Shown: positions 1 to 64,000 of the stretch, one piece after another
How positions within the stretch are numbered: the stretch's first letter is position 1
Layout: every line of letters begins with the position of its first letter
DNA from: Candidatus Jordarchaeales archaeon
GTDB taxonomy: Archaea > Asgardarchaeota > Jordiarchaeia > Jordiarchaeales > Freyrarchaeaceae
Length of the DNA stretch: 64,000 bases
Assembly (NCBI GenBank): GCA_038858525.1
Contig: JAWCFL010000001.1
Span: forward strand, 2,053-66,052
Reading direction: 5' to 3'
Made by a program: the position numbers and the translations under genes
Notes under the pieces: model-generated
What the model was told of the DNA's origin: nothing
Seen by the model: the letters and a program-made list of their open reading frames with translations, nothing else
The model's database searches: none

Positions 1-293
1 AAGATAACTCTTTTTTTCATAAACTTCTGGGAAAATACGGTGAAGCAAACGCCAACATCAAACTCTCTGGTGAAGTCTAGTCTTCCAGAATATCACACCA
101 GTCTAAAAACAGTTTGCCAGCTAGATGAAGATGAAAAAGCAAGTAACGTTCCAAGAAAGAGAAGGTTTACTTTGTTTATTTCGCCTACCGTTGTAAAATT
201 CATAGACGTTCATCCTTTCACCTCAATTTTTTAGAGGTTCATGGAAGGCATTCGCCGCCAACTGTAAAGGACGGCACATCGAGAGTTTCATGG

Positions 294-1240
294 TTATATT
301 CCAAGCGGCAACCAGATGTCTATATGCTTTGACGCCACATTTTTCTTACATATGAAGGCACGCCCATTCAACTTACTCACTTCGCCACATATCGGACATG
401 TCCTCGATGCGTCTTTAGCATCTACAAAATCAGATTTTAAACCATGCTCCATCACCTTTTAAGTAATGTAAGACTGCACCTTCCTGAAAAGATATGCTAT
501 GGCGCCTGTTCATTACCCGCCATACTTTATTCGATCCTCTAATGCCAGTAAGGTCTTATATCACTGGCTTTACATTCTCCTCTACCACTATGTTGGCTAT
601 AATCCTCGCGGCTTTATGAAGTATATAATTCACCTTCCTCCTTTCTCTCCCTGAATATTTTGCCAAAGATTTTTCCCCAGCCTTCCCCCTGAAGTCTTTG
701 CCTGAAAATTCCGCCTCTTTTTGAAATACCTATCCTTGATATGCTTCACCTCACTCACATAAATTTTCACAAACTTTACCTTTATCTAACTTCACTATCG
801 CCAAATCTATGCTCCCCTCATTTATGCCAATATTCAACATTCTCTGGCTTCTTCTCCTTAACCGCCTTCCTGAATGTTACCTTCAAAAAGATTTCATCCC
901 CTTTCCTCACAAACCTTGAACCTTTCACTTACCCAGCCTAAAACTTCTTCGCATGCTCATGAATCTCAAATGGCACAACTATGTGCCCCTCGTGAGTAGC
1001 CAATTTCAAATGCCCCCACGCAAAACAAAATAAATGCGAATCATCCAAAAAACCACATTTAAACCATTCATATCTGGAAGGCGAACCTTTTTTCTCTTCT
1101 TAGTAAGCCTCCTTTATTATAGTTGCCAATTACCCGTGTTATCATAGTGTAGATATAGTGTGAAGAAATCTTTCTATTTTGAAGCTGCTGACTAACTCTT
1201 CCATGGTATTCTAGTGTTCCCATTGAAAGAGTTACTCTGT
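294..1240 (-). pseudogene. Decayed IS200/IS605-family tnpB (OrfB) remnant, broken by multiple stops and frameshifts
   Basis: Minus-strand fragments in three frames translate to TnpB-like blocks. The TnpB core block reads ...FQKEAEFSGKDFRGKAGEKSLAKYSGRERRKVNYILHKAARIIANIVVEENVKP..., a RuvC-I-like block reads SIDLAIVKLDKGK, and a C-terminal Zn-ribbon fragment reads DAKDASRTCPICGEVSK...FICKK. No intact ORF; coordinates approximate. Confidence 0.45.
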
Positions 1241-1472
1241 CGATAAGCTTAGGGAGAAGTGATGCATCCTTCCATGATGAAGGATTTTTTGCTTATTATG
1301 ACGCATATTATGGAGGTTTCATTGATTCTCATAAATAACCTAATTCTTAAAAATCTATTTCAAAGCTCAAGCGAACAATTATTTAAAGCGTCTAAGCGGA
1401 GAAGTAACTTGCTCGAGCATCTTGATTCTTAAGTTATTTTATGCTCTATTTTTATTGTCAAGTGAACGTTCT

Positions 1473-3014
1473 TCATAAGGCGCCATCCCCTAAAACTCTA
1501 CCGAGAAGCATGCCTTCAACTCTAACTGGGATGAGAGATGAGGCTAGCTCGACAGCTTTGGAAAGTCTATACTCGCTTCCCGAGTGAATTTCCAGGAGTG
1601 CGTCGCCTTTAGATACCTTGTAGCCTCTCTTAAACCTCAGAACTATTCCGGCGCCTTTATCTGTTGGAGCACCAGCTGCTCTAGCTATTAGTTTCACGGC
1701 TTCATTGTCAACATCCACGACGTACCCGTCGTTCTCAGCTTTAACCACCGCGACGTATTCTCCAATGGGAACGTCATCTGGTTTGATGTGTGGGTTTCCT
1801 CCTTGAGCGTCTATTATTTCTTTCATTTTTATAAGCGCCTTACCACTCCTAAGAATATCCTTAGCGATGACTTGTCCCTGACCAACTTCAGCTTTTCCAC
1901 TCATCTCAAGAAGGATGCCCGATAGTGATACAGCTTTTTCGACCAAGCTCATCGGTCCTCCACCCATTAACGCCTCCAACGCCTCCCTTGCCTCTAAAGC
2001 TGGGCCAACAGTATACCCCACCGGTTGTCCCCCATACGTGATTCCACACTGAACGTTGATGCCCAGTTTTCCACCTATTTTTATAAATTTAGCAGCTAGT
2101 TCTTCTGCATCTGCCTTGCTCTGTGCCTTGCACCCTCTCCCGATCGGTATATCAAGAACCATATTGTCCACGCCTACAGCGAGCTTTTTTGCCAAAATGC
2201 TAGCTATCATCTGAGGAAGGGGGTCAATCATCAGGGGATGCTCCACCCTGATTATAATGTCATCAACAGGTGCTATGTTTAACCCGCCACCCCAAACGAT
2301 TGCTCCCCTTACACGTTCGACGATCTCCTTAAATTCCTCGACAGTAAAGATTACTGGTGCTAAAACTTCCATAGTATCCGCAGTTCCGCTTGGGCTTGTA
2401 ATGGCCTTACTGCTGGTCTTGGGAATGAGGAGTCCCGAGGCGGCTACTATGGGAACTATTAGAAGGCTTACCTTGTTTCCAGGAACGCCGCCAACAGAGT
2501 GCTTATCGTATGTTTTTTCTTTAAAGTGCAGTCTTTCTCCACTTTCAGCCATGGAAACAGTTAAGGCTTCTATTTCTCTGTCGCTCATTCCTTTAAAGTG
2601 CTGCGCCAAAACGAACGCTGCAATTTCGGCGGAACTTAGTTCTCCCTTAACTATGCTTTGTATTATGGAAGATACTTCATTATAATTCAGCTCTTCACCT
2701 CTCATTTTCTTTCTTACATGCTCTAAGGCAGGATGAGAGGTCACTATTTCTAGAACTGCTTGCTCCCCGCCTGATACTCCTAGAAGCTTAACTAAACTTC
2801 CGCAGACACCTATCTCGCCTCGCGCCACTAAGGATCTTGAGAGGGACACGTTAGCTATCGCCTCACGCTTATCAACTTTAACTCTAACATGGTTTCCCAG
2901 AGCAACATGAAGTTCTTCGGCATCATCTGTATTCATAATAATGGTTGAGTTTTCAAAGTCAAGGTCTAAGACGCGCACTTCAAAAAGCTTCAAAAATGTA
3001 ACCTCCAATGCCAT
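1473..3014 (-). CDS. deoA: AMP phosphorylase (archaeal thymidine-phosphorylase family, extra N-terminal domain)
   Basis: 513 aa; pyrimidine-nucleoside phosphorylase fold motifs (KHSVGGVPGNK, TSSKAITSPSGTADT, GGG...); the length and N-terminal extension fit archaeal AMPpase. Confidence 0.8.
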   Translation of the reverse strand: MALEVTFLKLFEVRVLDLDFENSTIIMNTDDAEELHVALGNHVRVKVDKREAIANVSLSRSLVARGEIGVCGSLVKLLGVSGGEQAVLEIVTSHPALEHVRKKMRGEELNYNEVSSIIQSIVKGELSSAEIAAFVLAQHFKGMSDREIEALTVSMAESGERLHFKEKTYDKHSVGGVPGNKVSLLIVPIVAASGLLIPKTSSKAITSPSGTADTMEVLAPVIFTVEEFKEIVERVRGAIVWGGGLNIAPVDDIIIRVEHPLMIDPLPQMIASILAKKLAVGVDNMVLDIPIGRGCKAQSKADAEELAAKFIKIGGKLGINVQCGITYGGQPVGYTVGPALEAREALEALMGGGPMSLVEKAVSLSGILLEMSGKAEVGQGQVIAKDILRSGKALIKMKEIIDAQGGNPHIKPDDVPIGEYVAVVKAENDGYVVDVDNEAVKLIARAAGAPTDKGAGIVLRFKRGYKVSKGDALLEIHSGSEYRLSKAVELASSLIPVRVEGMLLGRVLGDGAL

Positions 3015-3142
3015 TTAACACGAGGTTTACAGAATTATTAACGCTTCTTTCTTGAATTTGTAGCGTGCATTCAAGTCATATATTACTAACTCTTTTAGGG
3101 TGAGTTAAGCAAGGTATTTAATGACGGCGGGAAGACATTTTC

Positions 3143-4915
3143 ATGATAAAGGGGGGGCGCCTCAACATGTTGTTTTCAAAAATAGCGGATTTCTATGAGA
3201 AAATAGAGGCTACAACGAAACGGCTAGAAATGATAGACCTCCTTGTTAACCTTTTCTCGGAAACTCCGCGAGATATAATCGACAAGGTGGTTTATCTAAC
3301 TACGGGTAGGCTCTACCCGTTATTTGTTCCAGTAGAGCTAGGGGTATCTGAGAAACTGGCTATGAGGAGTATTGCCATGGTTGCCGGCGTCTCTCCTAAG
3401 GAAGTAGAAGGTGCCCTTAAGGAGACAGGCGACTTAGGATTGGTTGCTGAGGCATTTATGAAAAAGAAGAGACAGGCATCCCTGTTTCATAAGCCATTAA
3501 CTGTTGAGACAGTTTATGAGACGCTGGATAAGATAGCGAGGGAGAGCGGAGAGGGCTCGGTGGAAGCAAAATTAAAACATCTTTCTAAGCTATTACTTGA
3601 CGGCACACCTAAGGAAGACAAATACATTATAAGGATAGTTATTGGTACACTCCGCCTTGGCATAGCAGATTACACCATTCTTGATGCACTGGCTGTGGCG
3701 TTTACTGGATCAAGAGATAATAGACCGGTTCTTGAAAGAGCATACAATATAACTTCAGACTTAGGATTAGTAGCTAAAGTGGCTGCAACCGAGGGGCTTG
3801 AATCTCTTCGAAACTTTAAGGTCACCGTTGGAAAACCGGTCAGAATGATGCTTGCACAAAGAGCCTCATCACCGGAAGAGATTTTGGAGCGTATGGGTGG
3901 TCGTTGTTCAGCTGAATATAAACTCGATGGGGAACGAATGCAGATTCACAAGGACGGGGACAAAGTAGACATTTTCTCCAGAAGACTTGAAAACATAACA
4001 TACCAGTATCCTGACATAGTCAAGCTTATAGTGGAAAACCTGACTGTGAAAAGAGCAATAATTGAGGGAGAATGCGTAGCCATAAACCCTGACACTGGGG
4101 AAATGCTACCTTTCCAACAATTGATGAGAAGGAGAAGAGTTTATGGAATTGAGGAGGCAATGGAGAAGTATCCAGCCATGATATATCTTTTTGATGCACT
4201 TTTAATCGAGGACGAGGATCTTACAGGAAAACCTTATCCTGAACGCAGAAGAAGACTTGCAGAAATAACGCGTGAAAACGAGCGAATAAAACTGGTTAAA
4301 GCTGAGATTCTTGATAACGTAGAGGCAATAGAGAGATTTTTCGACGCCGCGGTTGAGGATGGTTGCGAGGGCATAATGGCAAAATCAATCCAACAAGACT
4401 CAATATATGAAGCGGGGAGCAGAGGATACAAGTGGCTTAAATTTAAGCGGGAGTATAAAACAGAGATGACTGACACAATAGATGCGGTCATAGTGGGGGC
4501 TTATATGGGTAAAGGAAGACGAGCCGGGTCATATGGAGCACTGCTAGTTGCCGTCTATGATGATGACTCGGATACCTTTAAGACGATTTGTAAGGTTGGA
4601 ACTGGGTTTAGCGATGAAGAGCTGGAAAGCCTTCCAGAGATGCTTAAACCGTACCAGATGGCGCATAAGCATCCAAGGGTGGATTCGAAGCTAAAAGCAG
4701 ACGTTTGGTTTACTCCCGCTAAGGTCATTGAAATAATTGGAGCTGAGTTGACGGTAAGCCAAGTGCACACTTGCGCTTTGGGATACGTTAAGGAAGACAG
4801 CGGGATAGCTATTAGATTTCCAAGGTTTACTGGCAAATGGAGAGACGACAAGGGGCCAGAAGAGGCGACAACGGTGAGAGAAATAATCGAAATGTATGAG
4901 CAACAGAAAAAATAA
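3143..4915 (+). CDS. lig: ATP-dependent DNA ligase
   Basis: 590 aa; adenylation motif AEYKLDGERMQIH (KxDG), OB-fold C-terminus, typical N-terminus MLFSKIADFYEKIE (the true start may be the M at 3167). Confidence 0.93.
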   Translation: MIKGGRLNMLFSKIADFYEKIEATTKRLEMIDLLVNLFSETPRDIIDKVVYLTTGRLYPLFVPVELGVSEKLAMRSIAMVAGVSPKEVEGALKETGDLGLVAEAFMKKKRQASLFHKPLTVETVYETLDKIARESGEGSVEAKLKHLSKLLLDGTPKEDKYIIRIVIGTLRLGIADYTILDALAVAFTGSRDNRPVLERAYNITSDLGLVAKVAATEGLESLRNFKVTVGKPVRMMLAQRASSPEEILERMGGRCSAEYKLDGERMQIHKDGDKVDIFSRRLENITYQYPDIVKLIVENLTVKRAIIEGECVAINPDTGEMLPFQQLMRRRRVYGIEEAMEKYPAMIYLFDALLIEDEDLTGKPYPERRRRLAEITRENERIKLVKAEILDNVEAIERFFDAAVEDGCEGIMAKSIQQDSIYEAGSRGYKWLKFKREYKTEMTDTIDAVIVGAYMGKGRRAGSYGALLVAVYDDDSDTFKTICKVGTGFSDEELESLPEMLKPYQMAHKHPRVDSKLKADVWFTPAKVIEIIGAELTVSQVHTCALGYVKEDSGIAIRFPRFTGKWRDDKGPEEATTVREIIEMYEQQKK

Positions 4916-5085
4916 GTGAAGGAAGGAATCTAAAGTAATATAAGTATTTTTGATTAATGCATAAGTTTGTTAAGTTTTTAAAAAATAGGAGAGGAGTATG
5001 TGATTATGTGTTGCAAAAATTTTTAATAGCGTTAAAGATATAACTATTAGGGGAACAGTTTTTTTATTGAAACTCATGTAAGAGG

Positions 5086-5490
5086 TTGTTAGCTTTGTCC
5101 GTCGAACAAATAATTGCCGTTATAAATGAGCTTATTTCAGCCAATGAAAACGTAACTGCGGCAGCAGTTCTGACGAACGATGGACGTGTAATATATCAAA
5201 CGGAAAATTGGGACGTTAGAGGGGACGCTACGAGCTTAATTTCTGCTTGGAGGGAAAAGGCGCCAGCAATATCAGTTCAAGGCATCAAGTACTCTGTTCT
5301 CCAATCGACCGAGGAAAGACTTGTTGCAACAAACGTAAGCGGACTTGGACATATAATAATGGCGACAATACAGTACCGCGGCGTTCTGTTGGCATATGTG
5401 TCGCCTCAAGGCGATACTGGCGGAAGTTACGTGGATGTTAGCCGGGCAGCCATGAGACTTGTTCCAGTACTTCAAGCCATGGGTTACTAA
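5086..5490 (+). CDS. Roadblock/LC7 (MglB-like) domain protein, TTG start
   Basis: 134 aa; pattern ...VTAAAVLTNDGRVIYQ...RLVATNVSGLGHIIMA...GVLLAYVSPQ typical of the Roadblock/LC7 fold. Confidence 0.6.
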   Translation: MLALSVEQIIAVINELISANENVTAAAVLTNDGRVIYQTENWDVRGDATSLISAWREKAPAISVQGIKYSVLQSTEERLVATNVSGLGHIIMATIQYRGVLLAYVSPQGDTGGSYVDVSRAAMRLVPVLQAMGY

Positions 5491-5529
5491 ACACGAATTA
5501 AAGTTTAACCTTCTTTCTCTTTTCTTCTA

Positions 5530-6207
5530 CTAATAGATTCTCCTGATCAATCGCACTTCTTCACTTTCCAAATCGTAATCTACAAGTTTGGCGTTAACTA
5601 AGTCATGGATGCTTTTTAAGATCACTGCTGGCTGGAAGCCGGCGGCTTCAGTTATTTCTTTACGTTTCATAATGTTTTTAGCCCCATGAAGTAGATATAG
5701 GATTTTAGCGTGAGGCTGCCCGCCGAAAACGTCCTCAAGCAGTGTGATGTAGATCGAGAGAAGCTGTCTTACATCTTCAATTTCTTCTTTCTCCTTAGTT
5801 ATCTCTCGGTACATTTTTGATATTCTTGAAAGCTGCTCTCTTATCGAGTTTAGCTCCTCTTCAAGCTTGTTCTTCTCTTTCAAAACTCTAGTTAGTTCTT
5901 CATCTTTTGTAGCTACTGCTTCTTTAGCCGCCTCTAATGCTTTTTCTGTTTTTGCCAGATTTTCCTTAACAATTTCAACCTCTTTTTGCAGTCCATCAAT
6001 ATCTAACTTCATTTTGTTCGATTCTTCTTCTTTAGTTTTTAACATATAATTAAGCCGGCTTATTTCCATATTTTTCTCTTCTATTTCCCTCTCTCTCGAC
6101 GCTAGAACTCGCGTTATCTCAGCTACTTTATGAGTAATAGACTCCATTCTCCCGCAGATTTCTTTTAGTAAAGCATTAACGTCACTCATCTCCTCCATTA
6201 TTCCCAT
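5530..6207 (-). CDS. Coiled-coil protein with C-terminal winged-helix domain
   Basis: 225 aa; about 150 residues of heptad-rich, Lys/Glu-rich sequence, followed by ...PHAKILYLLHGAKNIMKRKEITEAAGFQPAVILKSIHDLVNAKLV (wHTH-like). Confidence 0.55.
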   Translation of the reverse strand: MGIMEEMSDVNALLKEICGRMESITHKVAEITRVLASREREIEEKNMEISRLNYMLKTKEEESNKMKLDIDGLQKEVEIVKENLAKTEKALEAAKEAVATKDEELTRVLKEKNKLEEELNSIREQLSRISKMYREITKEKEEIEDVRQLLSIYITLLEDVFGGQPHAKILYLLHGAKNIMKRKEITEAAGFQPAVILKSIHDLVNAKLVDYDLESEEVRLIRRIY

Positions 6208-6341
6208 GGATTCCCCTCCTGAGGACTTTTCATGACCACTATTTTCTTTTTAGAGAATCACGTATTAACTCTTTTCGAAATTTTTAAAGGGATTTTAATG
6301 CTTAGGAACGATCAGAGAAATACGATAGGCTGGGGGGCACG

Positions 6342-7256
6342 ATGGAGGATAGCATAAGAGAGGTTATGGAGAAAGTAATCGGGGAAAGTATTCAGAGAAG
6401 CATAGAGCCGTTTATGCGTGCACTGCTTAAAAGCATCAAATTAGTTAAGGACGAAATTGATTCCATAGGAGGCGAACTAGAAACATACTCCAAAGAATCC
6501 TCAGGCCGTCTAAGTGACCTTTCAAAGATTCTCCAATCGATCTATGAGCGCATACAAGAGCTTAAAGCAGCACAAGGTGAAAGGGAACTACAACTATCGA
6601 TGGTCTCATCCTTAAGTCAGCAAGGAGATTTAGAAGCTATAATTGAACGAAAAGTTAAGGCGATTATTGAGCCTATAGGAAGGGCTATGCAGAAAATTTT
6701 AGACCAACAAATTGCATTATTAGATAATATTGAAAAGGTAATCGAGACATTAAAGAATATTGAAGAAAAAAGCGGTTTCGGATCTAAATTGATTTCAGGA
6801 GCTCTTTCATTACCTTTAGCGGAAGAACGCGAGGAGAGTAAAACAGAGGAAGACACAACTGTAGATAACTCCAAAGGAGTTCTTTTTTCCCAGTTAGAAG
6901 AAGCCGTAAAAAGTCTTTCAGGAGAAATGAAGATTGTAGAAGCTAAAGAAGGAGAAACTTTGGAACTTAAGGAGAGCGGCGTTGATATAAAAAAGGAAGT
7001 TGAAGAAGAGATTACGGAAGAAGGCGCAGCGGCATTTGAGCAGGCTTCAAAGGAGACGCCTACGGTCGTTGAAGAGCTAACACTTGACAAGTTACAAGAA
7101 AGAGTGGCAGAGATAGATAGAGAGATAACAGATCTGACTTTTGATAGAATGAGAGGAATTTTAAGTGAGGCTGAATACCAAGAAAAGAAAGCTAACTTGA
7201 TGAAGGAAAAGGAGGAGTTGAAGAAGAAAATTGAAGAAGTGGCCTCTAAGGTATAA
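6342..7256 (+). CDS. Acidic coiled-coil protein (unknown function)
   Basis: 304 aa, strongly Glu/Lys-rich with heptad periodicity and no recognisable enzymatic motif. Confidence 0.5.
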   Translation: MEDSIREVMEKVIGESIQRSIEPFMRALLKSIKLVKDEIDSIGGELETYSKESSGRLSDLSKILQSIYERIQELKAAQGERELQLSMVSSLSQQGDLEAIIERKVKAIIEPIGRAMQKILDQQIALLDNIEKVIETLKNIEEKSGFGSKLISGALSLPLAEEREESKTEEDTTVDNSKGVLFSQLEEAVKSLSGEMKIVEAKEGETLELKESGVDIKKEVEEEITEEGAAAFEQASKETPTVVEELTLDKLQERVAEIDREITDLTFDRMRGILSEAEYQEKKANLMKEKEELKKKIEEVASKV

Positions 7257-7271
7257 GAGAGGAAAGGTTCT

Positions 7272-7577
7272 TTGTATTTTAAGCGGGGGGACTGCTTGGA
7301 CTTGGAGAAGCTTAAAGACGTCTGGGAGTACTACCCTACCTATTCTGTAGATAGAAGTGGTAAGAAAGTGCTGATTATACATGCCTATGCTTCCCTTAAA
7401 AATCTTGGAAAGTTTAATATTCAAAGCGAAGAGCAGATTAAGAAGTTGTGGATTTCAGCTCTTTCTAACGTCTCTTCTTTAGATAAGAAGGCGCTTAATG
7501 ATTCTCTGTTTGAGGTAAGAATTGAGGGAGGGGAAGTTGAGGTCAGAGTAGTTATTCCTCAAGACTACGTGAAATAG
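7272..7577 (+). CDS. Hypothetical small protein
   Basis: 101-aa ORF between two same-strand genes; no motif recognised. Confidence 0.35.
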   Translation: MYFKRGDCLDLEKLKDVWEYYPTYSVDRSGKKVLIIHAYASLKNLGKFNIQSEEQIKKLWISALSNVSSLDKKALNDSLFEVRIEGGEVEVRVVIPQDYVK

Positions 7578-7591
7578 CTTGAAAGGTAAGG

Positions 7592-8209
7592 GTGAGAAGG
7601 GCTTTGATTCATATGGTTTATGTTATAGATGAGAAAAGTGGGATAAACCTCCTTTTCCGAAAGTATGGGGAATTAGAAATGGATGAGGTTCTTATGTCAG
7701 GATTTCTAACTGCCATCAAACATTTCTCATCTGAATTTAAAAAGGACGAACCGGATACTATTCAAGAAATAGAGATGAAGACGTATAAAATAGTTTATGC
7801 TTCTGACAAAGGCATTCTTGTGGCTGCAGTATCAAACTATGACGACAGCACACCAATAATTAGAAAAGCGCTATTAACGCTCGCGTCTCGCTTCTCTGAG
7901 GAGTATGGAAAAATTCTTAAGAGCTGGCACGGAGATACATCAATTTTCTCAGAGTTTACCGCAGAAATTGATAAGATACTTATGGATGGACGGGTTGGAG
8001 AGGGCGTTAAGAGACCAAAGCTAAAGACCAAACTCATGACAAGCATGGTTAGAATGGGATTCATAAGCGAGAAAGCATTTAGAGTGGGTGAGTTATGTGA
8101 CGGAAAACGAACAAAGGAAACTATTGCAGATGAGCTCGGAATGCCAATTGAAGAAGTTATTGAAGCGATAAGGGAACTTGAAAGAAAAAAGCTTATAGAG
8201 TGGCGTTAA
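7592..8209 (+). CDS. Longin/roadblock-like N-terminal domain protein with C-terminal winged helix
   Basis: 205 aa (the likely start is M8 at 7613). N-terminus VYVIDEKSGINLLFRKYG...VLMSGFLTAIKHFSSEF...ILVAAVSNYDD has a longin/roadblock-like a/b pattern; C-terminus ...KRTKETIADELGMPIEEVIEAIRELERKKLIEW is wHTH-like. Confidence 0.45.
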   Translation: MRRALIHMVYVIDEKSGINLLFRKYGELEMDEVLMSGFLTAIKHFSSEFKKDEPDTIQEIEMKTYKIVYASDKGILVAAVSNYDDSTPIIRKALLTLASRFSEEYGKILKSWHGDTSIFSEFTAEIDKILMDGRVGEGVKRPKLKTKLMTSMVRMGFISEKAFRVGELCDGKRTKETIADELGMPIEEVIEAIRELERKKLIEWR

Positions 8210-8244
8210 AAAGGCATATCTGGTTTTGAGGTGACCTTTTAGCA

Positions 8245-9135
8245 TCATTCGGCTTCATACTGCACCCCGGAGGTTATTAGGACCAAAGCTACTATTACTA
8301 TTATAGGCGCGATAAAGATCGCTATTTCTCCTAGAACAGATTTAATAATAGCAGCCTGCAAAGTCCGGCCTACATAATAGGATATAAAACCGATTCCTAG
8401 AAGTAAGGCCTTTCGTCTTATAACACCTACACTATTCCAAGCTACATAGAAAAATAGCAAAGGTATAAAGACTGAATATAATGAAGCTAAGACATAGTTT
8501 ATGGTTAAATATATTGCTCCGCTTGGCTGATATGTAATGACCCATTTTGTTGGAAACAAGGGGCTGAACGGATCAAAGCCAAGCCAGAACAGCGCTTCAT
8601 AACCGTCTATTTGGATTTGTGGTATAAAGAAGGGGATTTCATTTATGTTATAACCAAAAAGAACGTCTCCTGGAAGGAAAAGTAAGGAGACGCCTGCGAA
8701 TAGTGGGGGTAAATGTAGTGTTCGCCTAAGCCATTTGTTCTCAAGCCAAACGTATGCAATTCCCAGAGATATAAATGAGACACTAAGCCATTCCCAAAAG
8801 GACGCTATACGCCAGTTTAAAGTGTTATATATAATGAGCGCTTCGACAAACGATGGATACGGAGTTGATGCGGCAGATAAGCTTAAAGTTAGAGGAATTA
8901 TTGTTGGCTTATCATAAAAGTCGTATAACAGGAAAAAAACTCTGCCTATTGCAAGAGTTATAAAGAAGAGTGCAAGCATAAGATTAAAGAAGTTCTTGTC
9001 TTTCCTCCACTTGAATAAGGCAAGATATATGAAAAGGAGGAAGTAGTATCCTATTACCGTAAACCATAACCCTATTGTAAATGTGTAAGGAATGTATTGA
9101 GCTGGAATCATTCTTCTCACATCCTTTTTCCTCAA
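8245..9135 (-). CDS. Polytopic integral membrane protein (unknown)
   Basis: 296 aa with about 8 hydrophobic spans. Confidence 0.5.
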   Translation of the reverse strand: MRKKDVRRMIPAQYIPYTFTIGLWFTVIGYYFLLFIYLALFKWRKDKNFFNLMLALFFITLAIGRVFFLLYDFYDKPTIIPLTLSLSAASTPYPSFVEALIIYNTLNWRIASFWEWLSVSFISLGIAYVWLENKWLRRTLHLPPLFAGVSLLFLPGDVLFGYNINEIPFFIPQIQIDGYEALFWLGFDPFSPLFPTKWVITYQPSGAIYLTINYVLASLYSVFIPLLFFYVAWNSVGVIRRKALLLGIGFISYYVGRTLQAAIIKSVLGEIAIFIAPIIVIVALVLITSGVQYEAE

Positions 9136-9192
9136 AAAAGTAGGGAGACATGATTTTTATAAGTATTTATATTTTCATCTTGAATAATTCAA

Positions 9193-10035
9193 ATGTTGAT
9201 TGGGGGTTTTATGCGATATATTATTGGCGTGTCTTCAGGATGTTTTCTGCATAGAGGAGACGGGTACGTTTTGCGGAAGAGTATTCCGGCAAAGTTTAGA
9301 AAGTGCTGGTTTGAATTGCAAATTGGGAGAGGTTACTTCTTTGAAGATTTCGAGAAAGTTATTACAGTTCACTTGCCATTCCGCGAATATCATGTTGCTT
9401 ATAAAGGCGATATGAAGTTATTCTTAGAGGGAAGGGACGTTAACATAGCTACGCTGGATCGTGAATTGAGGAATTTTTGGCTGAAAAAGTTCATAGAAAT
9501 TACTTCTGAGGCTGCATCTAGAGATGTGAGAGCGGCGGTGCTACATTATGGCGGTTGTGATTGTCAGAGTGGGTTAAATGATGAGCATAGGAAGAGGCAT
9601 TGGAAGGCTGAGGCGTCATTTCTAAAGCGGCTTTCAGTCTTCTGTGATGATGTGGGCGTGAAACTTTTAGTGGAAAACCACCCTTATGACGACACAGTTT
9701 TTTTGAGTCATTTAGAACATATGAAGGCTATAATTGACAATGGGTTCGCTCAGATCTGTTTAGACCTCCCTCATGCATACTACAGAGAGTTCAGAGGCGA
9801 AACTAGCGTTGAGATGCTAGTAAGCTCACTTAAGGACGAAATCCTAGAAGTACATTTAGCTGATGGAAACGGTTTAAATCATGCTCCTCTTCAATTAGGA
9901 GAAGGGGGTATGGAAGTTGAGGCCATACTGCAACAGCTAGGTAAAACAGAGATTTTCATAATAGAATTGAGAGAGGATCCTTCGCCCTCGCTTGAAACAG
10001 CTAAGAAAATTCTTAGGAAACTTCGTTCGTCATGA
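9193..10035 (+). CDS. Sugar-phosphate isomerase/epimerase, xylose-isomerase-like TIM barrel
   Basis: 280 aa; LLVENHP...HLEHMK...ICLDLPHAY...EVHLADGNG motifs of AP-endonuclease-2/xylose-isomerase-like TIM barrels; the start may be the M at 9211. Confidence 0.6.
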   Translation: MLIGGFMRYIIGVSSGCFLHRGDGYVLRKSIPAKFRKCWFELQIGRGYFFEDFEKVITVHLPFREYHVAYKGDMKLFLEGRDVNIATLDRELRNFWLKKFIEITSEAASRDVRAAVLHYGGCDCQSGLNDEHRKRHWKAEASFLKRLSVFCDDVGVKLLVENHPYDDTVFLSHLEHMKAIIDNGFAQICLDLPHAYYREFRGETSVEMLVSSLKDEILEVHLADGNGLNHAPLQLGEGGMEVEAILQQLGKTEIFIIELREDPSPSLETAKKILRKLRSS

Positions 10036-10077
10036 AAGTCTAAGACGACTAAGAGGTCATGAATTATTTGTTTTTAA

Positions 10078-11355
10078 TCATAGAACTTTAGATTCCAAGT
10101 CCATTATTGCTTCTTGGAAATACCTGTAGGGTACATCTGAAGCGGCGAACAGTATTCTTCCAATTTTGTCTTTTAATGGGGCTTTTTCCGGGTATCCCCA
10201 GTCATATAATGGTTTATTAAGAAGCGCTTCTAGTCCGAGTGGAATTGTTGCTTTCGCCATAAATGAAAGGTCAGAAAGCATTTTGATGCCGTGCTTTTCC
10301 AAGTAACTTTCAGGTTCGAGGAGGCTTTCTCGCTTAAGATCATGAACTCTCTTAATTGCCGAGTCAAGATACAACTGCATTTTTTTAATTTCTTCGGTAA
10401 CGTCGCTACCCAGAATATTTCCGTATTTGTTCAGGAGACCGTCAGTTTCGTGGGAAATAGCGGATATAGGAGCTTGCCATATTATCTTCGAGAGCTTACC
10501 GAGAGCCCTTTTGACTTCATCATCGCTCGTTTCCTTCTTTAACTCACTAATTTTTCTGTCTAAATAAATAACAGAATTCAAAAAGCCGTCCAAGTCAACT
10601 TTAAGTTTTCCTTTAATTTCATCATAATCTATAAGGTAGAATTTCTGAATTTCTCGTTCTAGCGTAAAACCAAGGTATGATGAAGTTTCTCTTATAACGT
10701 TTAGTATAAAAGTTAAAAACTTCTTTAAACCAAGCTTTCCGAGGATCTTAACTAATTTTTCTCTGATTTCCTTGAACCTTAATATTTTATCCTTCCTTAC
10801 AAGGATTAGAGCATGATCTCCGGGTTTAAAGTGGAAACAGTATTCTTTAAGTGCATCGCTAAGACTGGTTTTTTCTCCCAACTTGACCGGAAAAATGGAA
10901 GGGTAACCGTGAGCCGCCGTGTTAAAACAATAGTATGTTCTTCTGTTTTCAGTTGCGGGGTAGCTGAAGATTATAACTCGCTCTAAGTCTCCTGGGTGAT
11001 GAGCTTTTCCAGAAGCCACGGTGAAGCCTTTACTATAAGACAGCATAACGTATATCGAGTATCTTTCTTCGCGCTCAACCAACCCTGGAAGATTTAGTAT
11101 GAATCCTATTCTTTCTAGTACGCTTTTCCGGTCTTTAGCCCATTCGGAAGCTAAAAGGTAGAAGCTTCGCTTCTCTATGTCGCTTGACACCATTTTGAGA
11201 AGACCAAAAGCATCACGTTTTCTAGCGTATTCGTCTAACTTGTCAAAGAGTTCAGAGATAACTTGCATGCTTTTTTTGAGTACGTATTCGCGGCTACGTT
11301 CTTCATATATTGCCACTCGCCTGGGAAGGTATACTTCAACCTCCAACCTTTGCAC
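10078..11355 (-). CDS. Hypothetical protein (425 aa, no recognised domain)
   Basis: Long ORF with good coding character and no identifiable motif. Confidence 0.5.
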   Translation of the reverse strand: MQRLEVEVYLPRRVAIYEERSREYVLKKSMQVISELFDKLDEYARKRDAFGLLKMVSSDIEKRSFYLLASEWAKDRKSVLERIGFILNLPGLVEREERYSIYVMLSYSKGFTVASGKAHHPGDLERVIIFSYPATENRRTYYCFNTAAHGYPSIFPVKLGEKTSLSDALKEYCFHFKPGDHALILVRKDKILRFKEIREKLVKILGKLGLKKFLTFILNVIRETSSYLGFTLEREIQKFYLIDYDEIKGKLKVDLDGFLNSVIYLDRKISELKKETSDDEVKRALGKLSKIIWQAPISAISHETDGLLNKYGNILGSDVTEEIKKMQLYLDSAIKRVHDLKRESLLEPESYLEKHGIKMLSDLSFMAKATIPLGLEALLNKPLYDWGYPEKAPLKDKIGRILFAASDVPYRYFQEAIMDLESKVL

Positions 11356-11384
11356 TCTCCAAACACACTATTTTTGAACTTAAA

Positions 11385-11879
11385 TTAGTTGATTGAGTCA
11401 TGATCGGCTGATATCTCTTTTTCTCTTAAAACATTCGCAGTTCTTGACTCTCTCCTGACGCGTTTAAACATAATTAATACAGCAAGTAAATAAAAGATGG
11501 ATACAAGAATCAACAACGTAGTGAGATTTATGAATTTTGCTAAACAGATTCCAAAGCCAAGAGAAAAACCTGTTGTGACTCTTATCCAGTTTTTACTTTC
11601 TCTTCCAAGAACACTTTGCGTCCCCCAGTCAAGTAAGGCAGGCATCAACAAAAGAACGATTAATGCTACTGCAACCTGCTCTGTGATGTAAAGCCACCAC
11701 CAAAAATGCAAAACGAGAATTCCGGAGAAAAAACCTAATGTTAAACCGCTGCACCTAGCGCAAAGACGAACTTCATGGGTACGAATTTTTAAGCGTAGAG
11801 TTCTATGAGCATATTCCTCGGTATGATGAGAAAGAAGGAAAACCAAGAATTTCTTAATGTTTTTTGATGGTAACTTCAT
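11385..11879 (-). CDS. Membrane protein, DUF2085-like (CxRCxG motif)
   Basis: 164 aa; N-terminal ...HRTLRLKIRTHEVRLCARCSGL followed by 3-4 TM helices. Confidence 0.4.
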   Translation of the reverse strand: MKLPSKNIKKFLVFLLSHHTEEYAHRTLRLKIRTHEVRLCARCSGLTLGFFSGILVLHFWWWLYITEQVAVALIVLLLMPALLDWGTQSVLGRESKNWIRVTTGFSLGFGICLAKFINLTTLLILVSIFYLLAVLIMFKRVRRESRTANVLREKEISADHDSIN

Positions 11880-11947
11880 TTTAAAAACGCTCTTTTAATT
11901 CTATATAATTTGTGAAAGAAAAAAGAGGATTTAGGTTTTGCATTTCA

Positions 11948-12172
11948 TCATTCTCTCACTATTAGGTATATGATGAGCCCTATGATGCCTGTTAAAAGTA
12001 CTATTATCATCCAAAGTGCCGCTTCCATCCCTCGCTTTTCAGCATCACTATAAACCCATACTGCAAGGATTATTGCTACAATGCACCAAAGCACAACCAC
12101 AAGGTACAAGCCTAATCCAAATAACTGAAGTGGTAGTAACAACCAACACGACCTCCTTCCCAACCTAGACAT
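11948..12172 (-). CDS. Small membrane protein, PLDc_N-like
   Basis: 74 aa, two TM helices bracketing VWVYSDAEKRG...IIGLIIYLIV (PLD-nuclease N-terminal-domain signature). Confidence 0.4.
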   Translation of the reverse strand: MSRLGRRSCWLLLPLQLFGLGLYLVVVLWCIVAIILAVWVYSDAEKRGMEAALWMIIVLLTGIIGLIIYLIVRE

Positions 12173-12296
12173 TTTGTTCTATTTTTTAAATTTTCCACCT
12201 AAAAAATATTGCGTTAGAAGGAGAGCCAAAAGGGTAAAGATTTAACAGAAAGGTTGTCTAAGAGTCGAAATTGTTAAATCATTTTTAGAATTTAAG

Positions 12297-12884
12297 ATGA
12301 AGTGGTGGGGAGAGATGAAGGTAAGTATGGTTTTGTTTGATCATCCAGGGCCTGCAAATACTGACGAAACTTTGAGGGTTGCGAAAGACTTTGCTGAAGA
12401 GAATAAAGTAAGGGACATAGTAGTTGCTTCTACGACTGGGGAAACTGCTCTCAAGGCGCTTCAAGTGTTTCCTCCGGATAAGTTTAACTTAGTTATAGTC
12501 ACGCATAGTCACGGCTTTGTTAAGCCGGGAGAGCAAGAGTTTAACAGTGATACTAGAGAAAAGCTTGAAAGGAAGGGTGTTAGGGTTTTAACGTGTGTTC
12601 ACGCTCTTTCAGGTGTTGAACGAGCTTTTAGGAATAAACTTAACGTTTGGATGCCTGTAGACTTGATTGCCAGAACACTTAGATCCATTATGGGTGACGG
12701 ATTTAAGGTCTGTATAGAAATTGCTCTAATGGCTGCTGATGCAGGGTTGATTCCGGTGGACAGGGATGTAATTGCAATAGGAGGAACTGGAAGGGGAGCA
12801 GATACGGCGATTCTTCTTAGGCCGTCAAATACATCTAATTTCTTGGATTTACGTGTTAGGGCCGTCCTCTGCAAGCCTCTTTAA
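12297..12884 (+). CDS. Pyruvate-kinase C-terminal (alpha/beta) domain-like protein
   Basis: 195 aa; ...KVRDIVVASTTGETALKAL...NLVIVTHSHG... resembles the PK C-terminal regulatory-domain fold; start uncertain. Confidence 0.4.
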   Translation: MKWWGEMKVSMVLFDHPGPANTDETLRVAKDFAEENKVRDIVVASTTGETALKALQVFPPDKFNLVIVTHSHGFVKPGEQEFNSDTREKLERKGVRVLTCVHALSGVERAFRNKLNVWMPVDLIARTLRSIMGDGFKVCIEIALMAADAGLIPVDRDVIAIGGTGRGADTAILLRPSNTSNFLDLRVRAVLCKPL

Positions 12885-13693
12885 GAAAAATATTTTTTTA
12901 TTGGTCTTCCACATGAGGGACATTTTTCTTTTTGGGTAAAGTAATCGTTCAAATGCTTTTTACATGCCTTCCCAAAACAGAAGGGACATATGAGCTGCTC
13001 GCTGTTTGAAGCCAAATTTTCTCCGCATATCACGCATCTTTCCTTTTCGGCTTCTTTGACCGAGATTTTTTCCAGCCATTCAATCTCCTCGGGGGAGCCA
13101 ACTTCGTAGACGCCACCTTCTATCAGCATATCCCTAATTTGTATCCTGAGTTCTCTGGGAGCGTCCTCGGATATTAGAAGAATTTTTTCGGCTTCTTCTA
13201 AGAGGGAGCGCCCACTTAGTCTAGATGAAACCATTTGCCATATTTGTCTTAGAAGAGGGGGATTTTTAATGAATGCACCATAGAGGAAGCTTGCACACTC
13301 ATAGCTTCGACCTTCATCAAAGTAATAATCTATAGCCTCTTTAAAGAGACCGACTCTGAGTAGCTGTAGGACAGGATGACCCACTCCTTCTTCATCGTAT
13401 TTATCTAGGATTTTTTCAGCCTGCCTAGTTCTAACTATAGAATAAAACGCACAAACAGTTATGCATAGGAGGAAGATTAGGCTTAATGCAGGAAACGTAA
13501 TAGGATATTGCGTAAGTGCTCCATTCCAGCTGAGTGCTATCAGATTGTAAATTAGCCACATGAAGAAGTCTTCGTAACGGTTGTAAGTGTAATACATATA
13601 AATATCCACAGCGCAGTAGACTGCGAATGCTGCTGAGAGGAGGAGGAGCAAGACAAGTCTACGTCTTAACTTTGACTTAGCGATTTCCGTCAA
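12881..13693 (-). CDS. Membrane-anchored protein with C-terminal double zinc-ribbon
   Basis: 270 aa; N-terminal TM helices; C-terminal CVICGEN...CPFCFGKACKKH...CPSCGRP. Confidence 0.45.
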   Translation of the reverse strand: MTEIAKSKLRRRLVLLLLLSAAFAVYCAVDIYMYYTYNRYEDFFMWLIYNLIALSWNGALTQYPITFPALSLIFLLCITVCAFYSIVRTRQAEKILDKYDEEGVGHPVLQLLRVGLFKEAIDYYFDEGRSYECASFLYGAFIKNPPLLRQIWQMVSSRLSGRSLLEEAEKILLISEDAPRELRIQIRDMLIEGGVYEVGSPEEIEWLEKISVKEAEKERCVICGENLASNSEQLICPFCFGKACKKHLNDYFTQKEKCPSCGRPIKKYFS

Positions 13694-13794
13694 AAAACCA
13701 CCCTCAATGAATTTATTTCTTGTTCATAAAATTAATTTTTTGTAAAAAAATTCTCCCAGTAACCAAGCAATAACAGATTTACCAGTTATTATTC

Positions 13795-15408
13795 TTGGTA
13801 ATATATTATTGGAAAAATTTATATATTATGAGATATAGATTCCTTGAACAAATAAAAGAGGTGTCGATCGTGAAGATAAGAACGCCGCATGAAGAGCTGG
13901 AGAAGGTCGACGATGCGCCGATAAGGAGCTACGAGGAGATCAACGAGAAAATAAAGCGGGGAGACGTTGTCGTCGTCACAGCTGAAGAAATGATAAAGAT
14001 AGTTGAAGAGGAAGGAGTAGCTAAGGCAGCTAAGGATATAGACGTAGTTACAACAGGGACGTTTGGTGCCATGTGCTCAAGCGGCGCCTTCCTAAACTTT
14101 GGACACGCAGATCCACCAATAAAAATGGAGAGAGTGTGGCTCAATGAAGTCGAAGCATATCATGGAGGAGCAGCTGTAGATTGCTACATAGGCGTCACTA
14201 AAATGAGCCAAACCAAACCATTCAAGTACGGAGGCGGACATGTAATTGAGGACTTAGTGGCAGGGAAAGAAATTGAAGTTAGAGCCATAGCTTACGGCAC
14301 GGATTGCTACCCCAGAACACGCGTAGAAACCACGATAACTATAGACGATCTTAACCAAGCTATTCTTTGCAACCCCAGAAACGCGTACCAAAGATATAAC
14401 GCCGCAACCAACGGGCGTGACGAGGTTATATATACGTACATGGGTAAGCTTCTCCCTCATTATGGTAACGTCACGTTCTCAGGGTCAGGATGCCTTAACC
14501 CACTATGCAACGACCCAGATTACGAAACAATAGGGGTTGGAACGCGTATATTTCTGGGAGGCGGAATAGGATACGTTATAGGAGAAGGAACGCAGCACAA
14601 CCCAAAAGAACAGTTTGGAACATTAATGGTTAAAGGTGACCTTAAAAAGATGAAACCAAGATATTTGAGAGGGGCCGCCTTCGCTAAGTATGGCACAACA
14701 ATGTTTGTCGGAGTCGGAGTCCCAATACCGATTCTGAATCAACGACTAGCTTTGAAGACAGCGGTAAGTGACGAGGAAATAACAACTAAGATTCTCGATT
14801 ACGGTGTTCCGAGGCTTCAGAGGCCTGTCCTAAGAGAGGTAACTTATAGTGAGCTGAAATCTGGAAGAATAGAACTAAATGGTGAAACCGTTAAAGTGTC
14901 TCCGCTTTCTAGCATAAGCATGGCGAGAGAAATTGCTGAAACACTTAAAAAGTGGATAGAGAACGGGGAGTTCTTCCTCTCAGCCCCCGTAGAGAGACTG
15001 CCTCAAGACGTGGTCTTCAAGCCAATGAAAATGACGAAAGAGGTAAAGTATGTTAAAGCACTTATGAAGACGGCGGTCACATGCAAAAGAAATGACACGA
15101 TAGAATCAGTAGCTAAGACAATAATCTCCAAGAACGTTAACCACGTGGTAGTTGTGGACGAGGATGGCAAGTTAGCGGGAATAGTCACATCGTTCGACAT
15201 AACTAGAGCAGTAGCGGAGAACAAGAAGAACTTGGCAGAGATAATAACTAAGAGAGTTATCTTTGCGGAGCCAGATGAGCCTGTTGATGCTGCAGCGAGG
15301 AGAATGAAGGAGCACGACATCTCAGCACTTCCAGTTATAGATTCACAGAGAAAAGTAATCGGTATAATTACTAGTGAGGACTTATCCGGGCTCATTACTG
15401 GAGGATGA
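13795..15408 (+). CDS. Homocysteine-biosynthesis protein (DUF39/COG1900 domain plus tandem CBS domains; MA1821-type L-aspartate-semialdehyde sulfurtransferase)
   Basis: 537 aa; DUF39 core (...EEINEKIKRGDVVVVTAEEM...GAMCSSGAFLNFGHADPP...) followed by two CBS domains; the true start is probably later (13828 or the GTG at 13861). Confidence 0.75.
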   Translation: MVIYYWKNLYIMRYRFLEQIKEVSIVKIRTPHEELEKVDDAPIRSYEEINEKIKRGDVVVVTAEEMIKIVEEEGVAKAAKDIDVVTTGTFGAMCSSGAFLNFGHADPPIKMERVWLNEVEAYHGGAAVDCYIGVTKMSQTKPFKYGGGHVIEDLVAGKEIEVRAIAYGTDCYPRTRVETTITIDDLNQAILCNPRNAYQRYNAATNGRDEVIYTYMGKLLPHYGNVTFSGSGCLNPLCNDPDYETIGVGTRIFLGGGIGYVIGEGTQHNPKEQFGTLMVKGDLKKMKPRYLRGAAFAKYGTTMFVGVGVPIPILNQRLALKTAVSDEEITTKILDYGVPRLQRPVLREVTYSELKSGRIELNGETVKVSPLSSISMAREIAETLKKWIENGEFFLSAPVERLPQDVVFKPMKMTKEVKYVKALMKTAVTCKRNDTIESVAKTIISKNVNHVVVVDEDGKLAGIVTSFDITRAVAENKKNLAEIITKRVIFAEPDEPVDAAARRMKEHDISALPVIDSQRKVIGIITSEDLSGLITGG

Positions 15409-15412
15409 AAAC

Positions 15413-15799
15413 ATGAGGATGCTGGTTAGGTTTAACACAGATAAAGTTAAGGAAGCTGTTACGGCGAACGTCATTTTAGAGACAGGAGCAACCATAAACA
15501 TTTTGAGTGCCTTGCTCAACGAAAAAGGAGGAGAAATGCTTCTAGAAGTACCAGATGCAAAGGCAGAAGAGGTCAGGGAATCTTTTAAGCGAAGAGGCGT
15601 AGAAATAGAGGATAGGAAATATGTGGAAATACTTAGAGAAAGATGCGTAAACTGCGGTTTATGCTATTCTCTCTGCCCTGTTAATGCCATACAGTTAGAC
15701 ACAAAAAACTACGAGATAAATCTGACAAAGGAACTATGTATTGGATGCTTTAAATGCCTTGATGCATGTCCAGTTGAAGCAATAGTAAAGATCAAATAA
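15413..15799 (+). CDS. NIL-domain 4Fe-4S ferredoxin (MA1822-type partner of the DUF39 protein)
   Basis: About 128 aa. The N-terminal domain is NIL-like; the C-terminus carries two CxxCxxCxxxCP ferredoxin motifs (CVNCGLCYSLCP, CIGCFKCLDACP). The ORF-track start at 15374 overlaps the upstream gene; the M at 15413 was chosen. Confidence 0.7.
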   Translation: MRMLVRFNTDKVKEAVTANVILETGATINILSALLNEKGGEMLLEVPDAKAEEVRESFKRRGVEIEDRKYVEILRERCVNCGLCYSLCPVNAIQLDTKNYEINLTKELCIGCFKCLDACPVEAIVKIK

Positions 15800-16117
15800 A
15801 ATCTTTCTCCTTTTTTATTTATTTCCTTTAATTTAGGTGTATTCAAAGCCTAAAGCTTTCTCCTTCGTTTTTTAAATGTCATTTATGAGAGCGTCATGGT
15901 GAAACGAGAAAGCATAAAATGCCGTTCATTCAGTAACATTAACTTTCTCGAAGAGGGGAAGGATTCCTTCTTAAGGGATAATTCATTTTTCTTATGCATC
16001 AAGCGGAGAGGCTTTCCACTTTTCTTCTTGATAATTCCTAGGTTAGTTTCTTGAAAATGCATGGAGTTAAAAAGGTTTTTGCTTCATTAATCAGACACCA
16101 TGCGGGAGGACGTTTGA

Positions 16118-17137
16118 ATGGATGTGAGCAGATATCTGTCCTTAAAAAGCGTTACGTTATTTTACAATGGAGGCGCCTTATTAGAGTATGAGGGACAAAT
16201 TCCAGTAAAAGACGAAGACACAGTATATCTTATGCCAGTCGAAATCGAGCTAGCAGAGCATGTTTTTTCTACGTTAAATGTAAGCGACTTTGATGGGGGA
16301 GCAATAACCGGGATCATCTACCAGCCTCCTGAAGAACCAATTTATAGTTGTGATATTAAGAGTAACGATTTTATTAGATGCTTGTTGCCCAAACTTATTG
16401 GAAAAAACATTAACTTAGGACTGAAAGGTGGCGAAGCAATTTCAGGCGTACTCTTAGGGTTCGATGAAAATAAAAACGATGAAGGTAACGATGTGTTTCT
16501 AAATGTTCTTTCGTCTGACAAACTTTATCGGGTCAGTATGGTTTCCGTGGAACATATTACTTTAGGAAGAAATTACGCTCTTGAACTAAGAAGCTTTGCT
16601 AAGGGAGAGTTAAAGGCCTATGTTGGCTGGAAGCTTGACCCAGGAACCTTAGTAAAAGACAAACACTTGGTGAACGTTAAGTATTTTCAACCATTAGGAA
16701 AGGGATGGAAAACTTTCTACCACCTTTACATAACAGATGACATATGGGTTCTGATAGTTTGGTGTGAGATCGTAAACGCCACTCCGAAAGATTGGAAGGA
16801 CGTATCTATTATCCTCACAACGGGGGCACCACTTACAACAGCCACTTCTGAACAAAAAGACGGTGGGATAGTAGAGCATAAGATCAATGGCCCAGTTACT
16901 GTGCCCAAGCTTTCAAGGGTCTTAATTCCGGTATCTAAGCTCGATGTTAAAGGCGAATTACAACTTCAGATAGATAATTCAGGTAAGATGAGCATAAAAA
17001 TAAACATTACAAATGAAAGCGGGAAAGTGCTGTTGCCTGGAAAAATAACCGTGTGGAAAAACGACCGACTTTTGGGAGTAGGAGAACTGCAATTTATTAA
17101 AAAAGGAGGAACGGCATCGATCGAAATAAGAGCCTGA
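16118..17137 (+). CDS. Hypothetical protein (339 aa; beta-rich, possibly DUF4139-like C-terminus)
   Basis: Coding-like ORF; no catalytic motif. Confidence 0.45.
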   Translation: MDVSRYLSLKSVTLFYNGGALLEYEGQIPVKDEDTVYLMPVEIELAEHVFSTLNVSDFDGGAITGIIYQPPEEPIYSCDIKSNDFIRCLLPKLIGKNINLGLKGGEAISGVLLGFDENKNDEGNDVFLNVLSSDKLYRVSMVSVEHITLGRNYALELRSFAKGELKAYVGWKLDPGTLVKDKHLVNVKYFQPLGKGWKTFYHLYITDDIWVLIVWCEIVNATPKDWKDVSIILTTGAPLTTATSEQKDGGIVEHKINGPVTVPKLSRVLIPVSKLDVKGELQLQIDNSGKMSIKINITNESGKVLLPGKITVWKNDRLLGVGELQFIKKGGTASIEIRA

Positions 17138-17340
17138 AAAACAACTATTACTCAGAGACGACACTTCTCAACCGGTCTGCAAGAAGCTACCCACCTATTT
17201 GTTAATTTGGTAGGAATTTTTGCATATGTTTGGAAAAATTTATCTTTTTAATTCTGTTAGAAGTTTCCGTTAATTTCATGATCGCACTTAAGTGATATTA
17301 ATCAAATATGTCAAGATAGATGACACAGAGTTGAATAGGT

Positions 17341-18210
17341 ATGAAGGGCAAGTATGTAAAGTACTCGGATAAGGTTTTAGAATTATTTTACGGCAATAGA
17401 GACGCATCCATGTTTCTTCCACTATTGAAGTTGTTTGCGGAGCACATGGAAAGCGTCTGCGAGGCTTGTATGGAAAATAAGATGGTTTGCACACTAAGAC
17501 CCATGTGTCCTGATAGGAGATGGCTTAGTTTTCTCATAAAGATAGGGGCGCAAAAACGTGACTTACCGAGTTTCTGCTATAAAACGAGGATTAGCGAGAT
17601 TAAAGCGATCATAGAAAAATCTAGTCATATACATTTTAGTGATGCCATTCTTCAGACGGATGTCTTCCTTAATATTCTTTCAGGTGGAAGATCACGTCTT
17701 ATAGAGCCACTTAAAAACGGTGACCTTGAAGGTTTTACTGAGGGGCTTATAGCAGAGTTCAGGCGGCATATAGATGATGTTTCGTTTTTTGTTGGTGAAA
17801 ATTACATATTTGTTTTGGTGGAGGATAACATATTTCTTATCTATTTGGATGATGGGTTCGTTCTGATAAATCCCGAGGAGAAAACGTTTGATTCCATCAG
17901 TGAGTTTAATGATCTAATACTGGCGGTTAAAAATCATTACGAAATACCCATCTGGGTGGAGGAGGATTTTAAGGGGTTTCCTCGTATATTAGTGAGGGTT
18001 CCTTATAAGCCAGATGTGGAACAAGCTTTAGGCAAGTTTGTTGAAAAGGTGGCGGACAGCACGGAGCACGCAAGCTTCTTTCGTAACGATGAAAGCTTCA
18101 TATTAGAAGTTGAGTTTGGCGCTATTAATTCTTCTCTTACGTTCAAAAAAGTGCTTTCCGTGCTCCGACGTATAAGGTCTCTTTGTCAAGAAGTAACTAG
18201 AGAAAGCTAG
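17341..18210 (+). CDS. Hypothetical protein with Cys-rich N-terminus
   Basis: 289 aa; CEACMENKMVCTLRPMCPDRRW cluster near the N-terminus. Confidence 0.45.
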   Translation: MKGKYVKYSDKVLELFYGNRDASMFLPLLKLFAEHMESVCEACMENKMVCTLRPMCPDRRWLSFLIKIGAQKRDLPSFCYKTRISEIKAIIEKSSHIHFSDAILQTDVFLNILSGGRSRLIEPLKNGDLEGFTEGLIAEFRRHIDDVSFFVGENYIFVLVEDNIFLIYLDDGFVLINPEEKTFDSISEFNDLILAVKNHYEIPIWVEEDFKGFPRILVRVPYKPDVEQALGKFVEKVADSTEHASFFRNDESFILEVEFGAINSSLTFKKVLSVLRRIRSLCQEVTRES

Positions 18211-18224
18211 GTGAGGTATCAGTT

Positions 18225-21200
18225 ATGGCTAAAGACTTTGTGTCTTTGATTGCCAGTAAATTTGGTCTCAGTGAGGATGAAGCAAAAGTATATAGCTTAT
18301 TCATTCTGTATAGAATTCTTACTTTGGGGGAAATATGCTATCACACGGCTCTTCCTACTTCAAAGGTTGAGTCTATTATTCAGTCCCTTAAGGATAAAGG
18401 CCTGATATCCCATGTTCCAGGTGTAATTGAAAGATATGTAGCCGTAACTCCCTTCAGGGCGCTATCTAAAGTGGCAGGCGATTTTATAAAGACGGCAGAG
18501 GAGGCAGATGCAAAATTAAGGAAGCATTTTGAAGTTAGCAAAGCTGACATAAAGAGAGCTGTTGACTCCTTTAAGTCCAACTTGAAGGATTCCGTGACGA
18601 AAGAGCTGCAGACTCTGAGGGGAGAGGTAAATAAGGCGAGCGAGCTTTTGGAAAAACTAGTTCAACGAGAGAAAGCGGACTTAAGTGACATGATAAAAAG
18701 AGCGGAATCTTATTCCTTAGGCCAACTGGAAAGTTACAAAAGATTTAGTGAGGAGTCTTTAACTTTAGTTAAAAGTGAGGTCGAAGAAGAATTAAAAAGC
18801 GTTTTAAACGAAGTGAGAAGAGTCACTGGGCAAAGTGCTGAAAGAGCATCAAATACTCTTGCATCTATGCTAGACAATGCGAATGTTATGTTGGGAGAAA
18901 TTGAGAAAAAAGTGATAAAGGATGTTTCGAAGATAGCGGAAACGACTGCTCTGACGGCGGGCAAGATCGCCGAGAAAGTAATGGAAGCCAAAAGTGAGTA
19001 TGATTCTAAAGTAAGGGAGACTGTCGAAGTTGCTAAGGGGATTACTTCTAAAACGATAGATCTGTTGAGAAAAGAGCTGGATGAACGAGCTGGTTTAATA
19101 GAGAGAATAACGTCTGAAACAATACGAAAAAGCATAGAGAGAAGAAAGGAGCAGGATAATAAGTTAGAGAAAATATTGAGCACGTCTCTGAGAGGTTCAG
19201 CTTCAGAGATCGCTAAAAGTATTTCTTCTTTCTACACTTCGGCTTTAAGGCCTCTCTGGTCCTTAAGTAGAGAGCATGAAAAATGGATTCAAAATATTTC
19301 AGAGCGCACTAGTAAGCTTGTAGATGCAAGCATTTCGCGTCTTTCTTTCATGATTGAGGAAACGAAGGCAAAAATTGCTGAACGCATTAAATCACAGTTT
19401 GAAATTCAAGAAGAAGTATTGAGAGGATTTGGCTCAAAAGTAAGAGAGCACGTGACGTCTAGTCTTAGGGAGTTTGATGCGGCTTCTTCTTCGACTAGAG
19501 AGCGGTTCTCGTCAGTCATAATGGAGAACACAAAAGCCACTAACGAAACCTTCGAGAAAACGAGGAAAGCAGTTGAGTCACTCGTATCAGAGAACGTGGA
19601 GATTATAAGAAATATGCTGAAAAAGGTTGAAGAGGAAGTTCAGGCATCACTGGTCACAGAGAGAGAGGCCGAGGAAAAGGAGTTTTCTAAGTTTAAAGAC
19701 GCGTTTTCGTCTATGTTGGAAGTTTCTAAGCGTGAGTTGACCGAGGCAACAGGGTTAATGTCTGAAAACGCACTTAAGGAAATTTATACACGGACAACGG
19801 AATTTATAAATGAATTGAAAAAGCTGAGGGAGAAAGTTTCCGAGGCCATCGAGAAGGAATTGAAGATGGTCAGGTGGGAGGCTGAGGAGGCACGAGGAAG
19901 CATAGAGAGATTTTTGGTTCAACGTATCACCGGTATGGAGGAGTATGCAGAACGCGTAAAGCAGCAGTTGGAGAGTATGGTCAAAGAGAGGCTGGAGGAG
20001 CTGAGTATCAGTGCTGAAGCTGTCCAAGTAGGATTTGCTGAATCAATGGACAAGATATTAGACAGAGTTAGGGAGATAGTAGAGGACGCGAAGAATGGTT
20101 TTTCGGTTTTACTTTCCACGCAGCTATCTTCATTTAAGGAAAATTTAGATAAGCTTGGCATGTCATTTGCCGATGAGCTAAGCCGGCAGGTGGATGCAAC
20201 TAAAACGGAGGCAAACGAAATTCTTTCAAACTTTTCAGAGGAGCTAGAGCACAGAGTTTCAGAAGTTGAGACTTTAGCGAAGCAGATTATGGAGAACGCG
20301 GAGGCTATGTTTAAAAGACAAGAAAAAATTAGCAGGCAACTTAGAGACGTAGTTTCAACTTTCCTTGTCCAAGAAACAAAGCGATATATAGATTCTTTTT
20401 CTAATATTTTAATTTCTTTAAACGAACGCTCGGTCTCCCTCATAGAGTCGAAGATAAAGTCGTTGGAGAAGCTCAGAAACAATCTCGAAAAAGAACTTCA
20501 CTCCCTTATAGTTAGTGAGGGGGCGGCGATAGAGGAAAAAAACGCTAGTTTAAGAGAGACGGTAAACTCATATGTTTCGGAGAGATACAAGGAATACGTT
20601 GAGTCATTAGAGGGCGTTGCTAAAGAGGTTGAAGAGCTACTTCGCGAACATATTGAATATTATAAAGAGCACCTAGAGGGGCTTATAAGAGGCTTATCAG
20701 ACGCTCTTGAAGAAACTTTAGGAAGAATATCTCAGGCCTCTAACGCAGTTATAAGTGATGCAGCTACTCAATTGGATACAGAAAAGGAAGCAATTGCGGG
20801 GGAAGCAAAGATTTTAATCGAAGCTGCGAGTAAAATGCTTGATTTTTACGTTAAGAAGCTGAGGAGCAGCATTGCGGCCTCTTTAAATGATCTACTGAAG
20901 GAAGTATCAAGAAGAATAGAGAGCTTAAGGGAGGAGGGGGAAAGAGTCGAATCTTTAGTGAGGGAGGTCGTCGAGGCGGACTTTAAAGAATTTGAAGAGG
21001 CGCTCAAGAACTTAGAAGGAGCTTTAGCTTTAAATGTTAATAATGAAAAGGAAAGAACACTTTCCAGTGTTATCCAGTTAGAGTTAAAGTTACAAGATTT
21101 GCTAAACAAGGTGGGAGAGGAACTTGGCGCTTACTCAAGAGGTATACAGGAAGAAAGCAAAGGAATTTTAGATAATTACTCGAGAGAAGTAACAGGTCTT

Positions 21201-22148
21201 CTGGATGCTTCTGGTAAAGAAATTAACAGTTACCTAGAAGAAAGTAGGAAAATTTTCGGAGTAAAAACAGATGAAGTTAAAGACATGATTAATGGATTAA
21301 TGGAGGAGCTTTCAAAAGAATTAGATGAAATAATACATAGAACACGTGAAGGCATAGCTACATTAGTAAAGGGGTATCATGAAAAAATAGAACGAAATGT
21401 GGAGGAGACTAGAGCACACCTTATAAGTGAGCTTAAAACATGCATAGAAAAAGAAGAAAAAGACGTGACTAGCTTTAGTCAAAACGTAGTTGAAACGCTA
21501 TTTCGTCTAATGGAAAGTTGTGGAAAAACATTGGAGGAATTAAACAACAATGTGACATCATACTTAAGTGAGTTTTACGAGAAAGCCGCCGAACATTTAG
21601 ATGGTACAATGAAGGGAATAAGTGAAAAAGTAAGAATTCTACTTGAAGAGTTAAGAGCCGTAGAGTCAATATCTAGCTCAGCATGGGAGGAACTGGCGAA
21701 AGCCCCCCTAAGCATTGAGAAAACGTGTTTCATAGCTACGAGAGAAGTAGTAAAAACGCGGATGAGGGATATGGCAAAGCGAACTAAAAATTCATTGATA
21801 ATAGTGGCTCCCGAGCTAGGAGAACTTCCAATAGAGGAGTTATTAGGGATAGAGCCGCCAGCGAAATTGTACGTGTTCACTGATTTCGATTTACCCTCAG
21901 AGCTCAGCATTTTGAAGAGCTTAATAAGTAAGAGGAATCTCCGTTTGTGGAAAAGAAAGGAAAAAGAATTTTTCATGTGTCTACGGGACGATGAGGAAAT
22001 TCTGATTGCTCCAGTATCCAAAGAAACACCTATCTTAGCAATAGTGAGCGAAGAGCGAAGCTACATTGATTCTTACAAACGCACATTAATACCGTTTCTC
22101 AGGTCGACAGCTAAAGAAGTGAAATTGAAAGACATAGACTCTGTTTAG
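18225..22148 (+). CDS. Giant coiled-coil protein with N-terminal TrmB-type wHTH and C-terminal TrmB-C-like domain
   Basis: 1307 aa. Residues 1-80 read LSEDEAKVYSLFILYRILTLGEICYHTALPTSKVESIIQSLKDKGLISHV (TrmB-family HTH). They are followed by more than 1000 residues of uninterrupted Glu/Lys/Leu-rich heptad sequence and a 140-aa non-helical C-terminal domain. Confidence 0.7.
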   Translation: MAKDFVSLIASKFGLSEDEAKVYSLFILYRILTLGEICYHTALPTSKVESIIQSLKDKGLISHVPGVIERYVAVTPFRALSKVAGDFIKTAEEADAKLRKHFEVSKADIKRAVDSFKSNLKDSVTKELQTLRGEVNKASELLEKLVQREKADLSDMIKRAESYSLGQLESYKRFSEESLTLVKSEVEEELKSVLNEVRRVTGQSAERASNTLASMLDNANVMLGEIEKKVIKDVSKIAETTALTAGKIAEKVMEAKSEYDSKVRETVEVAKGITSKTIDLLRKELDERAGLIERITSETIRKSIERRKEQDNKLEKILSTSLRGSASEIAKSISSFYTSALRPLWSLSREHEKWIQNISERTSKLVDASISRLSFMIEETKAKIAERIKSQFEIQEEVLRGFGSKVREHVTSSLREFDAASSSTRERFSSVIMENTKATNETFEKTRKAVESLVSENVEIIRNMLKKVEEEVQASLVTEREAEEKEFSKFKDAFSSMLEVSKRELTEATGLMSENALKEIYTRTTEFINELKKLREKVSEAIEKELKMVRWEAEEARGSIERFLVQRITGMEEYAERVKQQLESMVKERLEELSISAEAVQVGFAESMDKILDRVREIVEDAKNGFSVLLSTQLSSFKENLDKLGMSFADELSRQVDATKTEANEILSNFSEELEHRVSEVETLAKQIMENAEAMFKRQEKISRQLRDVVSTFLVQETKRYIDSFSNILISLNERSVSLIESKIKSLEKLRNNLEKELHSLIVSEGAAIEEKNASLRETVNSYVSERYKEYVESLEGVAKEVEELLREHIEYYKEHLEGLIRGLSDALEETLGRISQASNAVISDAATQLDTEKEAIAGEAKILIEAASKMLDFYVKKLRSSIAASLNDLLKEVSRRIESLREEGERVESLVREVVEADFKEFEEALKNLEGALALNVNNEKERTLSSVIQLELKLQDLLNKVGEELGAYSRGIQEESKGILDNYSREVTGLLDASGKEINSYLEESRKIFGVKTDEVKDMINGLMEELSKELDEIIHRTREGIATLVKGYHEKIERNVEETRAHLISELKTCIEKEEKDVTSFSQNVVETLFRLMESCGKTLEELNNNVTSYLSEFYEKAAEHLDGTMKGISEKVRILLEELRAVESISSSAWEELAKAPLSIEKTCFIATREVVKTRMRDMAKRTKNSLIIVAPELGELPIEELLGIEPPAKLYVFTDFDLPSELSILKSLISKRNLRLWKRKEKEFFMCLRDDEEILIAPVSKETPILAIVSEERSYIDSYKRTLIPFLRSTAKEVKLKDIDSV

Positions 22149-22421
22149 TTTTTAAATTTAAAGGAAAAGCAAGGCTCAAAGCGCATATTTCCGTATTAGT
22201 AAACAAATTATAGGCGCCTTCCTTTTTTTAGATACAAGTGGCTTTAAAAATGACGCTGTCGTATGGCTTATTCATTGGAGCCATCTTTGATGAAAGCGAA
22301 GCAACCTAAAATTGCAAGTTTAATATTTCAAGTGTTATACTTGACCTTATAAGAGATAATGTATTAAAAATGGAACGAGTGACGAACAAAGTGTAAAAAG
22401 GGGAAAGTAAAGGTTGGTTTT

Positions 22422-22769
22422 ATGATAAGCTGGGAAAATGTAGGTGATGATGAAGAATTAAAGGAGTTGAATGCTTTAAAGAAATTTGTGACAGGTGATT
22501 ATGTCAAAATAGCTATCTTAGAGCAACTTGTCAAAGGAGGCTGGTGTACCTTGAGCGAGCTGTGCAGAGCTGCAAGGGGGTACGACAGATATGTCGGACA
22601 CGTGAGAGTATCTACAATATTACAATACATGGAGAGCATCGCTAAAGGCATTTTAGAAAAAGCAGAAAACGAGTTTTCTGTAAAGTGGAGAATTAGACCT
22701 GAGAAGAAAAAGGACATAGAAGGCTGGATTGGAGAAATAAAGTCGACACCTTATCGTAAAAGTTTTTAA
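22422..22769 (+). CDS. Small winged-helix (HTH) protein
   Basis: 115 aa; ...DYVKIAILEQLVKGGWCTLSELCRAARGYDRYVGHVRVSTILQYMESIAKGILEK. Confidence 0.5.
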   Translation: MISWENVGDDEELKELNALKKFVTGDYVKIAILEQLVKGGWCTLSELCRAARGYDRYVGHVRVSTILQYMESIAKGILEKAENEFSVKWRIRPEKKKDIEGWIGEIKSTPYRKSF

Positions 22770-22965
22770 AGAACGTTGAAAAATATGGATACTTGAGAGA
22801 TTGTACTTAAAATCAAGGCTTAAAAAAGATTTTTAAAAAATACATCATTAAAACATAAAAAACAGTCATTGTAATTAATGGCAGCTTGTTTTTATAGAGT
22901 TGTCTTCTGGAGACTTAAGGATAGAGAGGCCCTCATGAAACCAAAAACTAATTGTTAAAAAATAT

Positions 22966-23577
22966 TTATTCTATTCTTGTCTCTTCAATTTTGTTTTTCG
23001 TTATTTTGAAAATTTGTATGGGTCCGCCTGATGCAGTGTCCCGGGACCTAGCGGCTCTTATTGCGCGCTCAGCTAAGCTAGCTGCTTCGTCAACAGTAAT
23101 GCCGTCTTTGTACTCGTCTTCTAAAACACCGAATGCTATCACTGAGCCGGATCCTGTAGCGCCGAACTTGTCTTCTTCGATTAGGCTTCCCATGGGGTCT
23201 AGAGTGAAAAGGTGGGGGCCTGTAGAGTCTACTCCACCTAAAATGAGCATACTGATGTAAGGGAATAACCGGTTTTGAAAGAGAATTAATGATGTAAGAC
23301 GAGCTGCGGCTTTTACTGAAACGTCTCGTTTAAGCTCCATCTTCAGGAGTGAAAGATTTGCTTTTAGCACATCAACGACATGTTGACAGTCCGCAACGGA
23401 GCCGCTTATTGTTACTGCAATTCTATCAGCGACCTTGAATATCTTGGGGGCGGTAGTGCTTGCTATTATGTTTCCCATAGTTGCTTGAGATTCCGTCGCA
23501 AGCACAACGCCATCCTTGCAAACTATTCCAACAGTTGTAGTACCGCTCATAAAAACCTTCGAGTTTTCCCGCTGCAT
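22966..23577 (-). CDS. psmB: Proteasome beta subunit (with propeptide; N-terminal Thr active site after processing)
   Basis: 203 aa; ...MSGTTTVGIVCKDGVVLATE... plus Ntn-hydrolase motifs GSGS, LILGG. Confidence 0.9.
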   Translation of the reverse strand: MQRENSKVFMSGTTTVGIVCKDGVVLATESQATMGNIIASTTAPKIFKVADRIAVTISGSVADCQHVVDVLKANLSLLKMELKRDVSVKAAARLTSLILFQNRLFPYISMLILGGVDSTGPHLFTLDPMGSLIEEDKFGATGSGSVIAFGVLEDEYKDGITVDEAASLAERAIRAARSRDTASGGPIQIFKITKNKIEETRIE

Positions 23578-23722
23578 AAGGATCCCCTCACTGATTCGCT
23601 CAAATAAAGACGCTGAATCTAAGAATTAAGAAGGAATATATAAATGCTTTTTCACATCAAAACCTCAAAAATTAAGTATCTTCACGTCTAATCATGGAAA
23701 ACAAAAATATGACGGAGGTTGG

Positions 23723-23812
23723 TGGGCGGGCCAGGATTTGAACCTGGGTCCTCCACGGTGTCAACTTCGCCTCTTCTTTGTGTGGCGTCATAACCAGCTA
23801 GACTACCCGCCC
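23723..23812 (-). tRNA. Intron-containing tRNA (anticodon unresolved; one parse gives GAC = Val)
   Basis: Reverse complement reads GGGCGGG-TA-GTCT-AGCTGGTTA-TGAC...GACCCAGGTTCAAATCCTGGCCCGCCC-A. The acceptor and T-arm are canonical; the 90-nt length implies a roughly 16-nt intron in or next to the anticodon loop. Confidence 0.65.
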
Positions 23813-23828
23813 ACTAAGTGATGATTGG

Positions 23829-23970
23829 TGGACCCCGCGGGACTTACTCAACCCTTTCTAGGTTTTTGAATTCGCGGTCCCCTCTTCAGGACACCCGCGG
23901 CCTCCGCGATGCCGACGCGCCCCCTTGGTTGGGGGAAACGCGGTGCTCTACCAGGCTGAGCTAGGGGCCC
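23829..23970 (-). tRNA. tRNA-Ala (GGC or UGC anticodon) with 2-3 introns, including insertions in the T-loop
   Basis: Reverse complement reads GGGCCCCTAGCTCAGCCTGGTAGAGCACCGCG...CGCGGAGGCCGCGGG...CCCGCGGGGTCCA. A G3:U70 wobble pair is present (Ala identity). A 23-nt insert in the anticodon loop leaves TTGGCAT or TTTGCAT. About 45 extra nt lie between the T-stem halves, with an internal TTCAAA. Length 142 minus 68 gives 74 nt mature. Confidence 0.6.
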
Positions 23971-24399
23971 ACCGTGAATGACAAAGTATTCATGGAGATT
24001 TAAGTATTTTTCGGGAGGCAAGAATACTAAATTATTTTTCCTAAGTTAGCTGTTTTTTAAGAGCTGAAGTTTAGAATATTGGTTTAAATGCTTCTTAAAC
24101 TGTGAAGCTGTTGCAAGAAAGGTAATAAATTTAGGAAAGCGAAATTAGTTGCAACGCTATAGTACTACATAGTGAAGTATCAAGTTAAAGAGCCACCTTT
24201 CATTTTGCTTTCGGTGATTAATTTTAATAGGTGGCGGTGTTCTGGACTCAGGTTTAAATGCGTTTAAAGACCAAATTGTTTAAGAAATGGGATCTGGGCT
24301 GATTCGAATGAAAGTAAGCGGACGGCGGTGTTTCATGTTTGTTGTTTGTCTTTTATGTTGGGGTTTTAATAGAAAGGTGAAGTTTAGAGAACGGGTGGG

Positions 24400-24753
24400 T
24401 TGATGGAGTTTGAAAACCCGTTTTATTGGTGGATTACGAATCCGGGGATAAATTTTCTTTTGTCTCTTGTCTTCTCAGCTATAGCTTTCATAGGTGTGAT
24501 ATACTTCGTAGTTAACTTGGTTTTTCTTTCATCAAGTGAGAGAAATAAAGGAAAACATATCATTGGGATCTTGTTTTCTCTGCTGGTTATAGGGTTCTGC
24601 CTAAGGTGGGAGTGGTTTTTGATTTTCATTGGAAACGTGTCAAGCCTTTTGACTAAAGGAATCGGAGATATATTAATGCAAGCGGTTTATTACTGGTATC
24701 TTTATAGCTTCGAGGAAAAAGTGAATTTAACCTTAACTTCACTAATCGTTTAA
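24400..24753 (+). CDS. Hypothetical small membrane protein
   Basis: 117-aa ORF with 3 hydrophobic segments in an AT-rich, gene-poor tract; may be spurious. Confidence 0.25.
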   Translation: MMEFENPFYWWITNPGINFLLSLVFSAIAFIGVIYFVVNLVFLSSSERNKGKHIIGILFSLLVIGFCLRWEWFLIFIGNVSSLLTKGIGDILMQAVYYWYLYSFEEKVNLTLTSLIV

Positions 24754-24793
24754 ATAAAACGAAAAAGGTATCGGGATATTAGGAAGCTGTAAC

Positions 24794-25057
24794 TTACTTG
24801 TTTTTGAGAGTATATATTTCGTTATCTACTAGTATGTAAAAGGTATATTCATGAAGAATTATTGGCTTCCTGAACAAGAATGCTAACTTAAGGAAGTTTG
24901 AGACTTGTGCTTCACCTTTAAAAACTATTTCTGAGCAAGTTTGCCTATTAAGCTTGAACTCATCGGGAGTTATAATTGGCACTTTCTCCTCCTTCGCTTT
25001 GATTTTCACTCTTTCTACAAACTCGGTTTTTTCGGCGTCTTCACCAAAAATCGGCAT
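24794..25057 (-). CDS. Hypothetical small protein
   Basis: 87-aa ORF; no motif. Confidence 0.2.
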   Translation of the reverse strand: MPIFGEDAEKTEFVERVKIKAKEEKVPIITPDEFKLNRQTCSEIVFKGEAQVSNFLKLAFLFRKPIILHEYTFYILVDNEIYTLKNK

Positions 25058-25386
25058 GAACTTCTCCTCCTAACATTATACGGGCAGTTATACTTAATAT
25101 TAGTTTAGAGCAAATAAAACTTTTTAATGTTTCTTTTTATTGGCACAAATGTGCAGTTTACAGCAATAAAGCAATAAGTTATTCTTTAGGGAAATAGTAA
25201 CATAAGACGTTTGCATAAATAAACAAAGTTTTGTCCGCTTCTTTGAGAAAAAATGGGGGAGAGCTTGGGGTGATAAGTTGTAACTTTCGATCTTCATTTT
25301 ATCGTACAGGATAAAAACTTACTGCTTATATTAGATAATGTTTTTAAGGAGGATTCTTGGTCTGATAACCTAGATTTAAAAAAGTT

Positions 25387-26109
25387 ATGGCGGTGAAACT
25401 TGTGTCTCAAAATGACGGGCTTGTTGCAAAGGGAGACTTTATTCTTGTCGATTTAACTGGACGCGTGAAGGACGGAGAAGTTTTCGAAACTACGTTAAGA
25501 GATGTTGCTGAGAAAGAAGGAATATATGATGAAGGTGAAGTTTACGAGCCGCGGCTTGTCATTGTAGGTGAGGGATGGGTTTTACCTGAGATTGACAGAA
25601 CGTTAGAGGGTATGAGAGTCGGCGATACGAAGCTTGTTGAGGTAAAGAATGCGTTTGGGGAGTGGAAAAGAGAAAATGTTAAGTCCTTTCCTCTTAAGGA
25701 GTTCCTGAAGAATAATATAGATCCAAAGCCGGGTATGCGTGTAAGGATAGGCGGAAAATTAGCGACGATTAAAAGGGTGGGGGGTGGAAGAGTTAGGGTT
25801 GATATGAATCACCCATACGCTGGGAAAACCGTAGTTTATGAGGTCATAGTGAAAAAAAGGATAACCGACCATGATGAAAAAATAAGGGCATTGATTAGGA
25901 GGAGAATGCCGAAGGTTCCCCTAGAAAAGACAAAAATAAATGCTGAGGACACGAAAAAAATCACTATTGAGATACCTAAAGAGATATTTTTTGCTGACGG
26001 AGTGCAGCTTGTTAAATTCGGATTAGCAAGAGATCTCAAGAAGTACGTAGGATTCGAAGAAATAGTTTTTATTGAAAGGTATAGCGGGGAACTACTCGGT
26101 GAGTCTTAG
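25387..26109 (+). CDS. FKBP-type peptidyl-prolyl cis-trans isomerase, long archaeal type with insert-in-flap and C-terminal domain
   Basis: 240 aa; GDFILVDLTGRVKDGEVFETT...LVIVGEGWVLPEIDRTLEGMRVGD...GMRVRIGGKLATIKRVGGGRVRVDMNHPYAGKTVVYEVIV. Confidence 0.85.
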   Translation: MAVKLVSQNDGLVAKGDFILVDLTGRVKDGEVFETTLRDVAEKEGIYDEGEVYEPRLVIVGEGWVLPEIDRTLEGMRVGDTKLVEVKNAFGEWKRENVKSFPLKEFLKNNIDPKPGMRVRIGGKLATIKRVGGGRVRVDMNHPYAGKTVVYEVIVKKRITDHDEKIRALIRRRMPKVPLEKTKINAEDTKKITIEIPKEIFFADGVQLVKFGLARDLKKYVGFEEIVFIERYSGELLGES

Positions 26110-26532
26110 AAAAGCAATCTTTAATTTTCTTCCAACTTGACAATCTACTTCGCCATCTATTTCCTCGACAACGCAGCGGTCACCAGGTCTTAACGCGCTT
26201 GGCTTGCATAAGTCAGAGTTGATGCAATCCTGAGAGCAATCAATGTGTTTGTAAAGTAATATGGCACCCTTTACGGCTTGCCTCGGTTCTAGGGCTGCCG
26301 GAACAGAGGAGAAGACTACTTCAACTGCTCTAACACCGTTTTCATGAAGCATGCATGAATGCTCCATTTCACGCACACTTACAACTTCATAAACGCGTCC
26401 TGGTTCTAAGTTTTCTATACATACTTTCCTAAGTTGACATGAACTGCATGGTCCTGCTGAACCATTATGCACAAATTTGAATCCGACCTTAGCTTGCATT
26501 GATCCTACGAGCGTTAAAAAGCGGCGTGGCAA
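26092..26532 (-). CDS. Cys-rich small protein, possibly UPF0179 family
   Basis: 146 aa with about 12 Cys (CSSCQLRKVC, HSCMLHENG, CSQDC, CVVEEIDGEVDC). Confidence 0.35.
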   Translation of the reverse strand: MPRRFLTLVGSMQAKVGFKFVHNGSAGPCSSCQLRKVCIENLEPGRVYEVVSVREMEHSCMLHENGVRAVEVVFSSVPAALEPRQAVKGAILLYKHIDCSQDCINSDLCKPSALRPGDRCVVEEIDGEVDCQVGRKLKIAFLRLTE

Positions 26533-26548
26533 TGTGGATCCTCCCGTT

Positions 26549-27646
26549 TTAGTTTATGACACCAGTTATTGTTGCAAGCCTTATAGCAGCTTCTCTATCT
26601 ATACCTTTTTCTCCGAGAATAGTGTATCTCTCTGGACGGATCTTATGAGCTATACATAAAGCTTCAATTATGTACTCCGCATCTATTCCTAACTCTTTTG
26701 CCGTTGTTGGTGCCCCTATGGTTTTTAGAGCGTCTCTTATTGCTTGCCAATCGCCTCCGTGAAGGTACATCATCATTATGGCTCCTACGCCGCACTGCTC
26801 CCCGTGGAGAGCAGGAGCGGGAGCGATCATGTCTAAGGCATGACTAAACATGTGCTCTGCACCGCTAGCTGGCCGACTACTGCCAGCGATTCCCATGCTG
26901 ACACCGCTACTTATTAAGGCTTCTATAACTGTTCGGAGGCTATTTTCGGTCCTCTGAGCTATGAGGGGGGCATTCTGAAGGATAATTTCACCGCTAAGTT
27001 TTGCAAGCGAGGCAGCGTACTCACCGAAGTATTCATTTCTTAACTTATAAGCTAACTCCCAGTCTTTGACTGAAGTTATGTTAGCTATAACGTCACCGCA
27101 TCCGGCTGCCGTTAACCTATAAGGTGAGCTCCCTATTACATTGGTATCAGCTATTATAACTAAAGGTGTAGCTGCCTTGAGAGAGTGAGATGAATTCGCA
27201 TTTTTAATACTCGCCCTAGGGGAAGCTATTCCATCATGAGATGCCGCTGTTGGAACACTTATGAAGGGAAGCCCTTCAAGGTAAGCAGCAAGCTTAGCTA
27301 CATCTATGTTTTTTCCTCCTCCGACCCCAATAATTACGCAAGCCTTAACTTTCTTTGATTCCGCTCTAACTTTTTCAACTTCACTCATAGTAGACTCTCT
27401 CACTAATACAAGATGGCTGGGAATATTTACGTCATGTAAAGAATCGACAACCTTTTCGCCTGCAACTTTACTTGTTTTTGTTCCAGAAACAATGACCGCG
27501 TGTCCTGTCAATCCAAGCTTAACGCATGTCTCACCAACCATACGTATAACATCGCGCCCAACAAGCACTTCTCTTGGAAGTTCCATTTTATGTATTGGTA
27601 ATCGGACCTGTAAGGTCGTTAATGTTTCATTAGTACCGCGCATCAA
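26549..27646 (-). CDS. egsA: sn-Glycerol-1-phosphate dehydrogenase [NAD(P)+]
   Basis: 365 aa; Fe-ADH/DHQS-like fold with GVGGGKNIDVAKLAAY, GxxHxxSH metal ligands; the start may be the M at 27586. Confidence 0.8.
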   Translation of the reverse strand: MMRGTNETLTTLQVRLPIHKMELPREVLVGRDVIRMVGETCVKLGLTGHAVIVSGTKTSKVAGEKVVDSLHDVNIPSHLVLVRESTMSEVEKVRAESKKVKACVIIGVGGGKNIDVAKLAAYLEGLPFISVPTAASHDGIASPRASIKNANSSHSLKAATPLVIIADTNVIGSSPYRLTAAGCGDVIANITSVKDWELAYKLRNEYFGEYAASLAKLSGEIILQNAPLIAQRTENSLRTVIEALISSGVSMGIAGSSRPASGAEHMFSHALDMIAPAPALHGEQCGVGAIMMMYLHGGDWQAIRDALKTIGAPTTAKELGIDAEYIIEALCIAHKIRPERYTILGEKGIDREAAIRLATITGVIN

Positions 27647-28196
27647 GATTCCATCAGCCTCTCTTAATGACTTAAGAATGTTTAGAACAGTCCTTTTTAA
27701 TATTTATACCTCGAATTTCGCGGTAAAAATCGACTATCGACGAAAAAAATGATTTAGTTACTAAATAATCGAATTAAAAATTGAGGGGGATGAAATATTA
27801 TCTCGAAAATAACGTATCACGGTTAACACTGGGTTTACGTAGTGGGCAATATAAGTAAATGATAGTAATGAGGAATTAATAAAATTTTTATTTATAAGGT
27901 TTAATTTGTTTTTAACAAAGTTGAAAAGAAGGCTTGAAACAAAAAGAGACGCCATTTTTTATAGTTTCAGTTTCCTTTTAATCAGCGAAATGTTTATTAC
28001 TAGTTGCAGGCAATACGAACTTGAGCTCTAAAATCAATTTCTTCTAAAACAAGTTAAATTTATAAAAACAGAGGGCTGAAAATTCTTTCTTTCGAAAGAA
28101 AAAGCTTTGCGTCTCTCCTTGTGGCTTAATGCAGTTTCAATGTGAGTTTAATTGATGAGTTAAGAAAAGTGAAAAAGTCAGGAAGGGTGCGAGAGG

Positions 28197-30098
28197 ATGT
28201 TTTACGAAGACATTGATGAACTTAAACAAGCGATTTTCGAGACGATTCCAAAGTCGGCAGAAGTTACAGCAATAGAGTTGGAAGGACCTGAGATAGCAGT
28301 TTACTTGAAAAACCCAAACTTGCTGGTTGACGATGCTGAAGTAGTTAAGGCTATAGCAAAGAAAGTTAGAAAACGCATAGTAATTAAGTCGGATCCTTCT
28401 GTTAGGCTTCCACCTGACGAAGCGGAAAGGATAATTAGGGAAAAAGTCGATGAAGATGCGGGCGTCGGAGAGATCTCATTCGATAATAATCTGGGAGAAG
28501 TTATAATAGAGGCAAAGAAGCCTGGTCTGGTTATAGGAAAAAACGGTGCAACATTGAGGGAGATAATAAGAGCCACCCGGTGGAGACCTGTAGTTGTAAG
28601 AGAGCCACCGATAGAGTCGAAGATGGTTAAGAATATAAGAGGAGTTCTTCAGGCTGAAAGAGAGCAGAGAAAAGAAATCTTAAAGAACATAGGGTGGAGA
28701 ATACATCGCCCATCAATCTTCAAAAATGGATGGCTAAGAATAATTACCTTAGGTGGATTTAGAGAAGTTGGACGGACAGCTATTTTAGTTCAGACACCTG
28801 AAAGCTCGGTCTTAATAGACTGCGGAATTAATGTGGGAGGTGGGGAAGGAGCTTTTCCACATTTAGATGCACCAGAATTTGATATAGAAAAACTAGATGC
28901 CGTTATAGTAACTCATGCTCATCTGGATCACAGCGGTTTTGTACCTTTCTTGTTTAAATATGGTTACGAGGGACCAGTTTACTGTACTACGCCAACGAGA
29001 AATCTTATGACTTTGCTTCAACTTGACTACCTTGAAGTAGCAGAAAGAGAAGGAAAAATAACGCCATATACTCAGAAGGACGTTAAAAAAATGGTGCTTC
29101 ACACTATAACTTTAGAGTATGGAGAAGTAACTGATATAGCACCCGATGTGCGTCTAACTCTCCATAATGCTGGCCACATACTTGGATCAGCAATAGTTCA
29201 TCTTCATATTGGTGATGGGCTACATAATATCGCCTACACTGGTGACTTCAAGTTTTCTAAGACCCGACTCTTTGAACCAGCATGTAACACGTTTCCCCGG
29301 CTTGAAACGATAATAATAGAGAGTACATATGGTGGGCCTGAAGACATTAAGCCATCTAGGAAAAGTGCTGAAAGAGCATTAGTTTCAGCAATAAATACCA
29401 CGTTAAGTAGAGGAGGTAAAATTTTAATCCCTGTCCTGGGTGTTGGAAGAGCACAAGAGTTAATGCTGGTCATCGAGGAGTACATGAGACGAGGAATGAT
29501 AAGTGAAGTTCCAGTTTACATTGATGGTATGATAAGTGAAGCTACGGCAATACATACGACACATCCGGAGTATCTTTCACGGGACTTACGAGAAAGAATA
29601 TTCCATCAGGGAAGCAATCCGTTTCTTGCAGAGTGCTTTGAGACGGTTAAAAAAGAAGCTAGGCCGGACATAGTTGAGGGAGGCCCCTGCATAATAATGG
29701 CAACTTCGGGAATGCTTAGTGGAGGACCAAGCGTCGAGTATTTTAGAGTTATGGCTCCTGACCCAAAAAATTGCTTGTTATTCGTAACATATCAGGTTGA
29801 GGGAACTTTAGGAAGAAGAATACAGAAAGGATGGAGAGAAGTGCCGATGAGAATGGCTGATGGAAAAACCGAAATAGTCCCAGTCAAAATGGAAGTAAAG
29901 ACGATAGAGGGATTTTCCGGTCATAGCGATAGAAGGCAGATCATTAATTACCTAAAAACGCTCAACTCGAAGCTTGAAAGGGTGATCACGTGTCATGGTG
30001 AGGGGAGCAAGTGTGTGAATATGGCGACGCTGATCCATAGGTCCTTTGAAATAGAGACGAGAGCGCCGCAGAACCTAGAAACTATAAGGCTTAGATGA
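28197..30098 (+). CDS. aCPSF1 (FttA), a KH-KH-beta-CASP metallo-beta-lactamase ribonuclease and transcription-termination factor
   Basis: 633 aa; two N-terminal KH domains, HAHLDHSG motif, beta-CASP and a C-terminal RMMBL region. Confidence 0.92.
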   Translation: MFYEDIDELKQAIFETIPKSAEVTAIELEGPEIAVYLKNPNLLVDDAEVVKAIAKKVRKRIVIKSDPSVRLPPDEAERIIREKVDEDAGVGEISFDNNLGEVIIEAKKPGLVIGKNGATLREIIRATRWRPVVVREPPIESKMVKNIRGVLQAEREQRKEILKNIGWRIHRPSIFKNGWLRIITLGGFREVGRTAILVQTPESSVLIDCGINVGGGEGAFPHLDAPEFDIEKLDAVIVTHAHLDHSGFVPFLFKYGYEGPVYCTTPTRNLMTLLQLDYLEVAEREGKITPYTQKDVKKMVLHTITLEYGEVTDIAPDVRLTLHNAGHILGSAIVHLHIGDGLHNIAYTGDFKFSKTRLFEPACNTFPRLETIIIESTYGGPEDIKPSRKSAERALVSAINTTLSRGGKILIPVLGVGRAQELMLVIEEYMRRGMISEVPVYIDGMISEATAIHTTHPEYLSRDLRERIFHQGSNPFLAECFETVKKEARPDIVEGGPCIIMATSGMLSGGPSVEYFRVMAPDPKNCLLFVTYQVEGTLGRRIQKGWREVPMRMADGKTEIVPVKMEVKTIEGFSGHSDRRQIINYLKTLNSKLERVITCHGEGSKCVNMATLIHRSFEIETRAPQNLETIRLR

Positions 30099-30135
30099 AC
30101 GATGTAAAAGATAAAATAAAAAGGGTGTTAGTTAA

Positions 30136-31302
30136 ATGTATAAGTCTTCATCCGTTTTTAAGGATGAAAGTACTTTTTTTCATGAATACGTGCCACCTGA
30201 GCTCCCGCACAGGGAGAAACAGTTAGAACAACTTATGAGGTTTTTTAGGCCGATACTCACAGATAAATTTGTGAGCGTTAATGTTTCAATAATAGGACGA
30301 GCAGGCGTTGGGAAAACCGCTTTGGCAAAGCTCTTCGGCAAGAAGCTCGTCGAAGAGTCTAGGCGAAGAGATGGTAAGATAATTTTTGAGTACATGTATT
30401 GCAGTGCTGCAAGGACGCTTTCGGCTGTCTTAAGACAGGTAATATCTAAGAACTGGAGGAAGATACCTATTACTGGGATCACTGGAAGCGAACTCATAGT
30501 GGAGTTAAATGAGAGACTTGCTAAAGAGGATAAAAGGCTGGTTTTAGTCCTCGATGAGGCAAAACTTCTGGGAGGAGAAGAAATTCATGGGCTCATAAGG
30601 AGCGCTGAGTTTTTCGGTTATGGCAAAGCTAGGATAAACACGATAATCATAAGTAGACCGGAGGATTGGATTGCGTATCTTCAACCAGACCTTTCAGAAG
30701 ACGTGCACACGGTCATAGAGCTTCCAAGGTATTCTGAAGAAGAGTTGAGAGATATCTTGGAGTACAGGGCTAGAATAGGTTTCCATGAGGGAGTGATAAG
30801 CTCAGAAGTATGTGACATGGTGGCTAAAATAGCTAGCGAAACTGGAAATGCACGGCATGGAATAGAAATACTTTACCATGCCGGGCTAATAGCTGAAAAA
30901 AGCGAGGAGAAAAAGATAACGCCGGAAATGATACGAATAGCCAAGAATGAGGTTTACCCGGAGACTTCACCCGAGATTCTCAGGGGGTTGCACGTTCACG
31001 AACTTTTAACTTTACTTGCAGTTGCCGTTACTTTGAGAGACGAATTAGCAGCACCAATAGGAAGAGTATACGACAATTATAAAGTTGTGTGTGAAGAGTA
31101 TGGAGCTAGGCCTCGTACAACCCGAAACTTTAGAAACTACTTGAGAGTTCTTTCAGAAATTAAAATAATAAACACGGTTGTCAAAAACCTCAAGAGAGGA
31201 AGAAGAACGGTAGTCACGTTGACCGAAATACCTTCATCTATTCTTGAGGAAAGAGTCAGGAGCCTTCTTGAAAGCAAGGCGCCTACGGACATAAAGGACT
31301 AA
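30136..31302 (+). CDS. cdc6: Orc1/Cdc6 replication-initiator AAA+ ATPase
   Basis: 388 aa; Walker A GRAGVGKTALAK, Walker B LVLDEA, C-terminal winged helix. Confidence 0.9.
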   Translation: MYKSSSVFKDESTFFHEYVPPELPHREKQLEQLMRFFRPILTDKFVSVNVSIIGRAGVGKTALAKLFGKKLVEESRRRDGKIIFEYMYCSAARTLSAVLRQVISKNWRKIPITGITGSELIVELNERLAKEDKRLVLVLDEAKLLGGEEIHGLIRSAEFFGYGKARINTIIISRPEDWIAYLQPDLSEDVHTVIELPRYSEEELRDILEYRARIGFHEGVISSEVCDMVAKIASETGNARHGIEILYHAGLIAEKSEEKKITPEMIRIAKNEVYPETSPEILRGLHVHELLTLLAVAVTLRDELAAPIGRVYDNYKVVCEEYGARPRTTRNFRNYLRVLSEIKIINTVVKNLKRGRRTVVTLTEIPSSILEERVRSLLESKAPTDIKD

Positions 31303-31314
31303 GAGGGAGTTAGC

Positions 31315-32397
31315 TTGAAGATACTAGAAAATAAACTAGATAAGGGGGAGGTTACGTTGCATGTGGAAAATCACAATGACCTTTGGCATCTTTACAACAT
31401 TATATGCAAAGGGGACCTAGTATACGCACGAACACATAGAAGGATACGTAAGGTCGGGGATGACTCTAGGTCAGATAGGGGAGAGAGAATACCGGTTTAC
31501 TTGGGCATAAAGGTAGAAGACGTGGAGTTTCATAAATACTCTGACAGGCTTAGAGTTAAAGGGATAATAGTGAATGGCCCAGACGAGATCTCTAAAGGAG
31601 AGCACCATACGATAAACGTTGAAATAGGAAAAACATTAAAGATAGTGAAGGAAGATTGGCCATCATATATTATTGATAGACTGAGCGAAGCGTCTAGAGG
31701 TATGGAGGAACGCGTTATTATAGTTACAATAGAGGAAGGTGAAGCTTTCATTGCCTCGGTTGACAGAGTCACTCTTACCCCCCTGCTGAGGATTAGCGAA
31801 AGCATACCGGGAAAGAGGGCAGAAGAAGAAAGAGAAGTTGGCTTGAAGACATTCTATTCGAAAGTAGCTAGAAGCATACTTCACCATGCAAAGCAGCTTA
31901 ACCCTGTTAGTATAATCATCGCGGGGCCAGGATTAACGAAGAACCGCTTAAAGGATTACATAGCAGTCAATTATCCTGAGGTTGAAAAATTAATTGTGCT
32001 TGAAAATGCGAGTTATGGGGATGAAAATGGAATCTATGAAGTTATTAGGAGGGGGGCTGTGGATAAGGTAATAAGTGAAAGTAGAGCGGTGAAGGAGATA
32101 GAGGCCGTCGAGGAGTTTTTGGCTCAACTTGCGAAGAACCCAGAAAAAGTAGCGTATGGAGGGGAGCAGGTCGAAAAAGCAGCTCTTTATGGCGCTATCC
32201 ATAAGCTTCTCATCACAACGAAGATGATAAGAGACGCCACACCTGACGAGAGAAGAAAGATAGAGGAACTGATTAAATCCGTGGAGAGAACGAGAGGAGA
32301 GGTTATTTTGATTGATGAAGCTCACGCGGCTGGGCAACAGCTTTCTAGTCTGGGAGGAATAGCAGCAGTGTTAAGATACTCGGTCAATGAAGCTTAG
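31315..32397 (+). CDS. pelA: Pelota (Dom34) mRNA-surveillance / ribosome-rescue factor, TTG start
   Basis: 360 aa; the N-terminus MKILENKLDKGEVTLHVENHNDLWHLYNII and the eRF1-like domains 2/3 are typical. Confidence 0.88.
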   Translation: MKILENKLDKGEVTLHVENHNDLWHLYNIICKGDLVYARTHRRIRKVGDDSRSDRGERIPVYLGIKVEDVEFHKYSDRLRVKGIIVNGPDEISKGEHHTINVEIGKTLKIVKEDWPSYIIDRLSEASRGMEERVIIVTIEEGEAFIASVDRVTLTPLLRISESIPGKRAEEEREVGLKTFYSKVARSILHHAKQLNPVSIIIAGPGLTKNRLKDYIAVNYPEVEKLIVLENASYGDENGIYEVIRRGAVDKVISESRAVKEIEAVEEFLAQLAKNPEKVAYGGEQVEKAALYGAIHKLLITTKMIRDATPDERRKIEELIKSVERTRGEVILIDEAHAAGQQLSSLGGIAAVLRYSVNEA

Positions 32398-32402
32398 GGA
32401 AA

Positions 32403-33203
32403 CTAAGTGTAAAGTTCCTTTACGAGAAACTCTTGTAATTTCGTTATGCCTTGAACGGCTGGAGAGTCAGGTGCATAATCGAGTAATGCTTTATCGGCTA
32501 GGTCAGCTTCTATGACGTTCTTGTCGTAGGGAATCCATCCAGCGACGTTGATTCCAATTTTGCTGGCAGCTTCCTCAATGAAGTATTTCTCTTCCTCGCT
32601 TGAAATTTTGTTTCCAACTAGGAAGACACGTTTTACACCTAAACCTAAGGCTAGATCCTTTATTTTTTCAGCTAAGGATATAGACCTAACTCCAGGCTCA
32701 ACTACGATTAGCATCGCGTCCACATTTTTAGCGGTTCCTCTGCCAAGATGTTCCACTCCAGCTTCCATGTCTAATATAACGACTTCCTCTCGTTTCAAAA
32801 TAAGATGGGAAATTAAGGCTCTTACCAGTGCATTGCTCGGACACATACATCCTCCACCAGGATTAACTACTGTTCCAGCAACTAGAAGTTTTACTCCATC
32901 AGGCCCAACGATCATAAATTTGTCAGGGAGATCTGAAACCTTAGGATTTAGGATGAATACACTGCCCATTGACCCAGGTTTAGCACCTGTTCTTTCCTCG
33001 ATTAAGTCGCTCATTTCAGAGATTGGAGTTATGCTGCGGGCAACTGTTTTTGATATTCCTAAAGAGGTGTGAAGGTTCATGCTGGGGTCCACGTCTATGG
33101 CAAAAACGTCGAAGCCACGCCTAGCAAGCAGACGAGCTAATGTGCCTGCGATCGTCGTTTTCCCAACGCCGCCTTTACCAGCCACGGCAACCTTAAATCC
33201 CAA
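32403..33203 (-). CDS. MinD/ParA-type P-loop ATPase of the CooC family (COG3640)
   Basis: 266 aa; deviant Walker A AGKGGVGKTT; CxC motif NPGGGCMCPSN characteristic of CooC-like proteins. Confidence 0.6.
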   Translation of the reverse strand: MGFKVAVAGKGGVGKTTIAGTLARLLARRGFDVFAIDVDPSMNLHTSLGISKTVARSITPISEMSDLIEERTGAKPGSMGSVFILNPKVSDLPDKFMIVGPDGVKLLVAGTVVNPGGGCMCPSNALVRALISHLILKREEVVILDMEAGVEHLGRGTAKNVDAMLIVVEPGVRSISLAEKIKDLALGLGVKRVFLVGNKISSEEEKYFIEEAASKIGINVAGWIPYDKNVIEADLADKALLDYAPDSPAVQGITKLQEFLVKELYT

Positions 33204-33224
33204 AGAAGACCACCAAGATCCATT

Positions 33225-34676
33225 TTAACCCTTAACGACACCTATGGGCCTCAATTTAGCCACCAATGATGCTATTCCCACTTTGTGGGAAACATCAACT
33301 ACTAGGTCGACGTCCTTGTATGCTTCAGGCGCCTCTTCACTCATGACGACTACGCTAGCCGCTTCTACCAGGATTCCAGACTTTTGAAGCTCATTCTTGA
33401 CTTTTTCACCCCAAAACCTCTTCTTCGCAGTCGCCCTGCTAAGCCTCCGGCCCGCGCCATGCGCCGTAGAGCCAAAGCTTAACTCCATGGATTCAGCTCT
33501 CCCTCTTAGAACATAACTGGCAGTACCCATAGTTCCAGGTATAAGAACCGGCTGGCCGGTTTCTCTATATTTCTGAGGAATATCTGGATGGCCCGGTGGA
33601 AAAGCTCTAGTGGCACCTTTCCTATGAACGCATAGAACTTTTTCTTCACCGTCAACGCGGTGTTTCTCGAACTTGGCAATGTTATGAGCCACGTCGTACA
33701 CTATTCGGATTCCAAGATCTTCAGGTGAGGAAGAGAAAACCTTACCGAAAGATTCACGCACCCAATGCGTTATGCACTGTCTATTTGCCCATGCAAAGTT
33801 AGCGGCGGATGCCATTGCTGCAATATAACTTTCTCCTTCCTTACTTTTTCCAGGAACTGCAGCTAGCTCCCTGTCTGGAAGTGATAGCCCGTATTTTCCC
33901 ATGGCATGCTCCATAATCTTCAAGTAGTCAGAGCAGATCTGATGGCCAAGACCGCGTGAACCAGTATGTATAAGAACTGCTATTTGTCCCTCGAATAAAT
34001 CCATCCGCTTTGCTGCTTCTTCATCGTAAACATGCTCAACATATTGAATTTCGAGGAAGTGGTTTCCACTGCCGAGCGTTCCAAGTTGAGGTGCCCCACG
34101 CTCCCTTGCCTTAGAGGATACTTTGCTAGCGTCAGCGTTCTTGAGGCAACCTTCCTCCTCACAGTACAGTCTGTCTTCCTCCCACCCGAAGCCTTTCTCT
34201 ATAGCCCAGTTAACACCAGATTCAAGAACATCATCTAGTTCAGAGGAAGACACCCTTATTTTTCCTTCTGAGCCGACGCCACTAGGAATTTCTCTAAATA
34301 GAATGCTTAGTAGCTCTTTGAGCTTTGGGATAACTTCGTTCTTTGACAGGTTTGTTCTAAGCAAGCGAACCCCGCAGTTTATATCGTAACCAACTCCGCC
34401 CGGAGAGACAACTCCGTCCTCTTCGAAATCGACGGCGGCGACTCCCCCAATAGGAAAACCATACCCTTGATGCGCATCAGGCAAGGCTATAGAGTTTTTT
34501 TGAATCCCTGGTAGGCATGCAACATTCATAGCTTGAACCAGTGTTTGGTCCTTCTTCATTCCATCAAGAAGCTCTTCATTTGCAAAGATCCTAGCTGGCA
34601 CACGCATACATTTTTTCGCGTCCTTCGGTATCTCCCATATTAAATTACTTATCTTTTTTACAGGAAGCTGAGACAA
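33225..34676 (-). CDS. rtcB: RNA-splicing ligase RtcB (tRNA-splicing 3'-phosphate ligase)
   Basis: 483 aa; conserved RtcB metal- and GMP-binding His/Cys/Asp motifs (DAHQGYGFPIGG, GSRGLGHQ, STAHGAGR); no intein. Confidence 0.93.
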   Translation of the reverse strand: MSQLPVKKISNLIWEIPKDAKKCMRVPARIFANEELLDGMKKDQTLVQAMNVACLPGIQKNSIALPDAHQGYGFPIGGVAAVDFEEDGVVSPGGVGYDINCGVRLLRTNLSKNEVIPKLKELLSILFREIPSGVGSEGKIRVSSSELDDVLESGVNWAIEKGFGWEEDRLYCEEEGCLKNADASKVSSKARERGAPQLGTLGSGNHFLEIQYVEHVYDEEAAKRMDLFEGQIAVLIHTGSRGLGHQICSDYLKIMEHAMGKYGLSLPDRELAAVPGKSKEGESYIAAMASAANFAWANRQCITHWVRESFGKVFSSSPEDLGIRIVYDVAHNIAKFEKHRVDGEEKVLCVHRKGATRAFPPGHPDIPQKYRETGQPVLIPGTMGTASYVLRGRAESMELSFGSTAHGAGRRLSRATAKKRFWGEKVKNELQKSGILVEAASVVVMSEEAPEAYKDVDLVVDVSHKVGIASLVAKLRPIGVVKG

Positions 34677-34850
34677 GTCGTATTCCTCCTTAATTTCTAT
34701 TGCTGAACATCAGTTCTTTACTTGCAGGCAGTACTTCACTTATAGAATAACTCGGGGAGGGGGAAAGACTAAATGAAGATAGTTAAGCCTAGTTTCGCAG
34801 GACACATTTTAGAAGACAAGAATAAATAAAACTATCGCGTTTTTAATTCT

Positions 34851-35189
34851 TTAATATATCCGCCACGTGTGTCTGCAGATGGTGCACCTGAGGAAGGTTG
34901 TTGACGCTTCATCAGCTCTTCGTGTTTGAACTTGCCAGTAGTACGCTGTAGTATTGCCACATTTTGGACATATGGCTTTCATAGTAGGCATTGTTTTTAA
35001 TTGCTGGTCATCCTCGAGTATCAACGTTTTATCCTTAGGTGAATGTTCTATCTCTCTCTTAACGACAAATCTTTCTTTGTTACTAAATATAGGCCTTTCT
35101 TGATGACCGCAACTTCTACATATAAGCCTAATTTCACCTTTCTCTTTTTCAGGGTACATTAACATACCACACTTAGGGCAGAAGTCCAA
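34851..35189 (-). CDS. tfs: Transcription factor S (TFS, RpoM-like)
   Basis: 112 aa; N-terminal Zn ribbon CPKCG...CRSCG; C-terminal Zn ribbon CPKCGNTTAYYWQVQTRRADE...CTICRH with the acidic hairpin. Confidence 0.88.
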   Translation of the reverse strand: MDFCPKCGMLMYPEKEKGEIRLICRSCGHQERPIFSNKERFVVKREIEHSPKDKTLILEDDQQLKTMPTMKAICPKCGNTTAYYWQVQTRRADEASTTFLRCTICRHTWRIY

Positions 35190-35249
35190 ATAACAGTCAC
35201 CTTTTTTTGATAGACGGTTAGGAAGTAATGGATTTTAATTTTTCCGTAT

Positions 35250-35651
35250 TCACTCCACTTCCTTACTTAATTCCTCTACAACCTTTTTGAGGAGGAGCGT
35301 GAAGCCCAGCACTAAGTTCTCAAAATTATCCTTGAGAGGAACTTTGGAGTTAATTAGGGAAGCTATTGAGATCGCGACATCTTTTATTTCTATTTTTCCT
35401 TTTAACCAAGCGTATCCTATTAGGGCTTCTGCAGCATCGCTTAACCCGTATTTATCCTGTCTTGATGGAAGGCGAGAACGTAATCCTGACGCTTTTAGCG
35501 CTGTTGCAAGTATAGACCCCGGAAGCTTTGTTTTCTTTACTTCGCCTGTAGCAGTAAATAGTGCTAAGCTATATATTAAGTTAGAGACCCCATCACCTAT
35601 TCTTGCGTATTGTTTGTTTAGTAAGATCTTACTAAAGGATTGCAGCTTGGT
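35250..35651 (-). CDS. RNase III-like (mini-III-like) domain protein, in frame directly downstream of the rpo11 stop, with no ATG/GTG/TTG start
   Basis: Hand translation of the minus strand gives *TKLQSFSKILLNKQYARIGDGVSNLIYSLALFTATGEVKKTKLPGSILATALKASGLRSRLPSRQDKYGLSDAAEALIGYAWLKGKIEIKDVAISIASLINSKVPLKDNFENLVLGFTLLLKKVVEELSKEVE*. Two RNase III-like blocks are present (IGDGVSNL and DAAEALIGYAWL). The only candidate starts are CTG or ATA. Confidence 0.45.
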   Translation of the reverse strand, partial: TKLQSFSKILLNKQYARIGDGVSNLIYSLALFTATGEVKKTKLPGSILATALKASGLRSRLPSRQDKYGLSDAAEALIGYAWLKGKIEIKDVAISIASLINSKVPLKDNFENLVLGFTLLLKKVVEELSKEVE

Positions 35652-35960
35652 TTACCCTCCCGTAGAGGACTTAACTTTACTTAATTCGCTAAAGAATAAA
35701 TCGCTGATCTTAGTAAGAGTGTCTTTAAGTCGTTTAATAGCGTCTCTTAATGCATCTTCAGGGGGGACCCCTTGGTTTGTCGTTATGTAAATTTTCGGGT
35801 TCGAAAGAAGAGGGTGGTCTATTCTGTAACCTGCAAAAACGACGTTTTCATCGTCTAGCAAGGCTTTTTTTAATAACGTACATAAAGTGTGATCTTCCCC
35901 CTCTATTTCCAGCTCCAAGTGATTTTCTGTGCGTTTTGTCACGCGTACCTTCAACCTCAT
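35652..35960 (-). CDS. rpo11: DNA-directed RNA polymerase subunit Rpo11 (L)
   Basis: 102 aa; ...ENHLELEIEGEDHTLCTLLKKAL...VVFAGYRIDHPL... Confidence 0.88.
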   Translation of the reverse strand: MRLKVRVTKRTENHLELEIEGEDHTLCTLLKKALLDDENVVFAGYRIDHPLLSNPKIYITTNQGVPPEDALRDAIKRLKDTLTKISDLFFSELSKVKSSTGG

Positions 35961-35969
35961 TCACCTCTT

Positions 35970-36545
35970 CTAAAGCTTTGATTTGCCATAATCAATCGAG
36001 ATTTTCCTTTTTTCCTTATTGCCGCATGTACTGCAAGTTAAGACCCCGTTGCTCTTTGGGTCCAGTGGAGAGCCGCATTTAGAGCAGAATGCCAAAACGA
36101 CTCCTAAATTTTTACCGATAGTGGATAACTGTATGAGCTCGCTTCGAACTTCGATTATACGTGCCTTCACTATGTCTCCGATCTTAAAAGCATCTGACGG
36201 CTTATCGATGAACTGGTTACTTATCTGAGATACGTGAATTACTCCTGAATATGGCGATGAAAGAGTCTTTCCTCCAATCCTTGCGATGTCAACCATACTT
36301 AAAATTTTTCCCGTATTAACGACCATTCCCAAAACTAAGCTACCTTTCTTGATGAATGGATGGGATTCGAAGGGGATAACCTTAACGCGCCTCTCCACTT
36401 TGTCTATAAGCACTATTCCTGCATGTGAGGCAAAAATTATACCTCCCTCGTCATATGTTCCTTCATTCGGCGAAAATTCCTCTATAACACCCAACCAGTC
36501 GCCTGGCAAGACGAAGCTGCCAGTTTTAGGTCTCTCCGCGCTCAC
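35970..36545 (-). CDS. csl4: Exosome complex RNA-binding subunit Csl4
   Basis: 191 aa; N-terminal domain plus S1 domain plus C-terminal Zn ribbon CSKCGSPL...CSTCGNK. Confidence 0.85.
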   Translation of the reverse strand: MSAERPKTGSFVLPGDWLGVIEEFSPNEGTYDEGGIIFASHAGIVLIDKVERRVKVIPFESHPFIKKGSLVLGMVVNTGKILSMVDIARIGGKTLSSPYSGVIHVSQISNQFIDKPSDAFKIGDIVKARIIEVRSELIQLSTIGKNLGVVLAFCSKCGSPLDPKSNGVLTCSTCGNKEKRKISIDYGKSKL

Positions 36546-37194
36546 TCTGAAACACCTCCTTCTCGTTTATCTTCAAAATTCTGTAAACATCAACTTCTAC
36601 GACGTGAAATTTTTTCGAGTGGAAGTCAAACATTGCTGGGATCGGCAACTTAACTGTGACAAGTTGATCAATGTATCCGCCTCTCTTCTCTACAAATCTT
36701 TTAATGAATTGCCTAACTTTAAAGTTTCCTTTATGTATAGAGTATACCACATCGGCGACCTCAAGAGCTTTCTCTAAAAAAATTCTGTCACTAAAACGTC
36801 TTTGCACTCCGAATGGTGGATTCTGCACCACGGTATCCGCTTTACCCCTTAAATCTTTTAAGTTCATAGAAACCCACTCAACTCTATCTTCTACTCCAAC
36901 TTTTTCAGCATTACGCTTAGCTACTTTCAACGCATCTAGGTCTATATCTACACCAACAACTCGCCTCGCACCGAGAAGAGCTGCACCTAAAGCCAACTTG
37001 CCATTCCCACATCCGAGGTCGTAAACAACTTTTCTCTCGATGTCGTTAAAAACATAGGCAGCCATAAAAAGAAGAGTTGCTGCAACCCTGTTATGTGTAG
37101 GATACTGTTCCAGCCAAACCTTAGGGGAAGGAGTATCCTCCAATCTTTCAAGGAACAGTTCAAGGTGTTTACGCTTAAGTTTAACCTTAACCAT
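36526..37194 (-). CDS. SAM-dependent RNA methyltransferase (COG2263/METTL5-like)
   Basis: SAM motif I VVYDLGCGNGKLALGAA and motif NPPFG; sits between csl4 and dph2; start taken at M21 of the ORF-track ORF (37194) to avoid overlap. Confidence 0.75.
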   Translation of the reverse strand: MVKVKLKRKHLELFLERLEDTPSPKVWLEQYPTHNRVAATLLFMAAYVFNDIERKVVYDLGCGNGKLALGAALLGARRVVGVDIDLDALKVAKRNAEKVGVEDRVEWVSMNLKDLRGKADTVVQNPPFGVQRRFSDRIFLEKALEVADVVYSIHKGNFKVRQFIKRFVEKRGGYIDQLVTVKLPIPAMFDFHSKKFHVVEVDVYRILKINEKEVFQSERGET

Positions 37195-38209
37195 CTTCCT
37201 CCTCCACCTTTTCGTTGATGGAGGGGTATAGTTCCACCCAGTTTTTTCGCCCAATCACCACTTCAACCTCATCCGGAGTCAGAACAGGAATAGGAAAGCG
37301 GGGCCCATCTTCGATAGCGATCCTAGGGCAAGCTGTCACAACCAAAGCTTCAACGTCTCCTAAATTCATGAAACGTTCGGGAACAACTTCTCGCATCGCA
37401 AACAAATACGCTTCTTTTCCCGAGGAGCGTAAAGCGTCCCTTATACTTCTCGCTACATTAATGTGAGTCTGACCTGACTTTAATCCGATAATTATGCCGA
37501 ACCTTTTAGCGTCCTTAGCTTTAGCTACGTGAGTATATCTTTCAAGAAGGAGACGTCTTACGTTTGGTGTCACATCGCGTACCTCGCCTGTGTATGGATC
37601 CAGGGAAATAACTCGTTTACCAGTAAAAAGGGCGACGCCAACAGCGTGAAAAAGACCGCCACCTATGAAGAAGGTGGTGTCAGCGTCTGGCGAGAAGGCA
37701 TTGGAGTAGTCGCATCCTAAAACTTGTCCGGGATATGGGGCTCTCTTACTATCTGACTTAAGAGTCACGCTGACGCCGGCATCCTCAAGCGCTTTTTTAA
37801 CAAGTGGAAGCGTCTTAACATGCTGCACCGTTGACGTGAGAATTAGACGTTTCAATCCTAAACTCAACGCGGCTTTAACTGCTTGCTCTGCGATTTCTCG
37901 CTTTGAAAAACATTCAACGAACAGTGCTGGAACCTTGGTTTGAGTAGGCCAAGGTGCATGTCCAAAATGAATGAGTAGGTCTGATCTAAGTGTTAAAGCT
38001 TCAGAGTCCGCTAGGTCGCATGCTCCCCAACACGGGTCAAGGGACGTCACTGCTTCTACTCCTGCCTGCTCCTCTATTAGTGACGCTATTCGAGTAACAT
38101 AGGGAAGAAGACCTTCAGGAAATTGAAGAAGAATACGTCTAGCATTCCTTGCTTTTACCTCCGAGATTATTTTTTCAATTTCAAAGGTAAGGTCGCCCAT
38201 AGTCACCAT
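37187..38209 (-). CDS. dph2: Diphthamide biosynthesis 2-(3-amino-3-carboxypropyl)histidine synthase Dph2
   Basis: 340 aa; three-domain radical-SAM-like Dph2 with conserved Cys in each domain. Confidence 0.85.
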   Translation of the reverse strand: MVTMGDLTFEIEKIISEVKARNARRILLQFPEGLLPYVTRIASLIEEQAGVEAVTSLDPCWGACDLADSEALTLRSDLLIHFGHAPWPTQTKVPALFVECFSKREIAEQAVKAALSLGLKRLILTSTVQHVKTLPLVKKALEDAGVSVTLKSDSKRAPYPGQVLGCDYSNAFSPDADTTFFIGGGLFHAVGVALFTGKRVISLDPYTGEVRDVTPNVRRLLLERYTHVAKAKDAKRFGIIIGLKSGQTHINVARSIRDALRSSGKEAYLFAMREVVPERFMNLGDVEALVVTACPRIAIEDGPRFPIPVLTPDEVEVVIGRKNWVELYPSINEKVEEEDG

Positions 38210-38313
38210 CGAGAAAACCGTCCAAAAATGCTTTTACATGAAAACTTGTAATGAGAGGAAATATTTTTCTTTGGTTAGAAAGAGAGGTGAAGGTGCTTTT
38301 CGAGGAAGAGGTG

Positions 38314-39555
38314 ATGAAGGTGAGTAGGATCAGGGATGTTAAAGCGCGAAGAATAATTGACTCAAGGGGAAACGCTACAATAGAAGTAATTGTTTATGCC
38401 GGAGATGTTGCCGTTAGTGCATGCGCCCCGTCAGGAGCAAGTGTTGGACGACATGAGGCGCAAGCATTTCCTAAAGGAGGGGTAGAGGAGTCCATCAGGA
38501 TGATTGAGGCATTATCACGTGTCCTGAAGGGAATGAGTGTTGAGGACCAGGAATCAGTAGATAAGGCGATCCGTGAGTTCGATGGTACAGGGAATCTTAG
38601 CAGGGTTGGCGGTAACGCGGCCATAGCTCTTTCGGTTGCTGTGGCAAAAGCTGCAGCAGCAATCAAAGGCGTTCCTCTTTGTAGATGCTTCAGCGACCGA
38701 CTAGAAGCGCCATTCCCCTTAAGCAACATTATAGGAGGAGGGGTTCACACTAGAGGTGATTCTATAGACTTTCAAGAGTTTTTAGTTTTACCGGTTGGCG
38801 CTAAGAGTTTTGGTGAAGCGGCCAAAATAAACGTGATGGTTCACAGAGAAGTTTCCCGCATTTTAACGGAGCGATTCCCAAAATATGTGTTTGGGAGGAA
38901 CGATGAGGGAGCCTGGGCGGCTCCATTAACCATAAGAGAGGCCCTTGAAGTCCTTTCCTCAGCAGTGCAGAGAGTTGAGGGCGAAGTGGGCGTTAAGATC
39001 CGGGTTGGAGTGGATGCCGCGGCTTCAAGCATCTGGAATGAGAAGAGGAATATGTATGTTTATAGAAAAGAGGGGTTCGAAAAGACGATTGAACAGCAGC
39101 TAGAATATGTTTCATCATTAATCGAGGACTACGGTGTGGCTTACTTTGAAGACCCGTTTAATGAGGAGGACTTTGACTCATTTGCAAAGTTGAAAGCGTC
39201 TCTGGGAAGAAAGTGTATAGTCACAGGAGACGACTTGACCGTGACTAACAGAGAAAGAATAAGGAAGGCTGTGGAGAAGGACGCTATTAATGGAGTAATA
39301 ATAAAGCCAAATCAGATAGGAACACTTACAGATACCAAGATGGCAGTTGAACTTGCTTCCTCAAGGAAAATAGTTCCAATAGCTTCTCATAGGTCGGGTG
39401 AAACATGTGACCCGGCATTAGCTCACATAGCGGTAGGTATGAGGTGCCCTATCATTAAAATAGGAATAATGGGAGGCGAAAGAATGGCAAAGATAAACGA
39501 GATCATAAGAATCGAAGAGGAACTGAGAATTAGGATGGCAAATCCTCCCATTTGA
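38314..39555 (+). CDS. eno: Enolase (phosphopyruvate hydratase)
   Basis: N-terminus MKVSRIRDVKARRIIDSRGNATIEV and an enolase C-terminal TIM barrel; the ORF-track start at 38251 is probably an upstream extension. Confidence 0.9.
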   Translation: MKVSRIRDVKARRIIDSRGNATIEVIVYAGDVAVSACAPSGASVGRHEAQAFPKGGVEESIRMIEALSRVLKGMSVEDQESVDKAIREFDGTGNLSRVGGNAAIALSVAVAKAAAAIKGVPLCRCFSDRLEAPFPLSNIIGGGVHTRGDSIDFQEFLVLPVGAKSFGEAAKINVMVHREVSRILTERFPKYVFGRNDEGAWAAPLTIREALEVLSSAVQRVEGEVGVKIRVGVDAAASSIWNEKRNMYVYRKEGFEKTIEQQLEYVSSLIEDYGVAYFEDPFNEEDFDSFAKLKASLGRKCIVTGDDLTVTNRERIRKAVEKDAINGVIIKPNQIGTLTDTKMAVELASSRKIVPIASHRSGETCDPALAHIAVGMRCPIIKIGIMGGERMAKINEIIRIEEELRIRMANPPI

Positions 39556-39556
39556 C

Positions 39557-40015
39557 ATGGAGGGATATAATATTTTCAATGAGATAGCGGAATTCATAGA
39601 AACAAGATATGCTAACGCACGTAAAATAATTGAAGTGGGGTTTGGAGGGCGGACAGAGACAGCGATTAAATTGGCGAAAAAAATTAATGCAGAGATAATT
39701 TTGACAGATGTAAATCCAGATTTCTTAAATACAGAGTTAAATGCAGAGCTTAAAGGTAGTATCAGAGTAGTTATAGATGACATATTCAATCCAAACTGGA
39801 AGTTATATGAAAAAGCGAATTTAATATATGCGATAAGGCCAAACCCTGAATTACAAAAACAGATAATTGATGTAGCCTCTAAATCAGGGGCGGATGCGCT
39901 TCTTAAAGTCCTAAGCGATGAATGGCCTGAAACAGAGAACATGAACATGAAACATGAGGTAATTAACTATAAAGGGGTCATACTTCATTTTTTCGTAAAC
40001 ACTAAGCGCCATTAA
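39557..40015 (+). CDS. Small Rossmann-like protein, possibly UPF0146 family
   Basis: 152 aa; EVGFGGRTETAIKLAK...ILTDVNP glycine-rich loop. Confidence 0.35.
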   Translation: MEGYNIFNEIAEFIETRYANARKIIEVGFGGRTETAIKLAKKINAEIILTDVNPDFLNTELNAELKGSIRVVIDDIFNPNWKLYEKANLIYAIRPNPELQKQIIDVASKSGADALLKVLSDEWPETENMNMKHEVINYKGVILHFFVNTKRH

Positions 40016-40214
40016 AAATAAAGAAAGAAAAACAGAGAGTAAAGAAACAATAGATGAAACAATAGATAGATAGTCGTTATAGAGTGAAAGTTTAACTACG
40101 AAAAGAGTTTTTCATTATGTAAAGAAAAATTTTACCTAATAAATATTACGCAAAGAAGCCTTTATAAAGAATCATAAAAAAACTCTTTAACCAAGGTTAA
40201 ACGGTGGTGGCACT

Positions 40215-42640
40215 TTGTCAAGGAATGAGAAAATCGTGCTCTGGTTTGAGGAGATAGGAAAGGAGGACGTTGCGCTTGTAGGCGGGAAATGCGCAAACCT
40301 TGGGGAAATGATCACAAAGGCTAAGGTGCCTGTACCTCCGGGGTTTGCGGTGACGACGTATGCATATAAACGATTCATAAAGGAGACCAAGATAATGGAC
40401 AAGATCTTCAGCAAACTCAGGGAAATTGACGTTAGAGATTTGAAGCAACTGGAAGAGGCGTCTAGAGAAATAAGGAAGCTTATTGAGGGGACTAAGGTTC
40501 CAGAAGACATACAGTCAGCTATATTAAGTGCTTATGATGATTTAGCAAGAAGAGTTGGCAGAGAGCCGCTTGTAGCTGTCCGTTCTAGCGCGTCGGCAGA
40601 GGATAGAGACAGGGTCTCCCTCTCTTGCCGGGCGCTAGTTTTGCCGGGCAGCAAGATACTTTCCTGAATGTCTCTAAAGGTGAGCTTGTAGAGAGTGTAA
40701 GGCGTTGCTGGAGTAGCCTATTTACTCCTAGAGCGATAGCATATAGAGAGGAGAAGGGGTTTAGACATGAGGACGTGTCAATAGGGGTTGCCGTTCAGGA
40801 GATGGTTGACGCGAAAGCTGCGGGAGTTATGTTTAGCATACACCCAGTTACAGGGGATAAAAACAGAATTCTTATAGAGGCCAGCTGGGGACTTGGTGAG
40901 GCCGTAGTAAGTGGGGCTGTGACCCCTGACACATACATAGTAGATAAAAAAACTTTTGAAATTCTCGAAAAACAAATTGCAACTAAAAAAGTGGAGCATA
41001 TAAGGGATCCTAAAACTGGAAAGACGATACATGTGGAGGTCCCGAAGGAGAGGCAAAACGTTCCAGCCTTAACGGATGAAGAAATAAAGGCGCTGGCGAG
41101 ATACGCCCGCCAGATAGAGCAGCATTATGGTACGCCGCAGGACATGGAGTGGGCTATTGACAAAGACGGGAGGATATTTATACTCCAAGCAAGGCCAGAA
41201 ACAGTTCACTCGACGGGATCAGCCATAGTGGAGCAACGATTAGTGGAGGAAAAGGAGGGGGAAGTGCTGGTGAGGGGATTGCCTGTTTCACCAGGAGTAG
41301 GGGCAGGGAAAGTCAAGGTAATCCTTAACGTTAAGGACATTGACAAGGTCAAAGAGGGGGATGTGCTTGTCACTAAGATGACTACACCTGACTGGGTTCC
41401 AGCCATGAAGAGGGCGGCAGCAATAGTTACGGATGAGGGAGGATACACTTGTCATGCAGCTATAGTGTCACGCGAGCTTGGCGTCCCATGTGTTGTTGGG
41501 ACTGGAAACGCGACAGAGGTGCTGGTGAATGTTGATGCTGTGACTGTTGATGGTGGAAAAGGATTAGTGTATCGCGGGATAATTAAAGCTGCTAAGGAGG
41601 AAGAATTTAGAGCTCCGGCTGTCGTTGAAGCTCAGATGATGATTCCGACTGCTACGAAGATATACGTTAACCTCTCAATACCAGAAATCGCTGATAAGGT
41701 TGCAAGGGAGACAATGGCTGATGGAGTTGGGCTTCTCAGAGCGGAGCACATGATGGTGACCATAGGCAAGCATCCTCGGAAGCTTATAGAGGAAGGTGGA
41801 GAAAACCTAATGGTTGAAAAATTCGCAGAGGGAATACGGAAAGTTGCAGAAGCGTTCTACCCGGGACCTGTAGTTTACAGGTTCTTAGACTTTAAGCCGG
41901 ACGAGTTCCTAGCCTTAGAAGGAGGGGAAAAATACGAGCTAGAGGCGGGGCACGTTGGTCCAAATCCCATGATAGGATACAGAGGCCAGTACAGGTACGT
42001 TAAGGAGCCAGATATATTCAGGTTGGAGTGCAGAGCTGTAAAGAAGGTTAGGGACGAGTTTGGGCTGAAAAACGTGTGGGTTATGGTTCCCTTTGTCAGC
42101 ACAGTAGAGGTCTTCAGAGAAGTAAAAAGGATAATGAAAGAAGAAGGGCTTGACAGGGAGAAGGATCCGGACTTTAAACTGTGGATAATGGTTGAGGTGC
42201 CAAGCAGCGTCTTTCTTATAGATAAGTTCTGCGAGGAGGGCATAGATGGGGTTTCCTTCGGCACTAACGACCTTACAATGCTGGTGCTAGGAGTTGATAG
42301 GAACGACGCAGCTGTCCAGGAACTCTACGACGAACGCAACTTAGCAGTTCTTAGAGCAATAGCGTACACGATAAAGATATGCGAAAAATATGGAGTCACT
42401 ACATCCATATGTGGGCAAGCTCCCAGTGTTTACCCAGACTACTTAGAGTTTCTAGTGAGAATGGGCGCTACCTCGATAAGTGTAAATCCAGATGCTGTGA
42501 AGCGAACACGTGAGATGGTGGCAAGAATAGAGCAGAAGATCATGATGGAAAAAGCGCTGAACGTGAAGCCCAGAATCAAAATAGGAAAAAGTTTTCTTGA
42601 AGAGGTGGCGTTCTGGAAATTGATAGACGATGAGGCATGA
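40215..42640 (+). pseudogene. ppsA: Phosphoenolpyruvate synthase interrupted by a frameshift (ORFs 40215-40667 and 40625-42640)
   Basis: The N-terminal ORF ends ...VAVRSSASAEDRDRVSLSCRALVLPGSKILS. The second frame resumes LPGASFAGQQDTFLNV, the canonical continuation of the ATP-grasp motif. The phosphohistidine domain and PEP-utilizer TIM barrel are intact. The frame shifts near 40611-40616, beside a duplicated ttgccgggc. This could be a sequencing error, a true pseudogene or recoding. Confidence 0.85.
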
Positions 42641-42854
42641 TGCGCCTACTCTTTTTATCGCTTTTTTCCTTTGAAGTAATAAATCGAGAGGTAAGAGAGC
42701 TATCCGGGTTAGCGAAACACTTTAAAAAACATCGTGCTAATTTTCAATTAGCCTTTAACCATATTAGGGGAGTGACATTATATCAACGCAGAAGTATTAC
42801 CGCACAATATCTGAGATTGCGGGGCCGCTTATTATAGTAAGCGGCGTAAAAGAT

Positions 42855-44180
42855 GTGGCTTACAATGAAGTTGTCCTCATTGAACTACCCAACGGAGAGA
42901 CGAGAAGAGGGACAGTCCTAGAGGTCGGTTTAGGCAAGGCGGTGGTTCAAGTATTCGAAGGGACAAGAGGAATTGATGCGAAGGATACTACTGTTAGGTT
43001 TACTGGGGAGACGATGAAGCTACCAGTTTCAATAGACATGATGGGGCGAATATTCAGTGGGTCGGGAGACCCGATAGATGGCGGTCCACCGATAATTCCT
43101 GAAGACGAGCTAGACATACATGGCTACCCACTTAACCCATATGCAAGGGAATACCCAAGAGAGTTCATTCAAACGGGTTTAAGCGTAATAGATGGATTGA
43201 ACTCCTTGGTCAGGGGGCAGAAACTACCAATATTTTCAGGGGCAGGGCTACCTCACAACAGGATAGCAGTTCAAATCGCTAGGCAAGCAAAGGTTTTAGG
43301 GAAGGAGGAGGAGTTCGCCGTCGTCTTTGCTGCAATGGGTATAACGGCGGAGGAGGCAAGGTTCTTCAGAGCAGACTTCGAAAGAACAGGGGCACTAGAG
43401 AGAGTTGTTCTCTTTATGAATCTTGCAGACGACCCTGCGATTGAGAGAATAATAACTCCACGTGTAGCCTTAACAGCGGCAGAGTACTTAGCATATGAGC
43501 ATGACATGCACATTCTCGTGATACTTACAGACATGACAAATTATGCTGAAGCTCTGAGGGAGATAAGTGCTGCAAGGGAAGAAGTTCCGGGAAGAAGAGG
43601 ATACCCAGGTTACCTTTACACTGACCTCGCAACTATATATGAAAGAGCTGGACGCATAAGGGGAAGGAAGGGAACGATAACGCAGATGCCAATTTTGACA
43701 ATGCCTAATGACGACATCACTCATCCGATCCCAGACCTCACCGGATACATTACCGAGGGGCAACTAATAGTTGACAGAGGACTCCACAGAAAGGGAATAT
43801 ACCCGCCCATTGATCCTAGACCAAGCTTGAGTAGGCTTATGAAGGAAGGTATAGGAAAGGGAAGAACTAGGAAGGACCACAGAGAGGTCAGCGACCAGTT
43901 ATATTACGCTTACAGTGAGGCTGTTGACCTTAGAGCGCTGGTAGCTGTCGTCGGTGAAGAAGCACTCCTCCCAAGAGACAGGAAATACTTAGAGTTCGGA
44001 GACCTCTTCGAAAGAAGATTCATAAATCAAGGGGAATATGAAGAACGCAGTATAGAAGAAACACTAGACCTCGGATGGGAACTACTAAGTATGTTTCCTG
44101 AAGGAGAACTAAAAAGAATAGACCCAGAAACCATCAATTGGGCGAAGCAAGAAGGAAAGTATACGTTTACTGGCGAGTAA
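42855..44180 (+). CDS. atpB: A/V-type ATP synthase subunit B
   Basis: 441 aa; non-catalytic B-subunit fold (...[21 protein letters not shown]...); no other atp genes adjacent. Confidence 0.9.
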
Positions 44181-44289
44181 AAGAGCATCTTCATTTTTAC
44201 TATTTTCTTTTAATTTTACAGTTAATTCTTTAATAAATGTTAGATTTTCTGAGAGGAATTTGAAGAATTGTATTAGAAAAAGGGAATTA

Positions 44290-44553
44290 TTATGCTGCTC
44301 GGAAAAGCCAAGGTGCTTTTTGTATTAGCATCCAGTGGAGGAATATTACTGATATTATAGTTAGAATTAATCCAACTGCTAGTAGTTTCGTGGCGTAGCT
44401 TGGATTATACACGTTCTTTGTGGCCTCATAGGCGAGGGTGATCCCTATGAATCCGATAAATATTAGGATCGCTACAGCGATTCCTTCTGTTAAATATTGG
44501 TCTTGAAAGTTTGTGTTTATGAAGCCGAAGCTTATTTGGGAAGGATTTAGCAT
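44290..44553 (-). CDS. Hypothetical small membrane protein
   Basis: 87 aa, 2-3 TM segments. Confidence 0.25.
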   Translation of the reverse strand: MLNPSQISFGFINTNFQDQYLTEGIAVAILIFIGFIGITLAYEATKNVYNPSYATKLLAVGLILTIISVIFLHWMLIQKAPWLFRAA

Positions 44554-44769
44554 GAGATGAATCCCGCCGCTGAGAACAAACAGAGAGAAAACTACGAAAG
44601 CTGCGGCAAGAAGTATGTTTGGTGGATTACGTAGCCAAGTTATCCTCTTTGTTACCGTTTTCCTCGTCTTTGTTACCGTTTTCCGTAGCCACGCTACAAT
44701 TTTCGCTGATGCTTTTCTGGACAGCTTCTTCCCTCCTGAAAAGCTATCTGTTAATGTAAGTTAAAGTTT

Positions 44770-44994
44770 TTAGTTTTTCTGTTTTTCGATCAGGTCTTTT
44801 GCAACTTCTTTGGCCCATTGCCCGGTGTTCTTATTTTCCATTATTTTTTGCAAGTATTCTTGCCAACTGATTTGAAGAGCGTCTTTCCAGTATTGATACT
44901 GCTTTTTTAGGTTTTCATATGCTAACTGATGATTTTCGCAATAAGATCCATTTCTAGAAGTTCTTTCTCCGCAGATCGGGCATTTTCCTGACAT
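44770..44994 (-). CDS. Small zinc-ribbon protein (unknown)
   Basis: MSGKCPICGERTSRNGSYCENHQ... The ORF-track start at 45033 overlaps the topA 3' end; the internal M after the topA stop was chosen. Confidence 0.3.
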   Translation of the reverse strand: MSGKCPICGERTSRNGSYCENHQLAYENLKKQYQYWKDALQISWQEYLQKIMENKNTGQWAKEVAKDLIEKQKN

Positions 44995-44996
44995 TT

Positions 44997-47060
44997 TCAC
45001 TTGGCTCCTTGGCATTTTTGCCAGTTCACACATAGTTCTTGGGGGCGCCGTCTAGGTCTCCTGACGAGGAGCGTTGGAAAACCGCAGTTGGGACAGGTTT
45101 TACCTGTCGGTTCAAGTATCCCTGCTTGAGGGAGAGGGGCGCTAAAATTGCATGTGCCACTCCAGTAGTTTAAGCAACCTACAAAGCGTTTCCTGCTCTT
45201 TCTAGATCTAATTATTTTTAGCTCCCCTCCACACAGGGGGCACTTACCGAGGGAGAATTGTTTCTGCTGAATCTTGAAAAGAGCTTCACGAAGTGCTTCT
45301 CCTATCTCTTTTTCCTTACGCTTGAAGTCTTCAAGTATTGGAGTCAGTTTTTCTATCGCGTCTACTATCACTTCCTGCCTCGTCTTTTTCTGTGACTCTA
45401 TTTGGTTCATTGCTTCTTCAAGCTCGCGCGTTAAATCCACAGAGAGAACCCTTGGACAATAAGCTGACAAGACGTTTATTACGGAGAGGCCGAGGTCTGT
45501 TATCTCGATTTGTCTTCCTGTTATGTAACGCCTCTCGTAGAGTGTTTCTATTATGTCTGCTCGAGTTGCCTTTGTCCCTATCTGGTTTGCCTCCATCAGC
45601 TTCAAGAGGCTATTAGGATTATACCTTGGAGGCGGCGCAGTGTACTTCTCCTCCAAGTTAACGTTAACTATCTTGACTTGTTCTCCTTCTCTTACTGGTG
45701 GGATCTCTATTTCTTCTGTTCTGACATATGGCTCGTAGGCTTCTTGCCAGCCAGCAACTTTTGTCTTCATTCCTCTTAGGTGAAAAATGTGGGAGGACAC
45801 TGCGATCGTGACCTTTATGCTTTCCCGGATGGAGGGAGGACCAAATACCGCGAGAAAACGTCGTACTATCAAGTCGAATAATTTTTCTTCTTCGGGTGAA
45901 AGTTTTTCTTCAGGCAACGTCCCTGTCGGATGTATTGGCGGGTGAGCTGGATCTTCTTTTTTACCTTCAGTGGGAGACAATTTTCCTCTCGAGAGAATAC
46001 ATTCAACGATGCGCGTATATCTCTCGTGCTCTCTTAATTGTCTTAAGATGGATAACAAGTCTATGGAGGGGGGGAATTTTTGGCTTCCTGTTCTGGGATA
46101 AGAGATTAGAGCTGCTAGGTATAATCTTTCGGCTATCGCCATTGTTCTGCTGGGGGTGTAACCAAAGAGAGAATAGGCCTCCGACTGGAGGCTACTAATG
46201 TCAAATGGAGGAGGGGGGCTGAGCGTTCTTTCAGATGAGGAAACATCAGTAATTATTCCCACTTGGCCACTGCATTCTTCGACAACTTTTTCGGCCTCGC
46301 TTTTTGTTAGTATTTTTCCTTTCTCATATTGGAGGACATATAAGCCGCCATTTATTTCTGCCTGGGCTGAAATTGTCCAGTAAGGTTTTGGTACAAAACT
46401 TTTTATCTCTCGCTCTCTCCTCGCTATGAAGGAAAGAGTTGGACCTTGAACTCGGCCGGTACTTAGGGTATGATATTTCCCGGCGACGTTCTTTAGGGAA
46501 GTCATCAACGCCCTAGAGAGGTTTATGCCGTATATCCAGTCTATCTCATGTCTTGCTCTGCCAGCCTCGATAAGTCCCCAATCGAGGGTTTGTGAAAGAG
46601 AGTAATATGCGTTGACAAGTTCATCTTTCGTTAAAGCTGAAAATTTCATTCTTTTTGCTTTCGAGAGACTTTCTGTTCCGCACGCGTATTTAAGTATATT
46701 ATAGGCGATTTGGCTGCCTTCTATATCGAAGTCGGTAGCAGAAATGAATGAGTCGGCGTCTTTCGCGAGTTTCGATATAAGATCTATAAAGTGCTTAGTG
46801 TTCGAGGCACGCTTATTGACACGATAAGTAGCAACCCATTCCACGTTGAACACCGGGTAGGTCCAACCGCCACCTTTCTGGCTAACTGAGAACAGATGCC
46901 CTATAGCAGGTACTATTACTAGTTTTGTTTTGTCTCTAGTTGCTTTGTAGTAACGAACTCCGTTTTCCTCGTAAACCTCTGGCTTGCCATTCTCGTCAAG
47001 TGCCTTTGCAATACGCTCGGCAGCACTAGGTTTTTCGGCGATAATTAAGGTGTAACTCAC
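44997..47060 (-). CDS. topA: DNA topoisomerase I (type IA) with C-terminal zinc ribbons
   Basis: 687 aa; Toprim N-terminus (LIIAEKPS), active-site Tyr region, C-terminal CPLCGG...CPNCG. Confidence 0.9.
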   Translation of the reverse strand: MSYTLIIAEKPSAAERIAKALDENGKPEVYEENGVRYYKATRDKTKLVIVPAIGHLFSVSQKGGGWTYPVFNVEWVATYRVNKRASNTKHFIDLISKLAKDADSFISATDFDIEGSQIAYNILKYACGTESLSKAKRMKFSALTKDELVNAYYSLSQTLDWGLIEAGRARHEIDWIYGINLSRALMTSLKNVAGKYHTLSTGRVQGPTLSFIARREREIKSFVPKPYWTISAQAEINGGLYVLQYEKGKILTKSEAEKVVEECSGQVGIITDVSSSERTLSPPPPFDISSLQSEAYSLFGYTPSRTMAIAERLYLAALISYPRTGSQKFPPSIDLLSILRQLREHERYTRIVECILSRGKLSPTEGKKEDPAHPPIHPTGTLPEEKLSPEEEKLFDLIVRRFLAVFGPPSIRESIKVTIAVSSHIFHLRGMKTKVAGWQEAYEPYVRTEEIEIPPVREGEQVKIVNVNLEEKYTAPPPRYNPNSLLKLMEANQIGTKATRADIIETLYERRYITGRQIEITDLGLSVINVLSAYCPRVLSVDLTRELEEAMNQIESQKKTRQEVIVDAIEKLTPILEDFKRKEKEIGEALREALFKIQQKQFSLGKCPLCGGELKIIRSRKSRKRFVGCLNYWSGTCNFSAPLPQAGILEPTGKTCPNCGFPTLLVRRPRRRPQELCVNWQKCQGAK

Positions 47061-47141
47061 ATAAGCGCCTCCCGGTGTAGTTAAATATACTAAGAAGATG
47101 GGGATATTGGGAAATAATAATTTTTTATCTTTTGCGTTTTA

Positions 47142-49571
47142 TCAAGCTTTTCTTGTAAGCGTGACTTTGGTAAGCGATGAAGAAAGTTGCCTTGCTTCAA
47201 GTTTTAATGGTAACTGATCGAGCACGCCTAGATGAGTTGTTATAACTTTGCTTCCGAAAAGCTTTTCGAGCTCTAACGCCAACTTAGCATCACGCTCATC
47301 GAGAAAAACTACTATCACAACGCCATGCTTCTCAACTGCTTTCTCGAGTTGCTGTGATAATTTTTTAATCTCTTTTTCTGTCTTGGTAAGCGCTAGTTTG
47401 AATGGATGGCCATTTATGAAGCCATCTAGTCCCAGCTTCGGATCTCTAAATTGAACCAACAGTAAGCCTGTTTCGCTGCATATTTTTTCGATTAAGTCGT
47501 AGGCATATGAGGAGACTACTTCATTTATTCCTCTTGTTTCGAGGAAGAAAACGGGGAGACGCTTTCCGCCGGGCATAGGGAGATAAGCACAATTGACGTG
47601 TGGTTTGGTCTTTCTTACTCTTCTTAGCGTTTCCCAAACGTCTTCTTTCGAAGCACCTGATGCTTGCGATATAAGTTTTTCCGTAACATAGGTAGAGTTT
47701 TCTAGCAGATGAAGGACTTTTGCCTCGAGCTCGGAGACAGGGTAACTGGAATTAATGGAAGTATCTCCTTGAGTGGAAGTATCTCCTTGCAATTGGAGAT
47801 GAAAAATTAGTGGAGGACAATCGCTCCTTAAGAAAGAGAATGTCCTGTCATCTTGCTTAATGCTTTCAGTTTCCATTATAATAGATTTAAAGCGCTGAGA
47901 GTGATGAGGAGTGAGACTAGAAGCATTAAAGTTAAATGTTGAAAAAAGGAGAATAGGAGTCTTAGAAGCGTTGTCTGTAATGCCACATTCTAGTAGGTTA
48001 ATAATAATTGATGGCGATGCAATTACTAGGATAGCATATTCATTTTTAGGACATAGATCAATGATTATGGAAGTTAAAAACTCGAGCGTGGTTAATGTAA
48101 GTCTAGATGATTGCTTGCTTAAGTCAAGGAAAATCTTTGGAGCGGGGAATAGTTCTACCAATGTCGGATGATTTTCCTCAAAGAACTCGGTTAAAACACC
48201 ACGCTTTATATCTGAAAGAAACTCTTTTGTTCTTTCCTCTTGACAAGTTTCATCTGACATTATGCGAGTTGCTTCAAGCAGAAATGAGACGATGCGTTCA
48301 TGACTCGTTGTTCTTATAAGCTCTCGGATCATGCTACTTTCCGTAGCTGGAAAATTAAGCACTTTGGCTAGCAGGTTTACAAGTCTCGCAAGGTACTCGT
48401 GGAGAGGCATATTAGAGGAAGGGACAAGGGATATCGAGGTAAAACCGTTTTTCTCAGATAGGGCCAGCCCACCCATCGCATCCCTCAACTGAAACGTAAT
48501 TCCCTGAAAATCAAGAATTAGCCATTTGTATGGTAGATGAAAAGCCAAATTTTTGATGAGCAAAGCGAGTGAACTAGGTTGCCTTACTAAGAGCAAGGCA
48601 GGGTTAAGGAGGTTTTCGTCTATTTTAAAGTCAAGCACATGGTTTTTAATAAGCAACTTTCCCAAAGTGACCGAGTGACTGATAGACGGAGGTGGTTCTG
48701 GAACACAAATGTGTTCTAGGAAATCACGAAGCATGTCAATGTCGCCTAAAAGAGGGGGAGAACTTGAAACGTAAAAACGGCAGGTAATCTTGAGCAAGTT
48801 CTTTAGAACCATTCTACTCTTCATGAGGGAAACACGGTATATAGGGTACATGAAGGCTTTAATTTCTTCCACCGCTTCACTTAAAGAAGATAGACTTCTG
48901 CTTAAAAGAACTACGTAGGGCGATAGCTTAACGTTAAACGAACCACTCGCCGCATCCTCACGGGTTTTGCTAAGTTTAGAGGTGGAATTACTTATAGGTT
49001 TCATTGGTAAAATTAAATGAATGATTATATCGAATTTTTTCGATGCTTTTCTTAGCTCTTCGAGCAACTCGCTTATCCGTTGAGAAGAAATAGAGGAAAA
49101 AGTCATCACAGAAAGAAAGAACGGGGAGCCTGCATTTTCCAAACGCAAAACATTTTCTCTACCAATTAGAGAAGCTTTCTTAAACGTTTTATCCCCCAGA
49201 ATTGAGAAAAACATCTCACTTAAATCAGTATTCGGCTCAACCTGTGTGAAACCTAACGAGTGAAGAAGAGTAGTTGAGGAACAGTAAAGGTATATGAGCC
49301 TGCGTTCTTTTTCCTTGGATATTGCTAATTCAAGTGAGGCCTCTAAGCCGCGCATCTTGATAACATTTTCTAATTGTTCTAATTGACTAGGAGAATTGAG
49401 GGGCAAAATAACACCGGCCTTAAAGAGCCTACGCTTTCTCATAAGCCAGATCTCGCTTTTTTTCACAACGAGTTTGAAGTGATTCCTAGTAAAATAAAAG
49501 TAAATAGCGAACAGTAACAGAAAAAAGAAAAGCAAAGTTAAAGTTCTGAGCGAAAGCAAACAGTTCACCAC
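47142..49571 (-). CDS. Large membrane-anchored hypothetical protein (809 aa), no P-loop
   Basis: N-terminal TM helix (LLSLRTLTLLFFFLLLFAIYFYF), then about 780 residues of mixed a/b sequence without Walker motifs. Confidence 0.5.
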   Translation of the reverse strand: MVNCLLSLRTLTLLFFFLLLFAIYFYFTRNHFKLVVKKSEIWLMRKRRLFKAGVILPLNSPSQLEQLENVIKMRGLEASLELAISKEKERRLIYLYCSSTTLLHSLGFTQVEPNTDLSEMFFSILGDKTFKKASLIGRENVLRLENAGSPFFLSVMTFSSISSQRISELLEELRKASKKFDIIIHLILPMKPISNSTSKLSKTREDAASGSFNVKLSPYVVLLSRSLSSLSEAVEEIKAFMYPIYRVSLMKSRMVLKNLLKITCRFYVSSSPPLLGDIDMLRDFLEHICVPEPPPSISHSVTLGKLLIKNHVLDFKIDENLLNPALLLVRQPSSLALLIKNLAFHLPYKWLILDFQGITFQLRDAMGGLALSEKNGFTSISLVPSSNMPLHEYLARLVNLLAKVLNFPATESSMIRELIRTTSHERIVSFLLEATRIMSDETCQEERTKEFLSDIKRGVLTEFFEENHPTLVELFPAPKIFLDLSKQSSRLTLTTLEFLTSIIIDLCPKNEYAILVIASPSIIINLLECGITDNASKTPILLFSTFNFNASSLTPHHSQRFKSIIMETESIKQDDRTFSFLRSDCPPLIFHLQLQGDTSTQGDTSINSSYPVSELEAKVLHLLENSTYVTEKLISQASGASKEDVWETLRRVRKTKPHVNCAYLPMPGGKRLPVFFLETRGINEVVSSYAYDLIEKICSETGLLLVQFRDPKLGLDGFINGHPFKLALTKTEKEIKKLSQQLEKAVEKHGVVIVVFLDERDAKLALELEKLFGSKVITTHLGVLDQLPLKLEARQLSSSLTKVTLTRKA

Positions 49572-49672
49572 TTTGATCTTTTCTTCTCTTTCTTACTTTC
49601 TTAAATTCAAAAAGTGATTTAAACCGCAATGTTCTGAATCAAATTAAACTAACTCTGGAAGGGTGTCGAAGT

Positions 49673-50908
49673 TTGAGGGAAGCTGAAGTTGAGCTCAGAG
49701 GACACATAATAGACTCGTTAATTTTACCAAGGGTTTTCGCGGCGATATATGACTTAGATGGGGAGTTCGAAATTTTAGAGTTCAGTATAGGGAAAACAAA
49801 GAGCGAGCATTCATACGCTAAGATCCTTATAAAAGGAAAAAATGAGGAGCATCTTAAGGTTCTTTTAAAAGAAATCCAAAAAATGGGCGCGGTCATCGTA
49901 GAAGAAATAGAAGGAGTTAAGCTAGCGCCCGCCCCAGCTGATGGCGTTTTACCCGACAATTTTTACTCGACAACCAACCATCCAACTTATATTCGCCTTG
50001 ACGGAAAGTGGGTTGAATGCGAAAACATCGAAATGGACAAGGTTATAGTTGTGAAAAACGGATTACCTATTTGCGTTCCCTTAAGAAAAGTTAAGAAAGG
50101 AGACCTTGTGGTCCTCAACGAGTCAGGAATAAAGGTTGTCCCCCCTGAAAGATCTAGAAAAAGAGAGATTTTTGAGTTCATGAGAAGCGAGGTCTCCCCA
50201 GAAAAACCAACGACGTCCCTTGTTAAAATGCTAGCAAAGGAAATGTACCACATGAAGAGAAAAAATGAAAAAATAGTTGTGGTGGCCGGCCCAGCAGTAG
50301 TTCATTCCGGCGCGTCAGAAGCGTTGGCTGAACTTATAAGAAGAGGCTACGTCGACGTGTTGCTTTCAGGTAACGCAATGGCTGTTCACGACATCGAAAG
50401 AAGCCTATATGGCACGTCTTTAGGGATGAATCTTGAAACACTCGAAAGCTATGAGGGAGGACACAGACACCACTTGATGGCGATAAATGAAGTTAGAAAA
50501 CACGGCTCAATAAAAAAACTAGTGGAAGCGGGAGTTCTGAGAAAGGGCATAATGTACGAGTGCGTCATAAATCAGGTGCCCTTCGTTCTTGCAGGTTCCA
50601 TTCGTGATGATGGCCCCCTTCCAGAAGTCATAACAGACGTGCTCGAAGCACAAGACGCCATGCGTGACCATTTGAGGGGAGCAAAGCTCGTTTTGATGCT
50701 CGCTACAATGCTCCACTCCATAGCTGTAGGAAACATGCTACCTTCAACCGTTAAAATAGTGTGTGTAGACATAAATCCTAGCGCAGTAACGAAACTAACA
50801 GACAGGGGAACATACGCCTTGGGTATAGTGAGCGATGTAGGCGCCTTCCTTCCACAGCTTGTTCAAGAATTGAAAAACATCGAAAGAGAAGCAGAACGGA
50901 TGCCGTAG
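49673..50908 (+). CDS. TIGR00300 / LOR-SDH-like protein with DHS-like NAD-binding region (putative archaeal-type ornithine cyclodeaminase family)
   Basis: 411 aa; ...KIVVVAGPAVVHSGASEALAELIRRGYVDVLLSGNAMAVHDIE... resembles the deoxyhypusine-synthase-like fold; the extra ~130-aa N-terminal domain is typical of TIGR00300 proteins. Start codon is non-ATG. Confidence 0.4.
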   Translation: MREAEVELRGHIIDSLILPRVFAAIYDLDGEFEILEFSIGKTKSEHSYAKILIKGKNEEHLKVLLKEIQKMGAVIVEEIEGVKLAPAPADGVLPDNFYSTTNHPTYIRLDGKWVECENIEMDKVIVVKNGLPICVPLRKVKKGDLVVLNESGIKVVPPERSRKREIFEFMRSEVSPEKPTTSLVKMLAKEMYHMKRKNEKIVVVAGPAVVHSGASEALAELIRRGYVDVLLSGNAMAVHDIERSLYGTSLGMNLETLESYEGGHRHHLMAINEVRKHGSIKKLVEAGVLRKGIMYECVINQVPFVLAGSIRDDGPLPEVITDVLEAQDAMRDHLRGAKLVLMLATMLHSIAVGNMLPSTVKIVCVDINPSAVTKLTDRGTYALGIVSDVGAFLPQLVQELKNIEREAERMP

Positions 50909-50967
50909 ACGAAAAAGTTTACAAATAAAAAGAGGAGGTTTAAGTAAAAGATACGGGAGGGCGACTC

Positions 50968-52509
50968 TTGGAGTATTTAGTAGCGATAGATGCCGGAACA
51001 ATAGGTTGCAGAACCATAATATTTGATGAAGAAGGAAGGGAGATCAGCAGAGCATATGAAGAGTACCCGAGCATATACCCTCACCCCACATGGGTTGAGC
51101 AAAGAGCGGACGACTGGTGGAGAGCAGCCTGTAACACTCTGAAAAGATCACTTTCTCAAGCCAAGGTAAAAACTGACAGAGTGGCAGGGGTGAGCGTGAC
51201 AAATCAGAGGGAAACCATAGTTCCAGTCAACGAAAATGGAACGCCATTAAGGAACGCTATAGTATGGCAGGACCGTAGAACGGTTAATGAGTGCGCAACA
51301 ATAAAGGAAATAGTTGGAAGCGAGAAGATATATGAGATAGCCGGACTAACTATAGACCCCTACTTCTCAGCTCCGAAAATTCTTTGGATAAAGAAAAATG
51401 AAGAAGAGATTTTCGAGAGGACCTACAAGTTCATGCTCGTCCATGACTATCTACTGATGAAGTTAACAGGAGAGTTTGTAACTGATTGGTCTAACGCCTC
51501 AAGAACCATGCTTTTCGACATGAGAAATTTCGAGTGGTCTAAAGCAATCTGTGACGCTCTAGAAATACCTTTAGAGAAGCTTCCAAGAGCGGAGCCACCC
51601 GCAAAGAAAATAGGGGAAATAACTAGGGAAGCCAGTGAAGCGACAGGACTAGAGCCAGGAACACCCGTCATAACCGGAGGAGGAGACCAACAATGTGGTG
51701 CTGTAGGTATAGGAGTTGTTAGGGAGGGAAGGATAAAGGCTACAACAGGAACGGGAACCTTCATTCTTGCCTACTCTAACAAGCCCATGTGGGATAAAAA
51801 CATGAGAGTGCTTTGTAGCTGCCATGCGGATCCAGGTAAATGGGTTATCGAGGCAAGCATTTTTACGACAGGATCAGTATACAGATGGTTTAGAGACCAG
51901 TTAGGACACACAGAGAAAGCTTTAGCAGAGATACTAGGAGAGGACCCATATAACATACTTAACAGGGAGGCTGAGGCTGCGCCGCCTGGCTCCGGCGGAA
52001 TTCTCGTTTTGCCTCACTTCGTAGGGGCTGGAGCCCCATACTGGAATCCAAATTCTCGAGGAGTAATATTCGGACTAGCATTGGGACACACTAGGAAGCA
52101 CTTGATAAGAGCGCTAATGGAAGGAGTATGTTTCGAGATAAGAAAAAACATCGAAGTAATAAAACAGATGGGAATTACCGTTGACGAAATGCGAATCACT
52201 GGGGGAGCGACACGAAGCCAACTCTGGAACCAGATCCAAGCAGACGTCTACAACTTACCAGTCGTAATAGGAGCAGTTGAGGAAGCCACAGCGCTCGGCG
52301 CGGCGATACTAGCTGGAGTGGGGTCAGGCGTATACAAGTCCGTTTCGGATGCAGCTGAAAAAGTAGTCCAGATAAAAGAAAGGAGAAATCCTGACCCTGC
52401 AAAGCGGAAAATGTACGATAAGCTTTACAGGTTACATTTAGAGCTATATGATGCGCTAAACGAAAGAGGCCTCTTTGCGAAGCTGGCAGAGATAACAGAG
52501 CTAATATGA
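50968..52509 (+). CDS. glpK: Glycerol kinase (FGGY family)
   Basis: 513 aa; N-terminus AIDAGTIGCRTIIFD, WQDRRT motif, located immediately upstream of glpABC. Confidence 0.85.
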   Translation: MEYLVAIDAGTIGCRTIIFDEEGREISRAYEEYPSIYPHPTWVEQRADDWWRAACNTLKRSLSQAKVKTDRVAGVSVTNQRETIVPVNENGTPLRNAIVWQDRRTVNECATIKEIVGSEKIYEIAGLTIDPYFSAPKILWIKKNEEEIFERTYKFMLVHDYLLMKLTGEFVTDWSNASRTMLFDMRNFEWSKAICDALEIPLEKLPRAEPPAKKIGEITREASEATGLEPGTPVITGGGDQQCGAVGIGVVREGRIKATTGTGTFILAYSNKPMWDKNMRVLCSCHADPGKWVIEASIFTTGSVYRWFRDQLGHTEKALAEILGEDPYNILNREAEAAPPGSGGILVLPHFVGAGAPYWNPNSRGVIFGLALGHTRKHLIRALMEGVCFEIRKNIEVIKQMGITVDEMRITGGATRSQLWNQIQADVYNLPVVIGAVEEATALGAAILAGVGSGVYKSVSDAAEKVVQIKERRNPDPAKRKMYDKLYRLHLELYDALNERGLFAKLAEITELI

Positions 52510-52523
52510 AGAGTTGATGCAGG

Positions 52524-54017
52524 TTGAGGGTGGATGTGGCAGTAATAGGGGGAGGAGTTACTGGTCTAGGTGTTGCGAGAGACCTAGCTCAGCGGGGAGT
52601 AACGGTAGCTCTTTTCGAGAAGGGAGATCTAGCTTCAGGAACTAGTGGAAGGTCCCATGGGTTACTACATAGCGGAGCAAGGTATGCAGTGAAGGACCCA
52701 GTGTCAGCTAGCGAATGCGCGCAAGAAAACAGGATCCTGAAAAAGATAGCGTCCCATGTGATAGAAGACACGGGGGGAATGTTTGTAGCTGTTGAGGAAA
52801 GTGACTTAGAGTATGAAAGGGTATTCCTAGATGGGTGCAAAAAATCAGGGGTAAGAGTGGAGGAGCTCAGCATTAAGGAGAGCCTTAGCAGGGAGCCGTA
52901 CTTAAACCCAAACGTAGTTGCGACTTATCTAGTAGATGACGCAGCAATAGATCCCTTCAGGCTTGCGCTTGCAAACTTCCTTGACGCTAAAAGCAACAAC
53001 GCTCAGATATTCACTTATACTCCAGTTAGACTTCTTGTTGAGCAAGGAGAGGTTACTGGTGTAAGACTGATTAAAAGCGGAGAAAACGTTCATGCGGACA
53101 TTGTAGTTAACGCCACGGGTGCTTGGGCTGGAGAAGTGTGCAGGCAAGCTGGCATTAAACTCGAAGTCAAACCCAATAAAGGAACGCTTGTCGTCGTAAG
53201 TAAGAGAATAGTGAATACCGTTCTAAACAGGCTAAGGCCGCCCTCGGATGGAGACATATTAGTGCCGCATCAGACAACTATGATTCTCGGAACAACTTCG
53301 ACATACGTTAGAACCCCAGACAACCTTTTACCAACAAGGAAGGAAATAAAGCTAATTGTAATGGAGGAGGAGAAGCTTGTTCCGCTAGTTCGGCGGCTTC
53401 GGGTAATTAGAGCATTCTCGGGTGCACGCCCCCTCCTTGAAGGGGGATCAGGAAGGGAAGCTGCGAGAACATTCCTAGTTATAGACCATGATGAGAGCGG
53501 CGTGAAAGGGTTGATCACGGTCACAGGGGGAAAACTTACAACATATAGACTTATGGCTGAGAAAACCGCAGATTTAGTTTGCGCGAAGCTTGGAGTAAGA
53601 GCACCTTGCAGTACCGACAAGGAAGAGCTGCCGGAAGTGCCTGTGAAAAGCACGCTCGAACGTTACGAAGCACTAGAAGGGGAGCTTAGAGACGGAAAAG
53701 AAGTTGTTTGTGAGTGTGAAATGGTGACGCGCAGTGAAGTTGAGAAGGCATTCAATGTTCTGGCAGCTAGGACGCTGGGGGACGTTAAGAGGAGAACTAG
53801 GATGGGTATGGGGGAGTGCCAAGCGCAAATGTGCGCTTATAGAGTGGCTGATCTTATGGCGGAGTCGTTTGGATTCGGGGCTGATGAAGCTTTGAATATG
53901 TTGAGTGATTTCTTAAGGGAACAGTGGAAGATCAGTAGAGTTTTAGAGGGAAGCCAAAAGGCGCAAACAGAGTTTTTCAAAACAATGTATAGGTTGGCGG
54001 GTAGCCTTGACGGGTAA
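52524..54017 (+). CDS. glpA: Anaerobic glycerol-3-phosphate dehydrogenase subunit A
   Basis: 497 aa; FAD-binding GGGVTGLGVARDLA plus C-terminal BFD-like [2Fe-2S] domain (CECEMVTRSEV...GECQAQMC). Confidence 0.85.
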   Translation: MRVDVAVIGGGVTGLGVARDLAQRGVTVALFEKGDLASGTSGRSHGLLHSGARYAVKDPVSASECAQENRILKKIASHVIEDTGGMFVAVEESDLEYERVFLDGCKKSGVRVEELSIKESLSREPYLNPNVVATYLVDDAAIDPFRLALANFLDAKSNNAQIFTYTPVRLLVEQGEVTGVRLIKSGENVHADIVVNATGAWAGEVCRQAGIKLEVKPNKGTLVVVSKRIVNTVLNRLRPPSDGDILVPHQTTMILGTTSTYVRTPDNLLPTRKEIKLIVMEEEKLVPLVRRLRVIRAFSGARPLLEGGSGREAARTFLVIDHDESGVKGLITVTGGKLTTYRLMAEKTADLVCAKLGVRAPCSTDKEELPEVPVKSTLERYEALEGELRDGKEVVCECEMVTRSEVEKAFNVLAARTLGDVKRRTRMGMGECQAQMCAYRVADLMAESFGFGADEALNMLSDFLREQWKISRVLEGSQKAQTEFFKTMYRLAGSLDG

Positions 54018-55110
54018 AGTTGATGTATTGATCGTAGGAGCCGGCGTAGCGGGTTTGACCGCCGCGGAAATAATAGGTGAGGGCGGGTTTCAGGTTCTTG
54101 TTTTAGCATCCGGTTACGGTTGCAGCCAAGCGTCTTCTGGAACTATAGACGTACTGGGGCGATACAAGGGTGAAAACGTCTTAGACGTTGAAGCTGCACT
54201 CGAGAAGTTCGTGGAGGAGAAACCGTGGCACATTTACGCTTTGGCGGGAAAGAAAACGGTTCTAAACGCACTATCTGATTTTCAATTTAGAAGCGGGGGA
54301 CTTTATGCCGGAGGGGGAGGGCGGAACATGAAAATAATCACTCCGCTGGGAACTGTTAAGAGCACCTACCTCGTTCAGTTCACTATGCTCAATGCTTCTT
54401 TTGAATCACTCGCAGAGAGCAAGGTTATGCTGGTGGCTTTGCCAGGATTGACAGGCTATGCTCCCCACATAATAGCGGGAAAAATGAGGAATAAAGGGAT
54501 TGACGTGAAAATGACAAAATTGGACTTATTTGCCACAAGCCCCTTTCAGCTGGCGAGTAGTGTTGAATCTAACCCGGAAGTCTTAATTGAGAAGCTGAGA
54601 GAAGTAGGTGCAGGAGATCATGATTGGGTGGTTTTTCCACCGATTTTAGGACTCAGAAACGTAAAGGAAACATGGCAGGTAGTCGAGGAAAAACTGGGAA
54701 CACGTGTAGTTGAGCTTCCATCTCTTCCACCCTCAGTTCCGGGAAAAAGATTATACTTCTTGCTAAGAAGACGGTGTGAAAAGGCGGGCGTCAGCGTGGT
54801 GCTTGGAAAAATAGTAAAAGGAATTAAGCTTATGGGTGGTAAAGTAACGAGGGTCTTAACGAATGAAGGCAGCTATGTTCCCTCCGCTCTAATTCTATCA
54901 ACAGGCTGGATGTTAGACCATGTTTTAAGGATCAGAGGAATGCCTCGGAGAGGCAAGAACGAGTACGGTATTAAGGTTGAAGGTGTGGAAAACCTTTTCT
55001 TTGCGCGAACCCTAGTCTCTCACGAGGAAAAAATAGGTCTAGGCGCCGCTATCACTGCAGGCTGGTTAGTGGGAAAGGCGGCGCTGGACTATTTAAGAGG
55101 GAGAAAGTAA
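54007..55110 (+). CDS. glpB: Anaerobic glycerol-3-phosphate dehydrogenase subunit B
   Basis: 367 aa; N-terminal FAD-binding VLIVGAGVAGLTAA; overlaps glpA by 11 nt. Confidence 0.75.
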   Translation: MTGKVDVLIVGAGVAGLTAAEIIGEGGFQVLVLASGYGCSQASSGTIDVLGRYKGENVLDVEAALEKFVEEKPWHIYALAGKKTVLNALSDFQFRSGGLYAGGGGRNMKIITPLGTVKSTYLVQFTMLNASFESLAESKVMLVALPGLTGYAPHIIAGKMRNKGIDVKMTKLDLFATSPFQLASSVESNPEVLIEKLREVGAGDHDWVVFPPILGLRNVKETWQVVEEKLGTRVVELPSLPPSVPGKRLYFLLRRRCEKAGVSVVLGKIVKGIKLMGGKVTRVLTNEGSYVPSALILSTGWMLDHVLRIRGMPRRGKNEYGIKVEGVENLFFARTLVSHEEKIGLGAAITAGWLVGKAALDYLRGRK

Positions 55111-55111
55111 T

Positions 55112-56209
55112 TTGGAAGCTAAACTATTATACGAGACAGATAGATGCCTTCACTGCGGCTCCTGCTTATCTGTTTGTCCGTTAGTTAATGCTGGTGTTCC
55201 CGGTAACCCTAAGAAGGTCGGCGTGTATGCAGCTAGAGACATGAGGAAGGCGGATTACTTCACTACTACTCCTTTTAACTGTACTTTTTGTCTTGCGTGT
55301 GTTAATGCATGCCCTGTCAATCTTCCAACTCCAGAAGTTGTGAAACGTCTCAGAGGGAGGGTTAAACGTCCAGACTCAATAGAACAACTTGTGGAGAACG
55401 TCAAGTCAAGCGGGAACATTTTTGGAATGAGAAACGATGAAAGATGGATATGGAGCATTGAACTAGACTTTCCTTTAGAGGAAAAAATAGACACTAAAGC
55501 TGAAGTCGGATACTTTGTAGGGTGTAATTCTGCTTTCGCTCCGTCACTCTCAGGAATACCTGTGGCAAATATTACTCTCCTTGAGAGGGCAAAAATTAAC
55601 TACACGTTAATTTCCGGCGAGAAATGTTGCGGTATACCACTCGCGATGGCAGGGGAGGAAAGCGTGCTCGCAGAGATAGCGAAAAGCAACGTTGAAGAAT
55701 ACAAGAAGAGGGGGGTCAAAGTTCTGGTGACGTCTTGCCCAGCTTGTTTACGAGCATGGAGAGAAGTTTATCCCAGAATAGTGAAGGTGCCATTCAAGGT
55801 TCAGCACGCTACGCAGTTCATTTTTAGCTTGATAAAGAGGGGCAAAATTAAACTTGCCAGAATAGACAGGAAAGTGACGTATCAAGATCCCTGCGAGCTG
55901 GCTAGAGGATGCGGCATAATAATAGAGCCTCGTCTTCTGATAAAGGAGACGGGTGCATTGCTCTTGGAATTCAAAGAAAAAGGATTAGAGGCAGAGTGTT
56001 GTGGTGGGGGAGGTCTTTTGAGAGCGACTAATCCTCAGACGGCCACACGGCTTGCTCTTTCAAAGCTACAAGAGGCAAAGTTGCTTGGATCTGAAGCGAT
56101 AATAACTGCGTGTCCCGCGTGCAAGCAAAACCTCCTAAAAGCAGGAGGTGACATTCCCATATTGGACATAGGTGAGCTACTCCTCACCGCTCTTCCTTCT
56201 AACTCTTGA
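55112..56209 (+). CDS. glpC: Anaerobic glycerol-3-phosphate dehydrogenase subunit C (Fe-S / CCG-domain protein)
   Basis: 365 aa; two ferredoxin-like Cys clusters (CLHCGSCLSVCP, CTFCLACVNACP) plus two CCG (cysteine-rich) domains. Confidence 0.8.
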   Translation: MEAKLLYETDRCLHCGSCLSVCPLVNAGVPGNPKKVGVYAARDMRKADYFTTTPFNCTFCLACVNACPVNLPTPEVVKRLRGRVKRPDSIEQLVENVKSSGNIFGMRNDERWIWSIELDFPLEEKIDTKAEVGYFVGCNSAFAPSLSGIPVANITLLERAKINYTLISGEKCCGIPLAMAGEESVLAEIAKSNVEEYKKRGVKVLVTSCPACLRAWREVYPRIVKVPFKVQHATQFIFSLIKRGKIKLARIDRKVTYQDPCELARGCGIIIEPRLLIKETGALLLEFKEKGLEAECCGGGGLLRATNPQTATRLALSKLQEAKLLGSEAIITACPACKQNLLKAGGDIPILDIGELLLTALPSNS

Positions 56210-56623
56210 AAGCACTCTCTCAAAAACTCTCAACCCAACAGCGAGCTTAGCACTTCTAGCCATGAGACCAGCGATCATCATGACGTCAAATATTTCGTCG
56301 ACAGATGCGCCCTCACGAAGCGCAGCCTCAACGTGAAAGTCCATGCAGTGTTCACATCCTAAAGCTACAGCCGCAGACAGTGCGACGAGCTCAGCCACTT
56401 TGCGAGTCAGAGCCTTCGGCCTCCTAAGCGTGAAAAGTGATAGAAGAGAATCCAGTACAAGCAGTTCAGGTCTGTTGCGTCCAATAGACTCTGATACAAA
56501 GGGCACGCGTCCATATTCCACGTGCATCTCACGGAAAAGCTCATCGACCACAGCGTCCAAATTCCTAAATAAAGATTCAAGAAGAGACTTCAAACTCAAA
56601 ATTTCACCCGGAAACGAGATCAA
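56177..56623 (-). CDS. Carboxymuconolactone decarboxylase / AhpD-like family protein
   Basis: 148 aa; CEHCMDFH (AhpD CxxC-H core). Confidence 0.7.
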   Translation of the reverse strand: MISFPGEILSLKSLLESLFRNLDAVVDELFREMHVEYGRVPFVSESIGRNRPELLVLDSLLSLFTLRRPKALTRKVAELVALSAAVALGCEHCMDFHVEAALREGASVDEIFDVMMIAGLMARSAKLAVGLRVFERVLSRVRRKSGEE

Positions 56624-56780
56624 CTAAACAAAATATATATTCGCTTTTCCCTTGAAACACGAGCTACATTCAAAATCAAAAAATAAATAAAGAGCGAGGA
56701 AACGTCAGTATGGCGAATGAACAGAAGAAGGAAAAATTATAAGTTAGGGATAATCTTTGTTCAGTGAGAGAAGCGTACGG

Positions 56781-56914
56781 TGCGGGGGTTCCCTAGTTTG
56801 GCCAACTCTGAGACTGGCTAAAGGGGCCGGGCTTAGGTCCAGAGTGGTAAGAAACCCGGTGGTGTAGAATGTTAAGTAGCACAAACCTGCGTGGGTTCAA
56901 ATCCCACCCCCCGC
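56781..56914 (+). tRNA. tRNA-Leu(UAG) with three ~16-17-nt introns (D-loop, anticodon loop, variable arm)
   Basis: GCGGGGG-TT-CCC[29-nt D-loop]GGG-G-CCGGG-CTTAGG[16 nt]A-CCCGG-[31-nt variable]-GTGGGTTCAAATCCCAC-CCCCCGC-A. 134 nt, against about 86 nt mature. Confidence 0.7.
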
Positions 56915-56923
56915 ATCACTTGA

Positions 56924-57769
56924 GTGCTTTTGCAGTTTTGGAATTCCGTCTCTTCATTTAGAGGGAGGAATTTTTCTTTGGGAAAAGATGTATGGAAAGC
57001 CGAAGAAAGAGCAGATAAAGGAATATTAAAAGAGAAAGGATCTGAACTTTTTAAAACAGTTGAGGGTGTTCTCGACACAAGCACCTTAATGACCCTGTAT
57101 GAACTGGAAAATAGAGGTTACTTCAGAAAACTTATGGGTGTGGTTTCAACAGGGAAAGAGGCGAACGTTTATTGGGGGGTGGGTGACGGAGAGGAAGTTG
57201 CTGTTAAAGTTTACCGCACGGCGACGCTTGACTTCAAGAAGATTTGGGTTTACATAGCGGGCGACCCCCGTTTCTCTAGAATTAAAAAAAGTACGCGTGG
57301 AATGATGTTCATTTGGGCTGAAAAAGAGTTTAAAAATCTTAAGTTGGCATATGAGGCGGAGGTAAGAGTGCCTAAGCCCATAGTTCAGCGCAAAAACGTT
57401 TTAGTGATGGAGTTTATAGGGGAAGACGGGGTGCCGGCTCCAAAAATAAAGGATGTTGAGCTTACCGCTCAAGAGCTGAGGGAGGCATTTGAAAAAGTGA
57501 TCGATTACGTTGCTAAACTTTACAGAAAGGCGGAACTTATACATTCGGACATAAGTGAGTATAACATTCTTTGGTGGGATGAGCCTGTGCTCATAGACCT
57601 CTCCCAAGCAGTAATGCTCAGCCATCCATTATCCCATGAGTTTCTCGTCAGAGACCTTAAAAATATATCAGTGTACTTTTCACGTGAAGGTGTAAGTGTA
57701 CCATCCATAGAGGAATTATATTACCAAGTAACAGGAGAGGAGGCCCCTTGGAAGCAAGAGAGTACGTGA
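56924..57769 (+). CDS. rio1: RIO-type serine kinase (Rio1)
   Basis: 281 aa; ...ISTGKEANVYWG..., catalytic HSDISEYNIL, IDLSQAV (DxG-like); start uncertain. Confidence 0.8.
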   Translation: MLLQFWNSVSSFRGRNFSLGKDVWKAEERADKGILKEKGSELFKTVEGVLDTSTLMTLYELENRGYFRKLMGVVSTGKEANVYWGVGDGEEVAVKVYRTATLDFKKIWVYIAGDPRFSRIKKSTRGMMFIWAEKEFKNLKLAYEAEVRVPKPIVQRKNVLVMEFIGEDGVPAPKIKDVELTAQELREAFEKVIDYVAKLYRKAELIHSDISEYNILWWDEPVLIDLSQAVMLSHPLSHEFLVRDLKNISVYFSREGVSVPSIEELYYQVTGEEAPWKQEST

Positions 57770-58305
57770 AGGTTCCTAAGGAACGCATAGCAGTAATAAT
57801 AGGCAAAGATGGATGCGTTAAGAAAAGGCTGGAGCAAGAGACAAAAACCAAAATAACAGTAGACAGCAACGAGGGAACTGTAACCATAGAAACAACAGAG
57901 GAGACAGAAGACCCTCTATCAATCTGGAGAGCAAGAGACATAGTAATTGCTATGGCGAGAGGGTTCAGTCCTGAAAGAGCCTTCCGCCTCCTGGACGAAG
58001 AACAAATGCTGGAAGTCATAGACTTAACAAAAATAGTAGGAGACTCCAGAAATACGCTTACAAGAATCAAAGGAAGGATAATAGGAGAAGAAGGGAAAAG
58101 CAGAAGAATAATAGAGGAAACCTGCGGAGCAGCCATCTCGGTATACGGACATACGGTAAGCATAATAGGAGACAGCGACCAGCTTCAATGCGCAAAAAAA
58201 GCGATAATGATGCTCATCGAGGGCGCCCGTCACTCAACAGTCTATAGAGCAATACAAAGAATGGCTAGAGCCATAAAAATGAAGCGAATAATACCAACAA
58301 CCTAG
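57748..58305 (+). CDS. KH-domain RNA-binding protein (Pno1/Dim2-like, two KH domains)
   Basis: 185 aa; two IGKDG/IGEEG GxxG loops; adjacent to rio1 as in many archaea. Confidence 0.7.
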   Translation: MEAREYVKVPKERIAVIIGKDGCVKKRLEQETKTKITVDSNEGTVTIETTEETEDPLSIWRARDIVIAMARGFSPERAFRLLDEEQMLEVIDLTKIVGDSRNTLTRIKGRIIGEEGKSRRIIEETCGAAISVYGHTVSIIGDSDQLQCAKKAIMMLIEGARHSTVYRAIQRMARAIKMKRIIPTT

Positions 58306-58491
58306 ACAACGTAAAAGTGCTTAAAACTGAATTTACATGAAGACGCAAAACAGCAGTAATTTAATGCGTTTATAACTTCATAAAAACTAGAAAACAAAGT
58401 GATAAAAGCTTAATTAAAAACAAAAGTTCAACAGTGAAATAGGAGAAAAGCCCTTATTTCGTTAGTCTTACAGGTGTTCATTAAGAACTGG

Positions 58492-59163
58492 CTAGATATT
58501 TAACTGGCGTAGTTTCTGTAGAAGGCTGGTTTTAATATACTTTAGCAAGACTAGGAAGTGCTTTAGGTAGTTTATCTTAAGTCTTCTTTTTCCATCAAGT
58601 CGAGGATGAACTGGAATGGGAACTTCGCGTATACGCGCACCCATCGTCGCCGCCTCCAGAAGAAGTGTTCCGCATGTGCTTCTGCTCTCAAGAGTCAGTC
58701 TTTGCGCAAGTTTTTTTCTAATGGCGATGAAGCCGCTTCCGGCGTCGTGAACTCTTACGAGGGGCCACACTAGTGCCGAAATTAGTAGTTCAGCTGGAGG
58801 GATGCTACTTCTGCGTCCGACAACGAGGTCTGCCTCGCCAGAAGCAACCAGCCCAGCTAGCAACGGAATGTATGATGGGTCGTGCTGGCCGTCTCCATCT
58901 ACACGGACGATGATGTCTCCCCTAGCTTCCCTGAAACCTGTTTTCAAGGCCTCGTTAATTCCTCTATTTTCTCCGTGACGGATAACTTTAGCACCAGTCT
59001 TCTCAGCAGCCTCGGCCGTTCCATCCCAGCTACCGTCATCGACGACAATAACCTCACTAGCATACCGCAAACATCTCCTAACGACACAACTAATAGTTTT
59101 CACCTCATTAAAGGCAGGAATAATCACTGAAACATCATAACAACTGCCTAAAAATTTAAACAA
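58492..59163 (-). CDS. Family-2 glycosyltransferase (dolichyl-phosphate mannosyl/glucosyl-transferase-like)
   Basis: 223 aa; VIIPAFNE...VVDDGSWDGT...DGDGQHDP motifs. Confidence 0.75.
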   Translation of the reverse strand: MFKFLGSCYDVSVIIPAFNEVKTISCVVRRCLRYASEVIVVDDGSWDGTAEAAEKTGAKVIRHGENRGINEALKTGFREARGDIIVRVDGDGQHDPSYIPLLAGLVASGEADLVVGRRSSIPPAELLISALVWPLVRVHDAGSGFIAIRKKLAQRLTLESRSTCGTLLLEAATMGARIREVPIPVHPRLDGKRRLKINYLKHFLVLLKYIKTSLLQKLRQLNI

Positions 59164-59301
59164 TTACGAACACCACCCGGAAACACTAAGTTCAAACGAA
59201 AAAACTATGCGTCCGATAAGACCGCTTCTAAAAAGATTTTTGAAAATCTTAGAAAGAAACATTGGGATTGATAAGTGGAGACGTTTGGTTAAAGGAAGTG
59301 G

Positions 59302-59425
59302 TGCAGGGGGTGGGATTTGAACCCACGCAGGCTTACGTTCCCAGTTTGGGTCTACGCCACGCGGGCCTCAGCCGCGTTCCTTTGACTTAGCCCATAGTAT
59401 ACACGTCTGGCTCGGACACCCCTGC
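59302..59425 (-). tRNA. tRNA-Leu(GAG) with insertions in the D-loop (~20 nt) and variable arm (~19 nt)
   Basis: Reverse complement reads GCAGGGG-TG-TCC[33-nt D-loop]GGA-A-CGCGG-CTGAGGC-CCGCG-[33-nt variable]-GTGGGTTCAAATCCCAC-CCCCTGC-A. The anticodon loop is intact (GAG). Confidence 0.65.
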
Positions 59426-59490
59426 TCCATATTGGAGTATTAAAATGTATCTTTTATAGTTTTCTTCGTAGCGAAAGAAAAAATTGCTTA

Positions 59491-60207
59491 TTACTGTTTT
59501 GATAGTATGATTCTGGCATCTACGGCCTTTGCTCCTTTGGGGTAGGCGAAGATTGGGTTTAAGTCTAGTTGGTCTATTTCAGGATGGTCTATGACGAGTG
59601 TTGAGACCTTCAAGAGTATGTCGATTAACGCTTCTATGTCTGCGGGGGGTTGTCCTCTTATTCCTTGTAGGATTGGATATGCTTTTATTTCTTTTATCAT
59701 TTCTTCTGCATCATACCTTGTTATTGGGGCAACTCTGAAGGAAACGTCTTTGAGGACTTCTACGAAGATTCCTCCTAGCCCGAACATAAGTGCTGGTCCA
59801 AACTGGGGGTCTTTAGCCATTCCGACTATTACTTCTCTTCCTTCCGGGCAGAATTCTTGAACTAGAATTCCAGTGATTTTCGCGTCGCTTTTGTATTTTT
59901 TCACGTTTTCATGTATTTCATTATAGGCTTTTATGACTTCGTTTTTGTTTTTCAGGTTGACTTTTACTCCACCCGCATCACTTTTGTGTATTATGTCGGG
60001 GGAGACTATTTTGAGGACGACGGGATAACCTATTTCTTCAGCGTACTTGGCTGCCTCATCGGGTGTTTTTGCTACTTTGAAGTTTGTTGTTGGGATTCCA
60101 TAGGACCGGATTACTTCTTTTGCTTCTGGTTCTAGGAGATAAGTTCTTCCCTCATCCAGAGCTTTTTGGATTATTTTTGAGGCTACTTCGTTGGACATTC
60201 CACTCAT
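59491..60207 (-). CDS. acdB: Acetyl-CoA synthetase (ADP-forming) beta subunit / acyl-CoA synthetase ATP-grasp subunit
   Basis: 238 aa; ...GYPVVLKIVSPDIIHKSDAGGVKVNLKN... is near-identical in pattern to Pyrococcus ACD-beta. Confidence 0.8.
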   Translation of the reverse strand: MSGMSNEVASKIIQKALDEGRTYLLEPEAKEVIRSYGIPTTNFKVAKTPDEAAKYAEEIGYPVVLKIVSPDIIHKSDAGGVKVNLKNKNEVIKAYNEIHENVKKYKSDAKITGILVQEFCPEGREVIVGMAKDPQFGPALMFGLGGIFVEVLKDVSFRVAPITRYDAEEMIKEIKAYPILQGIRGQPPADIEALIDILLKVSTLVIDHPEIDQLDLNPIFAYPKGAKAVDARIILSKQ

Positions 60208-60314
60208 CCTCGCATGATTCGTGATTAATTGTGATAAGTTCTGAAGGACATTTTCAGTTAGGTTCTCGAGAGCCAGCTCCCTATAAAAGTTTCCAGTGTT
60301 AACGAGTTACTGGT

Positions 60315-61085
60315 TTACTTTGCTAGTTCGCCGCCAGTGTATATTCGTTCTAAAGCCGCTTGGAGATTGTCGAGTCCTTCAAGTCTGGTTGAGGATACAG
60401 GTATTGGGATGTCGAACATATGGATTTTCGCTAGCGCTTCGCATATACTAAGTGACATTTCCCTTTTCATGCCTTGGGTTTCGCGCTCTATTGCTTCCAT
60501 TAGCGTGCGTGGCTCCGATACCCAATCAACGATTTTTTGAAGTTCACGGTCGGTTAGAATGTCACTTTTGGAGAGAATGTTAAGTTGAGGAAGGAAGAAG
60601 CGGTACTGTATGGATGCTCCCAGGAGCATGACGCTCACAAAGCCGTATGGTGTGCGTGCAAGAAAGGGGTCCATCAGGAAGCAAACGGCGCTTTGGGCTC
60701 CTCCAAGCGAAGACGTCACTATTGGACCGGATTCTCTGAAGGCGAAGAGTTCCAGTTGACCTGGAGTGTCTACTAGAACGTGAGTTGCACCTAGGTCGTC
60801 AATCTCCCTTTTGATTTCCTCTATAAAGTTGACCGTCATGTCAACGCACGCTACAAGCCCACCGTTAGGGCCTAGATTGAACGCGTCCATCACATCTTCT
60901 AGAACTACATATTCTCTTATATCAACATCTGGGGTGTAAGGTATGTAGCGTGCTCCTGGGTCGAGGTTTACAGTAGCTACATCTATGTTCTGTTCTCCTA
61001 ACCACTCCGAGTATACGTTTGCAAGGGTTGACTTTCCACTTCCAGCGGTTCCAACAAAAAAAGTTGTGTAGTACATTTTCCCCAC
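60315..61085 (-). CDS. GPN-loop GTPase
   Basis: 256 aa; Walker A GTAGSGKST and the diagnostic NLGPNGG motif. Confidence 0.85.
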   Translation of the reverse strand: MGKMYYTTFFVGTAGSGKSTLANVYSEWLGEQNIDVATVNLDPGARYIPYTPDVDIREYVVLEDVMDAFNLGPNGGLVACVDMTVNFIEEIKREIDDLGATHVLVDTPGQLELFAFRESGPIVTSSLGGAQSAVCFLMDPFLARTPYGFVSVMLLGASIQYRFFLPQLNILSKSDILTDRELQKIVDWVSEPRTLMEAIERETQGMKREMSLSICEALAKIHMFDIPIPVSSTRLEGLDNLQAALERIYTGGELAK

Positions 61086-61153
61086 AATTCAGTTGAATCT
61101 CATGAGCAAAGATAAAAAGAGGATCGGAAAAATCTTTTGCAGGGGAGTTAAAT

Positions 61154-61309
61154 TTGGTTCACCGTTGTGCCGTGGTTAATTGCGGAAAAATACTTGACGA
61201 AAAGGAAGGCGTTGAACTTGACGGGGAAAGGTACTGCAGAGAATGCGCCACGCTAATCATGAGAGATATACTGGCGAGACTTGCAGGAAGACCTGACCAC
61301 CAAGATTGA
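61154..61309 (+). CDS. Candidate small zinc-ribbon protein (TTG start, ~51 aa), not in ORF track
   Basis: Translation MVHRCAVVNCGKILDEKEGVELDGERYCRECATLIMRDILARLAGRPDHQD; CxxC...CxxC; below the 60-aa cutoff. Confidence 0.25.
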   Translation: MVHRCAVVNCGKILDEKEGVELDGERYCRECATLIMRDILARLAGRPDHQD

Positions 61310-61357
61310 CGCGGGTGTAAATAAAAAGAGAGTCTAAGTGTTTGAGGGGGTTATTGG

Positions 61358-62038
61358 TCACCATGGTTCCTTTTTTAGGTGTAAGGCGTATCCTGCAGTG
61401 TTAGTTGCCAGATGTATTAAGGGAGTGACTATTATCGCTGCCACTAGAAGTTCGAGTGGTGGGACATAAACTATTGAAGAAAATGCGATGGCGCCTGCTA
61501 TAAAGTCAAGCTGGTCTAGTCCGGGTGCAGGGCGACCACGACTTAGGTTTAAACGACGCTTGATAAATGACCCAACTAGGTCCCCTGTTAAAGCTCCAAA
61601 CGAAAGGAGGAATCCCTTAGTGATGCTAGGAAGAATAGCTTCTTTTATCATTGGAGGATACCCCACAAGGGCAAAGTAGATAGGAGTGAGAAGAATAACA
61701 TTGATTGTTATGATGCACATTGCGTTATCAAGGCCTAATGCATTTGCTGCCAATATGAGAGAGATTGTTTGATGGGAGGACAGTAACATCGGGATGCCTA
61801 TATTTTCTCCTGCAACAGCTTGAGCAAAACCAACTAACGTTCCGGCAGTCACACCACCCACGAAGCCTCTTACTGTTTTTCCTTCTCCGAAAATTCTTCT
61901 ACCATCAATGAAGTTTTTTCCTAGGTCTAATGGTGCATTAAACTGATTACCTCTTCCGAATATTACTGCTAAACCATTGGCAGCATAGGCGGGAAGAATA
62001 TACCAGAACATTAACAGGAGAAGTGTTAATAAGTCCAT
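61358..62038 (-). CDS. carS: CDP-archaeol synthase (CDP-2,3-bis-O-geranylgeranyl-sn-glycerol synthase)
   Basis: 226 aa membrane protein; ...YAANGLAVIFGRGNQFNAPLDLGKNFIDGRRIFGEGKTVRGFVGG... matches the CarS (DUF46) signature. Confidence 0.7.
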   Translation of the reverse strand: MDLLTLLLLMFWYILPAYAANGLAVIFGRGNQFNAPLDLGKNFIDGRRIFGEGKTVRGFVGGVTAGTLVGFAQAVAGENIGIPMLLSSHQTISLILAANALGLDNAMCIITINVILLTPIYFALVGYPPMIKEAILPSITKGFLLSFGALTGDLVGSFIKRRLNLSRGRPAPGLDQLDFIAGAIAFSSIVYVPPLELLVAAIIVTPLIHLATNTAGYALHLKKEPW

Positions 62039-62101
62039 TTATCTTGCAGCCTCCAATAAATTGGAACTTGAGCTCACCTTTTAGACGCCGATTTTTATTT
62101 T

Positions 62102-62773
62102 TTATGTTAATCCGCTTTCAGAGATCATTAGCTCCACGGATGAGCCTGCTTTTCTTCCGCCCTTAATCAATGTTACCTGCACTTTGCCGGGCGAAATGCG
62201 CTCCATTTTTAATTCTACCATAGACCAATAAGATATAACGTTTCCTCCCACTGGACACGTTTCACCTGTTTCTGGATTAAACGTAACTTGGTTTGTTAAA
62301 AGAATAGCAGACAAAGTGTTTCGAGCTACAGCTAGAAGTTCCGCAAGCTGCATGTTCAATTTACGATTCGCAACTATGTTCCGCTCCTTCTCCTCAAGCT
62401 CCAACCGATACAGGCTTGTAACACTATCAAGAATCACAAGTGATGACGGGGGGACGATAAGGCTTAGTTGCTCTATTAATCGCTCTTGCTCCGAGAAAGA
62501 GAAAGGTTTAGCGATCATGAACTTCTTCAAGTCTCTTTCCTTAGGCAACAACTGCGCTAGGCGTTTTGGATGAAGAGAATGTTCCGCATCTATGTAAAAA
62601 ACAGTTATGTTATTAGATAGAGCTGCGAGAGCACATTGAATGACAAAAGTAGTCTTACCTCCGCTCCTAGGCCCGAAAATGTGAGTTATCATTCCAACGG
62701 GAAGGCCACCAGAAAGCAACGAGTCAACTTTGCGCACTCCCGAAGACATTTTCTTCATTGATCCTATCGTCAA
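62102..62773 (-). CDS. radB: RadB-like RecA-superfamily ATPase (RadA paralog)
   Basis: 223 aa; Walker A GPRSGGKTT, Walker B LVILDS, single RecA core without the N-terminal HhH domain. Confidence 0.75.
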   Translation of the reverse strand: MTIGSMKKMSSGVRKVDSLLSGGLPVGMITHIFGPRSGGKTTFVIQCALAALSNNITVFYIDAEHSLHPKRLAQLLPKERDLKKFMIAKPFSFSEQERLIEQLSLIVPPSSLVILDSVTSLYRLELEEKERNIVANRKLNMQLAELLAVARNTLSAILLTNQVTFNPETGETCPVGGNVISYWSMVELKMERISPGKVQVTLIKGGRKAGSSVELMISESGLT

Positions 62774-62912
62774 TAGATCACCCGTTTCATATGTCGTAAA
62801 GAAACTCTAAAAGAAGATAATTAAAAATAAATTAAAAAGCAATTGAATGTCTCTTAAAGAGACGGTGTTTCTTTCTTGCCTTAAAACTGAGAAGCATGAA
62901 GGAAGTAATCTG

Positions 62913-64000
62913 AGGGAGAACATTGGAGTGCATTGAAACGGTAAATGACGGAGAGTGCATCCTAATAAAAGGTCCTGCTAACATAGAGGTCAAAGAGGGC
63001 AAGGTGAAAGTGCTGGGTGGGACTTTTAACGCAGGAGAACGCATAGTTATTCCTAAAGGAAAGGCTCTCCCCTTAAAAGCGTGCACGCCAACTACATTAA
63101 AGATTATGTCAAGCAGTATTGAACGGATAAAGGAGGATATACCATCCCAGTGGCGGATTGCTGTCGAGGAGCTGGACAAGGCTGAGAAGCCTGTGGTGGT
63201 CCTCGTTATAGGGGGTGTTGATACCGGCAAAACAACGCTTACAACTCTTCTAGGAAATATGGCTCTCGAGAGAGGCTTAAGAGTTGCTATTGTGGATGCA
63301 GATGTTGGTCAAAGCGACATAGGACCACCATGCTTTGTAGCGATGGGGTTACTTAATCACCCTGTGTCAGACATGTCAAAGGTTGAATTAAAGGACGCTT
63401 ACTTTATAGGGTCAACCACACCATCAGCATATCCACATAGAATGATTGCAGGCGTAAAGTTAATGGTTGAAAGAGCACTTATGCTTGGAAGTGAAGTAGT
63501 ACTTATCGATACCCCAGGATGGATTTCAGGCTTTAGGGCAAGAGACTTAAACGTCGCGTTAGTGTATGTTTTGCAACCTTCCATGATCATAGCGCTACAG
63601 AATGGAAATGAGGCTGAGGGAATTCTTAAGGCGTTTTCCAGTTCGGAGACACGCGTTATAAGGCTTCCGGCTTTAGCGTCATGCAAGAGAGACAGGGAAA
63701 CGAGAAAGTTCCTCCGCGAGACAGCTTATAGGCGGCACTTAAGTGGAAGTATAAATGTCGAACTAGACATAGACAGGGTTTCGGTGGTATACACCACGCT
63801 GTTCAGCGGAAGTATTTTGAACAGCGACGACAAAAGGAAAATTTCGGAAGTTCTGGGAATTAACCCGGTATATGCGGAGGCTTCATTCGACACGTTAACT
63901 CTGATCTTGCCGAGCGACGTTGATGTAACTCGGGAAAAAATCGAGGCATTAAGACTACTATTTAAAGGAAGAGAATTACACTTGCTCCGTGAGACGTCTC
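62913..64000 (+). CDS. Clp1/Grc3-family polynucleotide 5'-kinase (3'-truncated by window end; TTG start); missing from the ORF track
   Basis: Hand translation: MECIETVNDGECILIKGPANIEVKEGKVKVLGGTFNAGERIVIPKGKALPLKA (Clp1 N-terminal beta-sandwich) ...VVLVIGGVDTGKTTL (Walker A)...VVLIDTPGW (Walker B)... open to position 64000. The minus-strand ORFs 62832-63230 and 63399-63686 are antisense artefacts. Confidence 0.7.

Follow-up and report, generated by a model that had tools for sequence, protein, structure and literature searches.

We find it probable that this stretch of a genome from the Asgard archaeal class Jordarchaeia is a junction of two synteny blocks and not one system, and that its real functional unit is the pair formed by the longin protein g5 and the membrane protein g6, a pair for which we infer a mechanism below. 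Block A would consist of AMP phosphorylase, DNA ligase, the profilin gene g1 and g2, and block B of an operon, g3-g4-g5, with g6, g7 and g8 after it. The window, by which we mean the whole 64-kb stretch of DNA that was analysed, includes g1, g2, g3 and g5, which an earlier note grouped together. The ORF listing places these four reading frames at the coordinates and on the strands given there (Table 1), and they are real genes, with orthologues elsewhere whose amino-acid sequences are conserved.

Table 1. Features of the region, with the basis of each assignment.
Feature	Position	Strand	Basis
g1, Asgard profilin, 134 aa	5086..5490	+	PDB sequence matches, Pfam
g2, coiled-coil protein with highly conserved wHTH-like C-terminal module	5530..6207	-	Asgard-wide family
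Divergent g2/g3 intergenic region	6208..6341	.	A/T-rich TATA-like boxes on both strands, read from sequence
g3, acidic 304-aa alpha-helical/coiled-coil protein, first gene of operon	6342..7256	+	pI, heptads
g4, conserved 101-aa protein, middle gene of operon	7272..7577	+	ORF between g3 and g5
g5, longin (~5-130), basic linker KRPKLKxK (140-147), wHTH (~150-205)	7592..8209	+	model, profiles
g6, ~7-TM membrane protein (N-out/C-in)	8245..9135	-	consensus hydropathy, positive-inside rule
GPN-loop ATP_bind_1 protein	60315-61085		search of the window for GTPases

The four genes had been described as an unusual, undescribed arrangement and as a possible module of Roadblock, longin and coiled-coil proteins. 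Their order is kept in relatives at the Jordarchaeum level only (L001-L004, L019, L020 and L049-L051), and in every one of these the flanks, which include DNA ligase, AMP phosphorylase and a TIM-barrel enzyme, are equally collinear. As the collinearity extends to housekeeping genes to the same degree, it reflects recent common ancestry. Among the relatives compared, the order was found nowhere without collinear housekeeping flanks, and other Asgard classes lack it in the 27 loci of g2 and the 5 of g5. A chromosome from the Freyarchaeia, which belong to the same class as the Jordarchaeia (PMC11291895), shows how the region comes apart. In this genome (L025) the profilin/g2 block is inverted and transposed to the other side of the g3-g7 block, and the order reads g3>g4>g5>g6<..g7>, four other genes, g2>, a 523-aa gene, <g1. 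Given this inversion and displacement, the cluster is two abutting synteny blocks and no module, and the four unrelated genes are neighbours incidentally, as a peculiarity of this lineage.

It is then very improbable that g1, g2, g3 and g5 make up one polarity or regulatory module in which Roadblock/longin GTPase platforms work with HTH and coiled-coil partners. The genes are adjacent in several Jordarchaeum-level genomes, g5 is truly a longin protein, and profilin, longin and Roadblock have a core fold in common (PMC10933270). Additionally, blocks A and B stay less than ~12 kb apart even in Freyarchaeia (L025; six genes), and this closeness makes a loose functional association between them possible. 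Set against this, g1 is a profilin and not a Roadblock protein, the neighbouring housekeeping genes are just as collinear, the two blocks are rearranged in L025, g2 has another conserved context in the 27 loci of other classes, and g3 and g4 were not found outside the class. In profile-profile comparisons g4 did not resemble g1, g3 or g5, g3 did not resemble g2, and the profilin g1 did not resemble the longin of g5.

The identity of g1 differs from the earlier reading. Its proposed assignment to Roadblock/LC7 (PF03259) scores 13.9 bits with a cutoff of 23 and covers only positions 11-43 of 91, so that we replace it with profilin homology. A phmmer search of the PDB aligned residues 14-128 with 5zza_P (4.9e-24), from the complex of OdinProfilin and rabbit actin, and nearly the full length with 5zzb (4.8e-21), 5yed (4.4e-20) and 7pbh, which is named 'Profilin' (1e-17). 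The Pfam Profilin model (PF00235) gives 24.9 bits over profile positions 6-101 of 127, 0.1 bit under its gathering score of 25.0; such borderline scores are usual for Asgard profilins. Profilin and Roadblock folds are structurally related, which explains the misreading. The closest known proteins are the Asgard profilins (Loki profilin-1/-2, Odin and Heimdall; 5yed/5yee, 5zzb, 5zza, 7pbh and 6yrr), to which g1 is alike over nearly its full length with E=1e-17 to 5e-24. Odin profilin is equal to it in size and about half of the g1 residues are identical in their alignment, whereas g1 comes from another class, the Jordarchaeia, where its orthologues in L019, L020 and L025 are 60-91% identical. 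By homology to the crystallised members, g1 is presumably an actin-monomer binder.

For g2 the claim of a coiled coil ending in a winged helix stands in its first part, the protein being mostly coiled coil, while the winged helix is supported weakly. The C-terminal ~75 residues fall in register with a wHTH in a weak match to Pfam TFIIE_alpha (E=0.022), a comparison with the g5 wHTH by hhalign is also weak (E=0.009), and no informative sequence relatives were found in the PDB. Jord-, Prometh-, Odin-, Heimdall- and Hodarchaeota all have homologues of 165-235 aa, at 39-64% identity, which share the invariant motif LLSIY..LLE.VF...PHAK.LY.LHG...GF. To describe the context of this family we used 30 genome loci, 27 of them from other Asgard classes. 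In 18-20 of the 30 loci fetched, g2 lies beside a Xer-type recombinase in the arrangement '349-aa unknown > g2 > Xer-type recombinase' and has a divergent Dph2 gene upstream; this is probably the ancestral context of g2, a member of an Asgard-wide family. None of the 27 loci from other classes has g1 or any of g3-g6 beside g2. It follows from this distribution that g2 is outside any module with g1 or g3-g5.

An alternative that concerns block A alone is a small cytoskeletal unit, in which g1 and g2, possibly with the acidic g3, would act together in actin regulation in Jordarchaeia. Coiled-coil proteins often partner cytoskeletal systems, and the two genes are convergent, 39 nt apart, and still near each other in L025, with g2 directed towards g1. 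However, a 523-aa gene separates them in that genome, the 10 kb around g2 hold no profilin in the 27 other-class loci, where the Xer-type recombinase is found instead, and there is no actin or gelsolin gene in the 64-kb window. We therefore give such a unit very little credence. One observation speaks against our preferred separation of the two blocks: four loci from other classes (L030, L034, L038 and L042) have a paralogue of the g5 family situated 4-6 kb upstream of g2. A longin-like character, considered for a 338-aa neighbour of g2 (cluster 4), was supported neither by the g5-family HMM nor by Pfam. The 64-kb window holds no further g2 or g5 paralogue and no Xer-type recombinase.

Block B begins with an operon whose middle gene, g4, is absent from the gene list of the earlier note. 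The spacers of g3-g4-g5 are 15 nt and 14 nt, with a GAAAGG motif in each. Upstream, the start codons of g2 and g3 are each preceded by a purine-rich SD-like motif, and we regard the intergenic region between them as a putative divergent promoter region. The description of g3 as an acidic coiled coil is borne out by a pI of 4.65, 69 D+E compared with 45 K+R, and heptad-rich segments; a SHOCT-like motif near its C-terminus (residues 271-286) is faint (E=0.0049). Orthologues of g3 were found in Jordarchaeia/Freyarchaeia loci only, at 22-69% identity, and the gene is fast-evolving and class-restricted. Those of g4 are 33-90% identical and invariably have g3 and g5 on either side; searches of families, the PDB and profiles gave no match for it. 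Near the g5 orthologues of other classes we found no homologues of g1-g4. Both g3 and g4 are probably class-specific accessory subunits.

The architecture proposed for g5, a longin-like N-terminal domain and a C-terminal wHTH, agrees with both a fold model and family profiles. We predicted the structure with AF2 from a 30-sequence MSA. The N-terminus is modelled as a b-b-a-b-b-b-a-a fold that lacks an N-terminal helix and ends in two helices, as in a longin, and its best fold matches are the longins of SNARE, AP-sigma, TRAPP and Mon1 proteins. A profile of the family matches SYBL1 longin (2.7e-5), AP sigma (4.6e-5) and VAMP7 (1.5e-4), and some members reach 1.8e-6 with Clat_adaptor_s; the g5 of the window taken alone gives 17.2 bits with Fuz_longin_1, under the cut-off of 26.1. 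Longins that act as GAPs carry a GP motif in the loop before, or at the start of, beta-strand 2, beside the catalytic arginine (PMC12290439). In the g5 family, residues 16-18 of the b1-b2 loop read S/T-G and then I/L/V/N, and the G-P of GAP longins is absent. Judged from these residues and from the fold matches named above, the g5 longin appears to be of the non-GAP type.

For the C-terminal domain the model gives a three-helix bundle (160-167, 175-182 and 186-198) with strands at 142-144 and 202-204. A conserved polar or basic recognition helix and a hairpin wing were not seen; the chain stops after one strand, and in 30 members the exposed positions of the recognition helix (187, 188, 190, 191, 194 and 195) show no conservation and carry acidic or mixed residues. 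With this acidic, unconserved face and no wing, we read the wHTH as an interaction module. The competing possibility is that g5 is a one-component transcription factor, its longin sensing a ligand or protein partner while its wHTH, bound to DNA, regulates g6, the g3-g5 operon or both. NCBI names the protein 'helix-turn-helix domain-containing protein', the family has weak matches to PDB regulators of the MarR/AdcR/Lrp type and to TrmB (10 of 30 members), HTH_24, MarR and HTH_47, the KRPKLKxK linker is conserved, and regulators are commonly adjacent to their targets in variable orientation, like g5 and g6. The net charge of the C-domain is modestly positive, +1 to +5 in most members, and together with the weak TrmB, MarR and HTH_24 matches this makes DNA binding possible. 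However, every HTH family score is under its curated cut-off, the unconserved acidic helix and the single strand speak against a DNA-binding surface, and to our knowledge longin domains are not small-molecule sensors. Where a wHTH does occur on longin or Roadblock systems (NPRL2; DUF742/MfpC), it works in protein complexes: the DUF742 wHTH protein MfpC is a GEF (PMC11343762), and HTH/PCI domains in Asgard longin proteins have been read as interaction modules (PMC10936438). We consider the transcription factor rather unlikely, and prefer the interaction module.

Beyond the class, the only conserved partner of g5 is g6, a gene that the earlier note does not mention. Its topology was derived by consensus hydropathy and the positive-inside rule over 12 homologues; TM6 is weakly hydrophobic, so that six rather than seven TM segments are possible. 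No relative of g6 was found in Pfam, NCBIfam or the PDB. The families of g5 and g2 are both Asgard-wide, and starting from g5 we found g6 in 3 of 5 distant loci. It adjoins the g5 orthologues in L013 (Hodarchaeota), L015, L016 and L025, and is missing beside those in L014 and L018. Of the 17 loci reached from g6, 14 have a g5 orthologue next to it; two of the other three are truncated contigs, and the informative one, L062, has g6 without g5. The adjacency persists down to ~31% identity, whether the two genes converge, diverge (L061) or point the same way (L057, L065). This gene neighbourhood points to a functional link between g5 and g6. A 'g2-like' ORF near the pair in L061 lacks the conserved C-terminal module; it is only a generic coiled coil and not a g2 orthologue.

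From these observations we can propose how the pair may work. Like other longin and Roadblock proteins, g5 would form dimers by way of its longin domain. It would work close to the membrane as an adaptor or regulatory platform, docked on g6 or controlled by it, with the wHTH acting mainly in protein interaction. Its client would probably be a small GTPase whose gene lies elsewhere in the genome. The earlier statement that no GTPase is encoded nearby holds for the whole 64-kb window, in which we found no Ras-superfamily GTPase and no Ras/Arf/Rag/MglA-like protein, but only the GPN-loop protein of Table 1. Nor is there a GTPase of this kind beside the g5 orthologues in L013-L018, so that no module of the MglA/MglB or conservon type, with a small Ras-like GTPase beside a Roadblock/longin gene, was found. 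Asgard longin/Roadblock proteins lie mostly outside operons with GTPases (PMC10933270). As this is the Asgard norm, the missing GTPase is not unusual.

Comparison with known systems helps to place the pair. The closest to g5 are the eukaryotic longins (Sec22b/VAMP7/Ykt6 SNAREs, the N-domains of AP sigma/mu, TRAPPC1/C4 and Mon1-Ccz1) and a crystallised Lokiarchaeal longin (8yqg). Unlike in these proteins, the longin of g5 is fused to a C-terminal wHTH and not to a SNARE motif, GTPase or DENN module, a ~7-TM protein is its dedicated partner in the genome, and no genes for a partner longin, TRAPP or adaptor subunits lie near it. A longin followed by a small winged-helix-type domain is also found in NPRL2/NPRL3 of GATOR1 and in the 'NPRL2-like' longin proteins of Asgard archaea (bioRxiv 10.1101/2020.10.19.343400). 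Residues 192-236 of NPRL2 align faintly with the g5-family wHTH (E=0.025), and Foldseek alignments of Npr2/NPRL2 with g5 cover ~240-250 columns. The third comparison is with the actinobacterial conservon/G-protein system (CvnA-D; MfpB-E) and MglA/MglB, which like g5/g6 combine a Roadblock-superfamily platform, a small wHTH-like protein of the DUF742 family and a membrane sensor, and DUF742 is weakly matched by 2 of 30 g5-family members (best E=2.6e-4). Here, however, the soluble modules are fused in g5, the platform is a longin and not a Roadblock domain, the membrane partner is a ~7-TM protein and not a histidine kinase, and there is no GTPase gene in the g5 neighbourhood.

Taken to its furthest extent, this likeness would make g5 and g6 an Asgard-wide receptor-coupled regulator of small GTPases, in which a 7-TM sensor, g6, controls the fused platform g5, which unites in one chain the roles of the conservon Roadblock (GAP) and DUF742-wHTH (GEF) proteins and acts on an Arf/Rag/Rab-like GTPase encoded elsewhere. 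We regard this as quite doubtful, but if true it would describe a '7TM to longin to small GTPase' signalling axis in prokaryotes, older than the eukaryotic membrane signalling of the Ragulator/GATOR/TRAPP type.

Asgard archaea are well known for eukaryotic signature proteins such as profilins and the expanded longin and Roadblock families. The present analysis defines in these archaea a widespread family of ~200 aa, made of a longin, a basic linker and a wHTH, and gives it a concrete, testable partner in a ~7-TM protein without known family. Matching longins to partners from genome layout is otherwise hard, as Asgard longins seldom share an operon with a GTPase (PMC10933270). If a longin has a polytopic membrane protein as its dedicated partner, the two would offer a tractable way to study how longin platforms first became coupled to membranes, before there were eukaryotic endomembranes. 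In public annotation the members of the g5 family are 'hypothetical' or 'HTH domain-containing' and carry no precomputed Pfam domains.

The earlier note had read four neighbouring genes (g1, g2, g3 and g5) as a possible Roadblock, longin and coiled-coil module for polarity or regulation. That observation is partly confirmed: the ORF listing contains all four exactly as they had been listed, but synteny, the decisive test of the module claim, does not support it. The complete order from g1 to g8 is confined to genomes and metagenome contigs of Jordarchaeum level (L001-L004, L019, L020 and L049-L051), where DNA ligase, AMP phosphorylase, a TIM-barrel enzyme and other genes are equally collinear. 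Freyarchaeia and Jordarchaeia form one class (PMC11291895), and L025, a complete Freyarchaeia chromosome, has the genes rearranged. The g3>g4>g5>g6<..g7> block is intact there at 22-42% identity, g2 is found some 3.9 kb past g7 and on the opposite relative strand, and the profilin follows g2 and an inserted 523-aa gene, with DNA ligase still its neighbour. Since the order is limited to collinear relatives and is rearranged in L025, the cluster is, judged by gene order, the junction of two blocks, one with AMP phosphorylase, ligase, profilin (g1) and g2, the other with g3-g8.

Coordinates of the genes and of other features in the window and the compared loci
Feature	Position	Strand	Remarks
g1, predicted profilin	5086-5490	+	
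g2	5530-6207	-	
g3	6342-7256	+	
g4	7272-7577	+	101-aa fifth ORF between g3 and g5, the third and fourth genes
g5	7592-8209	+	
g6, membrane protein	8245-9135	-	
g8	10078-11355	-	425 aa, no Pfam match; conserved in the Jordarchaeia g3-g8 block; adjoins TIM-barrel gene g7
Two ORFs upstream of the 1307-aa protein	16118-17137, 17341-18210		Neither has a family match
1307-aa protein	18225-22148	+	N-terminal TrmB-type wHTH (E=5.5e-11), then ~1200 residues of apolipoprotein-like/coiled-coil repeats
tRNA	23720-23812	-	Sole tRNA of the window, 90-93 nt; ARAGORN gave no anticodon
PEP synthase/PPDK-type gene	40215-40667, 40625-42640	+	Split over two ORFs that overlap in different frames; the first covers PPDK_N profile positions 2-119, the second 115-317
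809-aa ORF	47142-49571	-	No Pfam match
GPN-loop GTPase-type protein	60315-61085	-	PF03029 ATP_bind_1, E=1e-57
g2 array, example	L044:8471-11632		Array loci lie within L028-L047
P0160, more distant longin-wHTH paralogue, with the GTPase near it	L005-L007 (Hodarchaeota), 4073-7636		

By sequence, g1 is a profilin and not the Roadblock/LC7 protein that had been claimed. The Pfam Profilin match covers profile positions 6-101 of 127 and scores 24.9 bits, the cutoff being 25, against 13.9 bits across 33 positions for Robl_LC7. Among PDB sequences g1 matches 5zza_P, labelled 'OdinProfilin/Rabbit Actin Complex', at 4.9e-24, and further Asgard profilins (5zzb, 4.8e-21; 5yed, 4.4e-20; 7pbh 'Profilin', 1e-17; 6yrr, 2e-5). 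The Roadblock call arose because Roadblock, longin and profilin have a common core fold (PMC10933270). Asgard profilins have been described already, as have expanded longin and Roadblock families, including 'NPRL2-like' longins with a small C-terminal domain (bioRxiv 10.1101/2020.10.19.343400). We would expect g1 to work as a profilin, apart from g5 and g6.

The association that does persist is that of g5 and g6. Beside g5 orthologues of other lineages (31-38% identity) the sole window gene kept is g6, which is found in L013 (Hodarchaeota), L015 and L016, and not in L014 or the Sigynarchaeota-like L018. Reciprocally, scanning metagenomes with a g6 alignment gave 17 loci. In 14 of them a g5 orthologue is the immediate neighbour of g6; two others are truncated contigs, which leaves L062 as the one real exception. 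Orientation is mostly convergent, with one divergent (L061) and two co-directional (L057, L065) cases. Because adjacency that survives rearrangement across classes usually marks genes that function together, g5 and g6 may be regarded as a functional pair. No relatives of g6 were found in Pfam, NCBIfam or PDB. For 12 homologues, consensus hydropathy and the positive-inside rule point to some seven TM helices (TM6 being marginal), N-out/C-in; three K/R-rich cytoplasmic loops alternate with two outer loops that are long, acidic and variable.

The longin-like N-domain and C-terminal wHTH proposed for g5 are both borne out by modeling and profile matches. A model from a 5-sequence alignment was poor (pLDDT 65); that from 30 sequences reached 93.1, with topology b-b-a-b-b-b-a-a and then a three-helix HTH with flanking strands, and the family profile matches longins by sequence (SYBL1, 2.7e-5; AP sigma, 4.6e-5). 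At E<=1e-3 an exhaustive HMM search yielded 1037 cluster representatives, and at E<=1e-10 it yielded 117. The same ~200-aa two-domain architecture is shared by many of them, and the N-domain is also embedded in longer proteins, the largest having 1447 aa. The named members belong to Prometh-, Hod-, Wukong- and Jordarchaeota and are without exception annotated 'hypothetical' or 'HTH domain-containing'. The b1-b2 loop reads S/T-G-[ILVN], without the GP motif by which GAP-type longins are recognised (PMC12290439). It is possible that the wHTH binds DNA; more probably it is a protein-interaction module, because the putative recognition helix is acidic or mixed, and unconserved, on its exposed side, the modeled chain terminates after one strand without a hairpin wing, and the conserved basic residues sit in the linker KRPKLKxK. 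Precedents for an interaction module are MfpC, a DUF742 wHTH protein that functions as a GEF (PMC11343762), and the HTH/PCI domains of Asgard longin proteins (PMC10936438).

We picture no polarity module here; g5 could instead be a non-GAP-type longin platform, presumably dimeric, tethered to or controlled by the 7-TM g6, with the wHTH as a second interaction surface. Its client would probably be a small GTPase encoded elsewhere by the same class, for whose genomes Rab-like and Ras-family GTPases are listed (PMC11291895). Asgard longin and Roadblock genes generally lie outside operons with GTPases (PMC10933270). The absence of a small GTPase nearby had been noted correctly, the only GTPase-like gene of the window being the GPN-loop one, ~52 kb off and not of the Ras superfamily. 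In the searchable literature, the asCOG tables aside, no description of the longin-wHTH family or its 7-TM pairing was found. The g5-g6 pair is a modestly novel, testable by-product.

Across the loci examined, only one GTPase was found near g5-family members. It is a 487-aa protein of Arf/Gtr1_RagA type, encoded two genes upstream of P0160, and a transglutaminase-core gene separates the two. A further subfamily of longin-wHTH proteins (P0169 in Wukongarchaeota and P0075 in Hodarchaeota; L008-L011) has a conserved neighbourhood of another kind, with fibrillarin/Nop5 and dihydroorotate dehydrogenase genes close by; in Wukongarchaeota it has IS605 OrfB/TnpB-like elements all round.

The acidic character claimed for the coiled-coil protein g3 holds; the protein is helical, and its tail is faintly SHOCT-like. 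Spacers of 15 nt and 14 nt, each with a GAAAGG motif, flank g4, for which no relatives beyond its own orthologues were detected. These two may be co-transcribed accessory proteins in Jordarchaeia/Freyarchaeia.

A separate, Xer-associated context is suggested for g2. Its family is Asgard-wide and well conserved (165-235 aa, 39-64% identity), with the claimed coiled coil, which is variable, followed by an almost invariant C-terminal module, LLSIY..LLE.VF...PHAK.LY.LHG...GF. The winged helix also claimed for this end is plausible, if weakly supported, by a match to TFIIE_alpha (E=0.022) and an in-register hhalign alignment to the g5 wHTH (E=0.009). Thirty Asgard genome loci with g2 were compared; the 27 from Heimdall-, Hod-, Thor-, Hermod-, Prometh- and Atabeyarchaeia lack g1, g3, g4, g6 and any orthologous g5. 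In 18-20 of the 30, but not in Jordarchaeia, g2 is part of a tight array of co-directional genes, '349-aa unknown > g2 > tyrosine recombinase', with Dph2 divergent upstream; the 349-aa protein belongs to no known family and the recombinase is Xer-type (Phage_integrase with a SAM-like N-domain). The array hints that this coiled-coil/wHTH protein, specific to Asgard archaea, could take part in resolving or segregating chromosomes. Four loci have a g5-family paralogue upstream of g2, at a distance of 4-6 kb; it is regarded as a regional residue or chance, because the g5 family is large.

Exact matching of its proteins assigns the window to contig JAWCHS010000003.1 of a Candidatus Jordarchaeales MAG (GCA_038855695.1). 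The window is otherwise ordinary archaeal core chromosome (DNA ligase, Cdc6, RtcB, FttA, a proteasome subunit, Dph2, enolase, topoisomerase, RadA-like proteins and others). The split PEP synthase/PPDK gene could reflect a frameshift, an assembly error or programmed recoding. Around the tRNA, 23.6-25.4 kb is free of ORFs of at least 120 aa, and the tRNA itself, given its length, probably contains an intron.

Follow-up and report, generated by a model that had tools for sequence, protein, structure and literature searches.

What kind of protein joins a winged helix to a compact C-terminal domain through more than a thousand residues of helix-forming sequence? This question is raised by a gene in the window, the stretch of 64,000 nucleotides analyzed here, which comes from the genome of a member of the Jordarchaeales (Asgard archaea). 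The gene lies at 18225..22148 on the + strand, is complete in the ORF listing from its ATG to the stop codon at 22146-22148, and encodes 1307 amino acids without any internal stop. An earlier sequence-only reading had considered that it might be a fusion artefact of two ORFs. This is refuted by 16 contigs of independent NCBI, JGI and Logan assemblies, all of which yield the identical 1307-aa product.

Gene and terminal domains

The giant protein is made of a winged helix-turn-helix (wHTH), a hendecad rod and a PLD-like domain. Searches of Pfam and NCBIfam found no ATPase, SMC or Rad50 domain in it, and the initial judgement that it is not an SMC or Rad50 was thus right. Its sequence presents neither a signal peptide nor a membrane segment, and its net charge is -40 (-45 for the rod).

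The wHTH occupies residues 11-87 (18255..18485, +) and is of the TrmB type, as had been proposed. Residues 12-76 match the Pfam TrmB profile PF01978 (E 5.5e-11, 42.6 bits, cutoff 25.6), and the top PDB sequence match of the protein is TrmBL2 (5bpd; phmmer E 6.7e-7, residues 2-101). Positions Y23, L55, G66, R70, Y71 and P76 are conserved family-wide, and the Arg-Tyr of the TrmB wing is kept. In TrmB, Y50 and D51 of the recognition helix are the DNA-recognition residues (PMC4158304). Their equivalents are E49/S50 in the window protein, K/S in relative P0001 and D/F in P0002, and the recognition helix is mostly acidic and poorly conserved among 81 family members. The substitution and variability of the recognition residues, the acidic helix and the net charge of -40 make DNA binding doubtful, and the earlier description of the protein as DNA-anchored is unproven.

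At the other end, residues 1148-1307 (21666..22145, +) form a PLD-like domain of the TrmB/TrmBL2 type. The compact tail perceived earlier is indeed there: about 160 aa, alpha/beta, with an AF2 pLDDT of 85. Its counterpart in the effector domain of TrmB is the first sub-domain, and the signature of the family, R-D-x-E-E-(I/V)-L-(I/L)-A-P, is present. The catalytic motif HxK(x4)D is absent from it. The protein ends after this domain, and the sugar-binding beta-barrel sub-domain (Gly320/Glu326) is absent. TrmBL2 likewise has no sugar-binding sub-domain, whereas TrmB and TrmBL1 are defined by having one.

The succession of wHTH, pairing helix and PLD-like domain is the order described for TrmB/TrmBL2 (PMC4877046). 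Since each end domain resembles TrmB/TrmBL2 in sequence or fold, and since short family members of 230-450 aa, one of them carrying Pfam PF11495, bridge to ordinary TrmB sizes, the idea of a TrmB scaffold stretched into a rod of ~150 nm is well supported.

A hendecad rod of conserved length

The rod covers residues 88-1147 (1060 residues; 18486..21665, +). Amphipathic periodicity begins at about residue 67-77, directly after the wing, where the TrmB dimerisation helix is expected, and the 11/3 phase stays constant from residue ~67 to ~1156. Spectral power is about 32 at 11/3, against a maximum of 2.1 in 200 shuffled sequences. At the canonical heptad value of 3.5 (7/2) it is 0.2, and the heptad periodicity is absent from the giant rod and from all relatives; all orthologues and 81 family members show the sharp 11/3 peak and no peak at 3.5. 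The hydrophobic periodicity follows an a-d/e-h core, the true unit being a 22-mer in which a-d-h and a-e-h cores take turns. About 96 hendecads (48 22-mers) thus follow one another in a single unbroken register. The sequence-only reading had described more than 1000 residues of unbroken Glu/Lys/Leu heptads. Its continuity stands, with about 1060 residues of amphipathic helix-forming sequence and P343 as sole proline; the heptads do not, and Ser is as frequent as Leu (E 16%, L 11%, S 11%, K 9%). Provided that it forms one continuous helix, the rod would measure about 157 nm. The narrow hydrophobic seam, with 3 core positions per 11, would suit a two-stranded coil. Six stretches of the rod match the Pfam Apolipoprotein profile PF01442 (103.3 bits, gathering threshold 90), which we read as a match of repeat pattern and not of family.

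Three islands stand out from the rod mean of 34% three-way identity. The first (residues 331-352, KSISSFYTSALRPLWSLSREHE; 19215..19280, +) holds the only rod proline and reaches 68%. The second (residues 485-517, ..FSSMLEVSKRELTE..; 19677..19775, +) reaches 73-77%, and the third (residues 694-726, ..KQEKISRQLRDV..LVQE.KRYIDSFS; 20304..20402, +) 59-64%.

The protein is not an orphan. It belongs to a large, unnamed and apparently Asgard-specific family, of which we found no previous description in the literature. The C-domain family comprises at least 392 sequence clusters, and all long members with a name come from ten lineages of Asgard archaea; their rods range from 89 to 1667 residues. Often, one genome encodes several paralogues of differing length. 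Members are annotated as 'hypothetical' or 'HTH domain-containing'.

The giant shows an extreme constraint on length and indels. Four orthologues, at syntenic loci (L001, L003, L059, L061), have 1307, 1308, 1308 and 1303 aa and share 38–68% identity (mean 47%), with 0 internal indels across 1308 columns; the rod is indel-free among the four. Neighbouring genes at 62-75% identity have 1-4 indels each. The giant is the fastest-evolving gene of its own neighbourhood, yet it is indel-free. Further away, the distance between anchors in the two end domains is 1091 residues in Jord-, 1092 in Frey- and 1090 in Helarchaeota, at about 19-22% identity. Other length classes are also held to within one residue: 763 (4 members), 723 (4) and 737 (3). 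Such constancy of rod length, to within one residue in three archaeal classes, suggests that the giant is a molecular ruler or scaffold of a kind not described before.

These data bear on the explanation that the protein regulates transcription at specific sequences in the ordinary way, its long middle being no more than a tolerated linker of biased composition. The TrmB HTH match speaks for it, as does the JGI label of one member, 'sugar-specific transcriptional regulator TrmB'. However, a neutral linker should gather indels, and here there are none even though the gene evolves fastest locally; nor would such a linker keep a phase-coherent hendecad over 1060 residues or its length across classes. 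Also, the recognition residues are not conserved and the sugar-binding sub-domain is absent. Constant phase, absence of indels and cross-class length conservation largely refute this explanation, which we regard as very improbable.

Gene neighbourhood and chain arrangement

Neighbouring genes provide one constant partner. A 289-aa protein with five invariant cysteines (C40, C43, C50, C56, C79) is encoded at 17341..18210 (+), ending 15 bp before the ATG of the giant, and in three Asgard classes its gene lies 14-16 bp upstream of the giant gene or overlaps it by 4 bp. Further upstream in the conserved block, a 339-aa DUF4139-like protein (16118..17137, +) has weak DUF4139, MuiA and LSM matches; its homologue at L061 passes the Pfam DUF4139 cutoff (34.6 bits vs 31.8). 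This gene is syntenic in Jord and Frey-type loci, hence in two classes, and absent from the Helarchaeota locus. Downstream, a 115-aa protein (22422..22769, +) is conserved within Jordarchaeales only, at position +1 in L001, L002, L003, L007, L008 and L059. It has no match in Pfam, NCBIfam, PADLOC or PHROG, and it shows no homology to the small gene that lies downstream in the Borrarchaeum clade. The block of unknowns noticed earlier is thus linked only in part, through the 289-aa gene, coupled in three classes, and less widely through the other two. In the window the giant is surrounded by HcyBio, NIL-ferredoxin, proteasome beta and FKBP26 genes, in conserved chromosomal synteny. For the family as a whole, neighbourhoods vary from clade to clade and do not point to a function. 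In Asgard genomes they include small GTPase and Roadblock/LC7 genes, and one clade has a DNA ligase and an Ssb-like OB protein encoded next to the family gene.

The acidic and poorly conserved recognition helix raises the possibility that DNA is not the ligand. The degenerate wHTH would then be a protein-protein module of a cytoskeletal or scaffold protein, whose rods would bundle, polymerise end to end, or use their amphipathic face to coat a surface in the manner of apolipoproteins. The GTPase and Roadblock/LC7 genes, the net charge of -40, the above-cutoff Apolipoprotein match and the several paralogues of different lengths per genome are in keeping with this. But the narrow seam (3 of 11) and acidic rods are unlike lipid-binding class A helices, the protein has no signal peptide or membrane segment, the wHTH retains the wing Arg-Tyr and passes its Pfam cutoff, and one clade has the ligase and Ssb-like neighbours. 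We find this explanation improbable.

The question then becomes how the chains are arranged, and here the middle of the rod is informative. Between L061 and P0022 (62% identical), rod differences are confined to alignment columns 574 and 637, on either side of the centre. In P0107, the junction of a 232-aa duplication (74% identical) falls at rod residue 648 of 1307; in a clade of 1110-aa proteins, a 289-aa duplication has its junction at about 437 of 853; in P0047, the duplication is centred at 586 of 1146. Other duplications are off-centre (L013 at 0.54, P0040 at 0.45, P0065 at 0.36). Register breaks are enriched at relative rod positions 0.45-0.56. These midpoint statistics are drawn from related sequences, and are hence not independent. 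Scans for core-volume complementarity and compensatory changes gave no signal at the rod centre. In TrmB itself, the dimer helix is antiparallel, with the pairs F81/I91' and F84/L88' (PMC4158304).

The clustering of indels, breaks and duplications at the midpoint, combined with the antiparallel TrmB helix, favours a two-ended strut of fixed length with antiparallel chains. If two identical chains pair in this way, an indel anywhere but at the centre would put one out of match with the other, which would account for the absence of even in-phase indels of 11 or 22 residues. Our preferred reading, to which we assign a probability of roughly 45%, is thus that the giant is a TrmB/TrmBL2-derived, antiparallel and dyad-symmetric strut of fixed length, from an undescribed Asgard family, with ends most likely on DNA. 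The off-centre duplications, the scans without signal at the rod centre, the doubtful DNA binding and the differing gene neighbourhoods weigh against it. Moreover, a doubling of the whole rod would create a central junction whatever the topology, and each end would have a single wHTH, whereas TrmB/TrmBL2 use paired wHTHs on DNA.

The pairing of wHTHs would be respected if two (or four) chains ran parallel and in register, with the wHTH pair at one end and the PLD-like pair about 157 nm away. Such a tether would hold DNA, or a different ligand of the wHTH, at a constant distance from a second structure, e.g., the envelope, a filament or a partner complex. Dimerisation is common among PLD-fold domains, e.g., Nuc, and hendecad rods such as tetrabrachion are parallel. 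The unbroken register of many members is equally compatible with this arrangement, and length conservation would fit a tether or ruler. However, parallel chains should tolerate in-phase indels of 11 or 22 residues anywhere, yet none occurs; the midpoint clustering of indels, duplication junctions and register breaks is left without a reason; and the ancestral TrmB helix is antiparallel. We consider a parallel tether less probable than the antiparallel strut.

Midpoint events could also mark the apex of an SMC-like fold-back, in which each chain would form an intramolecular antiparallel hairpin of about 80 nm, the wHTH and PLD-like domain making a TrmBL2-like head and the apex a hinge or tip at the far end. 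A need for arms of strictly equal length would explain why indels are not tolerated, and P0003 has one register shift, near mid-rod. Nevertheless, the window protein, P0001, P0022, P0081, P0057 and other relatives have no central register break, proline or Gly-rich turn, which disfavours a hairpin; the 11/3 phase would survive a turn by chance only; and dyad-centred tandem duplications should shift the apex onto formerly helical sequence. A fold-back therefore seems unlikely.

Under the antiparallel strut reading, we hypothesize that duplication of units of 22 residues (2 x 11) lengthened the subunit-pairing helix of TrmB into the 1060-residue hendecad coiled coil, and that two chains would pair antiparallel, as in TrmB, into a straight dyad-symmetric strut of about 157 nm. 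At each end, the winged helix of one chain would sit with the PLD-like domain of the other, the rod serving as a rigid spacer of genetically fixed length. The ends would bind a target and may also contact other ends, much like the TrmBL2 dimer-of-dimers. For the target, DNA is the most likely candidate, and its non-specific binding would keep two loci or assemblies at a set distance from each other. The Cys-rich partner of 289 aa probably attaches to the rod or loads it, and the conserved islands may be where it does so. By extension, and more tentatively, the Asgard family may consist of ATPase-free, length-calibrated bipolar struts with a DNA-binding head at each end, in discrete classes of about 15-250 nm, setting fixed spacings in the nucleoid or between the nucleoid and cell structures.

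If true, this would be a new class of architectural proteins in Asgard archaea, the prokaryotes most closely related to eukaryotes, whose organisation of cell and chromatin is directly relevant to eukaryote origins. The bipolar strut reading would add a layer of chromosome or cell architecture that has gone unrecognised, comparable in function to a nucleoskeletal scaffold, in the lineage from which eukaryotes arose. A length kept within one residue at about 20% identity would amount to a molecular ruler maintained over class-level divergence, and a small transcription-factor scaffold would be convertible into a rod of at least 100 nm by duplication of a 22-residue unit. The antiparallel model also gives a testable evolutionary rule, namely that length should change only at the dyad. 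The rod, the three islands and the Cys-rich partner are concrete targets for studies in now-cultivable Asgard species.

Comparison with known systems

The rod resembles the helical parts of two kinds of length-determining protein. Matches to PHROG families of phage tape-measure proteins (E 1e-9 to 4e-15) concern repetitive helix only, and those to ZorA (PADLOC, E down to 4e-22) fall, in PADLOC and NCBIfam alignments, only in the ZorA tail, from about profile position 220 onward. Tape-measure proteins and ZorA tails have in common with the giant the concept of a fixed length. A tape-measure identity was rejected, as there is no tail-gene context and synteny is conserved among housekeeping genes, and so was ZorA, as there is no MotA/ExbB membrane domain and no neighbouring ZorB. 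Exchangeable apolipoproteins (PF01442) are also built of tandem 22-mers of two 11-mers, but theirs are proline-punctuated class A helices with a broad lipid-binding face, neither of which the rod has. With one Pro per 1060 residues, a narrow seam, an acidic charge and an archaeal cytoplasmic location, an apolipoprotein identity was rejected.

Hendecad right-handed stalks have been described (PMC3293630, PMC6131620). The tetrabrachion stalk and the peripheral stalk E-G of A/V-ATPases have the same 11/3 periodicity and a-d/e-h core. Their rods, of 50-500 residues, belong however to unrelated proteins without wHTH or PLD-like domain, whereas about 96 hendecads follow here without a stutter in one register, an extreme natural case for coiled-coil biology.

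SMC, Rad50 and MukB also combine a very long coiled coil with globular ends, a rod length seemingly under selection and, possibly here, a role in organising DNA. They have an ABC-type ATPase head made by their N- and C-termini, a hinge or zinc hook, and arms of interrupted heptads; the giant has none of these, ends in a wHTH and a PLD-like fold, and keeps an unbroken hendecad register.

The closest relatives are TrmB (3qph, 2f5t) and TrmBL2, a chromatin protein of Thermococcales (5bpd, 5box). The family of the giant occurs in Asgard archaea rather than in Thermococcales and does not conserve the recognition Tyr/Asp. Above all, the pairing helix of about 30 residues in TrmB/TrmBL2 corresponds to about 1060 residues in the giant, a helix about 35 times longer and built of hendecads.

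The giant protein and its hendecad rod

The gene at 18225..22148 (+) is a single, uninterrupted open reading frame that starts with ATG and encodes a giant protein of 1307 aa. An identical protein was called on 16 contigs from independent assemblies (including NCBI GCA_038819355.1, on a 423-kb contig, GCA_038868355.1, Logan SRR27170999 and JGI 3300022544), with the same neighbours throughout, and this exact recurrence excludes an artefactual fusion of two reading frames. Residues 12-76 matched Pfam TrmB (PF01978; E 5.5e-11; score 42.6 bits, curated cutoff 25.6), and the best PDB sequence match to residues 2-101 was the chromatin protein TrmBL2 (E 6.7e-7). These matches confirmed the TrmB-type winged helix-turn-helix (wHTH) that a sequence-only reading had placed at the N-terminus. 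As that reading had also stated, no ATPase, SMC or Rad50 domain was detected in the protein with Pfam and NCBIfam. At the other end, the profile of the C-terminal, PLD-like domain (C-domain) had TrmBL2 as its top PDB sequence match, at a marginal level only (E 0.05), and the C-domain of TrmB regulators (Pfam PF11495) was present in one short family member (249 aa, labelled Crenarchaeota). Together, these two matches tie the family to ordinary TrmB by sequence and fold. The core of the sequence-only reading, a TrmB scaffold stretched by a very long helical insert, is thus supported and most of the observation stands; its error concerned the repeat.

That insert, the 1060-residue rod (88-1147), had been described as heptad repeats. 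The hydrophobic power spectrum of residues 91-1160 showed a power of 0.2 at 3.5 and a needle-sharp peak of ~32 at 11/3 = 3.667, against a maximum of 2.1 in 200 shuffles; the rod is therefore built of hendecads. The local phase of the 11/3 periodicity stayed within ~±25° from residue ~67 to ~1156, and the rod comprises ~96 consecutive hendecads with zero stutters. Its autocorrelation changed sign between even multiples of 11 (positive) and odd ones (negative), and this alternation indicates that the true unit is a 22-mer, in which an a-d-h(k) hendecad alternates with an a-e-h(k) hendecad. The core positions (a/d/e/h) are 73-96% hydrophobic, which rules out a single alpha-helix (SAH) domain. The rod contains one proline (P343), is acidic (net charge -45) and has Ser as frequent as Leu. 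Only three positions per 11 are strong core positions, leaving a narrow hydrophobic seam that would fit a two-stranded coiled coil and not a lipid-binding amphipathic helix or a charged single alpha-helix. If it forms one continuous helix, the rod would span about 157 nm.

The 2 x 11 organisation explains why the Pfam Apolipoprotein model scored 103 bits on the rod, above its gathering cutoff of 90. It also accounts for the matches to ZorA tail models (E 4e-22, PADLOC) and to phage tape-measure families (E 4e-15, PHROG). Both kinds of match cover helical repeats only, without the defining domains and context, and the defence-system and phage-protein readings were rejected. Hendecad-rich rods can thus give rise to misleading defence or phage annotations.

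An Asgard family with conserved rod lengths

Word-indexed searches retrieved three relatives only with the full giant as query, and six, all short, with query A2. A scan of genome contigs with narrow patterns yielded two loci. An exhaustive HMMER search with the C-domain profile over 1.84 billion cluster representatives gave 392 clusters at E ≤ 1e-3 and 115 at E ≤ 1e-10; in these matches the domain was always C-terminal, and the proteins were ~230 to 1913 aa long. A metagenome scan for the family was run with an 8-sequence alignment as query. Among the sequences retrieved, 81 were full length with both TrmB wHTH and C-domain, their rods ranging from 89 to 1667 residues. The best hydrophobic period of these 81 members was 3.62-3.87 (3.64-3.69 in most long-rod members), and the power at 3.5 never rose above about 2.

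All long members with an organism name in the source belong to Asgard lineages, namely Jordarchaeales, Freyarchaeota, Helarchaeota (four sizes), Hodarchaeota, Baldrarchaeia, Sigynarchaeota, Thorarchaeota, Borrarchaeum, Promethearchaeota and Atabeyarchaeia, the last with two paralogues within one 2.8-Mb genome. A giant of exactly 1913 aa, with identical downstream genes, was found at three loci (L004, L005, L006) under two Asgard labels (Borrarchaeum and Promethearchaeota MAGs); the organisms must be very close relatives, or one of the MAGs carries a wrong label. A literature search, of incomplete coverage, found no description of these proteins. Existing annotations read 'hypothetical protein', 'helix-turn-helix domain-containing protein' and, once, 'sugar-specific transcriptional regulator TrmB'. 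This last label would make the giant an ordinary regulator, an identity that its TrmB-type wHTH would allow and that we consider highly improbable for a protein with such a rod.

The length of the rod is strongly constrained. Four Jordarchaeales orthologues (the giant, P0001, P0002 and the gene of locus L059) are 38-68% identical, and their alignment of 1308 columns is free of internal indels. In these four genomes the giant is the fastest-evolving gene of its block (mean identity 47%, zero indel events), while its shorter neighbours, taken as a control, are 62-75% identical with one to four indels each. We measured the anchor distance from Pro76 of the N-domain (99% conserved) to the Thr of the K-T-W motif of the C-domain. 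The two anchors are 1091 residues apart in Jordarchaeales; the figure is 1092 for Freyarchaeota (P0022, ~21% identity) and 1090 for Helarchaeota (P0043, ~19% identity). Further classes were found at 763 (four clusters), 723 (four), 737 (three), 1551-1553 (five) and 1700 (two). Rod lengths in the family are discrete and conserved, and one genome can hold several classes. Anchor distance modulo 11 or 22 gave only a weak signal (chi-square p 0.03) over 86 non-redundant members, whose data are not independent. The giant belongs to a large, apparently Asgard-specific family with ruler-like conservation of length, which goes well beyond what the sequence-only reading had realised.

Neighbourhood and partner gene

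The window also encodes AMP phosphorylase, DNA ligase, aCPSF1, topoisomerase I, RtcB and enolase, and is ordinary chromosomal DNA from an Asgard archaeon. Three other features deserve mention. A tRNA was called by Rfam at 23720-23812 (-), with 51.9 bits, which ARAGORN gave as 'tRNA-???' of 93 nt whose anticodon has four bases (aaag); an archaeal tRNA with an intron, or one in which the anticodon loop is unusual, may lie behind this call. Stop-codon recoding has been reported for Jordarchaeia (PMC9723677). The alignment of the PEP synthase ORF at 40625-42640 (+) to its NCBIfam model does not begin until position 132 of 798, so that the ORF as listed lacks about 130 residues at its N-terminus; a start further upstream, a frameshift or a gene split in two could account for this shortfall. 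Lastly, a large unannotated ORF of 809 aa at 47142-49571 (-) had no NCBIfam match at E ≤ 1e-10.

The gene order in Jordarchaeales is HcyBio, NIL-ferredoxin, a 339-aa DUF4139-like gene (16118..17137, +), a 289-aa Cys-rich partner gene (17341..18210, +), the giant and a 115-aa gene (22422..22769, +), followed by proteasome beta on the opposite strand. The end of the partner lies 14-16 bp before the start codon of the giant, or overlaps it by 4 bp. The same pair was found in the Freyarchaeota-type locus L061 (partner 34% identical, giant of 1303 aa) and in the Helarchaeota locus L062, where a 286-aa gene lies 16 bp upstream of a 1316-aa giant and matches the partner profile with an HHalign probability of 99.5% (E 2e-23) and a conserved Cys motif. 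Three Asgard classes thus share a conserved two-gene module made up of the partner and a '1091-class' rod. The co-occurrence that the sequence-only reading proposed to check holds for the partner and not for the 115-aa gene, which is conserved only within Jordarchaeales and is not homologous to the small downstream gene of the Borr clade. The partner has five invariant cysteines in its N-terminal helical region (C40-x2-C43-x6-C50-x5-C56 ... C79), which suggests a Zn or Fe-S site; two alpha/beta modules follow, and the fold of the protein has no close solved relative.

Neighbourhoods are clade-specific, which rules out an operon partner conserved over the whole family. In other clades we found an AAA_16/STAND-like ATPase upstream, DNA ligase and an Ssb-like OB protein downstream, V4R-Roadblock and an Arf-like GTPase. 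The ATPase, a protein of ~630 aa with winged-helix-like and TPR-like regions, is at position -1 or -2 of the family gene at seven loci (L023, L024, L027, L030, L040, L046, L047) with giants of three length classes (1110, 1123 and 1532 aa), and a shorter homologue of 219 aa lies upstream of the 1393-aa family gene of L051. The 1528-1795 aa clade sits in a DNA-metabolism neighbourhood, with an ATP-dependent DNA ligase directly downstream on the opposite strand and the Ssb-like OB-fold protein next (L012, L013, L015, L017, L018). A recurrent small downstream wHTH gene was ruled out, as the Jord (115 aa) and Borr (126-137 aa) genes matched each other with an HHalign probability of about 1%; homology of either to the TrmB wHTH was not found (HHalign probability about 1%).

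Orientation of the rod, DNA binding and known relatives

In TrmB, the helix after the wHTH pairs Phe81 with Ile91' and Phe84 with Leu88' in antiparallel orientation, and the DNA-binding domains are domain-swapped (PMC4158304); the dimer of dimers that TrmBL2 forms is symmetric (PMC11840125). The giant could most simply have evolved by elongation of the antiparallel TrmB helix, which would give a dyad-symmetric, two-ended strut with one wHTH and the PLD-like domain of the other chain at each end. We thus propose, with a probability of roughly 45%, that the giant is a TrmB-derived, antiparallel, bipolar strut of fixed length acting on DNA; the orientation and stoichiometry of the rod are what we infer here.

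In such a homodimer an off-centre indel, even an in-phase one of 11 or 22 residues, would oppose unaltered sequence of the partner chain, and all contacts would be preserved only by changes at the dyad or by tandem duplications centred on it. A parallel homodimer, in which the protein would be a tether, would tolerate in-phase indels anywhere, but close orthologues have zero; we hold this reading to be possible and rather unlikely. Between L061 and P0022 (62% identical), rod indels occur only at alignment columns 574 and 637, flanking the centre. P0107 (1537 aa; JGI/ENA metagenomes) carries a recent tandem duplication of 232 residues (~511-741 and ~743-973, 74% identical), whose junction, at position 648 of the 1307 rod residues, is no more than 6 residues away from the midpoint of the rod; as 232 = 21 x 11 + 1, a one-residue register shift falls exactly at this place. 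The 1110-aa clade shares a 289-residue duplication with its junction near 437 of 853, and the duplication of P0047 is centred at 586 of 1146. Internal duplications were detected with a diagonal-scan script, which also found some off-centre elsewhere in the family; self-BLAST returned the identity match only. Where a sequence has just one register break, that break fell at relative position 0.45-0.56 in 7 of 16 cases (expected, about 14%). All these midpoint statistics come from related sequences. Taken together, the indels, duplications and register breaks lean towards the antiparallel prediction.

Two further, mutually independent sequence analyses that looked for antiparallel pairing gave no signal. 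Mirror symmetry of conservation about the rod centre gave r 0.13-0.24 at the midpoint, with best centres moving over 535-729 with smoothing. Complementarity of core side-chain volume and compensatory change (i versus S-i), scanned over all in-phase symmetry centres, were absent at the physical centre and reached |z| ≤ 2.7 elsewhere, with three or four orthologues, too few to resolve topology. An intramolecular, SMC-like hairpin would likewise make the rod midpoint special, but in the giant and many of its relatives this midpoint lacks a register break, a proline and a Gly-rich turn. For this reason we rank the hairpin below the intermolecular model and regard it as improbable.

The weakest part of the proposed strut is DNA binding. 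The equivalents of TrmB Y50/D51 are E49/S50 in the giant, K/S in P0001 and D/F in P0002; the recognition helix is predominantly acidic across the 81 members, and conservation is confined to Arg70-Tyr71 of the wing and to structural residues. In an antiparallel rod, moreover, the wHTHs would stand singly unless the ends of rods join. Considering both points, any binding of the ends to DNA may be non-specific, or may require that they first associate end to end. Alternatively, protein binding may be what the ends were recruited for; a scaffold that does not act on DNA, which would suit this acidic helix, seems to us quite improbable.

The giant shares three features with the TrmB family (the wHTH, the amphipathic helix after it and the PLD-like domain) but lacks its DNA-recognition residues; like TrmBL2, it has no sugar-binding sub-domain. 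The description that fits the giant best is a highly derived TrmBL2-like protein. Identity with SMC/Rad50, apolipoprotein, tape-measure protein or ZorA was rejected, the defining domains or contexts of each being absent. The building blocks of the giant are already known; as far as we found, its architecture, the fixed-length hendecad rod, the Asgard-wide distribution and the conserved partner are undescribed. By analogy, among the families compared, the protein may work like the length-determining rods of tape-measure or ZorA type.

Follow-up and report, generated by a model that had tools for sequence, protein, structure and literature searches.

A predicted three-intron tRNA-Ala(GGC) gene and its tRNA-Val(GAC) neighbor in a Jordarchaeales archaeon of the Asgard group

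Intron-rich tRNA genes and the source of the locus

Archaeal tRNA genes can be interrupted to a surprising degree. In the Freyarchaeia/Jordarchaeia, 92-95% of tRNA genes contain introns, over half with several (Valentin-Alvarado et al. 2024, Nat Commun 15:6384; PMC11291895). The introns reported there for the Freyarchaeia and Atabeyarchaeia are short and noncanonical, with up to four in one gene; Supplementary Data 4 of that study shows micro-exons of 7-9 nt, and tRNAscan-SE missed many of the introns (PMC11291895). In the Thermoproteales, introns with bulge-helix-bulge (BHB) or relaxed BHB motifs occur at positions 30/31, 53/54, 56/57, 59/60, and others, with up to three per gene, and are linked to an (alpha-beta)2 EndA endonuclease with a specific loop (Sugahara et al. 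2008, as outlined in PMC4090602 and PMC4033280).

The window analyzed here, meaning the whole stretch of 64,000 nt, is from Candidatus Jordarchaeales (Jordarchaeia = Freyarchaeia), a hot-spring lineage of the Asgard archaea (Promethearchaeati). The proteasome beta subunit encoded beside the tRNA genes shares 100% and 90% identity with proteins named 'Candidatus Jordarchaeales'; the next relatives are from Freyarchaeota/Jordarchaeaceae (65-83%), and then from Baldr- and Odinarchaeia. These Asgard neighbors do not point to an origin in the Thermoproteales or Thermoproteota. One relative is labeled 'Thermoproteota archaeon' in the database; its proteasome beta protein is named Freyarchaeota. A first-pass annotation of this DNA had taken multi-intron tRNAs as a hallmark of the Thermoproteales, a view that has to be given up: since the host is an Asgard archaeon, such genes are not diagnostic of that group. 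Given that intron-riddled tRNA genes were already reported in this class, the genes described below are a further example of a known oddity.

In line with the published Freyarchaeia and Atabeyarchaeia sets, in which most tRNA genes have introns, all four tRNA genes of the window are interrupted, three of them more than once, for a total of nine introns. Rfam and ARAGORN overlooked three of the four. Two are multi-intron tRNA-Leu genes, missed by the detectors and found by hand analysis, which was used in place of a brute-force passage of intron combinations through ARAGORN that gave noisy results for them. The other two, for tRNA-Ala and tRNA-Val, are considered here.

Architecture of the tandem Ala and Val genes

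The Ala and Val genes follow each other on the minus strand (Table 1), separated by 16 nt measured from the Ala discriminator base, as the first-pass annotation had stated, or by 13 nt counted after the encoded CCA. The Ala gene has an acceptor stem GGGCCCC/GGGGTCC with G3:U70, the discriminator A73, and a normal D arm. With an NGC anticodon, these are the identity elements of tRNA-Ala; the reading GGC depends on the BHB register of intron 1. The anticodon stem CCGCG/CGCGG encloses 30 nt and the T stem GCGGG/CCCGC encloses 52 nt, compared to the usual 7 in each case. The predicted introns account for 23 + 23 + 22 = 68 nt, and both this figure and the Ala identity agree with the first-pass annotation. 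That annotation had also recognized a 23-nt insert in the anticodon loop away from 37/38, now placed at 33/34 by its BHB motif, and some 45 extra nucleotides in two segments between the T-stem halves, which correspond to introns of 23 and 22 nt inside the T-loop. For Val, it was right about the 16-nt insert and the UUGACAC loop left by its removal but not about the site, proposed as 31/32 or 32/33; a cut at 30/31 allows G31 to pair with C39 and agrees with the BHB.

Table 1. Features of the locus and of two other genes of the window. Introns and exon limits are predicted. B1 and B2 are the bulges, with a slash at the predicted cut; H is the central helix.
Feature	Position in window	Strand	Details
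tRNA-Ala(GGC), three introns	23829-23970	-	142 nt up to discriminator A73; encoded CCA at 23826-23828
Ala exon 1	23937-23970	-	tRNA positions 1-33
Ala intron 1	23914-23936	-	23 nt, position 33/34; B1 UU/U, H CGCG:CGCG, B2 UC/G; inner helix 5 bp
Ala exon 2	23894-23913	-	tRNA positions 34-53; anticodon GGC at its start
Ala intron 2	23871-23893	-	23 nt, position 53/54; B1 GG/U, H CGCG:CGCG, B2 AA/U; inner helix 5 bp; without outer helix (HBh' type)
Ala micro-exon 3, UUCAA	23866-23870	-	tRNA positions 54-58; with intron 3 at 59/60, 6 nt (23865-23870)
Ala intron 3	23844-23865	-	22 nt, strict hBHBh' register 58/59 (alternative 59/60, 23843-23864); B1 AA/A, H A:U U:G U:A C:G, B2 AA/G; inner helix 5 bp; outer helix 2 bp
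Ala exon 4 and encoded CCA	23826-23843	-	tRNA positions 59-73
tRNA-Val(GAC), one intron	23723-23812	-	Rfam tRNA, 51.9 bits; encoded CCA at 23720-23722
Val intron	23766-23781	-	16 nt, position 30/31; B1 AC/A, H CGCC:GGCG, B2 AA/G; outer helix 3 bp
Upstream block CCGAAAAATACTTAAA	23999-24014	-	-44 to -29 of tRNA-Ala; putative BRE/TATA promoter of an Ala-Val dicistron
T-run TTTTTGTTTT	23698-23707	-	13 nt past the Val CCA; putative terminator
RtcB tRNA-splicing ligase gene	33225-34676	-	483 aa; Pfam PF01139, 601 bits, E = 1.6e-180
PEP synthase gene (pps)	40215-42640		Split by a 20-nt insert at 40605-40624

Unspliced, the Ala gene is missed by ARAGORN and by Rfam in both its gathering and E-value modes, and Val, the only one of the pair that Rfam detects, is miscalled tRNA-??? 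by ARAGORN. Removal of the introns in silico at the predicted sites restores the canonical cloverleaf, and for each of the four species that we compared, ARAGORN then reports the products as tRNA-Ala(ggc) and tRNA-Val(gac).

Splice motifs, conservation, and other readings

We took as the BHB core two 3-nt bulges around a 4-bp helix, either in the strict hBHBh' form or in the relaxed HBh' and hBH forms, with cleavage between bulge bases 2 and 3; this cut agrees with the AFU and ARMAN-2 EndA-RNA structures (PMC12397907). Such a core is present at all four junctions, three in Ala and one in Val, in four species; the first-pass annotation had proposed this check for each junction. Ala intron 3 has the strict hBHBh' motif. 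The remaining three each lack one flanking helix, the Val intron being nearly without an inner helix (hBH or bulge-helix-loop type); substrates of this form, short of one flanking helix, have been ascribed to broad-specificity EndA enzymes (PMC5829648, PMC4090602).

In the required register, these motifs are not readily explained by chance. When each intron was shuffled 20,000 times with the exon ends held fixed, a BHB in that register appeared in only 1.3% (Ala intron 1), 0.1% (Ala intron 2), 3.5% (Ala intron 3), and 0.4% (Val) of the shuffles. Permissive enumeration on these GC-rich precursors returns hundreds of candidates, and scans across the window gave 652 loose matches and 19 strict ones, versus 9-23 strict matches in Markov-simulated sequence. 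Because a generic scan is no richer than random, a BHB counts as evidence only in combination with a cloverleaf or reading-frame constraint. Minimum-free-energy folds of the precursor and of parts of it at 37 and 75 C contain the right helices but in slightly shifted registers with smaller bulges; since these folds prefer other registers, the BHB is a conformer imposed by the model, as is usual for such motifs. Energies of hand-built conformers were uninformative.

Conservation adds a second line of evidence. All four introns are kept across four species-level lineages, with lengths that vary by 1-5 nt. Ala exon columns are invariant at 71 of 72 positions, compared to 35 of 68 intron columns (Fisher p = 6e-12); the introns change faster than the exons, yet their helices stay. 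At least five double compensatory changes fall in inner helices, and no pair is broken. In Ala intron 1, whose inner helix spans 4-6 bp across species, C:G is replaced by U:A in relative L128; in Ala intron 2, U:A becomes C:G in the same relative, and Ala intron 3 has compensatory changes in both L128 and L007. The Val intron ranges from 14 to 18 nt, with a change of G:C to G:U in L007. Beyond the tRNA region, blastn finds no alignment of the flanking DNA between the window and L007. Among relatives with 72% identity in proteasome beta, synteny is lost and there is no tRNA upstream; the comparison is confined to four lineages because more distant relatives have lost synteny. A metagenome scan with a loose exon-2 pattern matched at least 120 stretches, of which two among the matches listed were relevant (L085 and L126).

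That leaves the exact register of Ala intron 3, for which 58/59 and 59/60 are both candidates from the sequence comparison. The strict BHB at 58/59 gives the T-loop UUCAAGU in three species. The corresponding loop is UUCAAAU in the remaining three tRNAs of the window; the G of UUCAAGU is also the sole variable 'exon' column. Both observations favor 59/60, although no strict BHB forms there in the BHB test. Ala introns 1 and 2 share a 23-nt layout, a CCGCG-NN insertion context, and 52% identity by eye, and we had considered them as paralogues; structural constraints suffice to explain the likeness, and the idea was dropped.

Of the alternatives, other exon boundaries within Ala fare best, and even these are improbable. 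The context of intron 1, with UUU before it and GGC after it, permits a cut one base later, giving the loop UUUGCAU and the anticodon UGC, and ARAGORN accepts this form as Ala(tgc). The corresponding register (35,59) fails the BHB test, whereas at (34,58) each of the four species forms a perfect 4-bp helix with two 3-nt bulges; we therefore reject UGC. Similarly, one BHB-like candidate spans precursor positions 73-128 and would make the T-loop region a single large intron. Its removal, however, would delete the T-loop and half of the T stem, and UUCAA(A), the block separating introns 2 and 3, does not vary, unlike the sequence on either side of it.

One might also regard the Ala copy as a decaying pseudogene full of insertions, with Val alone functional. 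Neither covariance nor heuristic detectors recognize Ala, and three interruptions in one 74-nt gene are extreme. Against this, G3:U70, A73, and every stem are intact, and the Ala exons are identical across the four species even though neighboring proteins are only 83-97% identical; the introns retain their BHB motifs through compensatory changes, and the promoter-like upstream block is conserved. We consider decay very unlikely. Both outcomes that the first-pass annotation had named as possible refutations, a single large intron and a pseudogene, are improbable.

Less plausible still is that the mature RNA retains the inserts as expansion segments, or that this is a different structured RNA resembling a tRNA. 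The precursor does fold stably (-65 kcal/mol, z = -2.2), but with inserts left in its anticodon loop and T-loop, the RNA could neither decode nor form the tertiary contact between D-loop and T-loop; the insert lengths drift between species, and the region matches no other Rfam family. The introns, at 16-23 nt and without an Rfam match, are not of the group I or group II self-splicing type, and the exons, collinear within 142 nt on one strand, are not those of a split or permuted gene. Finally, the source is a metagenome-assembled genome, so that a chimera of reads from several organisms or a binning error might be imagined; this can practically be dismissed, given an identical locus in six independent assemblies (contigs of 50-470 kb) and diverged, collinear versions with conserved gene order in three further lineages.

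Proposed processing and a candidate mRNA intron

Very probably, then, Ala with three introns and Val with one are BHB-spliced genes, expressed from a dicistronic precursor and processed by EndA and RtcB. The two are most likely transcribed as one unit. The block CCGAAAAATACTTAAA upstream of Ala has not changed among the four species, in contrast to the intergenic DNA around it, and its spacing from the gene matches the 30-49 nt given for promoters of archaeal tRNA genes (PMC3218864); a single putative promoter here most likely drives both tRNAs. The T-run after Val, a putative terminator, is weakly conserved in the relatives.

In the precursor, the 4-nt stretch before the last two bases of each intron is complementary to exon bases that end 2 nt short of the 5' splice site, and their pairing would create the 4-bp helix between two 3-nt bulges; for Ala intron 1, the motif would borrow the 5' strand of the anticodon stem. 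EndA would cut between the second and third bulge bases on either side, and RtcB would join the exons. The window encodes an RtcB; no EndA domain was found in it, among 60 ORFs. Asgard archaea are reported to have an (alpha-beta)2 EndA carrying an L1 loop (PMC5829648), and by analogy a broad-specificity enzyme of this type may perform the cleavage.

The T-loop introns raise the question of order. The outer helix and the first H pair of the intron 3 motif are built with the last three bases of intron 2, and the two modeled folds would share precursor bases G98-U101 (base 1 being the start of tRNA-Ala at 23970). Folds that overlap in this way would be mutually exclusive, and the T-loop introns would therefore have to be removed stepwise, keeping the micro-exon of 5-6 nt covalently attached throughout. 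The overlap offers a testable model of ordered splicing; if it is true, obligatory stepwise splicing enforced by overlapping folds would be a novel tRNA element.

The same type of motif also appears in a protein gene. The insert in pps is a perfect strict hBHBh' motif lying between the Asp and Leu codons of a 17-residue motif, and it recurs, with 18-30 nt, at the same codon boundary in five further lineages of the Jordarchaeia/Freyarchaeia, one of which is represented by the complete genome of Freyarchaeum deiterrae. This recurrence makes it a candidate mRNA intron. In the F. deiterrae region (CP147778.1, ~1,661,000-1,662,100), the predicted splice would join GCAGAGGAT directly to TTGCCAGGCGC. 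No other convincing split gene was found in the window. On balance, we lean toward an expansion of BHB introns in Jordarchaeia that extends beyond tRNA to the pps mRNA.

If confirmed, the pps insert would matter more than the tRNA finding. If EndA and RtcB do remove it, the machinery that splices tRNA would act on an mRNA as well in Asgard archaea, and the transcript of a central metabolic gene would undergo endonuclease-mediated splicing in archaea closely related to eukaryotes. Apart from cbf5, the literature that we searched offers no earlier BHB intron in a protein gene, and the pps case would bear on the origins of protein-gene introns and of unconventional, HAC1/XBP1-like splicing. The cbf5 pre-mRNA intron of the Desulfurococcales and Sulfolobales (PMC2738675) is the obvious parallel: a short BHB insert in a coding gene, conserved within a clade, and mistaken for a frameshift or split gene. 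It differs in that the gene here is pps and the phylum Asgard, and the pps intron is a predicted one.

For the tRNA genes, the locus adds a well-supported, comparatively validated three-intron tRNA-Ala, with two introns within a 7-nt T-loop and a micro-exon of 5-6 nt left between them, from a thermophilic branch of an Asgard class whose intron-rich tRNA sets came to light as recently as 2024. The closest match remains those sets, which share the class and the short, noncanonical introns. Freyarchaeum deiterrae is from soil, and this hot-spring member of the Jordarchaeales is ~66% identical to it in proteasome beta. PMC11291895 describes neither the combination of 33/34, 53/54, and 58-60 nor a micro-exon of 5-6 nt or overlapping BHB folds. 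Its Freyarchaeia table has Val(GAC) without an intron, compared to one here, and no Ala(GGC), a gene that the published complete Freyarchaeia genome does not list; 'missing' Asgard isoacceptors of this kind may be multi-intron genes. The Thermoproteales systems resemble the locus in intron positions and number, and differ in phylum, Thermoproteota rather than Asgard. Finally, the permuted tRNAs of Thermofilum pendens and Cyanidioschyzon merolae (PMC3218864) have a T-loop break at or beside 59/60 with a BHB at the junction, much as in Ala; unlike in those genes, the exons here are collinear, and a second intron lies just 5-6 nt upstream.

Interrupted tRNA-Ala and tRNA-Val genes

On the minus strand, 23720-23970 contains a pair of GC-rich units resembling tRNAs, against a genome background of about 41% GC, and no ORF of at least 80 aa overlaps 23578-24399. 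Consistent with the alanine identity and G3:U70 pair put forward in the first-pass annotation, the upstream unit has the acceptor stem GGGCCCC/GGGGTCC with G3:U70, followed by A73 and an encoded CCA, and its D arm is normal. Its anticodon stem (CCGCG/CGCGG), however, encloses 30 nt and its T stem (GCGGG/CCCGC) 52 nt, compared to the usual 7; together the inserts amount to 68 nt, of which the T arm holds 45 nt, just as had been estimated. The tRNA-Val unit, separated by the 16-nt gap already described, is otherwise normal but has 16 surplus bases in the anticodon arm. On the raw sequence, ARAGORN overlooked tRNA-Ala and labelled tRNA-Val tRNA-???, assigning it an anticodon of four bases; Rfam matched tRNA-Val only (51.9 bits). 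The observation of two intron-bearing tRNA genes is confirmed.

Splice sites had both to restore the cloverleaf and to lie in a motif of the bulge-helix-bulge (BHB) type (3-nt bulge, 4-bp helix, 3-nt bulge; the strict form, hBHBh', has both flanking helices). The rule that cuts fall between bulge bases 2 and 3 is derivable from the canonical 37/38 case, and it agrees with crystal structures of the splicing endonuclease EndA with RNA, in which a 2'-deoxy at bulge base 2 stops cleavage (PMC12397907). The first-pass annotation had proposed folding each junction for BHB motifs; we found one at all four introns, with the cloverleaves restored and with Ala intron 3 forming a complete hBHBh'. When introns were shuffled with the exon ends held fixed (20,000 trials), the BHB test was passed by 1.3% (Ala 1), 0.1% (Ala 2), 3.5% (Ala 3) and 0.4% (Val) of shuffles. 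The 23-nt anticodon-loop insert of tRNA-Ala, rightly placed away from 37/38 from the start, lies at 33/34, a cut position that makes the anticodon GGC. For tRNA-Val, the 16-nt insert, the loop UUGACAC and the Val-GAC assignment all stand, but the site is not 31/32 or 32/33; the BHB motif and a G31:C39 pair put it at 30/31. Spliced in silico, the two genes are called by ARAGORN as tRNA-Ala(ggc) and tRNA-Val(gac). The interpretation as multi-intron, noncanonical tRNA splicing is supported.

Features of the window (Ala intron positions count from precursor base 1 at 23970; Val intron positions count within tRNA-Val; a slash within a bulge marks the predicted cut)
Feature	Position	Strand	Intron site	BHB motif	Remarks
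tRNA-Ala	23970-23829	minus			upstream member of the pair
Ala intron 1	precursor 35-57	minus	33/34	UU/U; CGCG:CGCG; UC/G	inner helix 5 bp, outer 1 bp
Ala intron 2	precursor 78-100	minus	53/54	GG/U; CGCG:CGCG; AA/U	inner helix 5 bp, outer none
Ala intron 3	precursor 106-127	minus	58/59	AA/A; A:U U:G U:A C:G; AA/G	inner helix 5 bp, outer 2 bp
tRNA-Val	23812-23723	minus			downstream member of the pair
Val intron	bases 32-47	minus	30/31	AC/A; CGCC:GGCG; AA/G	inner helix about none, outer 3 bp
tRNA-Leu(UAG)	56782-56915	plus			three introns
Leu(UAG) intron	56805-56820	plus	D loop		16 nt
Leu(UAG) intron	56838-56853	plus	37/38 (canonical)	perfect hBHBh'	16 nt
Leu(UAG) intron	56868-56884	plus	variable arm		17 nt
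tRNA-Leu(GAG)	59425-59302, CCA to 59299	minus			two introns
Leu(GAG) intron	59406-59387	minus	D loop		20 nt
Leu(GAG) intron	59351-59333	minus	variable arm		19 nt
PEP synthase gene (pps)	40215-42640	plus			read as overlapping ORFs 40215-40667 and 40625-42640
pps insert AGAGACAGGGTCTCCCTCTC	40605-40624	plus	directly after codons ...SSASAED	AU/A; GAGG:CCUC; UC/U (perfect strict hBHBh')	20 nt; inner helix 5 bp, outer 6 bp
RtcB tRNA-splicing ligase	33225-34676	minus			PF01139, 601 bits; the tRNA pair lies about 10 kb away

Comparison of four species, the window included, bears on what the inserts are. The locus has the same sequence in six independent MAG assemblies, and three diverged versions, with 96.5% (L126), 90% (L128-L130) and 83% (L007/L085) identity in the proteasome beta subunit (psmB), keep the gene order psmB, tRNA-Val, tRNA-Ala, two small ORFs and FKBP. 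All three keep all four introns, with lengths of 22-23 (Ala 1), 18-23 (Ala 2), 20-22 (Ala 3) and 14-18 nt (Val). In tRNA-Ala, 71 of 72 exon columns are invariant, compared to 35 of 68 in introns (p = 6e-12). Intron variation falls in hairpin loops and, as compensated pairs, within inner helices (for example, intron 1 shows C:G to U:A, intron 2 shows U:A to C:G, and intron 3 shows C:G to U:A as well as A:U to G:C or C:G), and no pair-breaking change was seen in the intron helices across the four species. The conservation pattern of exons and introns, together with the drifting intron lengths, rules out retained expansion segments; exon invariance with compensating introns in four species rules out a tRNA-Ala pseudogene; and the six identical assemblies with their diverged syntenic relatives rule out an artefact.

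Positions -44 to -29 of tRNA-Ala hold a 16-nt block, CCGAAAAATACTTAAA, that is unchanged in all four species, at a spacing compatible with archaeal tRNA promoter distances (PMC3218864). No comparable block lies upstream of tRNA-Val, and thus the two genes are likely cotranscribed. Near this locus, 18225-22148 (plus) encodes a protein of 1307 aa that starts with a TrmB-type HTH and continues with about 1000 residues of coiled-coil/apolipoprotein-like repeats; relatives have it beside the locus too (1307-1308 aa).

The register of Ala intron 3 can be drawn in two ways, one base apart, and we consider them about equally good. Under the strict motif, the T-loop reads UUCAAGU in three species but UUCAAAU in L007. 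A cut one base further downstream gives UUCAAAU in all four, matching the window's three other tRNAs, but has no strict BHB; its only form has an enlarged 5-nt 3' bulge beside the T stem. The canonical TTCAAAT loop, which the first-pass annotation rebuilt by removing two T-arm segments, is recovered with the shifted register but not, in three species, with the strict one. In minimum-free-energy folds the same helices appear, at slightly shifted registers. The BHB conformers and the mature tRNA fold compete; for its 4-bp helix, intron 1 draws on the anticodon stem's 5' strand. The BHBs of introns 2 and 3 are mutually exclusive, since that of intron 2 uses precursor 95-98 as a helix strand and 99-101 as a bulge and that of intron 3 uses 98-99 in the outer helix and 100-103 as a helix strand. 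We infer that these two introns leave one after another, in one order or the other, so that the 5-6-nt exon (UUCAA or UUCAAA) would always be joined to a larger piece; with intron 2 gone, G75-G77 could replace G98-A100 via wobble pairs.

Two tRNA-Leu genes and a shared intron design

GC-rich islands in two intergenic gaps proved to be class II tRNA genes, tRNA-Leu(UAG) and tRNA-Leu(GAG), whose raw sequences gave no ARAGORN or Rfam match. After in silico splicing, both form perfect class II Leu cloverleaves, and they share the site and BHB context (AG/A ... AA/N) of the variable-arm intron. All four tRNA genes of the window are thus interrupted, by nine introns altogether.

One minimal 16-23-nt design is common to nine of ten introns, counting the pps insert. 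It begins with a single bulge base and a small hairpin; next come 4 nt whose pairing partners in the exon sit 2 nt upstream of the 5' splice site, and two final bases (AA in 7/9 tRNA introns) close it. The D-loop intron of Leu(UAG) departs from this design, its 4-bp helix being made with the 3' exon. In tRNA-Ala, introns 1 and 2 are both 23 nt and both follow a CCGCG-NN context, which hints that they may be duplicates of each other.

A candidate mRNA intron in the PEP synthase gene

From its sequence, the pps insert is a candidate for an endonuclease-spliced mRNA intron. Excising it gives a single 801-aa reading frame that aligns gap-free across the junction with solved PEP synthases and with continuous homologues of other archaea, and the predicted cuts coincide with a codon boundary. 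Five Jordarchaeia/Freyarchaeia relatives (L139-L143), among them Freyarchaeum deiterrae with its complete, long-read-validated genome, carry inserts of 18, 19, 28, 29 and 30 nt at the same boundary. The BHB layout is the same in all five, with covarying inner helices, although the 4-bp helix of F. deiterrae has a single A-C mismatch, and removal restores an ORF of 796-803 aa in every case. In one of these relatives (L140, Freyarchaeota), an IS605-type OrfB/TnpB (Cas12f1-like) remnant lies at 915-1921 (minus) between the enolase gene and pps.

The same split of pps is found on 24 contigs of independent assemblies, and N-terminal fragments of 130-165 aa ending at the junction occur throughout Jordarchaeia/Freyarchaeia. 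Because two inserts keep the frame but contain a stop codon, programmed frameshifting is ruled out as a general explanation. For a spliced mRNA intron, the cbf5 pre-mRNA of Desulfurococcales and Sulfolobales is a known precedent and, as of 2009, cbf5 was the sole confirmed archaeal protein gene with such an intron (PMC2738675); in the literature searched, we found no report of BHB introns in Asgard protein genes. Alternatively, pps may be a genuinely split gene rather than an intron-bearing one. The tRNA finding is of moderate interest, and the pps insert merits separate follow-up.

Host lineage and known intron-rich systems

The first-pass annotation associated such genes with Thermoproteales-like Crenarchaeota, and this attribution does not hold. 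The adjoining psmB protein is 100% identical to NCBI proteins of "Candidatus Jordarchaeales archaeon"; matches at 65-83% come from Freyarchaeota, Jordarchaeaceae and Freyarchaeum deiterrae, and those at 57-64% from Baldr-, Odin-, Hel- and further Asgard groups. Jordarchaeales is placed in Promethearchaeati, the Asgard kingdom, and Jordarchaeia and Freyarchaeia are one group under two names (PMC11291895). The relative L007 (JAPDJY010000039.1), syntenic with the window at the tRNA locus, is titled "Thermoproteota archaeon", while its proteasome protein is named Freyarchaeota; the title is probably outdated.

No EndA subunit was found among the 60 ORFs of the window. Asgard EndA is reported to be an (alpha-beta)2 enzyme with an L1 loop that confers broad specificity (Kaneta et al. 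2018, PMC5829648). In Thermoproteales, noncanonical introns occur at 30/31, 53/54, 56/57 and 59/60, with up to three per gene (PMC4090602, PMC4033280). In complete Freyarchaeia and Atabeyarchaeia genomes, 92-95% of tRNA genes bear introns, more than half bear several, at noncanonical sites, and the published table lists up to four per gene, with shortest exons of 7-9 nt (Valentin-Alvarado et al. 2024, PMC11291895). In the Freyarchaeia table, Val(GAC) is intron-free and Ala(GGC) is absent, whereas both genes are interrupted here; intron content therefore differs among members of the class, and the missing Ala(GGC) may plausibly be a multi-intron gene that escaped detection. The interrupted Ala and Val genes are, on solid grounds, a new case of what earlier work has described in Jordarchaeia/Freyarchaeia.

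Follow-up and report, generated by a model that had tools for sequence, protein, structure and literature searches.

How is a gene translated when its reading frame opens directly behind the stop codon of the upstream gene and offers no ATG, GTG or TTG at which to begin? The question is raised by the region between rpo11 and tfs on the minus strand of a stretch of 64,000 nucleotides (the window) from a Candidatus Jordarchaeales archaeon, for which a preliminary description, made from the sequence alone, had proposed a hidden RNase III-like gene. Translation of the minus strand between positions 35200 and 35960 confirms the frame: beyond the TAA of rpo11, and in phase with this gene, 133 sense codons run without an overlooked stop up to a TGA. 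They begin with TKLQSFSKILLNKQYARIGDGVSNLIYSLALF, contain LSDAAEALIGYAWLKG and end with the residues SKEVE, and both motif strings that had been quoted as RNase III-like are found verbatim in the translation. The first ATG, GTG or TTG is codon 114; there is indeed none before the first motif, nor anywhere else in the 113 preceding codons, and the frame is therefore missing from an ORF list that is based on these three start codons. The antisense ORF on the plus strand had rightly been called implausible, as it lies opposite two conserved genes and a Pfam scan of it gave no match. The coordinates of the features are collected in Table 1.

Table 1. Features at and around the junction of rpo11 and the RNase III-like gene, in positions of the window
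Feature	Position	Strand	Remarks
csl4 (exosome cap subunit) CDS, upstream neighbour of rpo11	35970..36545	-	PF14382 and S1 domains; synteny
rpo11 (rpoL) CDS, 102 aa	35652..35960	-	ATG at 35960, TAA at 35654-35652; PF13656, E = 7e-24
Putative Shine-Dalgarno-like GGAGG	35656..35660	-	within the last rpo11 codons, 10 nt upstream of the CTG
CTG, proposed initiation codon	35643..35645	-	6 nt past the rpo11 TAA
RNase III-like CDS (PF11469), 131 aa from the CTG	35250..35645	-	stop TGA at 35252-35250
Codons 2-9 (QSFSKILL) of the RNase III-like gene	35619..35642	-	upstream of the internal TTG or ATG picked by gene callers in some relatives
Motif 1, ARIGDGVSNLIYSLALF	35556..35606	-	Gly17, Asp18 (35594-35592), Asn22 (35582-35580); Ala14 at the position of the first catalytic Glu
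Motif 2, LSDAAEALIGYAWLKG	35397..35444	-	Asp70 (35438-35436), Glu73 (35429-35427)
tfs (TFS/RpoM-like) CDS, downstream neighbour	34851..35189	-	TTG start after GGTGA; PF01096, E = 2e-18
Antisense ORF, 167 aa	35287..35790	+	spurious

The gene escapes only those ORF finders that are limited to ATG, GTG and TTG; it has already been deposited and belongs to a known family. Among database proteins the closest is P0001 (131 aa), named "hypothetical protein KIH04_00825", from a Candidatus Freyarchaeota MAG, and the contig that carries P0001 shows 0 mismatches with the window over 6,396 nt. The gene is not really hidden either, as GenBank record JAHAWQ010000003.1 annotates it from a CTG two codons past the rpo11 stop. 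Within the window such a frame is exceptional: of the 123 open frames that span 90 codons or more, only nine have no canonical start in their first 40%, and among the checked members of these nine the RNase III-like frame alone has a significant Pfam match. A scan of the window for further long frames without canonical starts gave no other convincing case.

That the frame encodes an RNase III-like protein, as had been proposed, is borne out by both its sequence and its predicted fold. The protein scores 68.5 bits against PF11469 (Ribonucleas_3_2), well above the gathering threshold of 25 (E = 9.2e-19, profile positions 1-92 of 119), and all orthologues carry PF11469 too. It matches the type structure of this family, PDB 1ZTD (P. 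furiosus Pfu-631545-001), with E = 3e-11 by sequence and 1.6e-33 by family profile. An AF2 model, built from 74 homologues, reaches a mean pLDDT of 96 and matches 1ztd in Foldseek with a TM of 0.81-0.84, that is, it has the RNase III fold of the solved PF11469 structure. An NCBIfam scan of the protein gave no meaningful match. The family is small (192 of 1.8 billion cluster representatives at E <= 1e-3), and its members, of about 120-160 aa, are stand-alone proteins. The window protein resembles the P. furiosus protein in size, in its single all-helical domain and in the invariant residues of the G-D...N and D..E motifs; it differs in that its gene has a probable non-canonical CTG start and is placed in the csl4-rpo11 operon, and its N-terminus is among the shortest in PF11469. 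A literature search on PF11469, Ribonucleas_3_2 and 1ZTD led to one bioinformatic application of the HMM, but to no functional work and no RNA-cleavage assay.

In an alignment of 74 PF11469 sequences, Gly17, Asp18, Asn22 and Glu73 are invariant and Asp70 is conserved in at least 90%, and all five residues are present in the window protein. Equivalences to known enzymes were taken from profile alignments to Drosha and to Aquifex RNase III. In these alignments the GDxxxN and DxxE motifs of class 1 RNase III (Rnc of Aquifex aeolicus and E. coli) find their counterparts, with Asp18, Asn22, Asp70 and Glu73 at D44, N48, D107 and E110 of the Aquifex enzyme and Gly17 at G43, while Ala14 aligns, with Drosha as well as with Aquifex, to the first metal-binding Glu, which is E40 of the Aquifex and E41 of the E. 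coli enzyme. The window protein thus lacks the class 1 signature ERLEFLGD with this first Glu. Moreover, the C-terminal dsRNA-binding domain of class 1 enzymes is lacking (no dsRBD match; the 131 aa form one helical domain), and the scores stay below the thresholds of both PF00636 and PF14622 (for PF00636 16.7 bits against a cutoff of 27, with the second motif alone matching). Relatedness to Aquifex RNase III is marginal, with an hhalign probability of 40%.

In its architecture the protein resembles Mini-III of B. subtilis (MrnC/YazC; PDB 4OUN, 6TNN), which matures 23S rRNA on the 50S subunit according to the title of entry 6TNN. Both are lone RNase III domains of about 130-140 aa without a dsRBD, and both have Ala at the position of the first Glu (LALAYIGD in Mini-III, verified against 4OUN/6TNN). 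However, they belong to different sequence families (hhalign probability 6%, 18 columns aligned), and PF11469, which is archaeal, keeps the Asp equivalent to D107, whereas Mini-III has Thr there. By analogy with RNase III and Mini-III, the window protein probably is a dsRNA endonuclease; it would act as a homodimer, depend on Mg2+, work without a dsRNA-binding domain and use Asp18, Asp70 and Glu73. Most archaea are considered to be without RNase III, and an enzymatic and substrate assignment for PF11469 would therefore be useful.

The preliminary description had been correct in stating that the first catalytic Glu is not conserved, and had derived from this the possibility of an inactive relic. 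Such a relic could have arisen by loss of the start codon, for instance by a change from TTG to TTA at codon 8, which would leave a silent or decaying pseudogene, and a TTA or CTA of the window is indeed matched by TTG in relatives. However, Ala occupies the position of the first Glu in 64 of the 74 PF11469 members and also in the active Mini-III of B. subtilis, so the absence of this residue characterises the family and does not point to decay. The frame runs uninterrupted through 131 codons and keeps every family-invariant residue, and the gene is under purifying selection, with pairwise whole-gene dN/dS values of 0.11-0.17 against its orthologues (for the related contig L003, dN is 0.084 and dS 0.735, a ratio of 0.115). 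A second lineage (contigs L008, L011, L016 and L017) is also without a canonical start, and yet its gene is conserved. I therefore regard a decaying gene as very unlikely.

The neighbourhood of csl4, rpo11 and tfs had been described as conserved, and the synteny of the orthologous loci agrees with this. All Freyarchaeota loci have the order dph2, methyltransferase, csl4, rpo11, RNase III-like gene, tfs, rtcB, and in archaeon GB-1867-035 (L051) csl4 is followed by DUF2067, rpo11, the RNase III-like gene, Endo_dU, tfs and PCNA. In about 30 Bathyarchaeia contigs (within L012-L049) the PF11469 gene is likewise found between rpo11 and tfs, but on the opposite strand, and in Thermococcus barossii (L053, 1091-4387) csl4, DUF2067, rpoL and a 438-aa gene without a Pfam domain precede it. 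The linkage to rpoL has been lost in P. furiosus (L052), and in a Promethearchaeota contig the gene is not linked to rpo11, with a tfs-like gene about 3 kb away. A PF11469 gene near csl4, rpo11 (rpoL) and tfs is thus shared by members of three archaeal phyla (Asgard archaea, Bathyarchaeia and Thermococcus), and this recurrent linkage suggests a role that is connected to transcription or RNA processing. The missing gene calls for tfs in L002 and L009 were considered as further non-canonical starts and rejected, since these genes have ordinary TTG starts that the gene caller missed.

As the frame opens directly after the rpo11 TAA and in phase with rpo11, the downstream frame might need no initiation at all, if programmed readthrough of the TAA gave an Rpo11-RNase III-like fusion. 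Phase 0 is also found in L002, L005, L009 and L008. However, the orthologous loci of the seven lineages that were examined, a comparison that the preliminary description had proposed, show a separate gene in phase 0, 1 or 2 with respect to rpo11: the phase is 1 in L003/L004/L015 and 2 in L006/L007, and L011 differs from the near-identical L008 by a phase-changing indel. A readthrough fusion is therefore not a conserved mode of expression, and the phase shared in the window is accidental. In addition, relatives have canonical starts (TTG or ATG) of their own, distant homologues are stand-alone genes, and the Bathyarchaeia gene lies on the opposite strand. Recoding reported in Jordarchaeia is that of UGA to Sec only, Pyl recoding being confined to Sifarchaeia (PMC9723677), and a review of archaeal recoding covers UGA and UAG events with no mention of UAA; recoding to Pyl or Sec was accordingly set aside as a route, as it does not apply to TAA. 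I give the proposed fusion hardly any chance.

A sequencing or assembly error could also have produced the arrangement, either by creating the TAA or by destroying an ATG or TTG start. The source is a metagenome-assembled genome, and the only other record of the organism, 100% identical over the 6,396 nt mentioned above, is perhaps not independent. However, a stop codon is present at the end of rpo11 in all eight distinct orthologous junctions, which contradicts the proposed point error in this codon, and CTG is found in the same column in four of the eight, a shared pattern that a single error cannot explain. The chance of such an error is very small.

The comparative data favour another of the proposed alternatives, namely initiation at a non-canonical codon, the CTG, together with translational coupling. 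The junctions of seven further Freyarchaeota/Jordarchaeia lineages were aligned by codon with the window. In the five closest lineages the column of the CTG reads CTG, TTG, CTG, CTG and CTG (TTG in L002; CTG in L003, L005 and L006), and of 15 columns with Leu in every one of the five it alone is confined to the start-capable codons CTG and TTG, the others varying among TTA, CTA, CTT and CTC; such codon-column statistics are weak, as the comparative set consists of about six to eight lineages that are partly related to one another. Of the Leu codons in the window, CTG is used least often (9%). All phase-changing indels among the orthologues fall into the stretch from the rpo11 stop to the CTG column, and none of them lies downstream of this column. 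In codons 2-9 all eight third positions vary across lineages but only two of the eight second positions do, a pattern of substitution that is therefore of the coding type, and the comparison thus places the boundary of the coding sequence at the CTG column. The predicted N-terminus fits the family as well: Ile7 and Leu8 match I/V and L/M positions that are conserved in 66 of 74 members, and homologues that start with ATG share this starting point (MEDELSRILLN in L051, MDDLKKIA, MKNVEGIL). In the AF2 model residues 4-8 form a helix (pLDDT 92). From the TAA to Ser5 the near-cognate initiators are the CTG and, besides it, only a very poor AAG. The CUG at 35645-35643 is most likely the initiator, and would be read as Met.

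Alternatively, translation could start somewhat further downstream, at the near-cognate ATC of Ile7 (35627-35625). ATC is an allowed initiator in table 11, PGAP called the start at this very column in L008, where it is ATA and where the group has no canonical start, and the canonical starts of relatives are only one or two codons downstream of the ATC. However, at 24 nt from the rpo11 stop the ATC lies beyond the working range of re-initiation, and at 28 nt from the GGAGG it lies outside the SD spacings found in the window (3-13 nt). Codons 2-6, upstream of it, show coding-type substitutions, and the ATG-started homologues include codons upstream of Ile7. A start at the ATC seems rather unlikely. 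It is probable, on the other hand, that the frame after rpo11 is a separate and functional gene of a Freyarchaeota (Asgard) archaeon, which encodes a 131-aa single-domain RNase III-like protein of PF11469 and is started at the CTG.

The CTG is not universal in the clade. Its column is CCC in L009 and GCG in the lineage of L008/L011, and in each case it is preceded by an ACG, 6-7 nt past the GGAGG; L009 also has a downstream ATG. The comparison thus reveals a turnover of candidate start codons around a fixed putative SD. In L008, L011 (2960-3010), L016 and L017 (1460-1510) the protein is 54-59% identical to that of the window and has no ATG, GTG or TTG before the GD motif; in these contigs the GGAGG lies beyond the rpo11 stop, and the ACG follows it at a distance of 6 nt.

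Gene calls in other relatives are affected as well. In L003, L005, L006 (3001) and L009 (735) the annotated proteins (P0003-P0005 and P0007) start at an internal TTG or ATG. The internal TTG of P0003-P0005 is the ninth or tenth codon, by which 7-8 conserved N-terminal residues are cut, and P0007 loses 34. The starts of the family are thus systematically misplaced in these MAGs.

The GGAGG near the rpo11 stop is kept in all Freyarchaeota lineages, and it does not merely reflect Gly-Gly codons of rpo11, because in the lineage of L008 it is located after the stop. In the window, SD-like 5-mers precede 18 of 55 gene-like ORFs, as against 2.8 +/- 1.7 at control positions, and the genes that adjoin the RNase III-like gene have a GGAGG or GGTGA at the same spacing. 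The near-cognate CTG is thus found at a functional SD spacing, and it also lies within about 10 nt of the upstream stop. A crude count of the first canonical start in the 55 gene-like ORFs gives TTG 26, ATG 20 and GTG 9, and GGAGG occurs 122 times on the plus strand and 59 times on the minus strand of the window.

From these sequences I infer the use of the CUG and its coupling to rpo11. In the proposed mechanism, csl4, rpo11 and the RNase III-like gene would be co-transcribed, and ribosomes would either bind the SD anew at the CUG or re-initiate there after terminating on rpo11; either is possible because the SD lies 10 nt and the rpo11 stop 6 nt upstream of the CUG. In Haloferax volcanii, termination-reinitiation works at +5 nt, has lost about 60% at +13 and is absent by +22 (PMC10666635). 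The arrangement shares with the archaeal coupled pairs described by Huber et al. (PMC10666635) that the pair is unidirectional, here with a gap of +6 nt, and that a putative SD is found in the last 15 nt of the upstream gene. However, in a typical coupled pair the two genes share 4 or 1 nt and translation resumes at ATG or GTG, whereas here the restart would have to take place at CUG. In vitro, archaeal aIF1 selects against start codons other than the canonical ones (PMC6237735; PMC8211752). Initiation at the CUG should therefore be inefficient and the output of the RNase III-like gene probably low, and the weak start would keep the nuclease scarce relative to Rpo11.

A more far-reaching reading is that near-cognate initiation served by the SD (at CUG, possibly at ACG in L008/L011 and L009), perhaps together with termination-reinitiation, is a selected and conserved mode of nuclease expression across Freyarchaeia, which fixes its synthesis at a small fraction of that of Rpo11, and that the placement beside rpoL, csl4 and tfs in three phyla reflects a real partnership of PF11469 with RNA polymerase or the exosome. 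As a whole this is speculative, and I consider it doubtful rather than probable.

The junction can be folded, as the UCCUCU in the Ser/Pro codons for the Rpo11 C-terminus (35655-35671, minus strand), 3 nt upstream of GGGAGGG, can pair with it. A consensus fold of six lineages consists of a 7-bp hairpin only, of YCCYCY with GGAGG, at -5 kcal/mol and without compensatory changes, and the single-sequence RNA fold of the junction is unremarkable (z = -0.86). Occlusion of the SD by this hairpin until rpo11 is finished is for these reasons not claimed. A re-initiation relay in L008, in which an ATG overlapping the rpo11 TGA opens an out-of-frame mini-ORF of 10 codons that ends 4 nt before the ATA, was rejected because the mini-ORF of the near-identical L011 differs in frame and length.

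What the locus offers is a modest curiosity, a useful lesson for annotation and a neat candidate case of non-AUG initiation. The probable CUG start, presumably coupled to rpo11, is its one unusual feature in an otherwise conserved gene of a known family, and it does not represent a new kind of system. The lesson is that ORF finders limited to ATG, GTG and TTG miss the gene, and that in related contigs the gene calls P0003-P0005 and P0007 are truncated at an internal TTG or ATG; annotations of PF11469 in Asgard MAGs therefore need to be checked. As a candidate for CUG initiation in an Asgard archaeon that is supported by comparison, the gene could also be of wider interest, since the selection of start codons in Asgard archaea bears on the archaeal-eukaryotic transition.

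Two further observations were made elsewhere in the window. An open frame of 156 codons at 44290-44760 on the minus strand has its first canonical start at codon 70 and a sub-threshold match to ExoD (15.7 bits), and may be a short membrane-protein gene or plain noise. At 23720-23812 on the minus strand lies a tRNA gene of 93 nt (Rfam tRNA, 51.9 bits), to which ARAGORN assigns an undetermined isotype and a four-base anticodon, probably because the gene is that of an archaeal tRNA with an intron.
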